Positions 1 through 38,915 of a DNA stretch of 38,915 nucleotides are shown in pieces. Location of the stretch: NCBI GenBank assembly GCA_023659775.1, contig JAGXOS010000002.1, positions 1 to 38,915 on the forward strand. The letters run 5' to 3'. A program made the position numbers and the translations under genes. The stretch's first letter is position 1. Each line of letters begins with the position of its first letter. The DNA is from Methanomicrobia archaeon LH_S14 (lineage in GTDB: Archaea > Halobacteriota > Syntropharchaeia > Alkanophagales > Methanospirareceae). A model generated the notes under the pieces. It made no database searches. It was not told the origin of the DNA and saw only the letters and a list, made by a program, of their open reading frames with translations.

Positions 1-1
1 G

Positions 2-361
2 GCTTTTCACCATTCCTGCCTCTTTCAATACTCGGTCTACATAGGACTTTGAGACTTTTTTGCCCGTCTGTTTTTCATAATTTTTCTTTACCACCTTTGA
101 ACCGATAAAATAACTGTCTTCTTTCTCTAAATCTGTTCTTATTTTTATAATTTGCCGTTTTGTTTCAGGCGTGTATTTTCTCGATTGCCCCTTTTCCCCG
201 CCTCTGTTGTCGCTTGATATTTCGCTTTCATCCATCTGCACCCATTTACCTACACTGTTTTTGCTTGCCAGTAGATGACGTGCTATCTTGCGGTTACTCC
301 ATCCTCTCTCGTGTAGCCCTTTCGCCTTCTTACGCTTAAATATTAATAACTTTTTGTTCAT
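2..361 (-). mobile_element. Transposase N-terminal part (HTH, IS481/IS630-like), running off the window start
   Basis: Manual translation (not in ORF track), open to the window edge: MNKKLLIFKRKKAKGLHERGWSNRKIARHLLASKNSVGKWV...SRKYTPETKRQIIKIR...IGSKVVKKNYEKQTGKKVSKSYVDRVLKEAGMV. The two HTH-like segments are typical of IS transposases; the catalytic domain is outside the window, so the family is uncertain. Confidence 0.7.
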
Positions 362-365
362 TTCA

Positions 366-392
366 GACACTCTCTTCACCTACAAGAGTGTC
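366..392. repeat. 8-bp perfect inverted repeat just upstream of the transposase, near the probable IS end
   Basis: GACACTCT (366-373) / AGAGTGTC (385-392) with an 11-nt spacer. Confidence 0.55.
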
Positions 393-577
393 CCTCTTCT
401 GCATGAAACTCAACCCCTAATGTTTCCAAGAATCTCTTTGGTGTAACACACCCCCCAATACCTTCAAAGTCCCTATCGTATGCTATTATTGGCAAATTCA
501 AAGCCTTCGCAGTCGCTAAATGTTCCAAATCCCTCTCCTTTATCTTACCTTTGTTCAAATACTCGCTTCTTTGGCAT
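376..577 (-). pseudogene. PIN-domain (VapC-like) toxin, internally deleted and frameshifted
   Basis: ATG at 577 gives MPKKRVF, a PIN-like start lacking the following LDTN. The sequence then continues in another frame as ...KERDLEHLATAKALNLPIIAYDRDF...VTPKRFL, a PIN C-terminus. Confidence 0.65.
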
Positions 578-695
578 TCTGTATTAATCTCTCTAACTCC
601 GCTTCCTCTATCTTTATCCTTTTCGCCTTTTCCTGTATCTTACTAAGTATCTCATCTCTCGATAACAAATCGGTGTTTAAAGTTGCGGCATCCAT
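555..695 (-). CDS. Putative small antitoxin (46 aa)
   Basis: MDAATLNTDLLSRDEILSKIQEKAKRIKIEEAELERLIQNAKEASI; overlaps the start of the PIN remnant as in type II TA pairs. Confidence 0.5.
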   Translation of the reverse strand: MDAATLNTDLLSRDEILSKIQEKAKRIKIEEAELERLIQNAKEASI

Positions 696-780
696 ACCAA
701 TCACTATAAATATATTGTCAATAACTCCTTATTATACTAGATAAAATTAATTGTTACTATAACAAGGAGGAAATGAAGTT

Positions 781-3327
781 ATGAAGATATACAAATCTGA
801 AGTGGAAGGTGGATGCGGAGTCGTTGGTTTCGCATCCACGATTCCGGTCAAAGGTAGGCATATATTTGAACCCGCTATACAGATGCATAACCGAGGTAAC
901 GGAAAGGGCGGAGGTATAGCCGCAGTTGGTCTCTCTTATGAAGACCTCGGCGTTTCAAGATCAATACTTGAAGACGACTATCTGCCACTGATAGCACTAC
1001 TCGACCCGGAAGCTCGCAGCGAGATAGAAGAGGAGTTCATAACGCCTTTAATGGACGTTGATAAGTCGGAAAGGATACCAACCGTTTCAGATTATCGTAA
1101 GATAGAGGGGTTAGATGCGAAACCACCGGATGTATGGCGGTATTTTGTCAGGGTTAAAGAGGATGTGCTTGATAGGTACATAAGAGAAACTAAATTAGAG
1201 GATATAGACCGAAGAAGGGCAGAAGACGAATTCATTTATCAAAATAGCTTCAAAATCAATACGAAGTTCTACGCGTCGCTTGGCGAAAAGAGGGCGTTTG
1301 TGCTCTCTCACGGCAGGAATATGATGATATTGAAGATCGTTGGTTATGCCGAGGACATAGTAAGATATTATAAACTTGAGGATTTCAGAGCTCATGTCTG
1401 GATAGCGCATCAACGTTATCCCACAAAGGGTAGAGTCTGGCATCCGGGCGGAGCACATCCATTCATGGGAATGCATGAAGCGCTCGTTCACAATGGTGAT
1501 TTCGCTAACTATCATTCCGTGGTGGAATATCTTGAACAGCGAGGCAGACATCCTCTATTCTTGACCGATACAGAGGTTTCTGTTCTGTTGTTCGACCTGT
1601 TAAACCGGAAGTATAACTATCCGCTGGAGTATGTTATTGAGGCGATGGCGCCCACAACCGAACTTGACTTTGATATGCTACCGCCAGAAAGGCAGGAGAT
1701 ATACCACGCTATACAGACCATGCACATTCATGGGTCGCCAGACGGACCCTGGTTTTTTATAATTGCGAGAAACGAGCCTTACGAGAACTATTTCCAGTTG
1801 ATCGGGATAACTGACACATCTATGCTGAGACCGCAGGTATTTGCACTTGTAGAAGGGGATGACGTTCAGATAGGACTAATCGGTTCGGAAAAGCAAGCGA
1901 TAGATGCAACACTTAAGAGTTTATCAGAGGAGGATAAGAGGTTCCCTTCTGTCGCAGATAAATATTGGAATGCACGAGGCGGTAGTTATACCGATGGTGG
2001 TGCGTTCATATTCACAATAAGAGGAGATGCGAAGAAGAAGCTCGTATGCACCAATAAGTTCGATGAAGTTGTGAAAACACCTGAATATCAGACGCACTGC
2101 GATTTCACAAAGCCTATTACACCACTCCGAGATAGCAATAGACAAAGAGAAATGATAGAAGCTGAATTGAAAAGTCCGCTAAACTTATTCGAGTTCTTGC
2201 GAAGTGGTGTTAAGGAATGGGACTGCAATAAGCTACGATGGACGGTATTCGAGCTTACAAAGTATGCAAAGGAAGATGAGCGAAAGAAGACAATCGTGAC
2301 AGAGGGTTTAACACTTCTTAACGACCGCAGGTATGACTCAGGCAACAAAAAGAGGAGTTCCATAGTCCAGATAGTAAAAGAAGCACTACACAGGATATTT
2401 GATGAGACTCCGGCAATAGAGGCTAAAAGCGCTGGTATCTATCACTTGATTCGCTGGTCGAATAAGGACCGTTTAAGACCACCAGAGAGAGGAGAAGACG
2501 TTTTGATAGTAAATGCGGCGAAGCTTCCACCAGAAGGAGAAGAAAGTGATGCGAGGCTTGTCGTAACGGCTTATGAGCTGGACTGGAAAAGGTTCATTGT
2601 CTATAATGCACAGGGGCAGCGTTTTTGTGGCTCGGGATTAGGTCCTCATACAACAGGTGTGAGGATTGATGTTTATGATAGTTCCGGGGATTACCTCGGC
2701 TCGTCTATGGATGGTGCAGAACTTTACATTCACGGAAATGGGCAGGACCAGCTTGGGCAGATATTGAAGAATGGTAAGCTTGTGGTCTTCGGTGATGTCG
2801 GACAGACGTTCATGTATGGAGCAAAAGGAGGTGAATCATACGTGTCGGGAAATGCGGCTGGCAGACCGCTAATAAACGCAGTTGGAAAACCGCGTGTGGT
2901 GATAAATGGGACATGTCTTGATTACTTAGCGGAATCGTTTATGGCAGGTGACCCTCTAAATGGCGGTGGCTTTGTAGTGCTGAATGGGCTTGAACCCGAT
3001 GAGAACGGTAATTTTAGAGAACAGGATACGCCATATCCGGGTTCAAATCTGTTTTCACTCGCATCGGGCGGTGCAATCTATATAAGAGACCCGCATCGTA
3101 AGCTGGTGAACGACCAATTAAACGGTGGTGAATTCTCAATTCTAACGTCAGAAGATTGGGCGCTTATTTTACCTTACTTGGAAGAGAACGAGAGACTTTT
3201 TGATATATCCATCGAAAATGACCTTCTGGTAGTAAATGGCGAGAAGAAAACACCGCAGGAGGTGTACAGGAAGGTTAAGCCGTTGAAGACCGCTATCCTT
3301 GCAGCGGGTGAAGAGGTGGACGATTAA
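781..3327 (+). CDS. Glutamate synthase subunit: class II glutamine amidotransferase domain fused to GXGXG C-terminal domain (no FMN domain)
   Basis: Ntn-type GG|CGVVG start, HQRYPT, AHPF and HNGDFANY motifs; C-terminal GXGXG beta-helix (GQRFCGSG, GDVGQTFMYGAKGG, GGAIYIR). Confidence 0.88.
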   Translation: MKIYKSEVEGGCGVVGFASTIPVKGRHIFEPAIQMHNRGNGKGGGIAAVGLSYEDLGVSRSILEDDYLPLIALLDPEARSEIEEEFITPLMDVDKSERIPTVSDYRKIEGLDAKPPDVWRYFVRVKEDVLDRYIRETKLEDIDRRRAEDEFIYQNSFKINTKFYASLGEKRAFVLSHGRNMMILKIVGYAEDIVRYYKLEDFRAHVWIAHQRYPTKGRVWHPGGAHPFMGMHEALVHNGDFANYHSVVEYLEQRGRHPLFLTDTEVSVLLFDLLNRKYNYPLEYVIEAMAPTTELDFDMLPPERQEIYHAIQTMHIHGSPDGPWFFIIARNEPYENYFQLIGITDTSMLRPQVFALVEGDDVQIGLIGSEKQAIDATLKSLSEEDKRFPSVADKYWNARGGSYTDGGAFIFTIRGDAKKKLVCTNKFDEVVKTPEYQTHCDFTKPITPLRDSNRQREMIEAELKSPLNLFEFLRSGVKEWDCNKLRWTVFELTKYAKEDERKKTIVTEGLTLLNDRRYDSGNKKRSSIVQIVKEALHRIFDETPAIEAKSAGIYHLIRWSNKDRLRPPERGEDVLIVNAAKLPPEGEESDARLVVTAYELDWKRFIVYNAQGQRFCGSGLGPHTTGVRIDVYDSSGDYLGSSMDGAELYIHGNGQDQLGQILKNGKLVVFGDVGQTFMYGAKGGESYVSGNAAGRPLINAVGKPRVVINGTCLDYLAESFMAGDPLNGGGFVVLNGLEPDENGNFREQDTPYPGSNLFSLASGGAIYIRDPHRKLVNDQLNGGEFSILTSEDWALILPYLEENERLFDISIENDLLVVNGEKKTPQEVYRKVKPLKTAILAAGEEVDD

Positions 3328-3368
3328 AGGATGTTTTATACTAAAAATAGAGAGGGTGATAAAACCGA

Positions 3369-3641
3369 ATGGATAGGGTGGAGAAAGAAGAGATCGTAAA
3401 TAAATGCACAGAGATGCTTGAAAAAATAATACGAGATACCTCTGTTCCGAGAAACATAAGAAAATCGGTAAGTGAAGTAAAGAATGAGCTGCTGAATGGC
3501 GATGAATCACTGGCAGTAAGAGCGGCAGCGGTGATTGCCGAATTGGATGAACTGAGTAACAACCCTAACATTCCTTCCCATACGAGGACGTTGGTGTGGA
3601 GTATAGTAAGTCAGTTAGAAATGATTTCCGCTGAAGAATAA
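3369..3641 (+). CDS. UPF0147 family protein
   Basis: DTSVPRNIR...NPNIPSHTRTLVWSIVSQLE signature. Confidence 0.9.
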   Translation: MDRVEKEEIVNKCTEMLEKIIRDTSVPRNIRKSVSEVKNELLNGDESLAVRAAAVIAELDELSNNPNIPSHTRTLVWSIVSQLEMISAEE

Positions 3642-3664
3642 AATAAAAAATAAAGAGCAGAGAT

Positions 3665-4885
3665 ATGATAACAATAGCGATAGTAGGGAAGCCAAATTCG
3701 GGAAAATCTACCTTTTTCAAGGCTTCTACACTCGCAGATGTGGAAATAGCTTCTTATCCGTTCACCACCATATCGCCAAATGTGGGGATAGCATACGTGA
3801 GGGTAAAATGTCCCTGTAAAGACAAAGAGATTCAGCAGGAGGTGGGCAGAGGGTGTGGGAATTGCGTGGATGGTTTTCGCTTCGTACCCGTGGAGCTCAT
3901 AGACGTTGCAGGTCTGGTCAGGGGCGCGCATGAAGGAAGGGGACTAGGAAACGAATTCTTAGACGAACTCAGGCAGGCGGAAGCGATAATACATGTTGTA
4001 GATGCCTCAGGCGGAACAGATGGAGACGGGAATGTGGTAGAGATTGGGACACATGACCCAGTCGAAGACGTTATCTTTTTCCAGGAAGAGCTGAAAGAGT
4101 GGGTGAAGGGAATAATAAGTAGAAACAGAAGGAAGCTGGGGAGGAAGGCGGAATTAGAAGGTGCGAAGATAGCGAGATTGCTTTCCGAGCAATTAGCTGG
4201 CGTCGGAGTAACCGAAGAACAAGTAAAAACCGCTATATTACAATCTCTCGTCTCGGATAAAACCGACATGAAGTCATGGAACGAGGATGACATGAAAGAT
4301 TTAGCTTCGCACCTGATAAAAAGGAGTAAAAAAATGGTTATCGCTGCAAACAAAGCTGACATAGCGCCGGAAGAGAACATAAGGAAGTTGAAGGAGCTCG
4401 AAGGTAAGGGCGAAGGAAAAGAGGAAGAGAAAGTAATTCCATGTTCCGCAGAAGCAGAGCTTGCTTTGAGAACCGCTGCAAAGAACGAGTTCATAAAATA
4501 CCTGCCCGGGGATACCGATTTTGTGATTGCTCACGAAGTTACGGAAAAACAAAGAAGAGGGCTGGAAAGAATACAAAAATTAATTCAAGCGTATAGCGGC
4601 ACGGGAGTTCAAGCAATAATAAATCGTGTGGTGTTCGATTTGCTGGATTACGTAGTTGCATATCCGGTAGAGGACGAGCACAAGTTCAGTGACGCCTCAG
4701 GCAGAATCCTGCCAGATGCGTTCCTTTTGAAAAACGGGAGCACCGCCCGGGATCTGGCTTTTTCTATTCATTCTGATATTGGTGAAGGCTTTCTTTATGC
4801 AATAGACGCAAGAACGAAACGACGGGTGGGGGAGAAATACGCGTTGAGAAGTAATGATATAATAAGGGTGGTGTACACGAGGTGA
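3665..4885 (+). CDS. ychF: YchF/Obg-family translation-associated NTPase with TGS domain
   Basis: GKPNSGKST, YPFTT, DVAGLV and ANKAD motifs; C-terminal TGS (DLAFSIHSDIG). Confidence 0.92.
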   Translation: MITIAIVGKPNSGKSTFFKASTLADVEIASYPFTTISPNVGIAYVRVKCPCKDKEIQQEVGRGCGNCVDGFRFVPVELIDVAGLVRGAHEGRGLGNEFLDELRQAEAIIHVVDASGGTDGDGNVVEIGTHDPVEDVIFFQEELKEWVKGIISRNRRKLGRKAELEGAKIARLLSEQLAGVGVTEEQVKTAILQSLVSDKTDMKSWNEDDMKDLASHLIKRSKKMVIAANKADIAPEENIRKLKELEGKGEGKEEEKVIPCSAEAELALRTAAKNEFIKYLPGDTDFVIAHEVTEKQRRGLERIQKLIQAYSGTGVQAIINRVVFDLLDYVVAYPVEDEHKFSDASGRILPDAFLLKNGSTARDLAFSIHSDIGEGFLYAIDARTKRRVGEKYALRSNDIIRVVYTR

Positions 4886-5008
4886 GAACCTACCACTAAA
4901 TAAGCTTTTTGTACCCGAACTGTGTGGTCACGCATTTAATTTTGCAAAAACCTACTTATAAATATTATAATATAGCGAATATAATTAAAAATTGGGTTGA
5001 AGAAGTTC

Positions 5009-5539
5009 ATGGAGAACAAGAAAAAAGAGAGTGATAAAAAGGAGAAGGAGAAGGCAGAATACGAGGAAGGGTTGAAAAAGACGCTAATTCCACTTCTATT
5101 TGGTGCTCTCGCGGGCATTATATGCTTTTTAATATTTGTATCTACCCCGTATTTGGTTAGTACGAACGGAGGTTTAAAAGAGGACCTGGATAATGGTATC
5201 GTGCCGGAAAATTTGATAAATATGTTTGAAACAAAAGGTAGCCCACTTTCTGAAAATATCACCATTACGAAGGAAGGCAATGACAAATGGCTGATAAATG
5301 ATGAAGAAAAGAAAAATACCTACATTATCAAGAAAGAAGCTGAAAAGCTAAATATTTACTCAACTCCCAAATCGGAAGATTGGTTGCTTATCGCAATCCT
5401 CATGATCTTAGTGCAGAAATTTGTGTATCCTTTCTTGCATACGAGCATAAAAGGAGCAAAAGATTGGATTTATATCTCGTTTATGACCGTTTTCTGCTGG
5501 TTTATCTTCTTCACCTTGTTGTTGATGATTTTCTTCTAA
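5009..5539 (+). CDS. Archaeal EMC6-like membrane protein with an inserted soluble module
   Basis: Hydrophobic segments KTLIPLLFGALAGIICF and KDWIYISFMTVFCWFIFFTLLL resemble archaeal EMC6-like proteins; about 65 hydrophilic residues are inserted after TM1. ATG 5009 preferred over TTG 4997. Confidence 0.6.
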   Translation: MENKKKESDKKEKEKAEYEEGLKKTLIPLLFGALAGIICFLIFVSTPYLVSTNGGLKEDLDNGIVPENLINMFETKGSPLSENITITKEGNDKWLINDEEKKNTYIIKKEAEKLNIYSTPKSEDWLLIAILMILVQKFVYPFLHTSIKGAKDWIYISFMTVFCWFIFFTLLLMIFF

Positions 5540-6036
5540 GTGATTTGGTGCTCGATATTTGGAATTTTTTGAGTCTGAAATATATGTGTGGCTGCAATGG
5601 CGAGGGCATCGGTGACATCATCAGGCTTTGGTGTTTCCTCCAAACGAAGCAGTTCTTTTACTTTGCTCGCCACTTCGCTCTTTGTTGCTCTACCGTACCC
5701 GGTTATAATACTTTTCACCTCAGAGGTATTATATTCGTATGCCGGTAGCCCGGTAATAGCAGCAGCTAAGAGGCAGACCCCACGTGCTTGACCAACGTTT
5801 AACGCTGTTTTCACGTTAATATTGAAAAATATCTTCTCGATTGCCATGCCACCCGGTGACATGTTTTTTATCACCGCAAGCAAATCCTCGTATATTTTTT
5901 TTAATCTTTCCTCTTTTGGTTGCCTGGGAGTCGTCTTTATATACCCAAAACCAACTGATTTTAACGTTCCGTGGTTGAACTCAACAACTCCCCAGCCTGT
6001 ACGAGCAGTTCCCGGATCTATTCCAATTACACGCAT
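5536..6036 (-). CDS. ruvC: Bacterial-type Holliday junction resolvase RuvC (166 aa)
   Basis: MRVIGIDPGTARTGWGVV, AIEKIFFNIN, VGQARGV, ITGYGRATKSEV and PDDVTDALAIA: all four catalytic acidic residues present. Start is ATG 6036, not the 6414 ORF start. Confidence 0.93.
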   Translation of the reverse strand: MRVIGIDPGTARTGWGVVEFNHGTLKSVGFGYIKTTPRQPKEERLKKIYEDLLAVIKNMSPGGMAIEKIFFNINVKTALNVGQARGVCLLAAAITGLPAYEYNTSEVKSIITGYGRATKSEVASKVKELLRLEETPKPDDVTDALAIAATHIFQTQKIPNIEHQIT

Positions 6037-6121
6037 AAATAATAAATAGAGAAGAAGCAAAATAATAAAGGAAGATAAAAAAGAAGAGGAAGGGAGAGAA
6101 AGAAAGAAAGGAGAGAAGTAA

Positions 6122-6685
6122 ATGGAAAAAGATAAAAGAATCGTAGTTCCGGGGGATTTTTTAGGCACTTCTGAGGAATTTACGCTTGGAAAAGGTGTGT
6201 TCGATGAAAACGGGAATTTGTATGCCTCACAGATAGGGGAAATTAGCATAAGCGATAAAAGGGTTATAGACGTTCTGCCTGTGGCGGGGACACCGCCAAT
6301 GCTCAAAGAAGGTGATGTGGTTATAGGCAGAATAGAAGATATAAAAGATACTGTTGCTGTCGTGAGTATAGCGTGCGTGAAAGGGAAGGAGACGCGAGAA
6401 ATTGCTGCATCCACGCAGGGAGTTATTCATATATCAAACGTAAAAAGCGGGTATGTGAGTGAATTGCAGCATGAGTTTGGTTATCTTGACGTGGTAAAGG
6501 CGAGAGTGATAGATGCAAAAGCATTAAGACTTAGCACGGAAAGTAAGGATTTAGGCGTGATAAAAGCGATGTGTATGAAATGCAAAGGCAACCTGAAGAG
6601 GAAAGGGGATGTGCTGACATGTGAGAGATGCAAGAGGGTGGAAACGAGAAAAATATCTGAGGATTATGGTAAGGGCGTGGTGTAG
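6122..6685 (+). CDS. csl4: Exosome complex RNA-binding protein Csl4
   Basis: VVPGDFLG N-terminus, S1 domain, C-terminal zinc ribbon CMKC...CERC...ETRKIS. Confidence 0.93.
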   Translation: MEKDKRIVVPGDFLGTSEEFTLGKGVFDENGNLYASQIGEISISDKRVIDVLPVAGTPPMLKEGDVVIGRIEDIKDTVAVVSIACVKGKETREIAASTQGVIHISNVKSGYVSELQHEFGYLDVVKARVIDAKALRLSTESKDLGVIKAMCMKCKGNLKRKGDVLTCERCKRVETRKISEDYGKGVV

Positions 6686-6693
6686 GTGTAGAG

Positions 6694-6981
6694 ATGGGAA
6701 ATAATAAGGTAAAGATACTGGAGAAGAAGGAGAAAGAGGTGAGGATAGAGGTGGAAGGTGAAGACCATACACTTTTAGCTCCACTGGCATCAAAGCTATT
6801 GGAGAATGAAAAGGTTGACATCGCAACCTATGGCATCAAACATACGCTGATGAGCAACCCGGTTTTGTATGTGAAGGTGAGGGAGGGGGATCCATTAGAG
6901 GTGGTGAAGTCGGCTGCTGCTTCACTGGCATCAGAATTTGAGGAATTCGAGACCTTGTATAAAAAAGCGGCAATAGTCTAG
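6694..6981 (+). CDS. rpoL: DNA-directed RNA polymerase subunit L (Rpo11)
   Basis: EGEDHTL motif, size, and conserved position after csl4. Confidence 0.92.
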   Translation: MGNNKVKILEKKEKEVRIEVEGEDHTLLAPLASKLLENEKVDIATYGIKHTLMSNPVLYVKVREGDPLEVVKSAAASLASEFEEFETLYKKAAIV

Positions 6982-7037
6982 CGGTAGGACATGGGCTTCC
7001 CAAGCCTATAACCCGGGTTCAAGCCCCGGTTGCCGCA
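6967..7037 (+). tRNA. tRNA-Gly, anticodon CCC (CCA not encoded)
   Basis: Acceptor GCGGCAA/TTGCCGC plus discriminator A; D arm GTC-TAGCGGTAG-GAC; anticodon arm TGGGC-TTCCCAA-GCCTA; T arm CCGGG-TTCAAGC-CCCGG. Confidence 0.93.
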
Positions 7038-7071
7038 TAAAAGTTTTAAAAAAAAGTTTTATCAAAGAAAT

Positions 7072-8163
7072 ATGGACCAGATAAAAAAATACGAATTCAG
7101 GAAGGTATTGGAAGAACTGAGGAAAAAGAGCGGTAGAGGTACAGAACTCGTTTCAGTTTACATTCCCCGGGATAAACAAATATCTGATGTTACTTCTCAT
7201 CTCAAGGAAGAATACGGGCAAGCAATGAACATAAAAAGCAAATCCACTCGTACTAACGTTCAAAGCTCTTTAGATTCCATTTTATCCAAGCTGAAGTATG
7301 TGGATATAGGAGAAAATGGCGTGGTTATATTCTGTGGTGCGGTGGAGAAGGGTGGAGACAAGACGGATATAGAAACTTTCATCGTGGAGCCGCCGGAGAA
7401 AATACCTTCTTACATCTATCATTGTGATTCCTCTTTCTTCCTCGAGCCGCTGGAAGAGATGGTGGAGGAGAAGGAAAAATACGGGTTGCTCGTGCTTGAC
7501 AGAAGAGAAGCAACGATAGGCATTCTAACGGGAAAGGTGGTGGAGACGACGAAGCACTTGACTTCCGCGGTTCCGGGAAAGATAAGAAAAGGGGGGCAGT
7601 CGGCACTGCGATTTCAAAGGTTGCGAGAGATTGCAATAGAAGATTTTTATAAGCGAATAGGGGAGCATGTAACACGAATTTTGCTGCAAATAGGAGACCT
7701 CAAGGGCATCTTGATAGGAGGACCAGGTCCAACGAAGGATGATTTTATAAAAGGGTCTTACTTGCATTACGAGCTGCAGAATAAAATTCTTGGCGCTTTT
7801 GATGTAGCCTATACGGATGAATCAGGTCTTTTTGAGCTCGTTGACAAGGCAGAGGATGCCCTGGAAGGGCTGGATTTGATGCGCGAGAAGAGGTTCATGA
7901 CGAGGTTCATGAAGTTATTGGCAAATGATGAGAGTATGGTTGCATACGGAGATGAAGAAGTAAGGAGGAAATTGGAAATTGGCGCTGTTGGCACGCTTTT
8001 GTTTTCCGAGGAGCTCAGCACTGAGTTCATGCACAATTTAGTAGAACTCGCTGAGGAGATAGGAGCAGATGTGGAATTAATATCAACGGATTTTGAGGAA
8101 GGCGTGCAATTAAAGCGTGCATTTGGTGGCGTTGCCGCTTTATTGCGGTACAGGGCAAAGTAA
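7072..8163 (+). CDS. prf1: Peptide chain release factor aRF1 (363 aa)
   Basis: GTELVSVYIP, NIKS, YHCD and GGQS motifs. ATG 7072 chosen because the 7030 start lies inside the tRNA. Confidence 0.95.
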   Translation: MDQIKKYEFRKVLEELRKKSGRGTELVSVYIPRDKQISDVTSHLKEEYGQAMNIKSKSTRTNVQSSLDSILSKLKYVDIGENGVVIFCGAVEKGGDKTDIETFIVEPPEKIPSYIYHCDSSFFLEPLEEMVEEKEKYGLLVLDRREATIGILTGKVVETTKHLTSAVPGKIRKGGQSALRFQRLREIAIEDFYKRIGEHVTRILLQIGDLKGILIGGPGPTKDDFIKGSYLHYELQNKILGAFDVAYTDESGLFELVDKAEDALEGLDLMREKRFMTRFMKLLANDESMVAYGDEEVRRKLEIGAVGTLLFSEELSTEFMHNLVELAEEIGADVELISTDFEEGVQLKRAFGGVAALLRYRAK

Positions 8164-8185
8164 ATGCAAAATGCAAATTGAAAAA

Positions 8186-9526
8186 TTACTTCAGCCTCTT
8201 CATCATCTTACCCATTGGCATTTTCATCCCTTTCATCATCGGCCCCCTTCCCGAGGTCAGACTTTTTATCATCTTTTGCATCATCCGGTGATATTTTACC
8301 AGCTCGTTCACCTCCGCAGTTGTCGTCCCAGAACCCCTTGCTATTCTTTTTAACCTCGACCCACCTATTATCTTCGGCTCGTTCAGTTCCTCCTCCGTCA
8401 TCGAATCCATCATCACTTTGAATGTTTTCAATTTATCCTCCGTAATTTGATACATCTGGTCATCAAAATCGATGCCAAGCCCGCCTAAAGGCAGCATTTG
8501 AATCAATTTCTTCATCGGCCCCATCTTTCTCACCGCTTCTAACTGCTTATACAAATCCTTTAGCGTGAATTTCCCTTTTAAGAAGTCAACATCCACATCC
8601 TCTGGCTTTAAACTCCCCTCCGCCATCTCTATCAAACTCTTTATGTCGCCCATACCGAGCAAGCGTGAGATGAATGAATCGGATTCAAACCTCTCAAAAT
8701 CATCTACCTTCTCCCCAGTGCCTATAAACGCGACTCCCGAATTCGTCTCGGACACCGCAGAAAGCGCGCCTCCTCCCTTTGCAGTTCCGTCCATTTTGGT
8801 TATAATTATGCCGGTAATTCCAATTGCATCGTCAAAAGCCCTCGCCTGCACCGATGCTTGCTGTCCTATACTCGCATCCAGAATGAGAAATCGCTGTTCC
8901 GGCTTTATTGTCTTTTCTATCCTCCGTATCTCCTCTATCATGTCTTCTTCTAACGCATGCCTCCCCGCAGTGTCTATTATCTCGACGTCGTACTTCCCAA
9001 ATTCTTTTACACCTGATTTCACTATACCCATCACATTTTTGTTCCTTTCAGGTAGATTTGCACTATCGTAAAAGGGAACGCCTATTTTATCACACAATTG
9101 CCTTAGCTGGTCGGATGCTGCCGGTCTATACACGTCAGCACAGATAACCGCAGGCTTTAAACCCTTCTTTTGAAAATACCTTGCAAGTTTCGCACACGAA
9201 GATGTTTTTCCTGAGCCATGCAAGCCCACCATCATTATTTTCTGCGCCGCTAAAGGAACTTCCACACTCTTACCTATGATGTTTATTAACTCCTCATATA
9301 CCACCTTGATCACATGCTCTCTCGGATTCAACACCATCTTCTCCTTTAAACTACGCTCTCTTATGCGACTCGAAAGTTCCTTCACCAGTGAAATCTTAAC
9401 ATCTGCCTGTATCAACGCCCGCTGAATGTCTCGCACGAGCTCATCAACCGTATGTTTGTCTATCCTCTTCGCCATCGCTATCTTTCGAATCGTTTCCTTC
9501 AACGAACTGCTTAACTTATCTAACAT
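8186..9526 (-). CDS. srp54: Signal recognition particle protein SRP54
   Basis: [14 protein letters not shown] and [11 protein letters not shown] motifs; Met-rich M domain with RIARGSG. Confidence 0.96.
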
Positions 9527-9529
9527 TTT

Positions 9530-10576
9530 TTAAAACTCCAACTCCCCCGCTATTTTCGTCCCCATATTTATCGTTACCTCTGCTATATCCTCGCAATACT
9601 TCGCTATTCTTCCCAAACTCTCCATGATAGAAAGAAGATGTATTTTTTCTGTAATACTCAGCTCTTCTGCCAAAACTCGCTCATTTATTTCATCTAATTT
9701 ATCTATCAGCGCATTTGCATCCCTTATCGCTTCATTCGCTCCTTTCATATCCGTATTCGATAAGGAAGCCAGAGTCCTGGTGAAAAGGTTTTCAGCACGA
9801 AAGCCGATTTCTTTTATGCCCCCCAAGCTTTGAACCCCTAAAGATACAGGGCTTTTCGGATTCATTAGCATGGAATTCTTCGCTATATTCTCTACATGGT
9901 CGCCTATCCTCTCCATGCTTTTCACTATTATCCTGTATCCCAGGCTATCGCGCTGCCTGCCCACGCCTATTTTCTTTGCAAGCTCGGGATCGCTCATCGC
10001 AGCCTTTAGCTGCCTTACGATGAGCAAATAAAATCGGTCTATCTCGTTATCGCGCTCTACAATGTCCTCCGCAAGGTTCGAGTCACCTTTTTCAAGTGCG
10101 GAAATCGCATCTCCCTGCATTGACAATATTATCTCTGACATGCTCCGTATCGCATCGCGTAGTGTAAAATCCTCGTATTTTAAAAAGCTCTGGAGCACTA
10201 TTTCCTTTGACGACTCTCCAACAACCTCCATGCCTATCAGCCTCTTCCTCACTTCCTCCTTTATCCTCTTCCTTTCTTCAGCCCCGAAACCGCTGGGCGA
10301 TAAAAGCTTTATGAGGTCATATCCAACGAGGTAATGAGCGATAAGATACCTGAAGTTGTCCTCAAAGCTTTCTTTCTCTGAGAGTTTGAGCTCAGCGGAT
10401 TTTGTCTGCTCTTTTTCCTTCTTCTCCGGTGTTATGACAAGGGAGTTATCACTACGTTGAATTAAAGAGAGTTCATCTCCTTGCTTTATCCCCGCTTCTC
10501 TTGCCCATTTTATAGGAAGCGATATGGTAAGTGTCGAACCACCTGTGAGCTGTATTTTTCTCTTCTCCTCTTTCAT
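9530..10576 (-). CDS. phoU: Phosphate uptake regulator PhoU family with N-terminal AbrB domain
   Basis: RKIQLTGGSTLTISLPIKWA (AbrB) followed by two PhoU repeats (DNEIDRFY, ERIGDH, RIAKYCEDIAE). Confidence 0.88.
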   Translation of the reverse strand: MKEEKRKIQLTGGSTLTISLPIKWAREAGIKQGDELSLIQRSDNSLVITPEKKEKEQTKSAELKLSEKESFEDNFRYLIAHYLVGYDLIKLLSPSGFGAEERKRIKEEVRKRLIGMEVVGESSKEIVLQSFLKYEDFTLRDAIRSMSEIILSMQGDAISALEKGDSNLAEDIVERDNEIDRFYLLIVRQLKAAMSDPELAKKIGVGRQRDSLGYRIIVKSMERIGDHVENIAKNSMLMNPKSPVSLGVQSLGGIKEIGFRAENLFTRTLASLSNTDMKGANEAIRDANALIDKLDEINERVLAEELSITEKIHLLSIMESLGRIAKYCEDIAEVTINMGTKIAGELEF

Positions 10577-10664
10577 CTTTTCTCACTCACCCATTATCAC
10601 TCACCCATATGTTTCTATATATTATAAATATAATTATATAAAAACAAGAGCGAGGCATCATATT

Positions 10665-10672
10665 TTTATAAA
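10665..10672 (+). promoter_or_regulatory. Candidate TATA box for the ATPase-PafA/Dop-modifier operon
   Basis: TTTATAAA about 30 nt upstream of ATG 10703, in the AT-rich divergent phoU/ATPase intergenic region; AGGGGA precedes the start. Confidence 0.4.
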
Positions 10673-10702
10673 CCAATTCTTATATTTTAAAGGGGATTAA
10701 AA

Positions 10703-12331
10703 ATGGAAGAAAGGGAGGACTATATTCCAAGATACGAGTATGAACGGTTAGAGAGTGACTACAGGCGGTTGATGAGGAAATACGAGGAGACAGAAGCGTA
10801 TAAAGCGGATTTGGAGAAACTTGTTTCAAAATCGAGGTCGCCGCCTTTGGACTGTGGATTCGTAGTGGAGAAGACCGGAGAGGGTGCCATTGTGAATTTG
10901 AATGGTGCATTAAAGGCTTTACCTTACGGTACGCTTACAGAGAAAGAAATAGAGAAGCTGAAAGAGGGTCTATATGTCTTCATAGGACGCATCCCCGACA
11001 GGAATAACCCCAGTGGATTTACCATAGGCATCACGAAGGTGTACGACAGGATGGTAGATTTAGAGGTGGGCGAGATAGAAGAGTTGAGGAAGGACGACGA
11101 TGGATGGGTTGGAGAAATATCAACCGGGAAGGGGCGTGGTAGGATATATAAAAGGCTGAGAGAAGAAGAAAAGGAGATGGTAAAAGAGGGGATGAAGGTA
11201 GGGCTTCTTCCCGGTACCTTTGACATAAAGAAGAGTTACAAAGCGAAGGAAATCTCCCGCTACGAAGTCACAAAGAGTCCCGATGTGAGCTTTAACGACA
11301 TTGGTGGTTTAAAGGAGGTAAAACAGGAATTGATAAAGAGCATTATTCTTCCGATGATAAATCCCGATGATTACTCGAAGTATGGGGAATGCTCGAGGAG
11401 GATACTGATGTATGGTCTGCCAGGATGCGGGAAAACGATGTGTGCAAAGGCGTTAGCATCTGCATTACCAAATTGTGAATTCGTGAAGGTCGGAGCAGGA
11501 GAGCTATTCAGCATGTGGCTTGGCGAATCAGAGAAGAATGTAAGAATGGTGTTCGAGGCTGCGAACGCTAAATTAGAGGATGGTGAAAACGACTATGGTG
11601 TAATCTTCTTTGACGAGATAGATGCGTTAGCACAGGAAAGGGGCATGTACACTGGCTCCTCTGGAGCGCCTGAGAGAGTCACCGGGCAACTACTGGACCT
11701 GTTGGAAGGTTTCCACGCTCTGCATCCACACCTTACGGTGATAGGAGCAACGAACAGGCTGTATCTTATAGATTCCGCATTCAGGGCGAGATTTGATAAG
11801 ATAATTGAGGTTCCAAAGCCTGATAAGGAAGCCGTGTATTCCATTGTCTCCTTATATGCTAAAAAGATTCCTGTTGACCACTACTTGATAAAGGAAAAAG
11901 GAGGAGAAGAAGAAGCGCGGGCGGATCTGGTGAAAGAGATTGTCGGCTACATGTACAGTGATAGATATGTTGAGACAGAAATAGGAAGGATAAAGAGGGC
12001 GGATACGATAACCGGGAGGTTCATATCGCAGATATTCAATTATGCAAGGGATAAGGCATTGGAGGAGAGGACATTGCTGATGCTAAAAAAAGGAGTTATC
12101 AGCAACGAGGATATGAGGAGAATGTGGGATAAAGAAGGAATTGCAGAGATATTAGATGCAGGAAGCAGGACAGAGGATTTGCAGAAGACGTATAAACGCA
12201 TAGAAGATATAGGAGTGAACATGAGACATCTGAAAGAGGGTTTTGACAAGTTTGTGCAAAGAAGAGCAGAGGAGATATTAGCATCAGGGTATGGGGGAAT
12301 GCCAGAAGAAGAAACTGGAATGCATTATTAA
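10703..12331 (+). CDS. ARC/Mpa-like proteasome-associated AAA+ ATPase
   Basis: N-terminal coiled coil ending RSPPL, about 130 aa of OB-like region, Walker A GLPGCGKT, pore loop MWLGESE, Walker B FFDEID. The post-AAA segment YAKKIPVDHYLIKEKGGEEEARADLVKEIVGYMY resembles the Mpa/ARC-specific region rather than PAN. Context supports the call. Confidence 0.82.
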   Translation: MEEREDYIPRYEYERLESDYRRLMRKYEETEAYKADLEKLVSKSRSPPLDCGFVVEKTGEGAIVNLNGALKALPYGTLTEKEIEKLKEGLYVFIGRIPDRNNPSGFTIGITKVYDRMVDLEVGEIEELRKDDDGWVGEISTGKGRGRIYKRLREEEKEMVKEGMKVGLLPGTFDIKKSYKAKEISRYEVTKSPDVSFNDIGGLKEVKQELIKSIILPMINPDDYSKYGECSRRILMYGLPGCGKTMCAKALASALPNCEFVKVGAGELFSMWLGESEKNVRMVFEAANAKLEDGENDYGVIFFDEIDALAQERGMYTGSSGAPERVTGQLLDLLEGFHALHPHLTVIGATNRLYLIDSAFRARFDKIIEVPKPDKEAVYSIVSLYAKKIPVDHYLIKEKGGEEEARADLVKEIVGYMYSDRYVETEIGRIKRADTITGRFISQIFNYARDKALEERTLLMLKKGVISNEDMRRMWDKEGIAEILDAGSRTEDLQKTYKRIEDIGVNMRHLKEGFDKFVQRRAEEILASGYGGMPEEETGMHY

Positions 12332-12337
12332 AATAAA

Positions 12338-14098
12338 ATGGAAAGGGAGGATTTGAATAGATGGCAAGGGTTAGAGCACGAATTTAGAGTGGGCATAAGT
12401 TCAAAATCACCCGGCTTGTACAGATATGCGAGATTTTATCATGTAGATGAAGTGATTCATGCGCTTGAGAATTATACTTTTTTTGATGGCACGGATGCGA
12501 TATGCTCGAAGTTGCGGAGGAGAAACGACGGCTTTTTGAGAAATGGCTCTCGGATTTACATCTGCACTGGTGGTCACTTAGAGATAGCCACGCCTGAATG
12601 CAGAAACGCCTTCGAGGTGCTGAAATATGATAAGGCGGCGGAGTTGTACATGCAGATAGGGGTGGAGAAAGCAAATGAAAGATATCGGGAGAAGCTGAGA
12701 AAAAAAGGGAATACCCCCGCATACATCCAATGCTGGAAAGCAAACGTGGAGATAGACAAGAGGTATAGCAGGGGCACGCACGAATCCTACATGGTGGAGA
12801 GGAGGAAATTTGTGGGTAAAGAGAATTTGCTCATACCTTTTTTAGTGCTTCGGAAGATATTCTTTGGAGCTGGCGGCTTTATAGCGGAAAAAGAAGGGAT
12901 AAGATATGTGCTTTCGCCGAAAGCGATGGTTTCGAAGCGGGTTCTCACAGAGTCACCTTCTCAATGGCCGATATTATCTACACGTGACGAGCCGTTGAGC
13001 ACAAAGGATAAATATCGAGTGCATGTTACATCAGGAGAGGGAGTTCGCTCTGAGGTTACGCGGCTGCTCAATAATGCGCTCACATCCTACGTGATAGATG
13101 CGATAGAAACAGGGAAGATCTCGTATGTAGAGGACATCTGGAATCCGCTTCAAACATTTAAAGATATTTCCGCGAATACCGAAGGTGACTGGAGGATAAA
13201 GTTAACGAATGGGAGGACTGAGTCTGCGATTGATTATCTTATGGGTTATTATCTCGCGGTGATAGAGGAGTTATTTGAGGAACGAGAGACATCTTACTGG
13301 GACAGATACGTTCTGGATACGTTCAAGAAGCTTTGTGATAAGTTCGGACAGGGATTGCTTGAAGACCCATACGTGGTGCGGCGTTTGGAATGGGTGATGA
13401 AGTTATGGGTGATAAATAACGAAATAGATGATTTTGAATATGAATACACTTCAAAGGGGAAATTTGATTACCGGAGCATCTACATGATGGATGAGCGTGT
13501 GGAGAAAGAGATAGCCGCTTCGTTTGATTTCACTAATCTCTGTGACCATGATTTATACGAGCAAGTAGCGGATAGGATAGGGGTGGAGCGAGTACTAACG
13601 GAAGAGGAGATAGGAGAAGCATTGTTATTCCCACCGAAGGATTCAAGAGCCGAGTTAAGGGTAAGGCTTGCATCTGAATTCGAGAATGCGACACTGAGCT
13701 GGAATAAGATAACGATAAACCGGGAGCCGAAGATAGAGATAGATATGGGTAGACCAAGTGGAGAGGAATATTCGAGGTTATTTGAAAGGTATCCGGAACT
13801 TGCGAGGATGCCAAGCGCGGTGGTGGTGTTTTTGCGTGAAAGGAGGAGAGGTGAGGCGACGAGGCAAGTTCTTGTACGACTTCTGGCGGAGGAAGAGGAC
13901 ATAAGAGGCTGGGAGGAGGAGATAAGCAGAGAAATAAGGAACAGAATAGTCAGGAATCCCTATTTAGACTATTTGCTGTATTCCAATAACAAAACTTACC
14001 GATTTGATGAGCTGGATGGATGGGATAAGGAGAGTGTAAAGGAGAAGGTAGAAGAGATAAGGAGGGCGGAAAAGAAGGAGAAAGAAGAGGTAGAATAA
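12338..14098 (+). CDS. PafA/Dop-family (Pup ligase-like) protein, closer to PafA
   Basis: GLEHEF (GxExE), FLRNGSRIYICTGGHLEIATPEC (cf. PafA [20 protein letters not shown]), GTHESY, LIPFLVLRKIFFGAG, PILSTRDEP, YRVHV, LEWVMK, PPKDSRAELR. Confidence 0.85.
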   Translation: MEREDLNRWQGLEHEFRVGISSKSPGLYRYARFYHVDEVIHALENYTFFDGTDAICSKLRRRNDGFLRNGSRIYICTGGHLEIATPECRNAFEVLKYDKAAELYMQIGVEKANERYREKLRKKGNTPAYIQCWKANVEIDKRYSRGTHESYMVERRKFVGKENLLIPFLVLRKIFFGAGGFIAEKEGIRYVLSPKAMVSKRVLTESPSQWPILSTRDEPLSTKDKYRVHVTSGEGVRSEVTRLLNNALTSYVIDAIETGKISYVEDIWNPLQTFKDISANTEGDWRIKLTNGRTESAIDYLMGYYLAVIEELFEERETSYWDRYVLDTFKKLCDKFGQGLLEDPYVVRRLEWVMKLWVINNEIDDFEYEYTSKGKFDYRSIYMMDERVEKEIAASFDFTNLCDHDLYEQVADRIGVERVLTEEEIGEALLFPPKDSRAELRVRLASEFENATLSWNKITINREPKIEIDMGRPSGEEYSRLFERYPELARMPSAVVVFLRERRRGEATRQVLVRLLAEEEDIRGWEEEISREIRNRIVRNPYLDYLLYSNNKTYRFDELDGWDKESVKEKVEEIRRAEKKEKEEVE

Positions 14099-15684
14099 TG
14101 AAGGAGCACGCAAAGGGGACAGAGGGTAAGATAAGAGGAGTAGAGCAGGAATATCCGGCAAGTGCAAAAGCGACCTCAAATCCTTCTTTGCTCGTCAACG
14201 CCGCGATTCAAGGTTTAAAAAGAAGAAAAATTTCAAGGGATGTGAAGTGGGACATAACTACCGAAATATCACAGGAAGCGAATGAATCGCGAATAGCGTC
14301 TTCGTACGGAGATAACGGCTGCCGGATTTATAACGATATGGGGCATCTTGAAATAGCAACACCTTCTTACAATAACCCTTTTGATGCCGTGGCATACGAT
14401 AAAGTATCAGAGATATATGCTTTTGTGGGCTCAAGGGAGGCGAGCCTGGCTTTAAAGAAAAGAGTGGTTATTCATAAGAACAATGTCGCGAATTTCTTCA
14501 GTCGCATTAGTGCTGGTGCTGACAGTGGCATACACATAGGAAAAGGGAAAAAAGTAAAAACCAATACATACGCCACGCATGGGAATATAATAACAAAAAG
14601 AAAAGCATGCAAGGATTGGAGTCGTGTAGAAAAAGCGCTAATACCCTGGGTTGTTACACGAATATTGTTCACCGGGTCCGGGGATGTTGTTTCCGGAGAT
14701 ACCTTTGGTAAAGAAGGAGTAAAGTTCGTTATCTCGCCAAGAGCGATGTTCGTTGTGCAGAAGTCTTCTCTTTCCACTACTGTGGGTAGAGGCATCCTGA
14801 ACACAAGAGACCAGCCTCATGCCGCACGTCAATACTGGCGACTACACGATATACATTATGAGGCGCTTCGTTCCGAATACGCAATTTTCTTGCGTGATAT
14901 CGCGCAAGCAATGGTAATTTGTGCATTTGAATTGGGGTTCCTGGATGATGCACCGGAGATAGACGACCCGGTGAGGGCATTCAAGAAAATATCATTGGAT
15001 ACGCAGGAATGCGAGTGGGAGATAAAGTTGAAGAACGGTGAGAGGACAGATGCAGTATCCATTTTACGGTTTTATCTCGAAGCAATAGAGAAGATGTACG
15101 AAGAGATGGGAGGAGAAGGGAAGTGGGATAAAATAGGGAGAAAAGGTTTAAAGGAAGTGATAGAGAAGTTGGAAGCTCGGCACCTCGAAAAATATGTGGA
15201 TGGGATAGACTGGGTGACGAAATTGGCATTGCTTGTGAATTACGAGCCGAAAAGTGCTTCTGAAGGAATAAGCATATGTAATCAATATGCATTGCTGGAT
15301 GAAAGTGTGATGTATTATCTCGAGGATGGAGAAGAAAGTATAAAAGGCAGTTGTCTTTTCAATCCGAAGGAGTCGCTGGCATTCGCAAAGAAAGAATTGC
15401 CGCAAGTTGATTGGTCTTCGTTATCAGATAGAGTAAAATATGCACTGAGTAATGCACCGGAGCAGACGAGGGAATTTTTCAAGGCTGAGCTGTTGAGAAG
15501 ATATGGATCGCATGTGAGGAGTGTTAGCTGGTCAACGATGGTGCTTAATGAGGCGAAAATAATGCTGGACGAGCCGTTTATGCTAAATAAGGCAGAAATA
15601 GGGGCGGAAATGATAGAGGGAAGAGAAATAGAGGAAGTTTTATCAGCAGCGAAAAGGTTATATCCTGATAAGGTGATCTTTTAG
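14098..15684 (+). CDS. PafA/Dop-family protein, closer to Dop (deamidase/depupylase)
   Basis: GVEQEY, Dop-loop-like KWDITTE, NGCRIYNDMGHLEIATP (cf. Dop NGARLYVDHAHPEY), HKNN, TTVGRGILNTRDQPHA, RLH, IDWVTKL, APEQTREFFK. Coupled to the upstream gene by a TAATG overlap. Confidence 0.85.
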   Translation: MKEHAKGTEGKIRGVEQEYPASAKATSNPSLLVNAAIQGLKRRKISRDVKWDITTEISQEANESRIASSYGDNGCRIYNDMGHLEIATPSYNNPFDAVAYDKVSEIYAFVGSREASLALKKRVVIHKNNVANFFSRISAGADSGIHIGKGKKVKTNTYATHGNIITKRKACKDWSRVEKALIPWVVTRILFTGSGDVVSGDTFGKEGVKFVISPRAMFVVQKSSLSTTVGRGILNTRDQPHAARQYWRLHDIHYEALRSEYAIFLRDIAQAMVICAFELGFLDDAPEIDDPVRAFKKISLDTQECEWEIKLKNGERTDAVSILRFYLEAIEKMYEEMGGEGKWDKIGRKGLKEVIEKLEARHLEKYVDGIDWVTKLALLVNYEPKSASEGISICNQYALLDESVMYYLEDGEESIKGSCLFNPKESLAFAKKELPQVDWSSLSDRVKYALSNAPEQTREFFKAELLRRYGSHVRSVSWSTMVLNEAKIMLDEPFMLNKAEIGAEMIEGREIEEVLSAAKRLYPDKVIF

Positions 15685-15744
15685 TAAAGGTTCTTGCGAA
15701 GCAAAAAAGTGTTAGGGGGTTGAGTTAAAGTGGGTGTGAATGTA

Positions 15745-15987
15745 ATGGGTTTTGAAGGAATGGAAGGGGAAGAAGAGGAAATAGAAGAGGAAGAGGAGTA
15801 TGTAAAAGAGGAAGAGAAGGAATACAGCGGTGCAGAGAAGGAGAAAGAGATGGCGAGCATAATGGAAAGGTTGAAGCAGCGTGAGAAGAAGGAGAAAGCC
15901 GCCGACCTCGTAAGTAAGTTGAGAGGGAAGAAGAAGGTAAATAAGAAGATAATGCCTTATGAGATATATGCGACTTCGGGGGAGTGA
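15745..15987 (+). CDS. Candidate Pup/UBact-like small protein modifier (80 aa, ends ...IYATSGE)
   Basis: Low-complexity, highly charged protein with C-terminal Gly-Glu, directly downstream of two PafA/Dop homologues. ATG 15745 follows GGTGTGA; GTG 15730 is an alternative start. Confidence 0.78.
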   Translation: MGFEGMEGEEEEIEEEEEYVKEEEKEYSGAEKEKEMASIMERLKQREKKEKAADLVSKLRGKKKVNKKIMPYEIYATSGE

Positions 15988-15989
15988 AT

Positions 15990-16326
15990 GCTCAAATACA
16001 ATCTGCTCCACCATATAACGATTAATGGTTGAATAACAATAGCAGATACAGCCATACTTATCAACTGTCCGATATAGGGTATAGAACCGGTAACAAAATA
16101 ATGAATTTTCTTCTTCCGTATTCTGTCATGTCTGACAGACTTGTTCTGCCTTTTCCCGCCGCCCCTTTCGCCATGCCAATCGCACCGGCAGTGAAAAACG
16201 CACTTATTAGCAACACCAAAATCACAGTGATGATGACAGCAGCTATAATCATATCTATGTTTTGATTTGAATGATCTTCCACGTTTCGAACCCTTTTCCT
16301 ATTACACCGCCAAGCTCTTCCACCAT
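15990..16326 (-). pseudogene. Collapsed archaeal multi-pass membrane protein gene
   Basis: Three pieces in different frames: MVEELGGVIGKGFETWK / LISAFFTAGAIGMAK...TSLSDMTEYGRRKF / IVIQPLIVIWWSRLYLS. Boundaries approximate. Confidence 0.55.
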
Positions 16327-16404
16327 GTTATCTATCAGTTAAGACTCAATCTTGCTTAAGAGTATATAAAAGGTTTTTAAGGCATTGTAACCAAACGTAA
16401 AAAT

Positions 16405-17448
16405 ATGGCAGTAATAGAAACACTACTGAGTTTGATTCAGCATGAATATTTTCTCTTCTTCTTGATTCTGGCAAGCTTCGCTATTCTTACTAAAATCGTT
16501 CATGTTATCCTCGTAATATACCTTAAGGCATTTGCCGCACGAACAAAGACCGATATTGACGACATCATATTGAAAATAATTACAAAACCGATGTGTATTT
16601 TTATTGTTTTTGCTGGTTTTTATTTCGCATTGAAATCTCTATCGGTCCTCGCACCCTATTCCACGAAGATAAATAGTATATTTTTTGTTGGTACGGTATT
16701 GTTGCTGTCTTTGATCGTATCCCGGATTTTTGGCGTGCTGATAAGTCGGTGGCTGAAGGTGCAGAAGAAATATGAAAAGATGCCGAAATTGATGAGTCAC
16801 ATAGTTGCAGCGGTTATTTATATAATTGCGTTTTTAATGGTTCTGGATTATTTCAAGATAGAAATAAAGCCCTTACTTGCGGCTTTTGGGTTGGGTGGTT
16901 TAGTTGTTGCATTGGCTCTACAGAACACGCTTTCAAACCTTTTCGCGGGATTACATATTATCTCTGACCGACCCATAAACGTTGGGGATTTTATAGACAT
17001 AGAGGGAGGTCCTTCAGGTTTTGTGGAAGATATTGGCTGGCGGTCCACGAGGGTGAGAACCCTGCCAAACACACTTGTCATTGTTCCAAATTCAAAACTT
17101 GCGGAGAGTGCAATCGTAAATAACTCGTTGCCGGTGTTGGAGATGGCTGCGGTAGTTCAGTGTGGTGTTGCTTACGGCTCGGATTTGGAAAAAGTGGAGC
17201 GGGTCACGATTGATGTGGCGAAGAAGATACAAGAAACCGTCCCGGGAGCGATTAAAACCTTTGAACCGTTCATCAGGTACCACACTTTTGGAGACTCGAA
17301 CATCAATTTCTCGATTATTTTGCGTGTGGAGGAGCTTGTGGCTAAATATGTTATCATGCACGAATTTATAAAAGCGTTGAAGAAGCGATACGATGAAGAG
17401 GGGATTGAAATATCGTGGCCCGTGAGGAAAATATATCATGGGAAATAA
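16405..17448 (+). CDS. mscS: Small-conductance mechanosensitive channel
   Basis: GLGGLVVALALQNTLSNLFAG, GDFIDI, IGWRSTRVRT, IVPNSKL, GVAYGSD. Confidence 0.93.
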   Translation: MAVIETLLSLIQHEYFLFFLILASFAILTKIVHVILVIYLKAFAARTKTDIDDIILKIITKPMCIFIVFAGFYFALKSLSVLAPYSTKINSIFFVGTVLLLSLIVSRIFGVLISRWLKVQKKYEKMPKLMSHIVAAVIYIIAFLMVLDYFKIEIKPLLAAFGLGGLVVALALQNTLSNLFAGLHIISDRPINVGDFIDIEGGPSGFVEDIGWRSTRVRTLPNTLVIVPNSKLAESAIVNNSLPVLEMAAVVQCGVAYGSDLEKVERVTIDVAKKIQETVPGAIKTFEPFIRYHTFGDSNINFSIILRVEELVAKYVIMHEFIKALKKRYDEEGIEISWPVRKIYHGK

Positions 17449-18991
17449 GACAGAGAAAAGCATAGGGGAGATAAACGAGAAAATCGAAGATGGCAGTGTT
17501 TGTGTAGTGACAGCGGATAGAATGAGCGAGATAGTGAGCGAATTGGGTGCAGAAGAAGCAGCAAAGGAAGTGGATGTTGTCACCACCGGGACTTTTGGTC
17601 CCATGTGCTCCTCAGGTGTGTTCATCAACTTTGGTCATGCGGACCCACCGATAAAAATGCAGCGTGTATGGCTTAACGATGTAGAGGCGTATACCGGACT
17701 TGCAGCGGTAGACACTTACATTGGAGCAACACAGCCATCAGAAGATAAAGGAACGCAATACGGTGGTGGACATGTAATAGAGGATTTAGTGGCGGGTAAG
17801 CCAATAGAGATGAAGGCTACCGGCTACGGCACGGATTGCTACCCCCGTAAAGAGATAGAAACAACAATTACGCTTGACGATTTAAATCAGGTGGTGATGT
17901 TAAACCCGAGGAATACATCTCAAAGGTATGGCGTTGCGACAAACTCCACAGACAGGACATTATACACCTATATGGGTACGCTGCTTCCGAATTACCGGAA
18001 TGCGAATTATTCCGGTGCTGGAGCTCTTTCTCCCCTTTCTAACGACCCTGATTACGAGACCATAGGACCCGGTGCGAGGATTTTTCTCTGTGGTGCAACG
18101 GGATATGTAGTAGGAATGGGAACGCAGCACGACCCTGTTAACGGCTTTGGAACATTGATGGTCACCGGTAACCTGAAGGAGATGAGTGTTGGATTCCTTA
18201 AAGGTGCTACTTTCTACGGGTATGGTGCAACCCTGTATGTTGGCATTGGAATACCAATACCGGTGTTGAATGAAAGAATAGCGAGGAAAGCAGGAATAAG
18301 TGATGCGGATATTGTAACAGAAGTGTTTGATTATGGTATTGACAGGAGAGAGCGCCCCGTATTGAGGAAAATTACCTACGAAGAGTTAAAATCGGGGATG
18401 ATAGAAATAGAAGGTAAGGAAGTGCCAACATCGCCTCTTTCCAGTTTTTTCATGGCGAATAAAGTTGCAGAGGAGTTGAAGAGCAGAATAGAGGGGGGTA
18501 AATTTTTCCTATCGCAGCCAGTGGAGAGATTGCCAGGGGATACGGTGTTCAAGCCGATGAAACAGACGAATGAGCTGCCTCTGGTGAAGGACGTGATGCT
18601 ACGCGAAGTGAAGACGATAAGCGAAAGAGCGAGTATAGCAGAAGCCGCGAAATTGATAATGGAAACGCAGTTTACGCATATCCCCGTTATATCAGCGGAT
18701 GGAAAACTTGCAGGAATAGTAACAGCCTGGGATATATCAACGGCGGTGGCGAAGCGGCATGAGGGATTGGCGGAGATAATGACAAGAAAGGTGATAACCG
18801 CGGATTCGGAGGAGCCTCTGGAGCTGGTGATAAGAAAGTTGGAGCGATATAACATCTCAGCGTTACCAGTGATAGACGGGGATAGAAGAGTTATCGGGAT
18901 GATAACAAGCGATGAGATAAGCAAATTGGTAGGGAAGAGGAAGAGATGGCAATGGAGACTAAGGATTTGGGAAATACAAAGTTTTCGGTGA
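17438..18991 (+). CDS. DUF39 + CBS-pair homocysteine biosynthesis protein (aspartate-semialdehyde sulfurtransferase, MA1821-like)
   Basis: VDVVTTGTFGPMCSSG, YGGGHVIEDLV, GTDCYPR and YTYMGTLLP motifs; two C-terminal CBS domains. Confidence 0.88.
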   Translation: MGNKTEKSIGEINEKIEDGSVCVVTADRMSEIVSELGAEEAAKEVDVVTTGTFGPMCSSGVFINFGHADPPIKMQRVWLNDVEAYTGLAAVDTYIGATQPSEDKGTQYGGGHVIEDLVAGKPIEMKATGYGTDCYPRKEIETTITLDDLNQVVMLNPRNTSQRYGVATNSTDRTLYTYMGTLLPNYRNANYSGAGALSPLSNDPDYETIGPGARIFLCGATGYVVGMGTQHDPVNGFGTLMVTGNLKEMSVGFLKGATFYGYGATLYVGIGIPIPVLNERIARKAGISDADIVTEVFDYGIDRRERPVLRKITYEELKSGMIEIEGKEVPTSPLSSFFMANKVAEELKSRIEGGKFFLSQPVERLPGDTVFKPMKQTNELPLVKDVMLREVKTISERASIAEAAKLIMETQFTHIPVISADGKLAGIVTAWDISTAVAKRHEGLAEIMTRKVITADSEEPLELVIRKLERYNISALPVIDGDRRVIGMITSDEISKLVGKRKRWQWRLRIWEIQSFR

Positions 18992-19030
18992 TTGCTGATG
19001 AGTTGATTCATGTTTATGTTGAGTGAAAAG

Positions 19031-19228
19031 ATGAAAAGAATATATCTTGATACCTGCGTCTGGTGTCGTCCATTTGATGAACCTTCTCAGAGAGTAACGG
19101 AAGAAGCAGAAGCATTCTTTAGGATATTGCGTTTGGTCAATGATAAAGATATAATACAGCACTACAAGATAAAAGTATGTGCACCGACAGAATTTGTGGA
19201 GAGTGGTGAAAGGAAAGATGATATCTGA
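19031..19228 (+). pseudogene. PIN-domain toxin with in-frame internal deletion (65 aa)
   Basis: N-terminus MKRIYLDTCVWCRPFD...EAEAF joined directly to C-terminus KIKVCAPTEFV; central catalytic region absent. Confidence 0.65.
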
Positions 19229-19436
19229 TTTGGAAATTAAAGAGAATGAAGTAGTTAAAAAGGCACTGAGCATACTTGGTAAAGAGCTAACAGTGGAAGA
19301 ATATGCAAGATTCTTGGCAGCGATAACACTTAGAATAGGGGATTCTGTAAAAGAGCTAAGGGAATTCAGGGATGCTGAAACTGAGGAGGAATTCTTAGCA
19401 AGGATGAAACGAAGAGGAGCGGATGTTGTCCCGTAG
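19218..19436 (+). CDS. Putative antitoxin / small hypothetical protein (72 aa)
   Basis: EVVKKALSILGKELTVEEYARFL...GDSVKELRE resembles small PIN-associated partners; overlaps the PIN remnant. Confidence 0.55.
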   Translation: MISDLEIKENEVVKKALSILGKELTVEEYARFLAAITLRIGDSVKELREFRDAETEEEFLARMKRRGADVVP

Positions 19437-19571
19437 TTTTAGTTCAAAAGCGATAAAAGGAAAGATGAAAGATGTGATAAAAGGTGAAGACAGAGGTTTA
19501 GATAAGGCGAGAGAAGAAAGAGAAATAAACTGACAAGGTGAGAAGATGGAGTGGGGGAGGGGAAGAAGGAA

Positions 19572-19689
19572 ATGAAAGTAGGGAAGTGCCCAATTTGCGG
19601 TGGAGATAACGAAAGAAGTGAGAGAGAAGATAAGAAATAGGGTGATAAAGCCGATAGAGGTGAGAAAGGTGGAGGTGGTGTCTTTATGA
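19572..19689 (+). pseudogene. YgiT/MqsA-type zinc-finger protein remnant
   Basis: MKVGKCPICGG start joined, with a frameshift, to EITKEVREKIRNRVIKPIEVRKVEVVSL*; the second CxxC is missing. Confidence 0.5.
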
Positions 19690-19782
19690 TGATTATAAAT
19701 TATAGATCGCCGAACTTTTACGATCCATTTGCCCAAAGCCTTTGAGGGTAAGCATACAAAGGAAAAATATACAAGAATTACG

Positions 19783-20856
19783 ATGGAAACTAAAAATTTA
19801 AAAGTCGAATTGTTATGCCTGGGTGCGAGAGTATCAGGGATGGATAAAGGCAGGAAAGCAGGTGCAGGTCCTGCTGCCGGTGGGATGTTCCTTTTTGGTA
19901 ACACGGTAGCGAATGTTCCAACACAGAGCTGGTTTGTTTCTACATCCCCGTACAGTGTTTCTCCAGAAACCGAGGATGAAAATGGTAAATATGTAATAAA
20001 AAGAAATGGTGAAAGAATTGCTGAGGTGATGTTCCCGCGTGCAAAGTTTCAAGAGTTAGAGACTAAGGATGGCATACCTTACAATAAAATCGCACTTCTG
20101 CACGGTGCGGACTGCTTAGCCACTACCACGATACAAACTTGTGTGTACTGGAATACACCAAAGCGGTGTAAGTTCTGTGCAATTGAACTGTCGTTGAAAA
20201 GTGGTGCGACAATAGCAAGGAAGAAGCCGGAGCAGCTTGCAGAAGTGGCGATTGCCGCGAAAAAATTGGACCATGTAACGCATGTGACGCTTACCACCGG
20301 CACGACAGCTACCCCCGACAAAGGTATAAATTACCTTGCGGAAACTGCGAGAGCGATAAAAGAAGCAACGGGATTGCCTATTCATGCTCAATTCGAACCG
20401 CCGAAGGAGCTTCGCATGATAGATGTCCTTTACGATGCGGTGGATACGGTGGGCATCCATGTGGAGAGCTTTGACAGGGAGGTGCTAAGAGAAGTGGCTC
20501 CATGCAAGGTGGAAATACCGTTTCAGCATTATGTGGATGCGTGGAAGCGAAGTGTGGATATTTTTGGAGATAGTCAAGTCAGCAGTTATGTAATTGCAGG
20601 ATTGGGTGAGAGCGATGAATCTATAATGGAGGGTAGTAAGTTATTGGCTGAGCTTGGCGTTTATCCTTTTATCGTGCCTCTTCGTCCTATACCGGGGTCG
20701 CTGCTCGAAAATGAGAAACCACCAGGTCCGGATAGGATGCGTTACCTATGTGAAAAGGTAGCGGAGATATTGCATGATGAAGGAGTAAGCTGGAGGAAGA
20801 ATAAGGCCGGGTGTGTGCGTTGCCGGGCTTGTTCGGCGTTGACGGATTTTGAGTAA
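19783..20856 (+). CDS. Radical SAM protein, MSMEG_0568/NitD-like
   Basis: RKAGAGP, KIALLHG, CVYWNTPKRCKFC (Cx8Cx2C), LTTGT, HAQFEPP, GIHVESFD, C-terminal KAGCVRCRACS. Confidence 0.8.
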   Translation: METKNLKVELLCLGARVSGMDKGRKAGAGPAAGGMFLFGNTVANVPTQSWFVSTSPYSVSPETEDENGKYVIKRNGERIAEVMFPRAKFQELETKDGIPYNKIALLHGADCLATTTIQTCVYWNTPKRCKFCAIELSLKSGATIARKKPEQLAEVAIAAKKLDHVTHVTLTTGTTATPDKGINYLAETARAIKEATGLPIHAQFEPPKELRMIDVLYDAVDTVGIHVESFDREVLREVAPCKVEIPFQHYVDAWKRSVDIFGDSQVSSYVIAGLGESDESIMEGSKLLAELGVYPFIVPLRPIPGSLLENEKPPGPDRMRYLCEKVAEILHDEGVSWRKNKAGCVRCRACSALTDFE

Positions 20857-20914
20857 ACAAAGCTTTCTTCCACATGAAAGATATTTTAAGAAGGAGTACA
20901 TCTTAATTAAGAAT

Positions 20915-21292
20915 ATGAAGAGAGGTGCTAACGAATATAGGAACTACATAGATATTCTTGTAGGCTCGCTGAAGAAGTATTTAAAAGAATATTATGAACT
21001 AAAAGAAAAGAAGCTTGGAACGCTGGTTAGTCCTGTTCCTCTCACACCTGACGAAATAAAAAAGAACCCCCCAATCTTATTGGATTTGGTTACCGATGGA
21101 ATGATTTTATACGACAAGGATAATTTCATGAGGGATTGGATAACCAATTTGAAAAAGAGACTTGAAGAGAAGGGTGCAAGGAAAATATTTCTGAGCAGTG
21201 GAAAATGGTATTGGGACTTAAAGAGACAAGACCGCTTCCAAACTGGTTTGAAGAGAGAATTGAATTCATGGCGAGTGTTTCAAGCGACTTAG
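20915..21292 (+). pseudogene. Minimal nucleotidyltransferase (MNT) family remnant lacking the catalytic core
   Basis: C-terminal PPILLDLVTDGMILYDKDNF...GKWYWDLK typical of archaeal MNT proteins; no GS...DxD motif. Confidence 0.6.
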
Positions 21293-21493
21293 CAAGAAAA
21301 AGGGGTCCAGCATTTTTTGTATCTCTCTTCTCATGGCTGATTTCATCATGTCTGCCAGTTTATAGGAGGGTTTGACTATTTTTGTCCCAAGGCCAAAATA
21401 AGCGAAAAGTTTAAACAGGTGGATTTTTATTATATGCAAAATAATTACACCCTTCATTAGTGAAGATGGAAAAAGGGGAAAAGTAAAAAGAGA

Positions 21494-23878
21494 ATGGAGG
21501 TGAAAAAGGAAAAAATGAAAATGAAGAAGGGAGAAGGGGAAGAGAGATTAAAAAAAAAAGCGGTAATAGGCATATTATTGGCAGTGATAATGATGAGTTC
21601 GGCATTTTCGATGATGACGCATTTGACGACGGGAAGCGATGTCACGCAACCAACAATTAGAAAGGGTTATATTGTAAATCCCGATAATGTTACGATTTCT
21701 ATGGATGGGAACACCACCTCTGTATTGATCGGTCAGAATGTGCAGTTTATGTGTAGTGGGAACAGGACTGGAGCGGTAACAATAACAGGAATAGCGGGGA
21801 CGCCAACCGAAGGATATCTGTTTTTCAGCAGCACTGGCTGGTTTGATACAGGTGTAATGACGGAAGAAGGGATGTATAATGCCACTTATGGAGAGCGTTG
21901 GGAATTACTTGGGGTTCAAACGCCTGTAATGGCTTTAAGTCTAAAAGTAGGCACTAAGGAAGTCTCAAGTATTTGCTGTGGCACCCCTTTGAGAGTAGAT
22001 TTCACAAGCAACCTGGATGAAAACGATTGTGTTGACCTGAAGATTGTCAATCCGGACGGGAGAATAAAGGTGTCCAATAATCAGAAATTTGACGATATAA
22101 ACGTGAGTCAGCTTCTTGAATATGGCTCTATGAATGAGTCGAAGCAGATAAATACGACAGGCTGGAAAATAGGTGATTATACTTTCCAGATAAAGACCAA
22201 ATCGGAGTATGCATGTGGATTAAGTGCGAGTAGCGCTGTAAAGGACCTAACAATAGTAAAAGGTGAAATTGACATTAGCGCAGAAAAGACTACTGTAACA
22301 GAGCTTGAGACAATAAAACTCACGGTGACTGGTGTATGTGGCGATATAATATGGGTCAACGCCACTCCTTCGAGCCCCCATGTGCTCTTCGTAGGTGGTG
22401 TAGAGGACACTCCAGCTGCCGCTGATGGACAGGATAATTTCGATCACAAGATTGACGCGGACGGAAAAAGGACTTACGCAGTCAAATTTAACGATACCGG
22501 GAGTTACACGATAAAGGTAACCGTTAAAGGTGGTCCGCGTGATGGTGACTATGACACTGTTGATATCGCCGTTACAGAGAAAGGAGTCACCTTTGACATA
22601 CCAACCACAGTGGTCATCGGTGAGAGACTCACGATAAAAGGAACGGCAAACACGGGTGACTGGGTACAAATCGCTGTGGATGACATTATATGCACAGAAT
22701 TAAAGAAGCTCGTGATTGCTGGAAACGGAGAATTTGAGAAGGAGATAGATACAGGTACTGCATGTAGCGGGGCATTTTCTGTTCCGGGTTCGGTGCGATT
22801 GAAGGCATTTATCGATACAACATGGCCTGCGGGGACAGATGTTAGTGGTTACACTGACGACGGATCCATGGCAATATTTGTGTCTGAAACACATTTAGAT
22901 GCAATCCTCTCAAAAGCTACACTTCCTCCTGGCGACAGTTTCGAGGTTTATGGTACTGCATCTTCGGATTATGTTGAAATCGTGGCAATATCACCAAAAG
23001 GAGGAAATGGGACTGGGATAGATGGTTTATATGGCGTCTCGATTTATACGGTTCCTGCTTTTATTGCCCCTGATGCCTTTTCAGACAGTGAGATTGCGAA
23101 AAAAATCAATGTTTCTGAATGTGCAGCACCTACCCCAACAATAGGAAGAGGAGGTGGAGGCGGAGTTCCACGTGACTCTGATGGCGACAACTTCTATAAG
23201 AAGATAAAAGTGGACAGGGGTGCGGACACAGGAAACTACACGATACTCCTGCTTTCTCCAGGAATGGATGGCATTTACGGTGATTCATATTATTCCTATA
23301 TTAACAGCATCCTGGATTTGGACGGAGCAGGTCCAGAGCTTGGTGCGATAGATGTATCAAACAGAACAAAAGAGGAAATTGTTGCGATAATAGAGGATAT
23401 AATTCATGTCGCGGGCAGTGATGGCTTCATGTGGATAGGAAATATTGTAGTAACTCAATTTGACGCATTTGACACAGGTGAAAGCGAAAATCCATACCCA
23501 TCCATCTTCGGCATGCACAACGGTACGATCATACCTTCCCAAGACATCAACGTAACCAAACTATACACCTACCCATGCCCCGGCACGGGCGGACATACCG
23601 AACACATAAAAATATGGAATAATTCTGACTGGAATGTAACAGCAACTTGGAACGGCTACACAGGAGATTGGCACAACATTTCCTTTAACGAGTCTTTCAC
23701 TTTGCATGCAGGTGTCGAATACAACTATACCATCCGAACGGGCTCGTATCCACAAATTATCCATAATCATACGCACACAACTTTAGACGGCTCTTATATC
23801 AATTGTACAGAGTTCACGGATGCAAATGGAAAGAGATATAATAATTGGATTCCTGCAATTAAGTTGCTTCGTCAGTGA
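21494..23878 (+). CDS. Secreted cell-surface / S-layer-like protein with mosaic domains
   Basis: Basic N-terminus plus hydrophobic signal (AVIGILLAVIMMSSAF), Thr/Gly/Asp-rich beta-type domains, many NxS/T sequons, C-terminal FDTG..NPYPSI...YTYPCPGTGGH module. Confidence 0.75.
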   Translation: MEVKKEKMKMKKGEGEERLKKKAVIGILLAVIMMSSAFSMMTHLTTGSDVTQPTIRKGYIVNPDNVTISMDGNTTSVLIGQNVQFMCSGNRTGAVTITGIAGTPTEGYLFFSSTGWFDTGVMTEEGMYNATYGERWELLGVQTPVMALSLKVGTKEVSSICCGTPLRVDFTSNLDENDCVDLKIVNPDGRIKVSNNQKFDDINVSQLLEYGSMNESKQINTTGWKIGDYTFQIKTKSEYACGLSASSAVKDLTIVKGEIDISAEKTTVTELETIKLTVTGVCGDIIWVNATPSSPHVLFVGGVEDTPAAADGQDNFDHKIDADGKRTYAVKFNDTGSYTIKVTVKGGPRDGDYDTVDIAVTEKGVTFDIPTTVVIGERLTIKGTANTGDWVQIAVDDIICTELKKLVIAGNGEFEKEIDTGTACSGAFSVPGSVRLKAFIDTTWPAGTDVSGYTDDGSMAIFVSETHLDAILSKATLPPGDSFEVYGTASSDYVEIVAISPKGGNGTGIDGLYGVSIYTVPAFIAPDAFSDSEIAKKINVSECAAPTPTIGRGGGGGVPRDSDGDNFYKKIKVDRGADTGNYTILLLSPGMDGIYGDSYYSYINSILDLDGAGPELGAIDVSNRTKEEIVAIIEDIIHVAGSDGFMWIGNIVVTQFDAFDTGESENPYPSIFGMHNGTIIPSQDINVTKLYTYPCPGTGGHTEHIKIWNNSDWNVTATWNGYTGDWHNISFNESFTLHAGVEYNYTIRTGSYPQIIHNHTHTTLDGSYINCTEFTDANGKRYNNWIPAIKLLRQ

Positions 23879-23947
23879 AGCTAGCTTTCTTTTAGAGAAA
23901 GATATAAGGAAAGAAAGTTAAAAAGATAGGGAGGTTAAAAGGAAAAG

Positions 23948-24076
23948 ATGGTGAAAAATAAAAGAGTGAACAGGAAGAAGGAGAAAAGTAGTGGGAGATG
24001 GCAGAGAGCGATAATAGGCTTATTAATGGCGTTAATAATGGTTGGTTCGGTGATTGCGATACTGTTTCAGTTGTGA
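23948..24076 (+). CDS. Small single-TM protein or orphan signal peptide (42 aa)
   Basis: MVKNKRVNRKKEKSSGRWQRAIIGLLMALIMVGSVIAILFQL*; GGAGG upstream; below the ORF-track cutoff. Confidence 0.45.
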   Translation: MVKNKRVNRKKEKSSGRWQRAIIGLLMALIMVGSVIAILFQL

Positions 24077-24759
24077 AATTCCTTTTTTATCTTATTCGCA
24101 TATAGATGAGCAATTCGTGTTGGTTCAGGTAGTTTATGTTTGTGGATGCAATTTTTTATCAGCCGCAGTGAAGTTTCCAGTGACACTTTATGCCCTGGTG
24201 CTACGATTATTGGTTTACAACCTTTTTTGCTCTTGAGATAATAGCCGACTTCTCTACCTTCGTATTTTATCACATGCTCTTCGCCTTCTTCACCTGGCAC
24301 TTCGCCATTGCCGCACAGGAGGTTCTTTGCCACGCCTATGGTCGCAATGCCTAAAACAACACCTACATGTGTGGCTAATCCTGCAAACCTCGGATGGTTT
24401 ACTCCACATCCATCTATTACTAACAGGTCAGGCTTGCTTTTGTTTTTCAAAGCATGAAAAGCGTTTATTATGGCTGGTGCTTCTCTAAATGAAAGAAGCC
24501 CGGGGATGTAAGGAAAATCCACGGGCATCACCGAGTAAGAATAATCAATAAACCGCATGGAAGGATATTCGAGCACGACAACCGCAGATATTATATTCTC
24601 CTGTCTATCTTCATTTTCGGTATCGTTTTTCGGTTCGTAGAAAAAAGCCTGGTCTGCACCTGCAATTAATTTTAGTTCTTCCGGACTTAGTTTATCTTCT
24701 ATTACAGCTTTTGATGCGATTTCTTCCTGTATGCGATACAGTTCTTCGGTGGATTTCAT
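24067..24759 (-). CDS. nfi: Endonuclease V
   Basis: IAGAD, FPYIPGLLSFRE, DGCGVNHPRFAGLA, IGVAK, LPEPTRIAH. Confidence 0.93.
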   Translation of the reverse strand: MKSTEELYRIQEEIASKAVIEDKLSPEELKLIAGADQAFFYEPKNDTENEDRQENIISAVVVLEYPSMRFIDYSYSVMPVDFPYIPGLLSFREAPAIINAFHALKNKSKPDLLVIDGCGVNHPRFAGLATHVGVVLGIATIGVAKNLLCGNGEVPGEEGEEHVIKYEGREVGYYLKSKKGCKPIIVAPGHKVSLETSLRLIKNCIHKHKLPEPTRIAHLYANKIKKEFHN

Positions 24760-24762
24760 TAT

Positions 24763-25605
24763 TTATTCTTTTGGTAAAGCTTTTCTTTTTAAGAAAAGGT
24801 TTTGCTTCAACTTCTCACGCATATTCCTCCAGTGGCTTCCTTCCCAATATATCCTGCCGCAATGTTCACAAATCCAGAACTCCCACTCACCTATCATGCT
24901 CGTTGGCACATAGTTCTTCTCTCTCAGTATATCCTCTTCTCCTTCTTCTACCTTTCTTATCCTTGCATTACACTCGCTACATCGTACCGGAACTGGTTCG
25001 AGGTTTATGTTTATGTTATGACGAAGCAACTCCTTCAATTGCTCCATCACCTCATCGGTTTTTATTTGAACGCATTGCACACCCCTTTTCCTCGCAGAGG
25101 CTGCAAGATTTTTGTCTCTGGTAAGCAATATTCGTGCTTCGTGCTCTGCCAGAGCGGCAATGACTTTATCCTCATCCTCATCTCCTTCGACACTTTCTTT
25201 TTCTATATTTATATCGCCAGCGTAAATGGTATCATGTCCAAGAATCCGGAGCCAGGTGCTTAGCTTTCCTAACATTCTGTCGGTTACGAATCGCAACTCT
25301 TTCTTAAAAAGTGCTTTCTCGAAATTCACCACTTTTCTTCCTTTTATCTCCACTCCTTCCGCTCTCAAAAGTCTTGTTTTCTTTTCCACACCCAAACTAT
25401 AACCTCCAACGTCACCGTTACTTCTCACGATACGATGACAGGGTATAATTATGGGGTACGGGTTTTTCGCAACTGCCTGAGCAACAGCACGAGCTGCACG
25501 AACAGAGCCTGTTATTTCCCTTGCTATCGCTCCATAAGTTGTTATTCTACCCTCTGGTATTTGCTTTACCTGGTTCAATACTGCTTCTTGGAAATTCTTA
25601 GCCAT
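24763..25605 (-). CDS. O6-methylguanine-DNA methyltransferase (binding/active-site domain) fused to a Mut7-C (PIN-like, Zn-ribbon) domain
   Basis: IPEGRITTYG...ARAVA...IPCHRIV followed in frame by FVTDRMLGKLSTWLRILGHD, ILLTRD, RCSECN, CEHCGRIYWEGSH. ATG 25605 preferred over 25671. Confidence 0.88.
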   Translation of the reverse strand: MAKNFQEAVLNQVKQIPEGRITTYGAIAREITGSVRAARAVAQAVAKNPYPIIIPCHRIVRSNGDVGGYSLGVEKKTRLLRAEGVEIKGRKVVNFEKALFKKELRFVTDRMLGKLSTWLRILGHDTIYAGDINIEKESVEGDEDEDKVIAALAEHEARILLTRDKNLAASARKRGVQCVQIKTDEVMEQLKELLRHNININLEPVPVRCSECNARIRKVEEGEEDILREKNYVPTSMIGEWEFWICEHCGRIYWEGSHWRNMREKLKQNLFLKRKALPKE

Positions 25606-25606
25606 A

Positions 25607-26338
25607 TTAAGAAAAGGTTTTTCTGAGGAGCGACACAGGAATAGTCCCATCATGGACAGCAGTAGCGACAAGTGCGCCTTTTACTCCTATCTCCTGCATC
25701 TTATATACATCTTCGTAACTCCTGACGCCACCACCACATAGAACATCATGTTCCGAGACATCAACGGCACGAGCGAGGAAATCAAAGTCTATTCCGCTTT
25801 TCGTTCCCACTTTATCCAGTTCCAATGCAATCACATCCCTCACTGGATACTTGTTCAACTCCTTTATTAACAGCAGAGGGTCAATCTTCATCCTCTTATC
25901 GCTTGTCAGCACTTCTTTATTGTAGAGGTCAACACTTACACTTATATCGTTAAAAATATCGCTTTTCGATGCTTCTTCTATTAAGTTCATGGATGCCGCT
26001 TCTGTTCCTAAAATGATACTATCGGCTATTTCCGCTTCAACAGCTTCTTGCAGGTCTTCCATCCCTTTTATACCATATTCTACTGTTATCCTCGTCTTTC
26101 TGTTCTTATTTCTTATCTCCTTTATTATTTCTTTATTAGAGCCAGTGCTCATAAGCCTGTTCAGGTCTGCGATATAAACTTCCTCTGGTTTTATCTCTTC
26201 GATGACCTGGACAGGGTCAGAAGAACAAACGATGGAACTGAAGAGGTGAATTGGCTGGTATTTCTCACGTTCACCCCTCTTCGCATGCACAACCACACCA
26301 TCGAGCAAATCGAGCACAAAAATCAGTCTGAACTTCAT
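25607..26338 (-). CDS. HisA/HisF-related TIM-barrel protein (MJ0703/Orf17-like, linked to C1 cofactor biosynthesis)
   Basis: VLDLLDGVVVHAKRGEREKYQP, YIADLN, LDKVGT, GGGVR, GALVATAVHDG. Confidence 0.8.
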   Translation of the reverse strand: MKFRLIFVLDLLDGVVVHAKRGEREKYQPIHLFSSIVCSSDPVQVIEEIKPEEVYIADLNRLMSTGSNKEIIKEIRNKNRKTRITVEYGIKGMEDLQEAVEAEIADSIILGTEAASMNLIEEASKSDIFNDISVSVDLYNKEVLTSDKRMKIDPLLLIKELNKYPVRDVIALELDKVGTKSGIDFDFLARAVDVSEHDVLCGGGVRSYEDVYKMQEIGVKGALVATAVHDGTIPVSLLRKTFS

Positions 26339-26736
26339 CTCTCGGTTTCAATTTTTTCAAAAATAGAATCATAAACCACCCTTGCTCTTTCCAATGCAAA
26401 TTTCGCTTCTGTTCTGGAATAAGCTTCTGGAGGGAAAATCAAACGGTGTTCCAACCTGAAAGGGTGCCTTACTTTTGTCACGTGAGCATTGAGGAACTGG
26501 AGAGCATTTATTATTTCCTTTTCGTCTATAAACCGAGTTAAAATTCCTGAAAGGTCATGCGTTTTTATATTCTTCACTCCTTTACAGGCTAAATAAGCTT
26601 TACAAATTTTCTCCGCTGCTTGCTGTGAAAAAATAACGCTTACGTAATAATATTTTCCGGCTTTAAAAAGCTCTTCGGCAAGCTTTAAATCACTCGCTGT
26701 GGACTTGCAATACGCCTCGACTATTTCTTTATCCAT
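26335..26736 (-). CDS. HEPN domain protein
   Basis: DLKLAEELF, SQQAAEKICKAYL and KTHDL motifs; no intact MNT partner adjacent. Confidence 0.85.
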   Translation of the reverse strand: MDKEIVEAYCKSTASDLKLAEELFKAGKYYYVSVIFSQQAAEKICKAYLACKGVKNIKTHDLSGILTRFIDEKEIINALQFLNAHVTKVRHPFRLEHRLIFPPEAYSRTEAKFALERARVVYDSIFEKIETER

Positions 26737-26860
26737 GTCTCAAACACCAGTCCTGCCTAATAATAATACCTCTTCTTTCATTATAAAAGCTTTTCGATAG
26801 ACGCAATTTATCTTTAATTAAACCTTATTCTTAGCAAAATAACAGGAAACGAAGAAAAGA

Positions 26861-28159
26861 ATGCGGATAGAAAGAGCACGTGGGACGAGAGATTTCTTGC
26901 CCGCAGAAATGAGGAAGAGGAGAATAATGGAGGAGAGAATGCGTGACATAGCAGAGAAATGGGGCTATGAAGAGATAAGAACACCCACTTTTGAGCGCTC
27001 TGAACTCTTCACGCTTAAATCCGGCGAGGGAATCTTGAAGGAGATGTATGAATTCGAGGATAAAGGAGGTAGGCATTTAGCACTGAGACCTGAGTTAACT
27101 GCTCCTGTGATAAGAATGTATGTTAACGAATTGAAGATGGCGCCGAAACCAACGAAGGTTTATTATTTCGACAATTGCTTCAGGTATGAGGAACCGCAAA
27201 GAGCTCGTTATCGAGAATTCTGGCACTTCGGCGCAGAGATAATAGGATCTAACCGCCCGGAGGCACAAGCAGAAATAATCGCACTCACTTTTCACATCCT
27301 GAGCTCGTTAGGCATAAAAGCTGAAGCTGAGCTGCACGTGGGTCACGTAGGGCTGATAAGAGAGGTATTACGAGCTGCAAATGTGGGAGAGGACGAGATA
27401 AACAAAGTGATGAGATTAATAGACAAGGGAGAAAGAGAAGAAGTAGTCGAGTTTATGAGAGAGATGGGTGCGAAAGAGGAGTTGACTGATGATTTAATAT
27501 ATTTGATAGATTTAAAAGGAAAAGAAGCCTTAAAGGAAGTACGTGACCGTAAAATAATTGCTTCTGATAGCGATGCGTTAAAGGAATTGGAGATGCTGCT
27601 GGAAATCCTCGATTATTACGATGTTGTCTATACGTTAAACCTTGGAATAGCACGGGGTTTGGATTATTACACCGGAATGGTGTTTGAGATATACGAAGTT
27701 GGTGGTAAGTTAGGAGCACAGAATCAGATATGTGGTGGTGGCTCCTACCGGTTGGCTGCTTTGTTTGGTGGTGATGACACACCTTCCACAGGTTTTGCTT
27801 TTGGCTTTGACCGATTAGCAGAGATATTCACCCCGGAAACTAAGGAACTGAGGAGAAGTGAAGTAGTAGTGGTGCCGATAAAAGAGAAAAATGCTGACCA
27901 GGATGTGATAAAAGAGGCGATAAAAATAGCGTCTAAGCTGAGGGAATTCTTCACCACGCATATAGATGTGATGAGCAGAAGTCTAAGCGCTCAGTTGTCT
28001 TATGCCAATTCAATTCATGCCTCGTTTGCCGTGTTCGTGGGTAAAAATGAGATGAAAGAAGGGAAAGTAACATTGAGAAATCTCGACACAGGGGAGCAGG
28101 AGAAAATGGGCGTAGATGAATGCGTGGAAAGGGTAAAGGCGTGTTTTGAGGATGAATAG
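26861..28159 (+). CDS. hisS: Histidine--tRNA ligase
   Basis: RGTRDF, LRPELTAPV, FRYEEPQ..RYREF, RGLDYYTG, GGGSY. Confidence 0.96.
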   Translation: MRIERARGTRDFLPAEMRKRRIMEERMRDIAEKWGYEEIRTPTFERSELFTLKSGEGILKEMYEFEDKGGRHLALRPELTAPVIRMYVNELKMAPKPTKVYYFDNCFRYEEPQRARYREFWHFGAEIIGSNRPEAQAEIIALTFHILSSLGIKAEAELHVGHVGLIREVLRAANVGEDEINKVMRLIDKGEREEVVEFMREMGAKEELTDDLIYLIDLKGKEALKEVRDRKIIASDSDALKELEMLLEILDYYDVVYTLNLGIARGLDYYTGMVFEIYEVGGKLGAQNQICGGGSYRLAALFGGDDTPSTGFAFGFDRLAEIFTPETKELRRSEVVVVPIKEKNADQDVIKEAIKIASKLREFFTTHIDVMSRSLSAQLSYANSIHASFAVFVGKNEMKEGKVTLRNLDTGEQEKMGVDECVERVKACFEDE

Positions 28160-28417
28160 AAGAATAAGGTTCAAAGTCCACCTTTTTGGACATCTGTTAG
28201 ACCAAAACACTCCACGCAATTTTGAAAAAAAAAATTGTAGCACATTCGTTAGAGACTTCTATAGACCTCTTTTCCCTTTTTTATTCTATTATTTAGTAAA
28301 GGGTGACTGTGAACTATTAAATTTATGATTATGCCATATCTTTGGTTAATTGTATCGCTTTTTTATCTGCATCATATTCAGCGTACCACGAGATGAGATT
28401 TAATCCAATGATACCAA

Positions 28418-28720
28418 TTATGAACAAGATGAAGGTAATAATGTAATCGAACAAAACGAAAGAAAAAATAATCCAATAAGTACCAAGAAAAATAGGAACG
28501 ATTGTAGTAGCATGTGCTTCTTCAATACATGACCTATTTCGTGAGCCAATACAACCATTTTCTCCTCTACTGTAAATTTTGAAATTAGCTCACCGCCAAA
28601 AGAAATTTTAAATTCAAACTTTTTAATTCCCGGAATTTCTCGTAAGGTCTGAACTAATTTTTCATCCTCATCATACTCTTCCAACTTCTGCGATTTAAAC
28701 ATAAAGGTTATAGCCCAAAA
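28418..28720 (-). pseudogene. M48-like zinc metalloprotease fragment
   Basis: FTVEEKMVVLAHEIGH (HExxH) followed by a TM segment, then an early stop; AT-rich. Boundaries approximate. Confidence 0.45.
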
Positions 28721-28735
28721 ATAACTGAAATTGAC

Positions 28736-28924
28736 AAAATTCCACCGAGAAAATTCGTAATGATTCATTCCATGAACGACACGGTCATTCCATACGATAA
28801 TGCACAGCAGACCTATGCAAAGGCTGTCGAGCCAAAAGAACTGCATGCCGTTGAAACAGCCAGGCATGGATACTGCAATGAAATGGATGCTTTTATCAAA
28901 ACGGAACTTAAAAAGATGCTTTGA
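28736..28924 (+). pseudogene. C-terminal fragment of an alpha/beta hydrolase
   Basis: Manual translation ...IPPRKFVMIHSMNDTVIPYDNAQQTYAKAVEPKELHAVETARHGYCNEM... retains catalytic Asp/His-like motifs; N-terminus absent. Confidence 0.55.
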
Positions 28925-29001
28925 TAGCGGGTTAGAGGTTTAGAGGCTTAGTTTAATTGGAACAGATAATCTCATGCCGAACGAAGAAGTCAGGATTATG
29001 T

Positions 29002-29346
29002 CTAATAGTCTTCCATAACGACGAAGTCTTCAGGTTTAATGTAAGAGAATCCGTTTTCCAATGCAGCAACCCTATCGCTTGGCAGGTCAGCGACATAAAT
29101 ACAAAAGGCAGGTTTATAGGTTTCTCGGACTTTACTCAGATTCTCTGGCTTATGTGGATCCCCGCCAAGGTAAAAGTCCAGATTGTTAATATGCCGTTGA
29201 ACTTTTTTGTAAGCACCAACAATGCCAACAATAAACCCTTTTTCCTTAAACCTTTTAACGGTTTCAATCTTTATTAGCCCTGGTGGATTCCCGCATTCTA
29301 ATGTTCCATCAACATCAAAAGCAATAACTACATCTACATTCATCAA
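29002..29346 (-). CDS. Small capless HAD-superfamily protein
   Basis: IAFDVDGTL (motif I), HKPENL, YVADLPSD (motif IV). Confidence 0.75.
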   Translation of the reverse strand: MMNVDVVIAFDVDGTLECGNPPGLIKIETVKRFKEKGFIVGIVGAYKKVQRHINNLDFYLGGDPHKPENLSKVRETYKPAFCIYVADLPSDRVAALENGFSYIKPEDFVVMEDY

Positions 29347-29399
29347 AAATTTATAGATAGCTAAGGTAAATAAAGATTAATAAGAGGTAAAAAGAACCC

Positions 29400-30263
29400 A
29401 TGAATTCCACAGAGGATGTGAATGCGTTGGCGAATGAATTGGTAGAATTGATAAAGGTCAGCGTTAAGGAAAATATTGCTGACGCCGTTCTGTTGTCAGG
29501 CGGATTAGACTCTTCAGTAATTGCCTGTTTAGCAAGTAAATACTCCGAATCTAAACCCACTGCTATCGTAGTTGCATTGGAAGAGGGCACGGATATCCAT
29601 TACTCAAGGTTAGTAGCTGAGACGTTTGGACTGGAACTCAAAGTAAAGATATTCGATATTGAAGCTGCGATAAAATCAATCCCCAGGGTGGTAAAGGCTC
29701 TTAATACTTATAATCCTATGCTAATCAGGTTTGGAGTAGCCATGTATGCTGCTCTGTCATACGCAAAGGAGCTGGATTTTTCTGCAGTTATGACCGGAGA
29801 CGGCGGTGATGAACTCTTCTTTGGCTATCGCCACCTGTTCACACGTGAGCAAAAGGAAATTGAAAGGAGAATGGGTGATAAGATCAGAAGGATAAAAGAG
29901 AAAGAGCCACTTGTATCCGAAACATTGGGTAATCTCCTCGGGATAGATGTTAAACAGCCTTTTCTGGACGCGAGGATTATTGAATTTGCATCAAAAATAC
30001 CTTTTGAGCTTAAGGTTCGTAAAACAAATGGCGAAGGCGAAGTAATAGGTAAGTGGATTCTCCGGAAAGCGTTTGAGAATCTTCTACCACCCGAAATTAT
30101 CTGGAGAAGAAAGGATGAGACTGATATATCTCGTGGGACAGACAAATTATCACGGATTGTTTCTTCACGAATGTCGGATGATGAATTCGAACAAATATCA
30201 AAATCAAAAGAGGTAAGAATAACCAGTCGTGAGGAGGCTTATTATTATAAAATGATGCGATAA
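29400..30263 (+). CDS. Asparagine synthase C-terminal (PP-loop) domain protein without a glutaminase domain
   Basis: LLSGGLDSS, TGDGGDELFFGY, PFLD, KWILRKAF..LLPPEIIWRRK. Confidence 0.85.
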   Translation: MNSTEDVNALANELVELIKVSVKENIADAVLLSGGLDSSVIACLASKYSESKPTAIVVALEEGTDIHYSRLVAETFGLELKVKIFDIEAAIKSIPRVVKALNTYNPMLIRFGVAMYAALSYAKELDFSAVMTGDGGDELFFGYRHLFTREQKEIERRMGDKIRRIKEKEPLVSETLGNLLGIDVKQPFLDARIIEFASKIPFELKVRKTNGEGEVIGKWILRKAFENLLPPEIIWRRKDETDISRGTDKLSRIVSSRMSDDEFEQISKSKEVRITSREEAYYYKMMR

Positions 30264-30612
30264 ACTTAGGATCTTTGAAAATATGAACATCCGAAAATTT
30301 GCATACGCTCTATCCTTAGAGCTCATATCCCTTTCCTCTGGCTTCATCACAGCCTTTCAAAGGTGTTGGATTTTCACCAACTGGCTGATTAGGCTGCGAG
30401 GCACACACTGAAGAGCTTCGGGTTTTTTGGATAAAAAGTGGGGAATGTTAAACCGTTAAATCCAAGGTGATAGCATGGCTAAAAAGAGAACGTTAATGGT
30501 GGGTTTGTTTGGTGTTTCTATTCTTTTTTGTTGCGATTTTGAATTGTTGGACAGCCTCTTAATTTATAGAATACACGGTGGAAGTTATCCCCGCGAATGT
30601 GCGTCGATATAT

Positions 30613-31620
30613 CTACTCGATCTGAACGTCGGGGCTTTCTTCAGGATCGCTTTCGGAAATCATTTCCATGATTTGAGTCGCCACAGGCGGACATCCCGCT
30701 ACAAAAACACCCTGCTTTTTATGTTGTGCAGTGCAGTTACCGATGCAGAGCGTACCACATGGGGCAGACTGATGTCCCTTCCCGATTGCAATGGTGACAT
30801 TCTCCTGTCCGAGGAATAAGTCGAACACCTGCTCCCTATGCCGTTTCAAGAACATCAAAACTGTGGACTGGCAGGCACTGCATGACTGTTCATCAAGAAC
30901 GGTGATACCCGGGAACTGTATAGATAAGTTATCGGGGGGGGGGGCTCAAAAGGAGAAGAAAAATCGTGCCACATATCAGGATTCACCTGTATCCTCGAGA
31001 TATCAATCACGCCGTATCCTCGTTCAGCGCCAATACGCAGGTGTGGCACCTCCTCTGCATTCAGCCCCATGAGCGAGCAGGCAACGGCATCCACTGCGAA
31101 TGGATCGATCCCTGCCACAACCAGATCGAGTTTCTTAGCCTGCCCGGCGCTTGGCCCAGCCCTTCCATTCCCGTAGTGCCATCAATGATTGATAGATGAG
31201 GACGAAGAACTGAAGACATATCAGCAATGGCGATATTAAGAGTTTTGTCGTCCATATCCTCAATTTGAGGTAGCATGTGAAGATCAACCTTTGTGCGGCG
31301 CCACAGACATCCTTTCATATTTTTCACCGCCAGCGTGACAACTGTGTGCATGTGCGTTTTCATGACAGGGATTGAAACGACAACGTCGTACTCGACCACT
31401 TCAGGGCACACCTCAAGCGACTGTATTGCAACGCCGTCTTCGACAATCACATGAACGGGCTGCCGGGCGTCCATATCAATCAATGGACAGTTGCGCTCAC
31501 GGGCCACTGACGCAATACCAGTTGCTTCGAATGTCTCCATTGTTTTGACTCCTGTTATTGGACTCTCGCCAACAGCGACACTTGCTTCTGCCTCGAGAAA
31601 TACACATCAATTGTTGCAAC
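30613..31620 (-). pseudogene. DUF362-family Fe-S protein, 5'-truncated and multiply frameshifted
   Basis: VGESP, SIPVMKTH...TLAVKNMKG, IIDGTTGMEGLG, DPFAVDAVACSLMG, SCSAC, IGNCT and GCPP motifs spread over several frames; shifts near 31600, 31155 and the G11 run at 30934-30944. Confidence 0.8.
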
Positions 31621-31658
31621 CCCTTATCCAGTGGACAAAAAAGATTTCCGCTTTCCCT

Positions 31659-31786
31659 AAAATCCTAAATTCAAAACTAAGTCCTATACAGAGTCTTACA
31701 GGCTCGTATGGTCGTGTGGCAGTTTTGGTATTTGGATTTAGGATTTTGAAATTGTTTAGGGTTTAGAAATTACTATTTAGGATTTT
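31659..31786. repeat. Inverted / short degenerate repeats (AAAATCCTAAAT family)
   Basis: AAAATCCTAAATTCAAA (31659-31675) pairs with TTTGGATTTAGGATTTT (31731-31747) with 1 mismatch; a third copy ATTTAGGATTTT lies at 31775-31786. Confidence 0.7.
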
Positions 31787-31793
31787 CCACTAT

Positions 31794-31979
31794 TTACTGA
31801 GCAAATACCTTCTTCACCAGCTCGTTTATGCTGTTCGCTACTGCACCCTTCGGGATTCTCGCTTCCCTTACAATATCCTCCATTCCCTTTGCCTTCTCCT
31901 CGCTTGTCGCACTTTTCTTCATCATCGCATCATACACCTTTTTTGTGTTGCCAGACAGTTCTTTCGCCATTTCTCTCAC
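31794..31979 (-). CDS. Small winged-helix DNA-binding protein, probably C-terminally truncated
   Basis: ELSGNTKKVYDAM...EDIVREARIPKGAVANSINELVKK helix pattern; ends before the wing, abutting the repeat. Confidence 0.55.
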   Translation of the reverse strand: MREMAKELSGNTKKVYDAMMKKSATSEEKAKGMEDIVREARIPKGAVANSINELVKKVFAQ

Positions 31980-32015
31980 CTCATGAACTCAGTTCCTTAT
32001 AGCATATTCTTATAT

Positions 32016-32939
32016 TTAAATATTGCACTCTTCCTCCAGGAAAGCCAAAATTTCCGTCACTTCCGCGGTTGCAACGCACACCACCGTATCGGCTCCTGCG
32101 TAGTAGAGATAGAGCATATCGTCCAAAACAACAGCACCGCAGGTAAATACAACGTTGGGCACAGCTCCTTGTAGCTCATACCTCTCTTTAGGCTCAAGAA
32201 GAGGCGTTCTTCCCCTCATTAATACCTTCTCCGGGTCTTTACGGTCCATCAAAGCCACGCCAAGCCGATAGTGCACATGCTCATCCACTCCGTGATAGAT
32301 TACGAGCCATCCCTCTTTGAGTTTTATAGGTGGTGCGCCGCCACCGACTTTAAGATATTCCCAGCCCTCTCTTGGGCTCATAACGATATTGCTATCTCGC
32401 CAATGAACAAGGTCAGCGGAGTATGCGACCCATATATGAGGAGGAAATCGATGGTACATCACCCACGTACCTCCTATCTTCTCGGGGAACAGACAGATGT
32501 GCTTGTTATCAACACCTGGAAATGGATACGTTCTCTTTCCCCAGTTCCACCGGTGAGCTAAGAAGTCATCCACCTTTATGGATGTCATTGCTATCTGGAT
32601 ACATCCCCACCCGGCTCTTGGAACATTTCCCACTGCCGTATAACTTAGATAAACTGTGTCCCCAACCCTTACCAATCTGGGGTCCTCGACCGTGCGCTCG
32701 AGATCATTCAACGGGTCAGGCATAAATATCGGTTCCTCTAACCGCTCATCTATCCGGAACCCATCCTCGGAAGACGCGTATCCAAACCTGGAAGTGCCTG
32801 TTTTCAATCCCTGCGTCCTGTACACGATGTGGAATTTTCCATCCTCGTACAGAACCGCCGAATTATGCACCATGTATGATTCCCATGCGTTCTCTCTCTT
32901 TGGCTTCAGTATCGGATTTCCCGCATATCTTTTTAACAT
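32016..32939 (-). CDS. GH130-like glycosidase / mannoside phosphorylase
   Basis: RYAGNPILKP, VEDPRL, DNKHICLFPEKI, KVGGGAPP, WLVIYHGV, PNVVFTCG, YYAGADT. ATG 32939 preferred. Confidence 0.9.
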   Translation of the reverse strand: MLKRYAGNPILKPKRENAWESYMVHNSAVLYEDGKFHIVYRTQGLKTGTSRFGYASSEDGFRIDERLEEPIFMPDPLNDLERTVEDPRLVRVGDTVYLSYTAVGNVPRAGWGCIQIAMTSIKVDDFLAHRWNWGKRTYPFPGVDNKHICLFPEKIGGTWVMYHRFPPHIWVAYSADLVHWRDSNIVMSPREGWEYLKVGGGAPPIKLKEGWLVIYHGVDEHVHYRLGVALMDRKDPEKVLMRGRTPLLEPKERYELQGAVPNVVFTCGAVVLDDMLYLYYAGADTVVCVATAEVTEILAFLEEECNI

Positions 32940-32966
32940 TTTATTCCTCCCTCTTTTTTTTTGCAC

Positions 32967-33842
32967 TCAAAAAAGCCCTAACATCTCTTCCTTATCCACG
33001 GTGGCTACGCAAACCACTTTATCCGCACCACCATAATATACATAATATCTATTCATCACCTCACATGCTCCGGAAGCAAATACAACACGCGGTATCTCTC
33101 CTCGTATCTCATAATACATCTCTGGTTCGAGGATCGGTTCAGGATACCGGTATAATAATTTTGAAGGGTCATTCAGGCTGAACATCGCCGCCCCCAATCT
33201 ATACACTCCACCCTCATCAACTCCATGATATATCAGCAACCACCCCTTCTCCGTCTTTAGTGGCGGAGCACCCGCACCTATCTTCTTCCCCTCCCATCCT
33301 CCAACCGGTGCCATAATCTCTCGCAGCCCATGCCATTCAATTAGGTTATCCGAATAAGCAATCCAGATACCCATGAGCTCTCCAAGCATCGGTCTATGAA
33401 GAAGCACATATTTGCCATCAACCTTCTCAGGGAAGAGGACCGCATCTTTATTATTTGTCTCCTCCCACTCTATTTCATATCTTTCCCATTGTATGAAATT
33501 AGTTGTGGAGCCTAAGCCAATCCGTACTCCCCTCTCAGAATAAGCAGTGTAGGTCATAAAAAATACGCCTTCAAGCTTTACCACCCTTGGGTCTTCACAC
33601 CCCCGTGGTTCCTGGATCAGTTTCGGGACGATAACCGGCTTGTCAAAGCGAAAGAAGTTAAAGCCGTCTATACTTACCGCATACCCAATTCGTGAAATGC
33701 CGTCCACCCCCATAGCCCTGTAAAGGAGGTGAAATAGCCCATGATCATAAATCACCGCGGGATTAAAAACATTCTTTGATTCCCATTCGTTCTCAGGTTT
33801 GGGCTTCAATATCGGGTTGCCTTCGTAACGCCTCAGTTTCAT
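32967..33842 (-). CDS. GH130-like glycosidase / mannoside phosphorylase
   Basis: VFNPAV, GCEDPRV, NKDAVLFPEK, LHRP, KIGAGAPP, YYGGAD. Confidence 0.92.
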   Translation of the reverse strand: MKLRRYEGNPILKPKPENEWESKNVFNPAVIYDHGLFHLLYRAMGVDGISRIGYAVSIDGFNFFRFDKPVIVPKLIQEPRGCEDPRVVKLEGVFFMTYTAYSERGVRIGLGSTTNFIQWERYEIEWEETNNKDAVLFPEKVDGKYVLLHRPMLGELMGIWIAYSDNLIEWHGLREIMAPVGGWEGKKIGAGAPPLKTEKGWLLIYHGVDEGGVYRLGAAMFSLNDPSKLLYRYPEPILEPEMYYEIRGEIPRVVFASGACEVMNRYYVYYGGADKVVCVATVDKEEMLGLF

Positions 33843-33846
33843 TCAA

Positions 33847-34890
33847 TTACAACCCCCTCGCCTTCAGTATCTCGGTAAAAACGTCTATGTATATGCCGGC
33901 TATTTTCTCCGCAGACCTCATACGCGTGTACACCTCTTCCGCTTCTATAACTCTCTTTGCTATCCCCTCACCTTCACAAAAGTCAATCAATTTCCGGCAC
34001 AGGTCCTCCGTATCACTATAATATATCACTTCATCCTTCAATGGCTGGAAGTACTCGGATTGCTGTGGAATACAGATCGGACAACCGGCACCCATCGCCT
34101 GGAAGATTACAGAGGAGAGGAGCCGGTGATACGTGTTCTGGTATTTATGGAAGATGACCGCATCCGAAGCAAATAAGTACTCGTCAAACCGCTCATCAGA
34201 TAGCGCACCCTCTTCACGAACAATCATCCAGGGCGGTGCCAACTCCTTCTCAAGCATCTCAAAGCCTGGCGAGACAACAAATAACAAGACCGATTTATAC
34301 TTCAGCCCTTCACACAGGTATCTGAGATAAGGCAGATATCCCCTCTGGCAGAAGGTGAAGATTATTTTCTTATCCAGAGGCAATCCTAACTTTTTTCTGC
34401 TCTCAATCTTGTCACCGCGTCTTACCGGGAAACAGGGAAAAGGAATGTATTTTGCGTCCGGATAAACATCCTTCAGGAACTCTTGTCGTTCATCGAAATA
34501 AATCACTTTATCCCAGAGAAACTGATAAAACCACGTTTCCTCCGGTAACTTATCTTCGTGAACGACATGAACAGGAAAAGCTCGCTCTTTTATCATGGGA
34601 AATATCCTGGCGAGATGCTCTACGGGAAGCGTCCGTAAGTCCTCAACCACAAAGATATCAAACTCTGTCGTGAGAATGGGTCTCGGGTCCAGGAAGTTTT
34701 TCCCGAAGCATCGTATCACGTGACGCTCATCTTTACCGGTAAATTTGTCTTCTCCGGACTCCTCCCGGAGAAAACTGAATACGGTTACTTTATGCCCCAA
34801 CTCCAGCCATGCATTCACCAGCGCTTTTGCATGTACCGCAGCACCTGTTTCGTCATTCCATGCGCTCATCACCGCAATCTTCATTTGCAC
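33847..34890 (-). CDS. GT-B fold glycosyltransferase-like protein (paralog 3)
   Basis: MKIAVMSAWNDETGAAVHA, LGLPLDKKI, ASDAVIF, QAMGAGCPI; GT4-like layout. Confidence 0.75.
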   Translation of the reverse strand: MQMKIAVMSAWNDETGAAVHAKALVNAWLELGHKVTVFSFLREESGEDKFTGKDERHVIRCFGKNFLDPRPILTTEFDIFVVEDLRTLPVEHLARIFPMIKERAFPVHVVHEDKLPEETWFYQFLWDKVIYFDERQEFLKDVYPDAKYIPFPCFPVRRGDKIESRKKLGLPLDKKIIFTFCQRGYLPYLRYLCEGLKYKSVLLFVVSPGFEMLEKELAPPWMIVREEGALSDERFDEYLFASDAVIFHKYQNTYHRLLSSVIFQAMGAGCPICIPQQSEYFQPLKDEVIYYSDTEDLCRKLIDFCEGEGIAKRVIEAEEVYTRMRSAEKIAGIYIDVFTEILKARGL

Positions 34891-34895
34891 ATCAC

Positions 34896-35960
34896 CTATT
34901 TAATTAATATTGAATTAAAAAGCGCTATATACTGTTTACCTGTTGCTTGAGCTGAATTCCTCTTTACATATTCTTCTGCCGCATTCATCGTGATTTTGTA
35001 TTCTTCCGACTCGTCAAAGATTGCACACAACTTCTTCTTCAATTCCTCCTCGCTGGAATACTTCATCACCTCCTTGTCGAGATATTCCACATAGTTTGAA
35101 TCCCGGGCAGCGATGGGGCAGCCAGAGCCAAGACACTGAAGAACCGTGCTTGAAACTACAACATTTGAAGCGGATTTCTTGTTGAATACAAGAGCATCTG
35201 AGGCATGCAGATAGTCGTACAGTCTTTTTATGTCCGGAGCTTCTTCTCTCAGTTCAATCTCCATAATTCCCTGCTTTTGTAGTTTTCTGAACTCCTGAAT
35301 CCCCGTTTTATCTTTGGTCGTTACCAGAAGAAGAATCGGATAGTCTTTCGTGAGTTCGGCTACGGAAGGGACAACTTCGATAGTACTGTTCGCCGCTGGT
35401 CCAAAGCCAAATACGATCTTCTTATCCTGGGGCAACCCCAATTTCTTCCTCGCTTCTACCTTATTCCCTTTTGCCGTAGGATAGCAGGGATAAGGTATAA
35501 TATGAATTTTATCCGGGTCATACGCATTCACGAGGAAGTTTTTGTAACGTTCATCGAAACATATGACTGCATCCCAGTCGAACTGATAGAAAGCAGGGTC
35601 TTCCGCGAGTTTTCCATCGTGAATTACATTCACTGTCTTCGCCTTCTTCTTTATTCGGTGGAAAATCTTGCCAAGGAGGTCCTTTGGGAGCATCCCTAAA
35701 TCTTGAACGACGAATATATCATAATCCGTAGTTAAAAATGGCACTGGATTGAGCTTATCAGGTGTATAACCCGATACGGTAAAACACCTTATGACATACT
35801 CCTCGTCTACACCGATAATTTGCGTCCCGTGAAAGGCATAGTCGTAAAAGGTGAATACCGTTAGGTCGTGACCCTCCTCTACCCATGCCCTACCTATCAG
35901 CTCTGCAAGGAAAGAAGCCCCGGAATCCGTGTTCCACCCACCCATCATTCCTATTTTCAT
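34896..35960 (-). CDS. GT-B fold glycosyltransferase-like protein (paralog 2)
   Basis: MKIGMMGGWNTDSGASF, HIIPYPC, LGLPQDKKI, LHASDALVF, QCLGSGCPI. Confidence 0.75.
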   Translation of the reverse strand: MKIGMMGGWNTDSGASFLAELIGRAWVEEGHDLTVFTFYDYAFHGTQIIGVDEEYVIRCFTVSGYTPDKLNPVPFLTTDYDIFVVQDLGMLPKDLLGKIFHRIKKKAKTVNVIHDGKLAEDPAFYQFDWDAVICFDERYKNFLVNAYDPDKIHIIPYPCYPTAKGNKVEARKKLGLPQDKKIVFGFGPAANSTIEVVPSVAELTKDYPILLLVTTKDKTGIQEFRKLQKQGIMEIELREEAPDIKRLYDYLHASDALVFNKKSASNVVVSSTVLQCLGSGCPIAARDSNYVEYLDKEVMKYSSEEELKKKLCAIFDESEEYKITMNAAEEYVKRNSAQATGKQYIALFNSILIK

Positions 35961-36997
35961 CTTTTTCCATCCCCCTCCAGCGCCAGCATCTCAAACAATT
36001 GAATGAACTCTTGGGCTATCTTTTCCGCGGAATTCCGCTTCACATACTCGCTGGCAGCTCTTAAAACCGATTTACACTCTTCTCTATCCTCAAAGACATC
36101 CATAAACTTCACCTCTATATCTCCATATTTCAGAAGTTCTTTATCAAACCCCGCAACAAAATTCGAGTAATGAGCCAGAATTGGGCGCCCCGCACCCATA
36201 CATGTATGCACGGTGGATGAAAGCACAGCATCTTGAGATGAGTCAGTATGGTAGATGAGACAATCACTTGCATGGAGGTATGTATAAAGTTCTTCTATGG
36301 GCAAGACTTCTTTTCTAAGCTCAATGAAATTATACCTCCATTTTAACGCTTCAAATAGGTCGAACCAATCGTCAATGCTGGTTAAAACGAGAAGAATGAG
36401 TGGGTATTTTCTGTTTACCCGCTCTATACTCGGTAGAAGGCTGAAGTATTTATGTGCAGAGATACCATAGATAAGAACTATCTTTTTATCTTCCGGTAGC
36501 CCAAGCCTTCGTCTCGCCTCGGCTTTGTCCCCGTGACGAATTGGATGACAGGGATAAGGAATGATGTGAATTTTCTCAGCAGGAAATACATCCACTAAAA
36601 AACTTTTCCAGCGCTCATCGAAGCATACGATAGCATCCCAATCGAATTTTGCAAAGTACGGGTCACGGGAAACGCTGCCCTGGTGTGCTATAAGAACCGT
36701 TTTTGCCCTCTCTCTTATCCCGTGGAATATATTAAAGAGTTCCTTCATGGGCATTTTGGGGATGTTGTGGTGGACAAAGACCTCGTAATCTGCTTCTATG
36801 AACGGTTCTGGGTCAAAATAGTATTTGGAATAGTTTCTTATAACGTATGGCGCGTCCTTTTCCCTCGTCTTAACTTCTTCCATTGGTGCAAAGACCGTGA
36901 GCTTGTGTCCTTTCTCTATCCAGCTTCTTCCAACCAACTCAGCATGTACCGCGACACCGCAAGGGACGTTCCATGTAGACATCATGCCTATCTTCAT
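35957..36997 (-). CDS. GT-B fold glycosyltransferase-like protein (paralog 1)
   Basis: MKIGMMSTWNVPCGVAVHA, HIIPYPC, LGLPEDKKI, LHASDCLIY, CMGAGRPI. Confidence 0.75.
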   Translation of the reverse strand: MKIGMMSTWNVPCGVAVHAELVGRSWIEKGHKLTVFAPMEEVKTREKDAPYVIRNYSKYYFDPEPFIEADYEVFVHHNIPKMPMKELFNIFHGIRERAKTVLIAHQGSVSRDPYFAKFDWDAIVCFDERWKSFLVDVFPAEKIHIIPYPCHPIRHGDKAEARRRLGLPEDKKIVLIYGISAHKYFSLLPSIERVNRKYPLILLVLTSIDDWFDLFEALKWRYNFIELRKEVLPIEELYTYLHASDCLIYHTDSSQDAVLSSTVHTCMGAGRPILAHYSNFVAGFDKELLKYGDIEVKFMDVFEDREECKSVLRAASEYVKRNSAEKIAQEFIQLFEMLALEGDGKR

Positions 36998-37079
36998 CTT
37001 TAAATATTATTATATCCCTCTATTTAAAAATTCTTTATAGGGTAGCAATCAATATAAACAAAGGTGTTGGGGAAAAAAA

Positions 37080-38303
37080 ATGCTTATCGAGATGCCAAGG
37101 CGTACGGAAATATTCGGGTCGGTAAAAATTCACGAGCTGCAGCGTGTCTTAAAAATAGATTCCGGGGGCTTTGAAAATCCACGGGCAAAAGACATCCCTT
37201 TTGAAGAGATCAAAAATGTTTTACGGCATTTTGCCATCATCATACCCGTGAAGAATGAAAAAATACATCTACTGGACGGCGTTTTAAGAGCTATTCCCTT
37301 TGACTGCTCAATTATTGTGGTGTCAAATAGCGGGAGGGAAACACCCGATACATACAAAATGGAACAGGATGTGGTAAAAAACCTCCACGATCTGACACAG
37401 CAAGAGATGTTCATCATACACCAAAAAGATCCCGAACTGGGCTTTGCTTTTTACGATGCAGGATATGAAGACCATCTTCTTGATAAGGATGGATTGGTCA
37501 GGGATGGTAAGTCGGAGGGTATGATTATCGGCATGCTGCTTGCGAAATCGCTTGGAAAAGATTTCATCGGTTTTGCCGATGCCGACAACTATATTCCCGG
37601 TTCTGTACGTGAATATGTAATAGATTATGCGGCTGGATTCTGCATGTCTGAGTCGCCATACAGCATGGTGAGGCTAAACTGGAGATATAAGCCAAAAGTG
37701 GTGGAAGATAAACTTTATTTCAAAAAATGGGGCAGGGTAAGCGAGACCACAAATAAATATCTCAATCTCTTAATCTCAACACACACAGGATTTGAAACCA
37801 GAGTGGTGGTAACAGGAAATGCAGGCGAGCATGCGTTGACGACAAAGCTCGCAGACTTATTGAGCTACTCGACCGGCTACTCGATCGAACCCTATCACTT
37901 CGTTTATTTGTTTGATAGGTTTGGGATGGGAGCCGAAACTATTACAAATACGGATGCAGATGCTGCAAATGCCGGAATTGAAATCTTTCAAATTGAAACG
38001 TTAAACCCACACATACACGAAGAAAAAGGAGAGGAGCATGTTAATAACATGTTGCTTGGCTCACTCCAAACGGTTTACCACAGTAAGCTCTGCAATGATT
38101 ATGTAAAGTCAAAAGTTCTTGAGGAGTTGGGAGATATTCTGGAGTGGGGAAAGCCAAAGGAGAACATCATAATGCCCTCTATTAGAAAAATAGATATACA
38201 TAATTTTGTGAAAATGCTTGAAAGCAATGCAGATACATTTGCACGATTTGAACGGGGGGCTATCGAAAGTGAAGGAGAAAAGACGGAGCATTTGAAAGGA
38301 TAA
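37080..38303 (+). CDS. mpgS: Mannosyl-3-phosphoglycerate synthase (GT55)
   Basis: MLIEMPRRTEIFGSV, IHQKDP, VRDGKSEGM, GFADADNYIPG, WGRVSE, GNAGEHA, ETLNPHIHE. Confidence 0.92.
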   Translation: MLIEMPRRTEIFGSVKIHELQRVLKIDSGGFENPRAKDIPFEEIKNVLRHFAIIIPVKNEKIHLLDGVLRAIPFDCSIIVVSNSGRETPDTYKMEQDVVKNLHDLTQQEMFIIHQKDPELGFAFYDAGYEDHLLDKDGLVRDGKSEGMIIGMLLAKSLGKDFIGFADADNYIPGSVREYVIDYAAGFCMSESPYSMVRLNWRYKPKVVEDKLYFKKWGRVSETTNKYLNLLISTHTGFETRVVVTGNAGEHALTTKLADLLSYSTGYSIEPYHFVYLFDRFGMGAETITNTDADAANAGIEIFQIETLNPHIHEEKGEEHVNNMLLGSLQTVYHSKLCNDYVKSKVLEELGDILEWGKPKENIIMPSIRKIDIHNFVKMLESNADTFARFERGAIESEGEKTEHLKG

Positions 38304-38351
38304 TGAATGTTTTATTATAACCATTAATTGAAAGAGATTAGGGAGTGAAAG

Positions 38352-38876
38352 ATGACGAACGAGAAAGTGGAAGAAAGAGATACGATTTATCTTGTGCCGC
38401 ACATGCATTATGATGCCATATGGGCGTTTACGAAGGAGGATTATTTTCACATCAATATGATGTTTATTCTAAATTACAACACCACGCGAATTCTTTGATA
38501 TTCAGGGAAGTATTCGGCGGTCTTTCCAAATTCCTGTACGAACAGGATGTGGATAAAACAGGGGCTTTCTGATTACGAGAATTGGTTGTTGTGCTGTGAG
38601 CGATGGGGGACCATAGCCTTTCTCCTCACTGGCTATCATCCATCTGATGAGTTGCGTGACGATTGCCGGAAAATTTTATACATCGCATTTCATGATGTGA
38701 TTCCGGGAACAGGGATGGATGAGGGTTACGAGGAGGTGAGGCACTACCTGGACGCTTTCAGGAAGACGCCTACGCTCGGCCCGCGCATATACGCTATGAT
38801 AGTAGAGGAGGAATCTGAGAGAGGTGGGGTTGAGGGAGATGTCATTGTATTCAACTCGCGGTTGAGTTTCAGATAA
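38352..38876 (+). pseudogene. GH38 alpha-mannosidase remnant
   Basis: N-terminal IYLVPHMHYDAIW (HxD..W) followed by a large deletion or frameshift to the middle domain (WIKQ..., AFHDVIPGT, VIVFNS), then truncation. Confidence 0.75.
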
Positions 38877-38915
38877 ATGTAGGACACTCGAACATACCAT
38901 ATTGTTATTAATTAT

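Follow-up and report, generated by a model that had tools for sequence, protein, structure and literature searches.

Protein modifiers of the SAMP, Urm1 and ubiquitin-like type have a beta-grasp fold and a Gly-Gly end and, after E1 adenylation, are joined through their C-terminus to lysines of target proteins. Gram-negative bacteria are said to carry UBact loci, reportedly described by Lehmann et al. in 2017, in which a small Pup-like protein with a final Glu or Gln lies beside homologues of PafA and Dop outside the Actinobacteria. Pup is characterised, in the passages of Iyer et al. 2008 (PMC2588565) that treat it, as 50-90 aa long and ending in G-[EQ], with an alternation of E and Q. The same passages (Iyer, Burroughs and Aravind 2008) describe pairs of Pup-ligase genes in planctomycetes and Plesiocystis, which are bacterial, linked to a membrane protein and not linked to the proteasome. 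The structural passages of PMC8755798 describe the ATPase Mpa/ARC as having a coiled coil at the N-terminus and a double OB domain after it; its aromatic-hydrophobic-Gly pore loop is the translocating motif, and the penultimate Tyr of the GQYL/HbYX tail is the main determinant of binding to the 20S proteasome. A loop Asp of the Pup_ligase family is the proposed catalytic base or nucleophile in the relevant part of PMC3511204, and archaeal SAMP/Urm1/ubiquitin-like modifiers are mentioned in a section of PMC11354881. Our literature search, which covered the UBact-like locus that the sequence-only reading mentioned for an uncultured ANME-1 genome, returned no paper that connects ANME-1, or archaea at all, with pupylation, PafA or UBact; an archaeal tagging system of the Pup type is undescribed in the searchable literature, and the tag protein considered here was previously unnamed.

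We analysed a stretch of 38,915 nt from Methanomicrobia archaeon LH_S14 (GCA_023659775.1 JAGXOS010000002.1:1-38915), here called the window. At 10703-15987 it carries an operon of four co-oriented genes on the + strand, and the ORF listing gives exactly these four. The features are as follows.

10577-10702, + strand: AT-rich intergenic region, by sequence reading a probable archaeal promoter and ribosome-binding region
10703-12331, + strand: gene of an AAA+ ATPase, 542 aa
12338-14098, + strand: gene of PL1, 586 aa, Pup_ligase family
14098-15684, + strand: gene of PL2, 528 aa, Pup_ligase family
15730-15987, + strand: gene of a candidate modifier (the tag), 85 aa from GTG 15730 or 80 aa from ATG 15745, ending ...ATSGE

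The tight packing reported by the sequence-only reading was found in the sequence: 6 nt separate the ATPase stop from PL1, the PL1 stop and the PL2 start overlap in TAATG, and the small ORF begins 45 nt (GTG) or 60 nt (ATG) after PL2. The region 10577-10702 separates the ATPase gene from a divergent gene for a PhoU-like protein and probably holds the promoter and ribosome-binding elements, with a TATA-like TTTATAAA ~30 nt and a GGGGA 8 nt 5' of the ATPase ATG. The surroundings are archaeal housekeeping genes, likewise as first described, and encode aRF1 (508 bits vs a cut-off of 234.7), SRP54, a YchF-related GTPase, the PhoU-like protein, HisRS and a homocysteine-biosynthesis/CBS protein. The GC content stays at 0.42-0.46 across 10-16 kb and shows no break at the operon edges. 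The contig is archaeal and belongs to ANME-1/Methanophagales. No proteasome gene lies within the operon. Among the PADLOC profiles of known anti-phage defence systems, PL1, PL2 and the tag had no match, and the ATPase resembled IetA/TRIP13 only as a generic AAA protein.

Both enzymes belong to the Pup_ligase family, the family search proposed at the outset giving 202 bits for PL1 (PF03136, E 2.3e-59) and 215.6 bits for PL2 (E 1.7e-63) at a cut-off of 25 bits. Both paralogues retain residues that are near-invariant in the family, namely the N-terminal G-x-E-x-E, N-G-x-R-x-Y, the catalytic-loop H-x-E and several Arg and His. For the AF2 model of PL1 (pLDDT 81.2, pTM 0.82), the ten best fold matches were all Dop or PafA chains (E 8e-28 to 6e-19, target TM 0.71-0.87), followed by YbdK/GCS2 at E 1e-5 and glutamate-cysteine ligase. 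PL1 also has a C-terminal extension of ~110 aa that is absent from the Thermoproteota PL1 proteins.

The sequence-only reading had taken the two enzymes for a PafA-like and a Dop-like one; as a pair of PafA and Dop orthologues they are not supported. Both stay far under the NCBIfam equivalog cut-offs, with 161.4 (PL1) and 136.8 bits (PL2) vs 551.3 for PafA (TIGR03686) and 158.8 (PL1) and 185.3 bits (PL2) vs 492.3 for Dop (TIGR03688), and in two trees they cluster with each other and not with bacterial Dop or PafA-like proteins (SH-aLRT 93 and 95). PL2 leans towards Dop, both in NCBIfam (185 vs 137 bits for PafA) and against the PDB (128 vs 56 bits). A tree forcing the PL2 clade together with true Dop was rejected (p-AU 2e-5, 121 lnL units worse), a comparison that rests on five proteins passing the Dop cut-off, on a group named after the tree was seen, and on long branches. 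The archaeal clades A and B are each split from the bacterial-type proteins with a support of 100; every named member of these clades is archaeal, most representatives carrying no name.

Pup_ligase genes were present in 55 of the 56 other sampled genomes of the same order, whereas the 344 genomes sampled from the rest of the phylum had none. The four-gene operon is conserved in methane-oxidising ANME-1 archaea, and the proposed synteny survey bore out the arrangement: in a set of ANME-1-type loci that contains one contig returned twice (L025 and L026), the order ATPase-PL1-PL2 was found in 42 of the 43 loci with enough upstream sequence and a small ORF at most 500 nt 3' of PL2 in 39 of the 45 with enough downstream sequence. 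The arrangement is therefore not due to chance. Where the tag gene lies away from PL2, in five genomes, it was found elsewhere with an identical C-terminus (5/5). The ATPase, a long tag and a PL1 with Cys at the catalytic position co-occur in ANME-1 and its sister family.

Among 401 Thermoproteota genomes, 14 carry a shorter cassette that consists of PL1, PL2 and an ORF of 31-38 aa and lacks the ATPase. Its small ORF abuts or overlaps the PL2 stop in 13/13 testable loci, ending in A-P-P-G-E (11), A-P-S-G-E (1) or A-P-P-G-Q (1), and has E-hydrophobic-hydrophobic-A-x-x-G-[EQ] in common with the ANME-1 tag. In each of the four loci that are long enough (4/4), all with short tags, the ~8 kb around the PL1-PL2 pair are free of AAA genes. 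Judged by its genes, the cassette is an independent, shorter version of the putative tagging system.

The candidate tag combines an acidic, variable N-terminal half with a basic, conserved C-terminal half (15850-15984) and has the invariant end ...E-I-Y-A-T-S-G-E, whose terminal Gly-Glu codons occupy 15979-15984. It is conserved in 41 related loci. For its last 45 codons, pN/pS comes to 0.115; the last 14 have a pS of 0.69 vs a pN of 0.010. The terminal Gly uses all four codons, and the terminal Glu is encoded by GAA (26) or GAG (14), with a single CAG (Gln). Its codons mark the small ORF as a real gene under strong purifying selection. All 77 tag protein clusters end in G-E (74) or G-Q (3); they have no Pfam domain and are annotated solely as hypothetical protein, apart from one 'ribosomal protein L4'. 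The protein is probably disordered. With 80-85 aa and G-E/Q ends, the tag matches the Pup description in the cited passages of Iyer et al. (PMC2588565).

By family membership, the tag is neither Pup nor UBact, contrary to what had been supposed for the modifier, and a sequence relation to either is not detectable, which counts against the tagging reading given below. The Pup HMM (PF05639) did not match it at E<=1, and in a six-frame scan of the whole genome, for which the control passed the cut-off in one genome that should be C. glutamicum, the sole hit had E 0.4 and lay on another contig. The UBact HMM (NF033388) found nothing in the window's genome at E<=1, nor did it appear in the NCBIfam scan of the tag.

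Structure prediction of the enzyme with its modifier, as had been suggested, yielded a complex that passes its controls. PL1 and the tag reached an ipSAE of 0.86, the best of three controls 0.00; among solved complexes 58 of 80 attain the ipSAE mark, among mismatched pairs 2 of 110, counts that hold only roughly here since we modelled the complex with our own alignments. Between runs the contacts agreed to at least 69%, with a partner pLDDT of at least 63. In the model, tag residues 48-80, the conserved C-terminal 33, pack against PL1 residues that include 15, 17 and 76-80, and so touch its catalytic loop. The score may stem from the model's having memorised the solved complexes of Pup with PafA and with Dop.

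Because of the family and fold of the enzymes, the order-wide conservation, the purifying selection on the tag and a complex model that passes its controls, we infer that the operon encodes an archaeal Pup-type isopeptide tagging module, and give this reading a probability of roughly 65%. The idea of a glutamine-synthetase-fold tagging pathway in an archaeon, with its own ATPase and a GE-terminated modifier, thus stands as far as sequence analysis reaches. The conserved C-terminal third of the tag would occupy the substrate groove of these Pup-ligase-fold enzymes and bring the terminal Gly-Glu to the active site. [quoted passage not shown] PL2 has the catalytic-loop Asp throughout and scores closer to Dop than to PafA; for these reasons it is the candidate deconjugase/deamidase and would remove the tag and deamidate the rare tags that end in Gln. 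The ATPase would recognise the acidic, helical N-terminal half of the tag and unfold tagged proteins, possibly passing them on to the 20S proteasome.

Of the two versions of the system, only the one in ANME-1/Alkanophagales includes the ATPase. This protein matches AAA (PF00004, E 3.8e-33) and consists of a predicted long N-terminal helix (~10-42), a Pro-Pro-Leu junction, a predicted beta-rich part up to ~170, one AAA module and an extra ~130 aa at the C-terminus. Invariant in 15 orthologues are Walker A (G238-T245), the pore loop W272-L273-G274, Walker B (D304-E305) and R361/R363. The tail reads T-G-M-H-[F/Y/L] (F 35, Y 7 and L 1 in 43 orthologues), with His as the penultimate residue instead of the Tyr of the GQYL/HbYX motif. 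The description of this protein as ARC-like is justified loosely: it scored 154.9 bits with the Mpa/ARC model (TIGR03689, cut-off 504.75), and the PAN models (TIGR01242 and NF003069, 168.6 and 154.8 bits vs a cut-off of 500) and the CdvC model (155.5 vs 650 bits) scored similarly or higher, all of them below their cut-offs. Its N-terminal domain was modelled as a helix (10-42) and beta strands up to ~168, with pLDDT <50 there. Residues 1-185 had no PDB match at E<=10 and no Pfam match over the gathering cut-off, the best being DUF3945 (16.5 vs 21.9 bits). With the N-domains of ANME-1 PAN, hhalign aligned only the 24 columns of the helix and P-P-L junction (probability 62%, E 7e-5). Relatives of the domain are named ANME-1, Methanospirareceae, Alkanophagales or broader archaeal, in addition to one MAG labelled Desulfobacteria. 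True PAN was over its cut-off in 24/24 other genomes of the order that were searched; this canonical PAN in relatives, the penultimate His and the operon's lack of a proteasome gene are observations that weigh against the tagging reading.

The same chemistry could also serve a purpose other than degradation, the tag regulating, protecting or localising its targets and the ATPase acting as a segregase, remodeller or tag recycler that does not feed the 20S proteasome. Because the Thermoproteota cassettes act without an ATPase, degradation is not inherent to the system, and the operon without a proteasome gene and the tail without the main 20S-binding determinant (PMC8755798, structural passages) point the same way, as do the Pup-ligase loci without proteasome linkage that the cited part of Iyer et al. 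(PMC2588565) reports from planctomycetes and a deltaproteobacterium. We nevertheless regard this as unlikely: the ATPase retains the translocating pore loop, its C-terminal tail is strictly conserved in the form G-x-aromatic/His-hydrophobic, its helix/beta junction resembles that of ANME-1 PAN over the short alignment given above, and the long N-terminal half of the tag, acidic and helical and absent from the short Thermoproteota tags, occurs only where the ATPase is present.

LysW-type proteins are amino-group carriers. The tag could be such a carrier instead of a protein tag, with PL1 joining its terminal Glu to a small-molecule amine and PL2 releasing the product, a reading that fits the nearest other folds of PL1, which are small-molecule carboxylate-amine ligases, and the very short Thermoproteota tags; protein lysine as the acceptor is itself a proposal. 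We hold the carrier reading to be very unlikely, since conserved metabolic enzymes that would act on a carried intermediate do not accompany the cassette in ANME-1 or at the Bathyarchaeia locus L060, the ANME-1 operon includes an unfoldase-type ATPase, and no carrier-protein family appeared when the tag was scanned against NCBIfam at E<=1.

Within the tagging reading, the active sites of the two enzymes differ. PL1 has Cys76 (codon 12563-12565) at the position of the family's catalytic Asp, falling on the catalytic-loop Asp of PafA 4b0t in an ungapped alignment; the position is Cys in 49/49 ANME-1 PL1 proteins and in 2/2 genomes of the sister family, and Asp (12/13) or His (1/13) in Thermoproteota PL1. 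In addition, Trp (W210) replaces an Arg conserved in 101 of 103 bacterial-type proteins, a further Arg is Lys (K195) and an Asn is Ser. PL2 keeps its Asp80 (codon 14335-14337) in 49/49 ANME-1 proteins, 18/18 other clade-A representatives and 13/13 Thermoproteota PL2 proteins, and has replaced two Glu (S90, G162) that are conserved in 97-99 of the 103 bacterial-type proteins. Because of the Cys76 and Trp exchanges in PL1 and the two lost Glu in PL2, neither paralogue, to judge by its residues, has a full canonical active site, a point against the tagging reading.

In the complex model, the strictly conserved PL1 Cys adjoins the tag C-terminus. The boldest reading, which as a joint claim we consider quite improbable, is that the Cys of ANME-1/Alkanophagales PL1 takes over the acyl-phosphate-activated tag as a thioester and that the ATPase delivers tagged proteins to the archaeal 20S proteasome. 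Were it true, glutamine-synthetase-fold activation would be combined with an E1/E2-like thioester transfer, in a second archaeal degradation-tag pathway that has no ubiquitin fold and arose independently of the actinobacterial split into PafA and Dop. It is also very unlikely that PL1 of ANME-1 only binds the tag, as a catalytically dead adaptor, and leaves both ligation and removal to PL2, as the exchanged PL1 residues and the TAATG overlap, which suggests coupled translation, might indicate, for PL1 retains every Glu and His that is near-invariant in the family whereas PL2 lost two Glu, the catalytic position is Asp, Cys or His throughout clade B (all able to act as base or nucleophile) and still Asp in nearly all Thermoproteota PL1, and PL1 is 75-94% identical across ANME-1.

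Compared with the known systems, the proposed module resembles the actinobacterial Pup-proteasome system, with which it shares a pair of paralogues with the family signature and fold of Pup_ligase, a small tag within 50-90 aa ending in G-E or G-Q, a C-terminal tag part modelled in the enzyme groove as Pup lies on PafA and Dop (PMC8755798, structural passages), and a neighbouring AAA+ ATPase with an aromatic-hydrophobic-Gly pore loop, whose N-terminal helix and beta-rich region are modelled with low confidence. It differs from that system in its archaeal host, in enzymes that group together outside the PafA and Dop equivalogs, in a tag outside the Pup family, in the Cys of PL1, in the order ATPase-PL1-PL2-tag without proteasome genes, and in an ATPase tail T-G-M-H-[F/Y] in place of GQYL. 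The planctomycete and Plesiocystis pairs, as the cited passages present them, resemble the Thermoproteota cassette in that they combine divergent Pup_ligase paralogues with a small protein ending in G-[EQ] and have no proteasome genes beside them, but are bacterial and linked to a membrane protein, whereas the named members of clades A and B are all archaeal. Like SAMP and Urm1, the ANME-1 tag would be a small protein joined through its C-terminus to lysines of archaeal target proteins; unlike them, it would be handled by glutamine-synthetase-fold ligases and joined through the side chain of its terminal Glu. UBact likewise places a small Pup-like protein with a Glu or Gln end beside PafA/Dop homologues, and is set apart by its HMM, which the tag does not match, and by the archaeal hosts found here.

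The region at 10703-15987 of the window is filled by four co-oriented ORFs, and the four-gene operon that the sequence-only reading had described, with two Pup_ligase-family enzymes (PL1 and PL2) and a small tag ORF, was confirmed. We assign a probability of about 0.65 to the reading of the operon as an archaeal Pup-type tagging system.

10703-15987, plus strand: AAA+ ATPase, PL1, PL2 and small ORF (ORF listing; four ORFs filling the region)
First operon gene, plus strand: AAA+ ATPase, 542 aa
PL1, plus strand: 586 aa, Pfam PF03136, E 2.3e-59
PL2, plus strand: 528 aa, Pfam PF03136, E 1.7e-63
Small ORF (candidate tag), plus strand: 85 aa from a GTG, or 80 aa from the ATG at 15745 (ORF listing)

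The Pup_ligase HMM search that had been proposed for the two enzymes thus matched both to PF03136, and reading of the sequence bore out the tight spacing reported earlier, with a 6-nt gap, a TAATG stop/start overlap and then 45-60 nt. The metagenome-assembled genome (MAG) holding the window, which is its contig C166, comprises 1.63 Mb in 243 contigs and is 66% complete and 1.1% contaminated. The neighbours of the operon are archaeal housekeeping genes (aRF1, SRP54, a YchF-type GTPase, HisRS, endonuclease V and a homocysteine-biosynthesis/CBS protein), and the GC composition is even across the operon region. The possibility that the contig is a chimera or bacterial contamination was ruled out by the archaeal flanks on both sides, the even GC and the presence of Pup_ligase genes in related genomes, namely 53 of 54 from the same family and 2 of 2 from the sister family. 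A search with defence-system HMMs ruled out that the operon is a known defence system.

Several further features of the contig were recorded. The tRNA-Gly(CCC) gene (6967-7037) runs 8 nt into the aRF1 ORF (7030-8163) as listed from its TTG start; aRF1 probably begins further downstream, as the profile match starts at residue 19. Three ORFs had no Pfam match at E<=1e-5, at 21494-23878 (794 aa), 33847-34890 (347 aa) and 34896-35960 (354 aa), and the 794-aa ORF had no NCBIfam match either. In an 848-aa protein (781-3327), a glutamine-amidotransferase-like region is joined to a GXGXG domain (glutamate synthase / formylmethanofuran dehydrogenase C-like). Also encoded on the contig are mannosyl-3-phosphoglycerate synthase (37080-38303), which belongs to a compatible-solute pathway, and GH130 mannoside phosphorylase (32016-32966).

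For the synteny survey, species-representative genomes were scanned with PL2, which returned 57 loci. The majority (54 of 57) were ANME-1-type, with 65-94% identity to PL2 and mostly named Methanophagales, ANME-1, Methanospirareceae or Methanoxibalbensis, and three were from Bathyarchaeia (36-38% identity). The order ATPase-PL1-PL2, noted earlier for this contig, was found in 42 of the 43 loci with sufficient upstream DNA; at the exception, locus L011, both PL1 and the ATPase are missing upstream of PL2. Sampling 401 genomes of the phylum to which the window belongs showed PF03136 in the same-family and sister-family genomes counted above, in 0 of 10 genomes belonging to other families of its class and in 0 of the 334 left. 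In another set of 401 genomes, centred on a Bathyarchaeia genome, 14 contained PF03136, 13 of them with two matches that were mostly adjacent on one contig.

ANME-1-type operons at 74-83% identity also occurred in MAGs named Desulfobacteria (L029), Nitrosotalea (L021) and Bathyarchaeia (L053); these are probably mis-binned contigs rather than evidence for bacterial hosts, Desulfobacteria being plausible partners in the same samples. Loci L025 and L026 are one contig returned from each end with identical coordinates of the match, which points to a fold-back (palindromic) artefact of assembly. On another contig, a few genomes of the order carry a third Pup_ligase-family match of 130-167 bits (G409:C56:4260-5336, equal to G207:C56; G187:C14; G043:C15).

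The small ORF proved to be a genuine gene under tight constraint. In 39 of the 45 loci where this could be tested, it follows PL2 within 500 nt. Five of the six genomes without it beside PL2 were searched (that of L032 was left out), and all five encode it elsewhere (E 1e-26 to 2e-31) with an identical C-terminus; two sister-family genomes likewise encode the tag away from PL2 with the same C-terminus. The gene has thus moved off PL2 in some ANME-1 lineages (L011, L016, L032, L041, L042, L050; L064-L066), and in three lineages the relocated copy adjoins a gene that, judged from its N-terminus, may encode a ribose-phosphate pyrophosphokinase. The codon analysis covered 41 tag sequences, 40 of them distinct at the nucleotide level. 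Over the last 45 codons pN/pS was 0.115, over the last 14 codons pS was 0.69 versus a pN of 0.010, and both alternative same-strand frames contained stops in 40 of 40 sequences. All four codons are in use for the penultimate Gly, and the last codon is GAA (26), GAG (14) or CAG (1).

In total, the tag family comprised 77 protein clusters, which end in A-T-S-G-E (66), A-T-A-G-E (8) or A-T-S-G-Q (3). No Pfam domain was found in any of them, and they are named 'hypothetical protein' only, save one 'ribosomal protein L4'. The N-half of the tag is acidic and variable (18 Glu in the first 35 residues in the window), and the C-half is basic and conserved. The tag matched neither the Pup nor the UBact HMM, and a search of the ESM Atlas gave no usable match.

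The cassettes of Thermoproteota contain a shorter counterpart. In each of the 13 Thermoproteota loci that extend into the 3' flank of PL2, an ORF of 31-38 aa starts at the PL2 stop or overlaps it; its ends are A-P-P-G-E (11), A-P-S-G-E (1) and A-P-P-G-Q (1). At L057, the short tag starts with a GTG that overlaps the PL2 TGA and is preceded by GGAGGTGG. By eye, the short and ANME-1 tags appear to have in common a basic stretch followed by E-hydrophobic-hydrophobic-A-x-x-G-[EQ], and in length and position the short tag corresponds to residues 48-80 of the ANME-1 tag, the part modelled on PL1. No AAA homologue was found within about 8 kb in the four long Thermoproteota loci, and the neighbours at L060 are unrelated enzymes. 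At 31-38 aa, the tags of Thermoproteota would be shorter than any other protein modifier of their kind known to us.

PL1 was predicted with a confident fold (pLDDT 81.2, pTM 0.82), and the ten best PDB matches of the model were divided about evenly between Dop and PafA (E 8e-28 to 6e-19), with YbdK next (1e-5). At the sequence level, PL2 leans to Dop (NCBIfam 185 versus 137 bits for PafA; PDB 128 versus 56 bits), and PL1 is near neutral (NCBIfam 161 bits for PafA versus 159 for Dop; PDB 76 bits for PafA, 97 for Dop), all NCBIfam scores of both enzymes being far under the Dop/PafA equivalog cut-offs. A search of PL2 against 1.84 billion representatives gave 2096 matches at E<=1e-3, only 28 of which reached E<=1e-30. 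The labels 'PafA-like' and 'Dop-like', which the sequence-only reading had attached to the two enzymes, found no support in the phylogeny, in which PL1 and PL2 group together apart from the bacterial-type set. The PL2-type clade (A) and the PL1-type clade (B) each had support of 100, and in unrooted trees they joined against all bacterial-type proteins with SH-aLRT 93 (LG+C20, 54 rows) and 95 (LG+G4, 34 rows); the bacterial-type set included five proteins above the Dop cut-off and one near-PafA protein. Constraining PL2 to group with Dop was rejected with p-AU 2e-5 (LG+G4, 34 of the 54 rows; a post hoc test with long branches). Classification with NCBIfam covered 20 of the 103 bacterial-type representatives. 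True actinobacterial PafA was absent from the 150 best PL2 representatives (best PafA score 526 versus a cut-off of 551), and PL1-PafA orthology was judged from HMM scores only. We read the archaeal pair as what would be an old duplication of its own, in which case 'PafA-like' and 'Dop-like' would be functional analogies at best. Named members of both clades come from Alkanophagales, Bathyarchaeia and Methanomethylicia/Verstraetearchaeota; an all-archaeal membership applies to these named representatives, most in clades A and B being unnamed. A cultured isolate of Methanomethylicia is reported in PMC12244365.

Active sites were compared in an alignment of 231 sequences, 103 of them bacterial-type, using as reference the residues at least 85% conserved in the bacterial-type proteins. 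Both PL1 and PL2 retain most of these. PL2 retains the Arg residues and has lost two Glu (S90 and G162; Glu in 99 and 97 of 103 bacterial-type proteins, respectively), and PL1 retains all Glu and has, as a whole-clade trait, Trp in place of one Arg. The catalytic-loop Asp of PL2 is present in 49 of 49 ANME-1, 18 of 18 other and 13 of 13 Thermoproteota representatives. At the catalytic Asp position of PL1 stands Cys76 (codon 12563-12565), a Cys in 49 of 49 ANME-1 sequences, both sister-family sequences and the representative P0103; the same position is Asp in 12 and His in 1 of 13 Thermoproteota sequences. The part of PMC3511204 available to us describes the catalytic Asp as the proposed base activating lysine or water, and possibly the nucleophile in Dop. 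Because the PL1 position tolerates Asp, Cys or His while that of PL2 never varies, we infer ligation as the role of PL1 and Dop-like hydrolysis and deamidation as that of PL2. The rare Gln-ending tags, which are the natural form at L038 and in the three clusters noted above, imply some deamidase activity. PL1 of ANME-1 is also extended at the C-terminus by about 110 aa (13760-14095, residues about 476-586), a stretch absent from the Thermoproteota PL1 of 451-476 aa; near residue 560 it contains a conserved D-G-W, its tail is highly charged, and it was mostly modelled at low confidence and had no Pfam match.

The enzyme-modifier complex, whose structure prediction had been suggested, was modelled from alignments of 22 rows (PL1) and 24 rows (tag). 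The interface score ipSAE was 0.86, 0.86 and 0.85 in three runs of PL1 with the tag versus 0.00 in each of three controls; 58 of 80 solved complexes attained the pass level, as did 2 of 110 mismatched pairs. Contacts agreed to at least 69% between runs, with a partner pLDDT of at least 63. Because the modelled interface joins tag residues 48-53, 55-57 and 59-80 to PL1 residues including 15, 17, 76-80 and 138-146, the tag end would lie at the PL1 catalytic loop holding Cys76. Because PafA-Pup and Dop-Pup complexes have already been solved, the ipSAE pass may partly reflect likeness to them; by sequence, no similarity between the tag and Pup is detectable.

The operon ATPase has one classical AAA module, whose nearest solved relatives, VAT and Cdc48, match residues 174-393 only; Walker A, Walker B, the arginines and the W-L-G pore loop are invariant. 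Its N-terminal 185 residues had no PDB match at E<=10 and no Pfam match above the gathering cut-off. The AF2 model, built with 15 close orthologues, was poor (mean pLDDT 61.6, N-domain <50) and shows, at low confidence, a long helix followed by beta strands. The helix/P-P-L junction aligned with ANME-1 PAN at an hhalign probability of 62% (E 7e-5), over 24 columns only. Among 85 N-domain relatives, the named ones carry ANME-1, Methanospirareceae, Alkanophagales or broader archaeal labels, plus one MAG labelled Desulfobacteria. The tail E-E-[ED]-T-G-M-H-[F/Y/L] is kept in 43 of 43 orthologues and has His where Mpa/PAN-type ATPases have their penultimate Tyr.

No PAN scored above cut-off in the window's MAG, itself 66% complete. 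That the ATPase replaces PAN was nevertheless ruled out, as all 24 of the order's other genomes that were searched had a canonical PAN above cut-off. Because these relatives have PAN and the MAG encodes a proteasome subunit, we regard the ATPase as an addition. The Cys-type PL1, the ATPase and the long tag (about 80 aa) share one distribution, ANME-1 plus the sister family (L095 and L096); Thermoproteota cassettes, by contrast, combine Asp (or His) in PL1 with the 31-38 aa tag and no ATPase. We take this co-occurrence as the best hint that the ATPase would read the N-half of the tag, as Mpa reads Pup (PMC8755798, in the part available). By the same kind of analogy, a link of the ATPase to the proteasome is possible, and onward degradation of tagged proteins is a tentative reading to which we give somewhat under even odds.

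Because the parts are small and soluble-looking, the tagging claim is directly testable in E. coli, where PafA together with Pup-Glu is reported to pupylate host proteins (PMC7947786), and the Asp-to-Cys switch of PL1 offers a natural experiment on the mechanism of the family. Since the two archaeal enzymes cluster separately from the bacterial ones, the question of the origin of the PafA/Dop family is reopened. ANME-1 are uncultured archaea that consume much of the seabed methane, and the system, if real, would give a handle on their proteostasis. NCBI labels the clade members 'proteasome accessory factor PafA2 family protein' or 'hypothetical protein'; because the labels include the PafA2 family name, the archaeal homologues are visible to automatic annotation. 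The enzymes are thus already in databases under automatic names, and the system is without description in the searchable literature: no discussion of archaeal Pup-type homologues, ANME and Bathyarchaeota included, was found in the literature searched. In the parts available, reviews treat pupylation as bacterial and mainly actinobacterial (PMC6466877, PMC12288473, PMC7947786), and papers on the evolution of Pup likewise describe a bacterial system. Of the Pup-type tagging proposed from the sequence, PafA/Dop orthology and membership in the Pup or UBact HMMs fell away, and what stands are enzyme clades of its own, an unnamed candidate tag family and a lineage-specific ATPase. Archaeal protein tagging is, to our knowledge, otherwise known only through ubiquitin-fold modifiers, and the system would, if real, be a second kind of protein tagging for archaea, near-universal in the sampled ANME-1 order and sporadic in Bathyarchaeia and Methanomethylicia.

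Follow-up and report, generated by a model that had tools for sequence, protein, structure and literature searches.

The window analysed here (the whole stretch of 38,915 nucleotides, from an ANME-1 archaeon) holds an operon on the plus strand that closes with the small gene P0001. Upstream to downstream, it comprises an AAA+ ATPase gene (P0079, positions 10703-12331, 542 aa), described as Mpa-like from its Pfam AAA match, its AlphaFold2 model, and Foldseek; the gene for Pup-ligase paralogue A (P0080, 12338-14098, 586 aa; Pfam PF03136, E = 2.3e-59); the gene for the Dop-like Pup-ligase paralogue B (P0081, 14098-15684, 528 aa; PF03136, E = 1.7e-63); and, last, the candidate tag gene itself (15745-15987, 80 aa plus stop), whose product ends in the tail YATSGE. 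An alternative GTG start for this ORF lies at position 15730 and would give a product of 85 residues. P0001 alone, among the 232 stop-to-stop frames of at least 60 codons in the window, has a G[EQ] ending.

The small gene and the layout of its product

We found 77 homologues of P0001. Across the 30 that were aligned, 17 columns are invariant, every one of them inside the last 38 residues, and the tail KIMPYEIYAT[SA]G[EQ] is kept throughout, with Glu as the last residue in 29 sequences and Gln in one. In 32 distinct orthologous DNAs, the last 27 codons of the gene have a pS of 0.67 and a pN of 0.034 (pN/pS of 0.05), and the gene is under strong purifying selection. The coding strand at this locus is purine-rich and yields many spurious ORFs, which is the one point in favour of regarding P0001 as an intergenic frame that is open by chance in purine-rich DNA. 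That reading, to which we assign a negligible probability, is refuted by the pN/pS value, the homologues, and the invariant tail; moreover, all 32 orthologues have an open sense frame, whereas the three antisense frames are open in only 14, 2, and 18 of the 32. With no antisense frame conserved as open, the overlapping minus-strand ORFs at 15712-16014 and 15681-15860 are by-products. The small ORF is confirmed as a genuine coding gene.

An earlier note on this DNA, written from the letters, had described an 80-aa ORF with the YATSGE ending, 14 Lys residues, and the stretch LRGKKKVNKK, all of which translation and composition bear out (23 Glu and 14 Lys in 80 aa). The acidic-to-basic polarity that it reported is also present, with net charges of -13 for residues 1-27, +1 for residues 28-54, and +5 for residues 55-80, and its helical-looking middle agrees with an AlphaFold2 model computed on the alignment (pTM of 0.30). 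In this model, residues 1-22 have a pLDDT below 50, helices are predicted at residues 30-68 and 71-78, and there are no strands and no globular fold. Pup has a three-part layout, in which a disordered N-terminus leads into a helical middle and the C-terminus binds the enzyme. The modelled layout of P0001 likewise comprises (i) an acidic, disordered segment (residues 1-27), (ii) a helical segment (residues ∼30-68), and (iii) a conserved, Lys-rich tail (residues 54-80) that is putatively enzyme-binding. One source, in the part available, describes Pup as disordered and without a globular fold (PMC3511204), and P0001 is like it in being modelled with a disordered N-terminus followed by helices and with no globular fold.

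The beta-grasp fold and the C-terminal Gly-Gly that mark another group of modifiers are absent from P0001, the model of which is helical or disordered and the end of which is Gly-Glu. That group, the SAMPs and Urm1-type modifiers, consists of small archaeal protein modifiers tied to proteasomal degradation, according to the available parts of two sources (PMC2948915, PMC4895103). P0001 resembles them as a small archaeal protein and candidate modifier; however, theirs is a beta-grasp protein with a Gly-Gly end and E1-like activation, whereas P0001 adjoins ligases of the glutamine-synthetase fold. Searched as a profile against the PDB, the tag alignment returned nothing better than chance-level matches (E of at least 0.1), and an ESM Atlas search with the tag gave no usable match.

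Ligase paralogues, modelled complex, and operon ATPase

The two enzymes upstream of the small gene score 202 and 215.6 bits against PF03136, well beyond its curated cut-off of 25. Paralogue B scores higher against Dop than against PafA, both in NCBIfam (185 versus 137 bits) and in the PDB (4e-36 versus 3e-14); paralogue A scores 161 bits against the NCBIfam PafA model and 159 against Dop. These scores (185 for B and 161 for A) stay below the equivalog cut-offs of Dop (TIGR03688, 492) and PafA (TIGR03686, 551). The catalytic Asp of paralogue B is present in the motif R-I-Y-N-D-M-G-H-L-E, and an Asp occupies this position in 73 of 73 B sequences, but the Glu of the family motif H-E-N-Y is replaced (H-G-N). 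Paralogue A, which carries a C-terminal extension of ∼100 residues, retains G-x-E-x-E and H-E-S-Y, but reads I-C-T-G-G at the position of the catalytic Asp, as judged from the PDB alignment and motif counts; [IV]-C-T-G-G occupies this site in all 42 ANME-type A sequences, whereas the Asp is common to PafA and Dop. On these motifs, neither paralogue is canonical, each lacking a different active-site residue. In a FastTree tree, the A clade and the B clade are each congruent; the bacterial rows carry long-branch warnings, and for that reason we claim neither a donor nor a direction of transfer.

When paralogue B and the tag were modelled together, the complex reached an ipSAE of 0.82 (against 0.00 for the best of three controls), a score that may partly stem from the modelling program having learnt the solved Dop-Pup and PafA-Pup complexes. 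Of 157 solved complexes, 116 attain this mark, as do 2 of 215 mismatched pairs. Three runs agreed in at least 65% of contacts, with a partner pLDDT of 56-57. In the model, tag residues 54-56, 58-65, and 67-80 contact paralogue B, and the contacted B residues include 18, 20, 80-83, 161, 227-228, and 252; among these are the invariant columns of the E18 region, D80, H161, and T227, and the catalytic Asp region is predicted to be touched. As a model, the complex shows likeness, not binding.

The first gene of the operon, P0079, is predicted (AlphaFold2, monomer, pTM of 0.58) to encode a helix at residues 10-44, two beta domains at residues 50-117 and 121-191, and then an AAA module, an arrangement that, in the model, is of the Mpa/ARC type (N-terminal coiled-coil helix, two OB-type beta domains, AAA). 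The best 11 Foldseek matches listed are all Mpa (E of ∼1e-24, ∼500 columns), whereas most Rpt and PAN chains align over ∼350 columns. By profile, P0079 stays under the cut-offs of the NCBIfam PAN, CdvC, and pup_AAA models, and its 154.9 bits against the Mpa/ARC model TIGR03689 lie below the cut-off of 504.75. Its C-terminus is G-M-H-Y, and M-H-[YF], with the aromatic residue last, is found in 12 of 12 ANME-1/Alkanophaga-type rows; three distant homologues end in F-Y-V, S-Y-K, and D-Y-A, and one row (P0286) has no such tail. The proteasome-docking C-terminus GxYx, with its penultimate Tyr, as given in the available part of one source (PMC6466877), is absent from P0079 and from its 12 ANME-1/Alkanophaga-type rows. 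A sister family without ligases contains a distant relative of the ATPase. We rejected the idea of the operon ATPase as a PAN replacement, given that 36 of 41 related genomes have a PAN match that exceeds the cut-off; PAN was not found in the host genome, which is 66% complete, so that this absence carries no meaning. The operon contains no proteasome genes, and the single proteasome-family match in this incomplete genome lies on another contig.

Taken against the Pup system, the locus is alike in having (i) a small, non-globular (as modelled), G[EQ]-ended candidate tag beside two Pup_ligase paralogues, of which the Dop-like one has the catalytic Asp, and (ii) an operon ATPase whose predicted N-terminal helix is followed by two beta domains and an AAA module, and for which Mpa gives the best structural matches listed. 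It is unlike in its archaeal host, Pup with PafA, Dop, and Mpa/ARC being a system of Actinobacteria and, sporadically, of other bacteria; in the residues missing from A (the Asp) and from B (the Glu of H-E-N-Y); in the M-H-[YF] end of the ATPase; and in the lack of proteasome genes in the operon.

Co-occurrence with the enzymes and the wider set of small ORFs

Across the phylum, 56 of 401 genomes gave a PF03136 match, all of them from the two families of the ANME-1/Alkanophaga order. Among 41 related genomes, PF03136 and the tag profile match the identical 27, each of which has one tag copy. In 23 of these 27 genomes, the tag gene directly follows paralogue B on a shared contig and strand; in the other 4, as at 8 of 43 ANME-type loci with room for the tag, it lies apart from the enzymes. 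The unlinked tag genes of genomes G018 and G026 adjoin no proteasome or ATPase genes, and their neighbours are metabolic.

Outside the ANME-1 order, we found orthologous A-B pairs at 32 loci (31-40% identity), hosted by Bathyarchaeia, Methanomethylicota, other Thermoproteota, and three bacterial contigs. At 28 of the 32, a small ORF ends in E-[IVL]-x-A-P-[PS]-G-[EQ]; this ORF, which we call a mini-tag, has 27-41 codons, i.e., little beyond the tail, and in 26 of 28 cases it starts -3 to +12 nt from the stop codon of B. Its last residue is Glu in 17 of 28 and Gln in 11, and near-identical pairs, such as those of loci L030 and L031, differ solely at this position. The earlier note had named loss of the C-terminal GE in orthologues as grounds against its proposal, but this check does not refute it: all 30 aligned homologues and all 32 ANME-type loci retain the terminal G[EQ] (at these loci, Glu in 31 and Gln in one). 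The available part of one source gives G[EQ], with a Glu/Gln swap, as the signature of Pup (PMC2588565), and the swap seen in the mini-tags is that same signature. The earlier note had further claimed that the modifier is ligation-ready, so that the Dop-like enzyme would act mainly as a deconjugase. This is plausible in ANME-1, given its 31 Glu-ended tags of 32, but because Gln-ended copies exist (1 of 32 there, 11 of 28 among the mini-tags), deamidation is still implied within the tag family. Chain formation on the many lysines, which the note also raised, would be a hypothetical further property.

In the light of the short E-[IVL]-x-A-P-[PS]-G-[EQ] ORFs behind orthologous enzyme pairs, the ANME-1 protein looks like an elongated member of a broader family of tags. 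The two forms have in common the orthologous enzymes, the position after B, a Lys-rich stretch, and the ending E-[IVL]-x-A-[PT]-[PS]-G-[EQ]. They differ in that the ANME-1 form has 2-3 times the length, an acidic N-terminus, and a long helix, with Y-A-T-S in place of the [VI]-A-P-P of the mini-tags. A profile-profile comparison of the two (hhalign) paired the right 21 C-terminal columns, but with a probability of 1.5% and an E-value of 0.034, which is without significance, and we claim no homology from it; in view of this weak link, their homology rests on gene context and the short motif. The loci also differ in that an Mpa-like ATPase gene is linked at 39 of the 48 ANME-1-order loci and at none of the other 32. 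With the N-terminal 200 residues of the ATPase as a single-protein query, no match was found in five short-tag genomes, whereas the same query matched in three of three ANME-1/Alkanophaga genomes as a positive control.

These small ORFs bear on two other readings of P0001. In one, its product is a precursor or scaffold peptide, to the C-terminal Glu of which the ligases add a small amine or amino acid on the way to a metabolite or cofactor. The products are very small, with 27-41 residues in most lineages, and their immediate neighbours are two enzymes of the ligase superfamily, an arrangement that does recall a precursor-peptide cluster; outside ANME-1 the linkage to unfoldase or proteasome genes is absent. 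However, no conserved protease, transporter, or other tailoring enzyme lies beside the pair in the annotated loci, the enzymes are members of Pfam Pup_ligase (E = 1e-48 to 1e-69), and the ANME-1 cluster has gained an Mpa-like unfoldase while its tag has gained an unfoldase-type extension, which fits protein tagging; we consider a precursor role improbable. In the other, the small protein is a non-covalent partner of the enzymes or of the ATPase, e.g., an adaptor, a regulator, or a pseudo-substrate of the Pup groove, and is never ligated to other proteins. Since A and B have each lost a canonical active-site residue, full ligase chemistry is not assured, and the complex model speaks to docking alone; furthermore, the protein is highly charged and helical, as are many adaptors. 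Yet such a partner would have no obvious need for an invariant G[EQ] end with a free Glu/Gln swap, the 27-41-residue versions amount to nearly the tail alone, and the tail is modelled as reaching the catalytic Asp region, which together make this reading unlikely.

A further alternative concerns classification alone, with the mechanism as in our preferred account: the tag could be a very divergent member of Pup or UBact. UBact comprises the tags of Pup-type systems in several Gram-negative phyla and has the tail [ST]-G-[EQ], typically preceded by Arg. The ANME-1 tag is like UBact in being short, in ending in [ST]-G-[EQ], and in lying beside PafA/Dop homologues, but the Arg before [ST]-G is absent. 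It resembles Pup in its disorder, its G[EQ] end, and its place in the operon; the neighbouring enzymes are homologues of PafA and Dop, and short, disordered tags can outrun profile detection. Against this, the Pup models (PF05639 and NCBIfam Pup) gave no match to P0001 at E-values up to 10; a six-frame search of the genome with PF05639 gave none at the tag locus at E-values up to 1, its sole match (E = 0.4) lying on another contig; and the UBact model NF033388, at the same E-value limits, matched neither P0001 nor the tag locus in the six-frame host genome; it likewise gave no match in that genome as a whole or to five mini-tags, and found nothing above its cut-off in five other genomes with orthologous enzyme pairs. 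In a search of 1.84 billion representatives, the tag-alignment profile retrieved four proteins alone, all of the ANME type and one of them truncated; mini-tags, Pup, and UBact were not among them. The conserved tail motif is also unlike that of Pup, as every one of the 30 aligned homologues has [SA]-G-[EQ] (Y-A-T-S-G-E here) instead of G-G-[EQ], and the ANME-1 tag is very Lys-rich (14 of 80 residues). We therefore regard membership in Pup or UBact as quite unlikely. The earlier proposal of a Pup-type modifier that differs from both is upheld by the conserved G[EQ] end, the co-occurrence, the docking model with the Dop-like enzyme, and the lack of PF05639 and NF033388 matches; its suggestion of a separate family holds with respect to Pup and UBact in profile searches, but not with respect to the mini-tags, of whose wider family the ANME-1 protein looks like the long form.

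A putative tagging pathway in ANME-1 and its significance

Our preferred explanation, to which we give a probability of roughly two in three, is that P0001 is a Pup-like tag of ANME-1 archaea, putatively expressed and putatively conjugated through its terminal Glu. It is built on what was computed here, i.e., a real gene under selection, its co-occurrence and synteny with the enzymes, the retained G[EQ], the modelled fit to the Dop-like paralogue, and the Mpa-like ATPase. In such a pathway, the conserved C-terminal 27 residues of the tag would dock in the groove where the adjacent enzymes of the Pup-ligase family bind their substrate, with the terminal Glu entering the active site. One paralogue would then activate the side-chain carboxylate of this Glu with ATP and link it to lysines of target proteins, whereas the Dop-like paralogue B would strip the tag and, in the case of Gln-ended tags, would first deamidate them to Glu. 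The additions confined to the ANME-1/Alkanophaga order, namely the helical middle and the disordered, acidic N-terminus, would most likely serve binding and threading by the Mpa-like ATPase, leading to unfolding of the tagged protein and possibly to its passage to the archaeal 20S proteasome.

More broadly, and with about even odds in our judgement, the ANME-1 tag and the mini-tags may form a third family of Pup-type tags, widespread in Archaea and sporadic in bacteria, with a core of ∼25 residues and an old, complementary A/B pair, in which the ANME-1 tag would be a long form adapted to an unfoldase. As part of this same evenly weighted proposal, archaeal tagging of the pupylation type would exist alongside the SAMP and ubiquitin types, and the coupling to an unfoldase in ANME-1 would have come with the extension of the tag.

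The literature searched yielded no report of Pup-type tagging in archaea; the matches from one of these searches concerned a phosphatase that is also called PafA. In the parts available, Iyer et al. (2008) list bacterial lineages alone for pupylation, and pupylation reviews of 2019 and 2025 discuss bacteria alone.

If the preferred reading is true, archaea would have a second, unrelated protein-tagging chemistry, and the origin of Pup-type tagging would be reopened. A tag of ∼30 residues would then offer a minimal system for the study of substrate recognition by PafA and Dop, and the A/B pair, with its different missing canonical residues, poses a testable puzzle on how ligation and removal are split. 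For the ANME-1 archaea themselves, which are uncultured anaerobic methane oxidisers, it would mean a regulated pathway of protein turnover, the traces of which could be searched for in existing metaproteomes.

The candidate tag gene and its operon

The window is archaeal, carrying genes for aRF1, SRP54, and HcyBio-CBS, and the source names of the homologues point to ANME-1 (Methanophagales, Methanospirareceae); the genome assembly comprises 1.63 Mb in 243 contigs and is 66% complete. Four head-to-tail genes on the plus strand begin with an AAA ATPase (P0079; 10703-12331), continue with two Pup_ligase (PF03136) genes of the PafA/Dop family, namely paralogue A (12338-14098) and paralogue B (14098-15684), and end, 60 nt beyond paralogue B, with a candidate tag. 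This small ORF (15745-15987) encodes 80 residues plus a stop, with YATSGE at its C terminus, and has a possible alternative start in a GTG at 15730. Upstream of the ATPase gene lies a divergent gene (9530-10576, minus strand) in which a MazE/AbrB-type domain is fused to PhoU domains. Elsewhere in the window, a tRNA-Gly (CCC) at 6967-7037 overlaps the first bases of the aRF1 gene (7030-8163) at its listed TTG start; the actual aRF1 start codon therefore probably lies downstream of the listed one.

The acidic/basic bipolar composition described in the earlier note was borne out by the counts: the tag contains 23 Glu and 14 Lys, and its net charge runs from -13 (residues 1-27) through +1 (residues 28-54) to +5 (residues 55-80). 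Among the 232 frames of at least 60 codons in the window, the tag ORF alone ends in G[EQ]. A protein homology search retrieved 77 homologues of 74-124 residues, and an alignment of 30 of these contains 17 invariant columns, every one inside the final 38 residues. The aligned tails read K-I-M-P-Y-E-I-Y-A-T-[SA]-G-[EQ], terminating in Glu in 29 cases and in Gln in one; the acidic N-terminal part differs among homologues in both length and sequence. For the final 27 codons, a comparison of 32 distinct DNA orthologues gave a pS of 0.67 and a pN of 0.034 (ratio 0.05); residues 36-53 gave a pN/pS of 0.24, and none of the 32 interrupts the sense frame. The small ORF is a real protein-coding gene under selection. 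Minus-strand ORFs overlapping the tag were ruled out as genes, because just 14, 2, and 18 of the 32 orthologues keep the respective antisense frame open; we regard them as by-products of the purine-rich coding strand at this locus. Modelled alone (pTM 0.30), the tag has a pLDDT below 50 at residues 1-22 and helices at residues 30-68 and 71-78, and no globular fold or beta-grasp was found in this model.

Among 41 related genomes, Pup_ligase (Pfam) and our tag profile mark the identical set of 27, each with a single tag copy: 25/25 genomes of the host family (this genome counted) and 2/2 of a second family in the order; neither was found in the remaining 14. In 23 of the 27 genomes, the tag shares contig and strand with paralogue B and lies just beyond it, and in four (G002, G018, G025, and G026) it is on a different contig from the enzymes; this kind of separation occurs in certain ANME-1 genomes as well as in the Alkanophaga-type family. 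In G018 and G026, the tag neighbours are unrelated metabolic genes. The unlinked tag gene of G018 (C34:14520-14786; L111) adjoins genes for PRPP synthetase, ketol-acid reductoisomerase, and a TrkA-C/PhoU protein, and that of G026 (C1:84914-85141; L110) a gene for adenine deaminase; the TrkA-C/PhoU gene is related to the MazE/AbrB-PhoU gene of the window, which may be a coincidence. In a sample of the phylum, Pup_ligase occurs in 56/401 genomes, all from these two families (53/54 in one, 2/2 in the other, plus this genome), and in 0/344 genomes elsewhere.

The enzyme pair and the modelled contact of paralogue B with the tag

The two enzymes score 202 and 216 bits against Pup_ligase (Pfam), and both contain the N-terminal G-x-E-x-E, while neither reaches the Dop or PafA equivalog cut-offs of NCBIfam. 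Paralogue B is closer to Dop than to PafA (NCBIfam, 185 versus 137 bits; PDB, 4e-36 versus 3e-14), whereas paralogue A is ambiguous (NCBIfam, 161 bits for PafA versus 159 for Dop; PDB, 6e-27 for Dop versus 2e-20 for PafA). In NCBI records, the archaeal enzymes are annotated as "PafA2 family protein", and the tags are "hypothetical protein" or uncalled.

Paralogue B retains the Asp of Y-[ND]-D-x-x-H-[LF]-E in 73/73 sequences and has Gly, Ser, or His in place of the Glu in the H-E-N-Y of Dop and PafA (H-G-N in the window). Paralogue A, conversely, retains H-E-[SN]-Y in 69/69 sequences, but where the catalytic Asp would lie, 42/42 ANME-type sequences have [IV]-C-T-G-G (I-C-T-G-G in the window); the Asp is likewise absent from sequences of the Bathyarchaeia type (C-Y-[IV]-H-[SG]-N), and Y-[GIA]-D is kept in the remaining 15/27 non-ANME sequences. 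Because the catalytic Asp, absent from ANME-type A, is required by PafA and Dop alike, either paralogue may be the ligase. The complementary residue losses in A and B could mean that the two enzymes divide the work between them or that they form an obligate pair.

A model of paralogue B with the tag, built from alignments of 43 and 29 rows, respectively, gave an ipSAE of 0.81-0.83 in three runs (best of three controls, 0.00), a mark reached by 116/157 solved complexes and 2/215 mismatched pairs. The runs share at least 65% of their contacts, with a partner pLDDT of 56-57. The confident interface comprises (i) tag residues 54-56, 58-65, and 67-80, which form the conserved part of the tag and roughly what the mini-tags described below keep, and (ii) a surface of B that includes residues 18, 20, 80-83, 161, 227-228, and 252, among them the invariant D80, H161, and T227. 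Since Dop-Pup and PafA-Pup complexes are already solved (PDB entries), part of this score may be model memory; the tag itself, however, has no detectable similarity to Pup.

An Mpa-like unfoldase in the operon

The operon ATPase has intact Walker A, Walker B, and pore-loop (M-W-L-G) motifs, and its AlphaFold2 model (16-row alignment; mean pLDDT 79; pTM 0.58) shows a helix (residues 10-44), two beta-rich domains (50-117 and 121-191), and an AAA module. In a Foldseek search with this model, Mpa, the unfoldase of the Pup system, occupies ranks 1-11 and 21 (E 8e-25 to 2e-22, over ~440-510 columns), whereas Rpt and PAN chains among the matches listed score 3e-20 or weaker, most over ~350 columns. 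That the ATPase is PAN was ruled out, with a separate PAN present in 36/41 related genomes. In 12/12 ANME-1/Alkanophaga-type rows, the C terminus (window 12310-12331) is M-H-[YF], so that the aromatic residue is the final one; with this end instead of a penultimate Tyr, docking to the 20S proteasome has no motif support, and such docking may be different or absent. Three distant homologues end in the HbYX-like F-Y-V, S-Y-K, and D-Y-A.

Full-length relatives of P0079 are confined to ANME-1/Alkanophaga, save a handful of remote archaeal homologues. Within 10 kb of the enzymes, an orthologue is present at 39/48 ANME-1-order loci versus 0/32 others, and most of the nine ANME-order loci without one reach a contig end shortly upstream of the enzyme genes. 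The N-terminal 200 residues found no match in five genomes with short tags and a match in 3/3 ANME-1/Alkanophaga controls. They also matched weakly (27% identity; E 2e-8) at G027:C187:1429-2025, in a same-class sister family that lacks both Pup_ligase genes and the tag; this distant relative suggests that the unfoldase family may have arisen before it became linked to the tag system. Long tags and linked ATPase genes occur together, which is suggestive of a tag extension that serves the ATPase, but their co-appearance is a single evolutionary event and not statistical evidence. In ANME-1, the tag is functionally tied to the PafA/Dop pair and the Mpa-like unfoldase.

Mini-tags beyond ANME-1 and the relation to Pup and UBact

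Paralogue B has relatives outside ANME-1 at 37-49% identity, one of them named Bathyarchaeia, and a species-genome scan with an alignment of B relatives yielded 80 loci. Their hosts are Bathyarchaeia, Methanomethylicota, other Thermoproteota, ANME-1/Alkanophaga, and three apparently true bacterial contigs, namely Thermodesulfobacteriota (L046), a deltaproteobacterial MAG (L053), and Tectomicrobia (L049). Three further contigs, labelled Patescibacteria (L050), Nitrosotalea (L088), and Desulfobacteria (L098), have enzymes and tags that fall within Bathyarchaeia or ANME-1 clades and are probably mis-binned archaeal contigs. An A-like gene lies upstream of the B-like gene wherever the contig permits. 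In a FastTree tree built from 35 sequences each of A and B, the only method used and one that gave long-branch warnings on the bacterial rows, A and B split cleanly (support 100), and each clade divides into ANME-1 plus Alkanophaga versus the rest, which argues that the A-B pair is older than its spread.

Outside the ANME-1 order, 28/32 loci contain a small ORF ending in E-[IVL]-x-A-P-[PS]-G-[EQ]. In 26 of these, it lies 3' of B, spans 27-41 codons, and starts -3 to +12 nt from the B stop, a spacing that suggests translational coupling to B; in L046 and L053 it lies ~3.2 kb upstream of the B stop, directly ahead of the A gene. The latter tags (L046:8360-8503 and L053:8358-8501) end in A-P-P-G-Q and sit within a longer open frame, and downstream of the A-B pairs there lie TctC and TctA transporter genes. 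Among the four loci without a small ORF, the sequence of two stops within 30 nt past B, and no tag ORF is recognisable at L043 and L049, where room exists. The B frame of L043 (9947-11932) continues into an unrelated tail for a total of 661 residues, as might result from a frameshift or an assembly error, and L049 (1737-3326) has the most divergent A-B pair.

In the mini-tag alignment (n=22), His, Ala, Pro, and Gly are invariant within K-K-E-H-x-E-V-V-A-P-P-G. The terminal residue (n=28) is Glu in 17 and Gln in 11, and is the sole difference between near-identical mini-tags such as those of L030 and L031. The ANME-1 tail, K-K-I-M-P-Y-E-I-Y-A-T-S-G-E, aligns from its C terminus to this motif, and hhalign returned the same 21-column match, albeit at a non-significant level (probability 1.5%; E 0.034); common descent of the two kinds of tag, which we therefore take from gene context rather than from sequence, is likely.

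The Pup (Pfam PF05639) and UBact (NCBIfam NF033388) models matched neither the tag protein, nor five mini-tags, nor this locus, and NF033388 found nothing above its cut-off in five genomes with orthologous enzyme pairs. A profile search of 1.84 billion representatives with the tag alignment returned four proteins, all of ANME type. The relevant passages of Iyer, Burroughs and Aravind (2008; PMC2588565) report Pup conjugation with its G[EQ] signature from Actinobacteria and from four more lineages of bacteria, and list no archaea. In the corresponding passages of a 2019 review (PMC6466877) and a 2025 minireview (PMC12288473), archaea appear for proteasomes only, and those of a 2024 review (PMC11354881) present Pup and UBact as prokaryotic tags and name only beta-grasp modifiers for archaea. 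Our literature search, outside which lay the original 2017 UBact description, found no report of pupylation, PafA, Dop, depupylase, or UBact in ANME-1, Bathyarchaeota, or archaea.

Covalent tagging, the roles of the enzymes, recognition of the tag by the ATPase, and a proteasomal fate of tagged proteins are steps that we infer for this system. As far as computation goes, the tag resembles Pup in its working mode, although by the model searches it belongs to neither Pup nor UBact. Most probably, it is a tag of Pup type whose sequence family is new, and it represents the long form within a wider archaeal mini-tag family.
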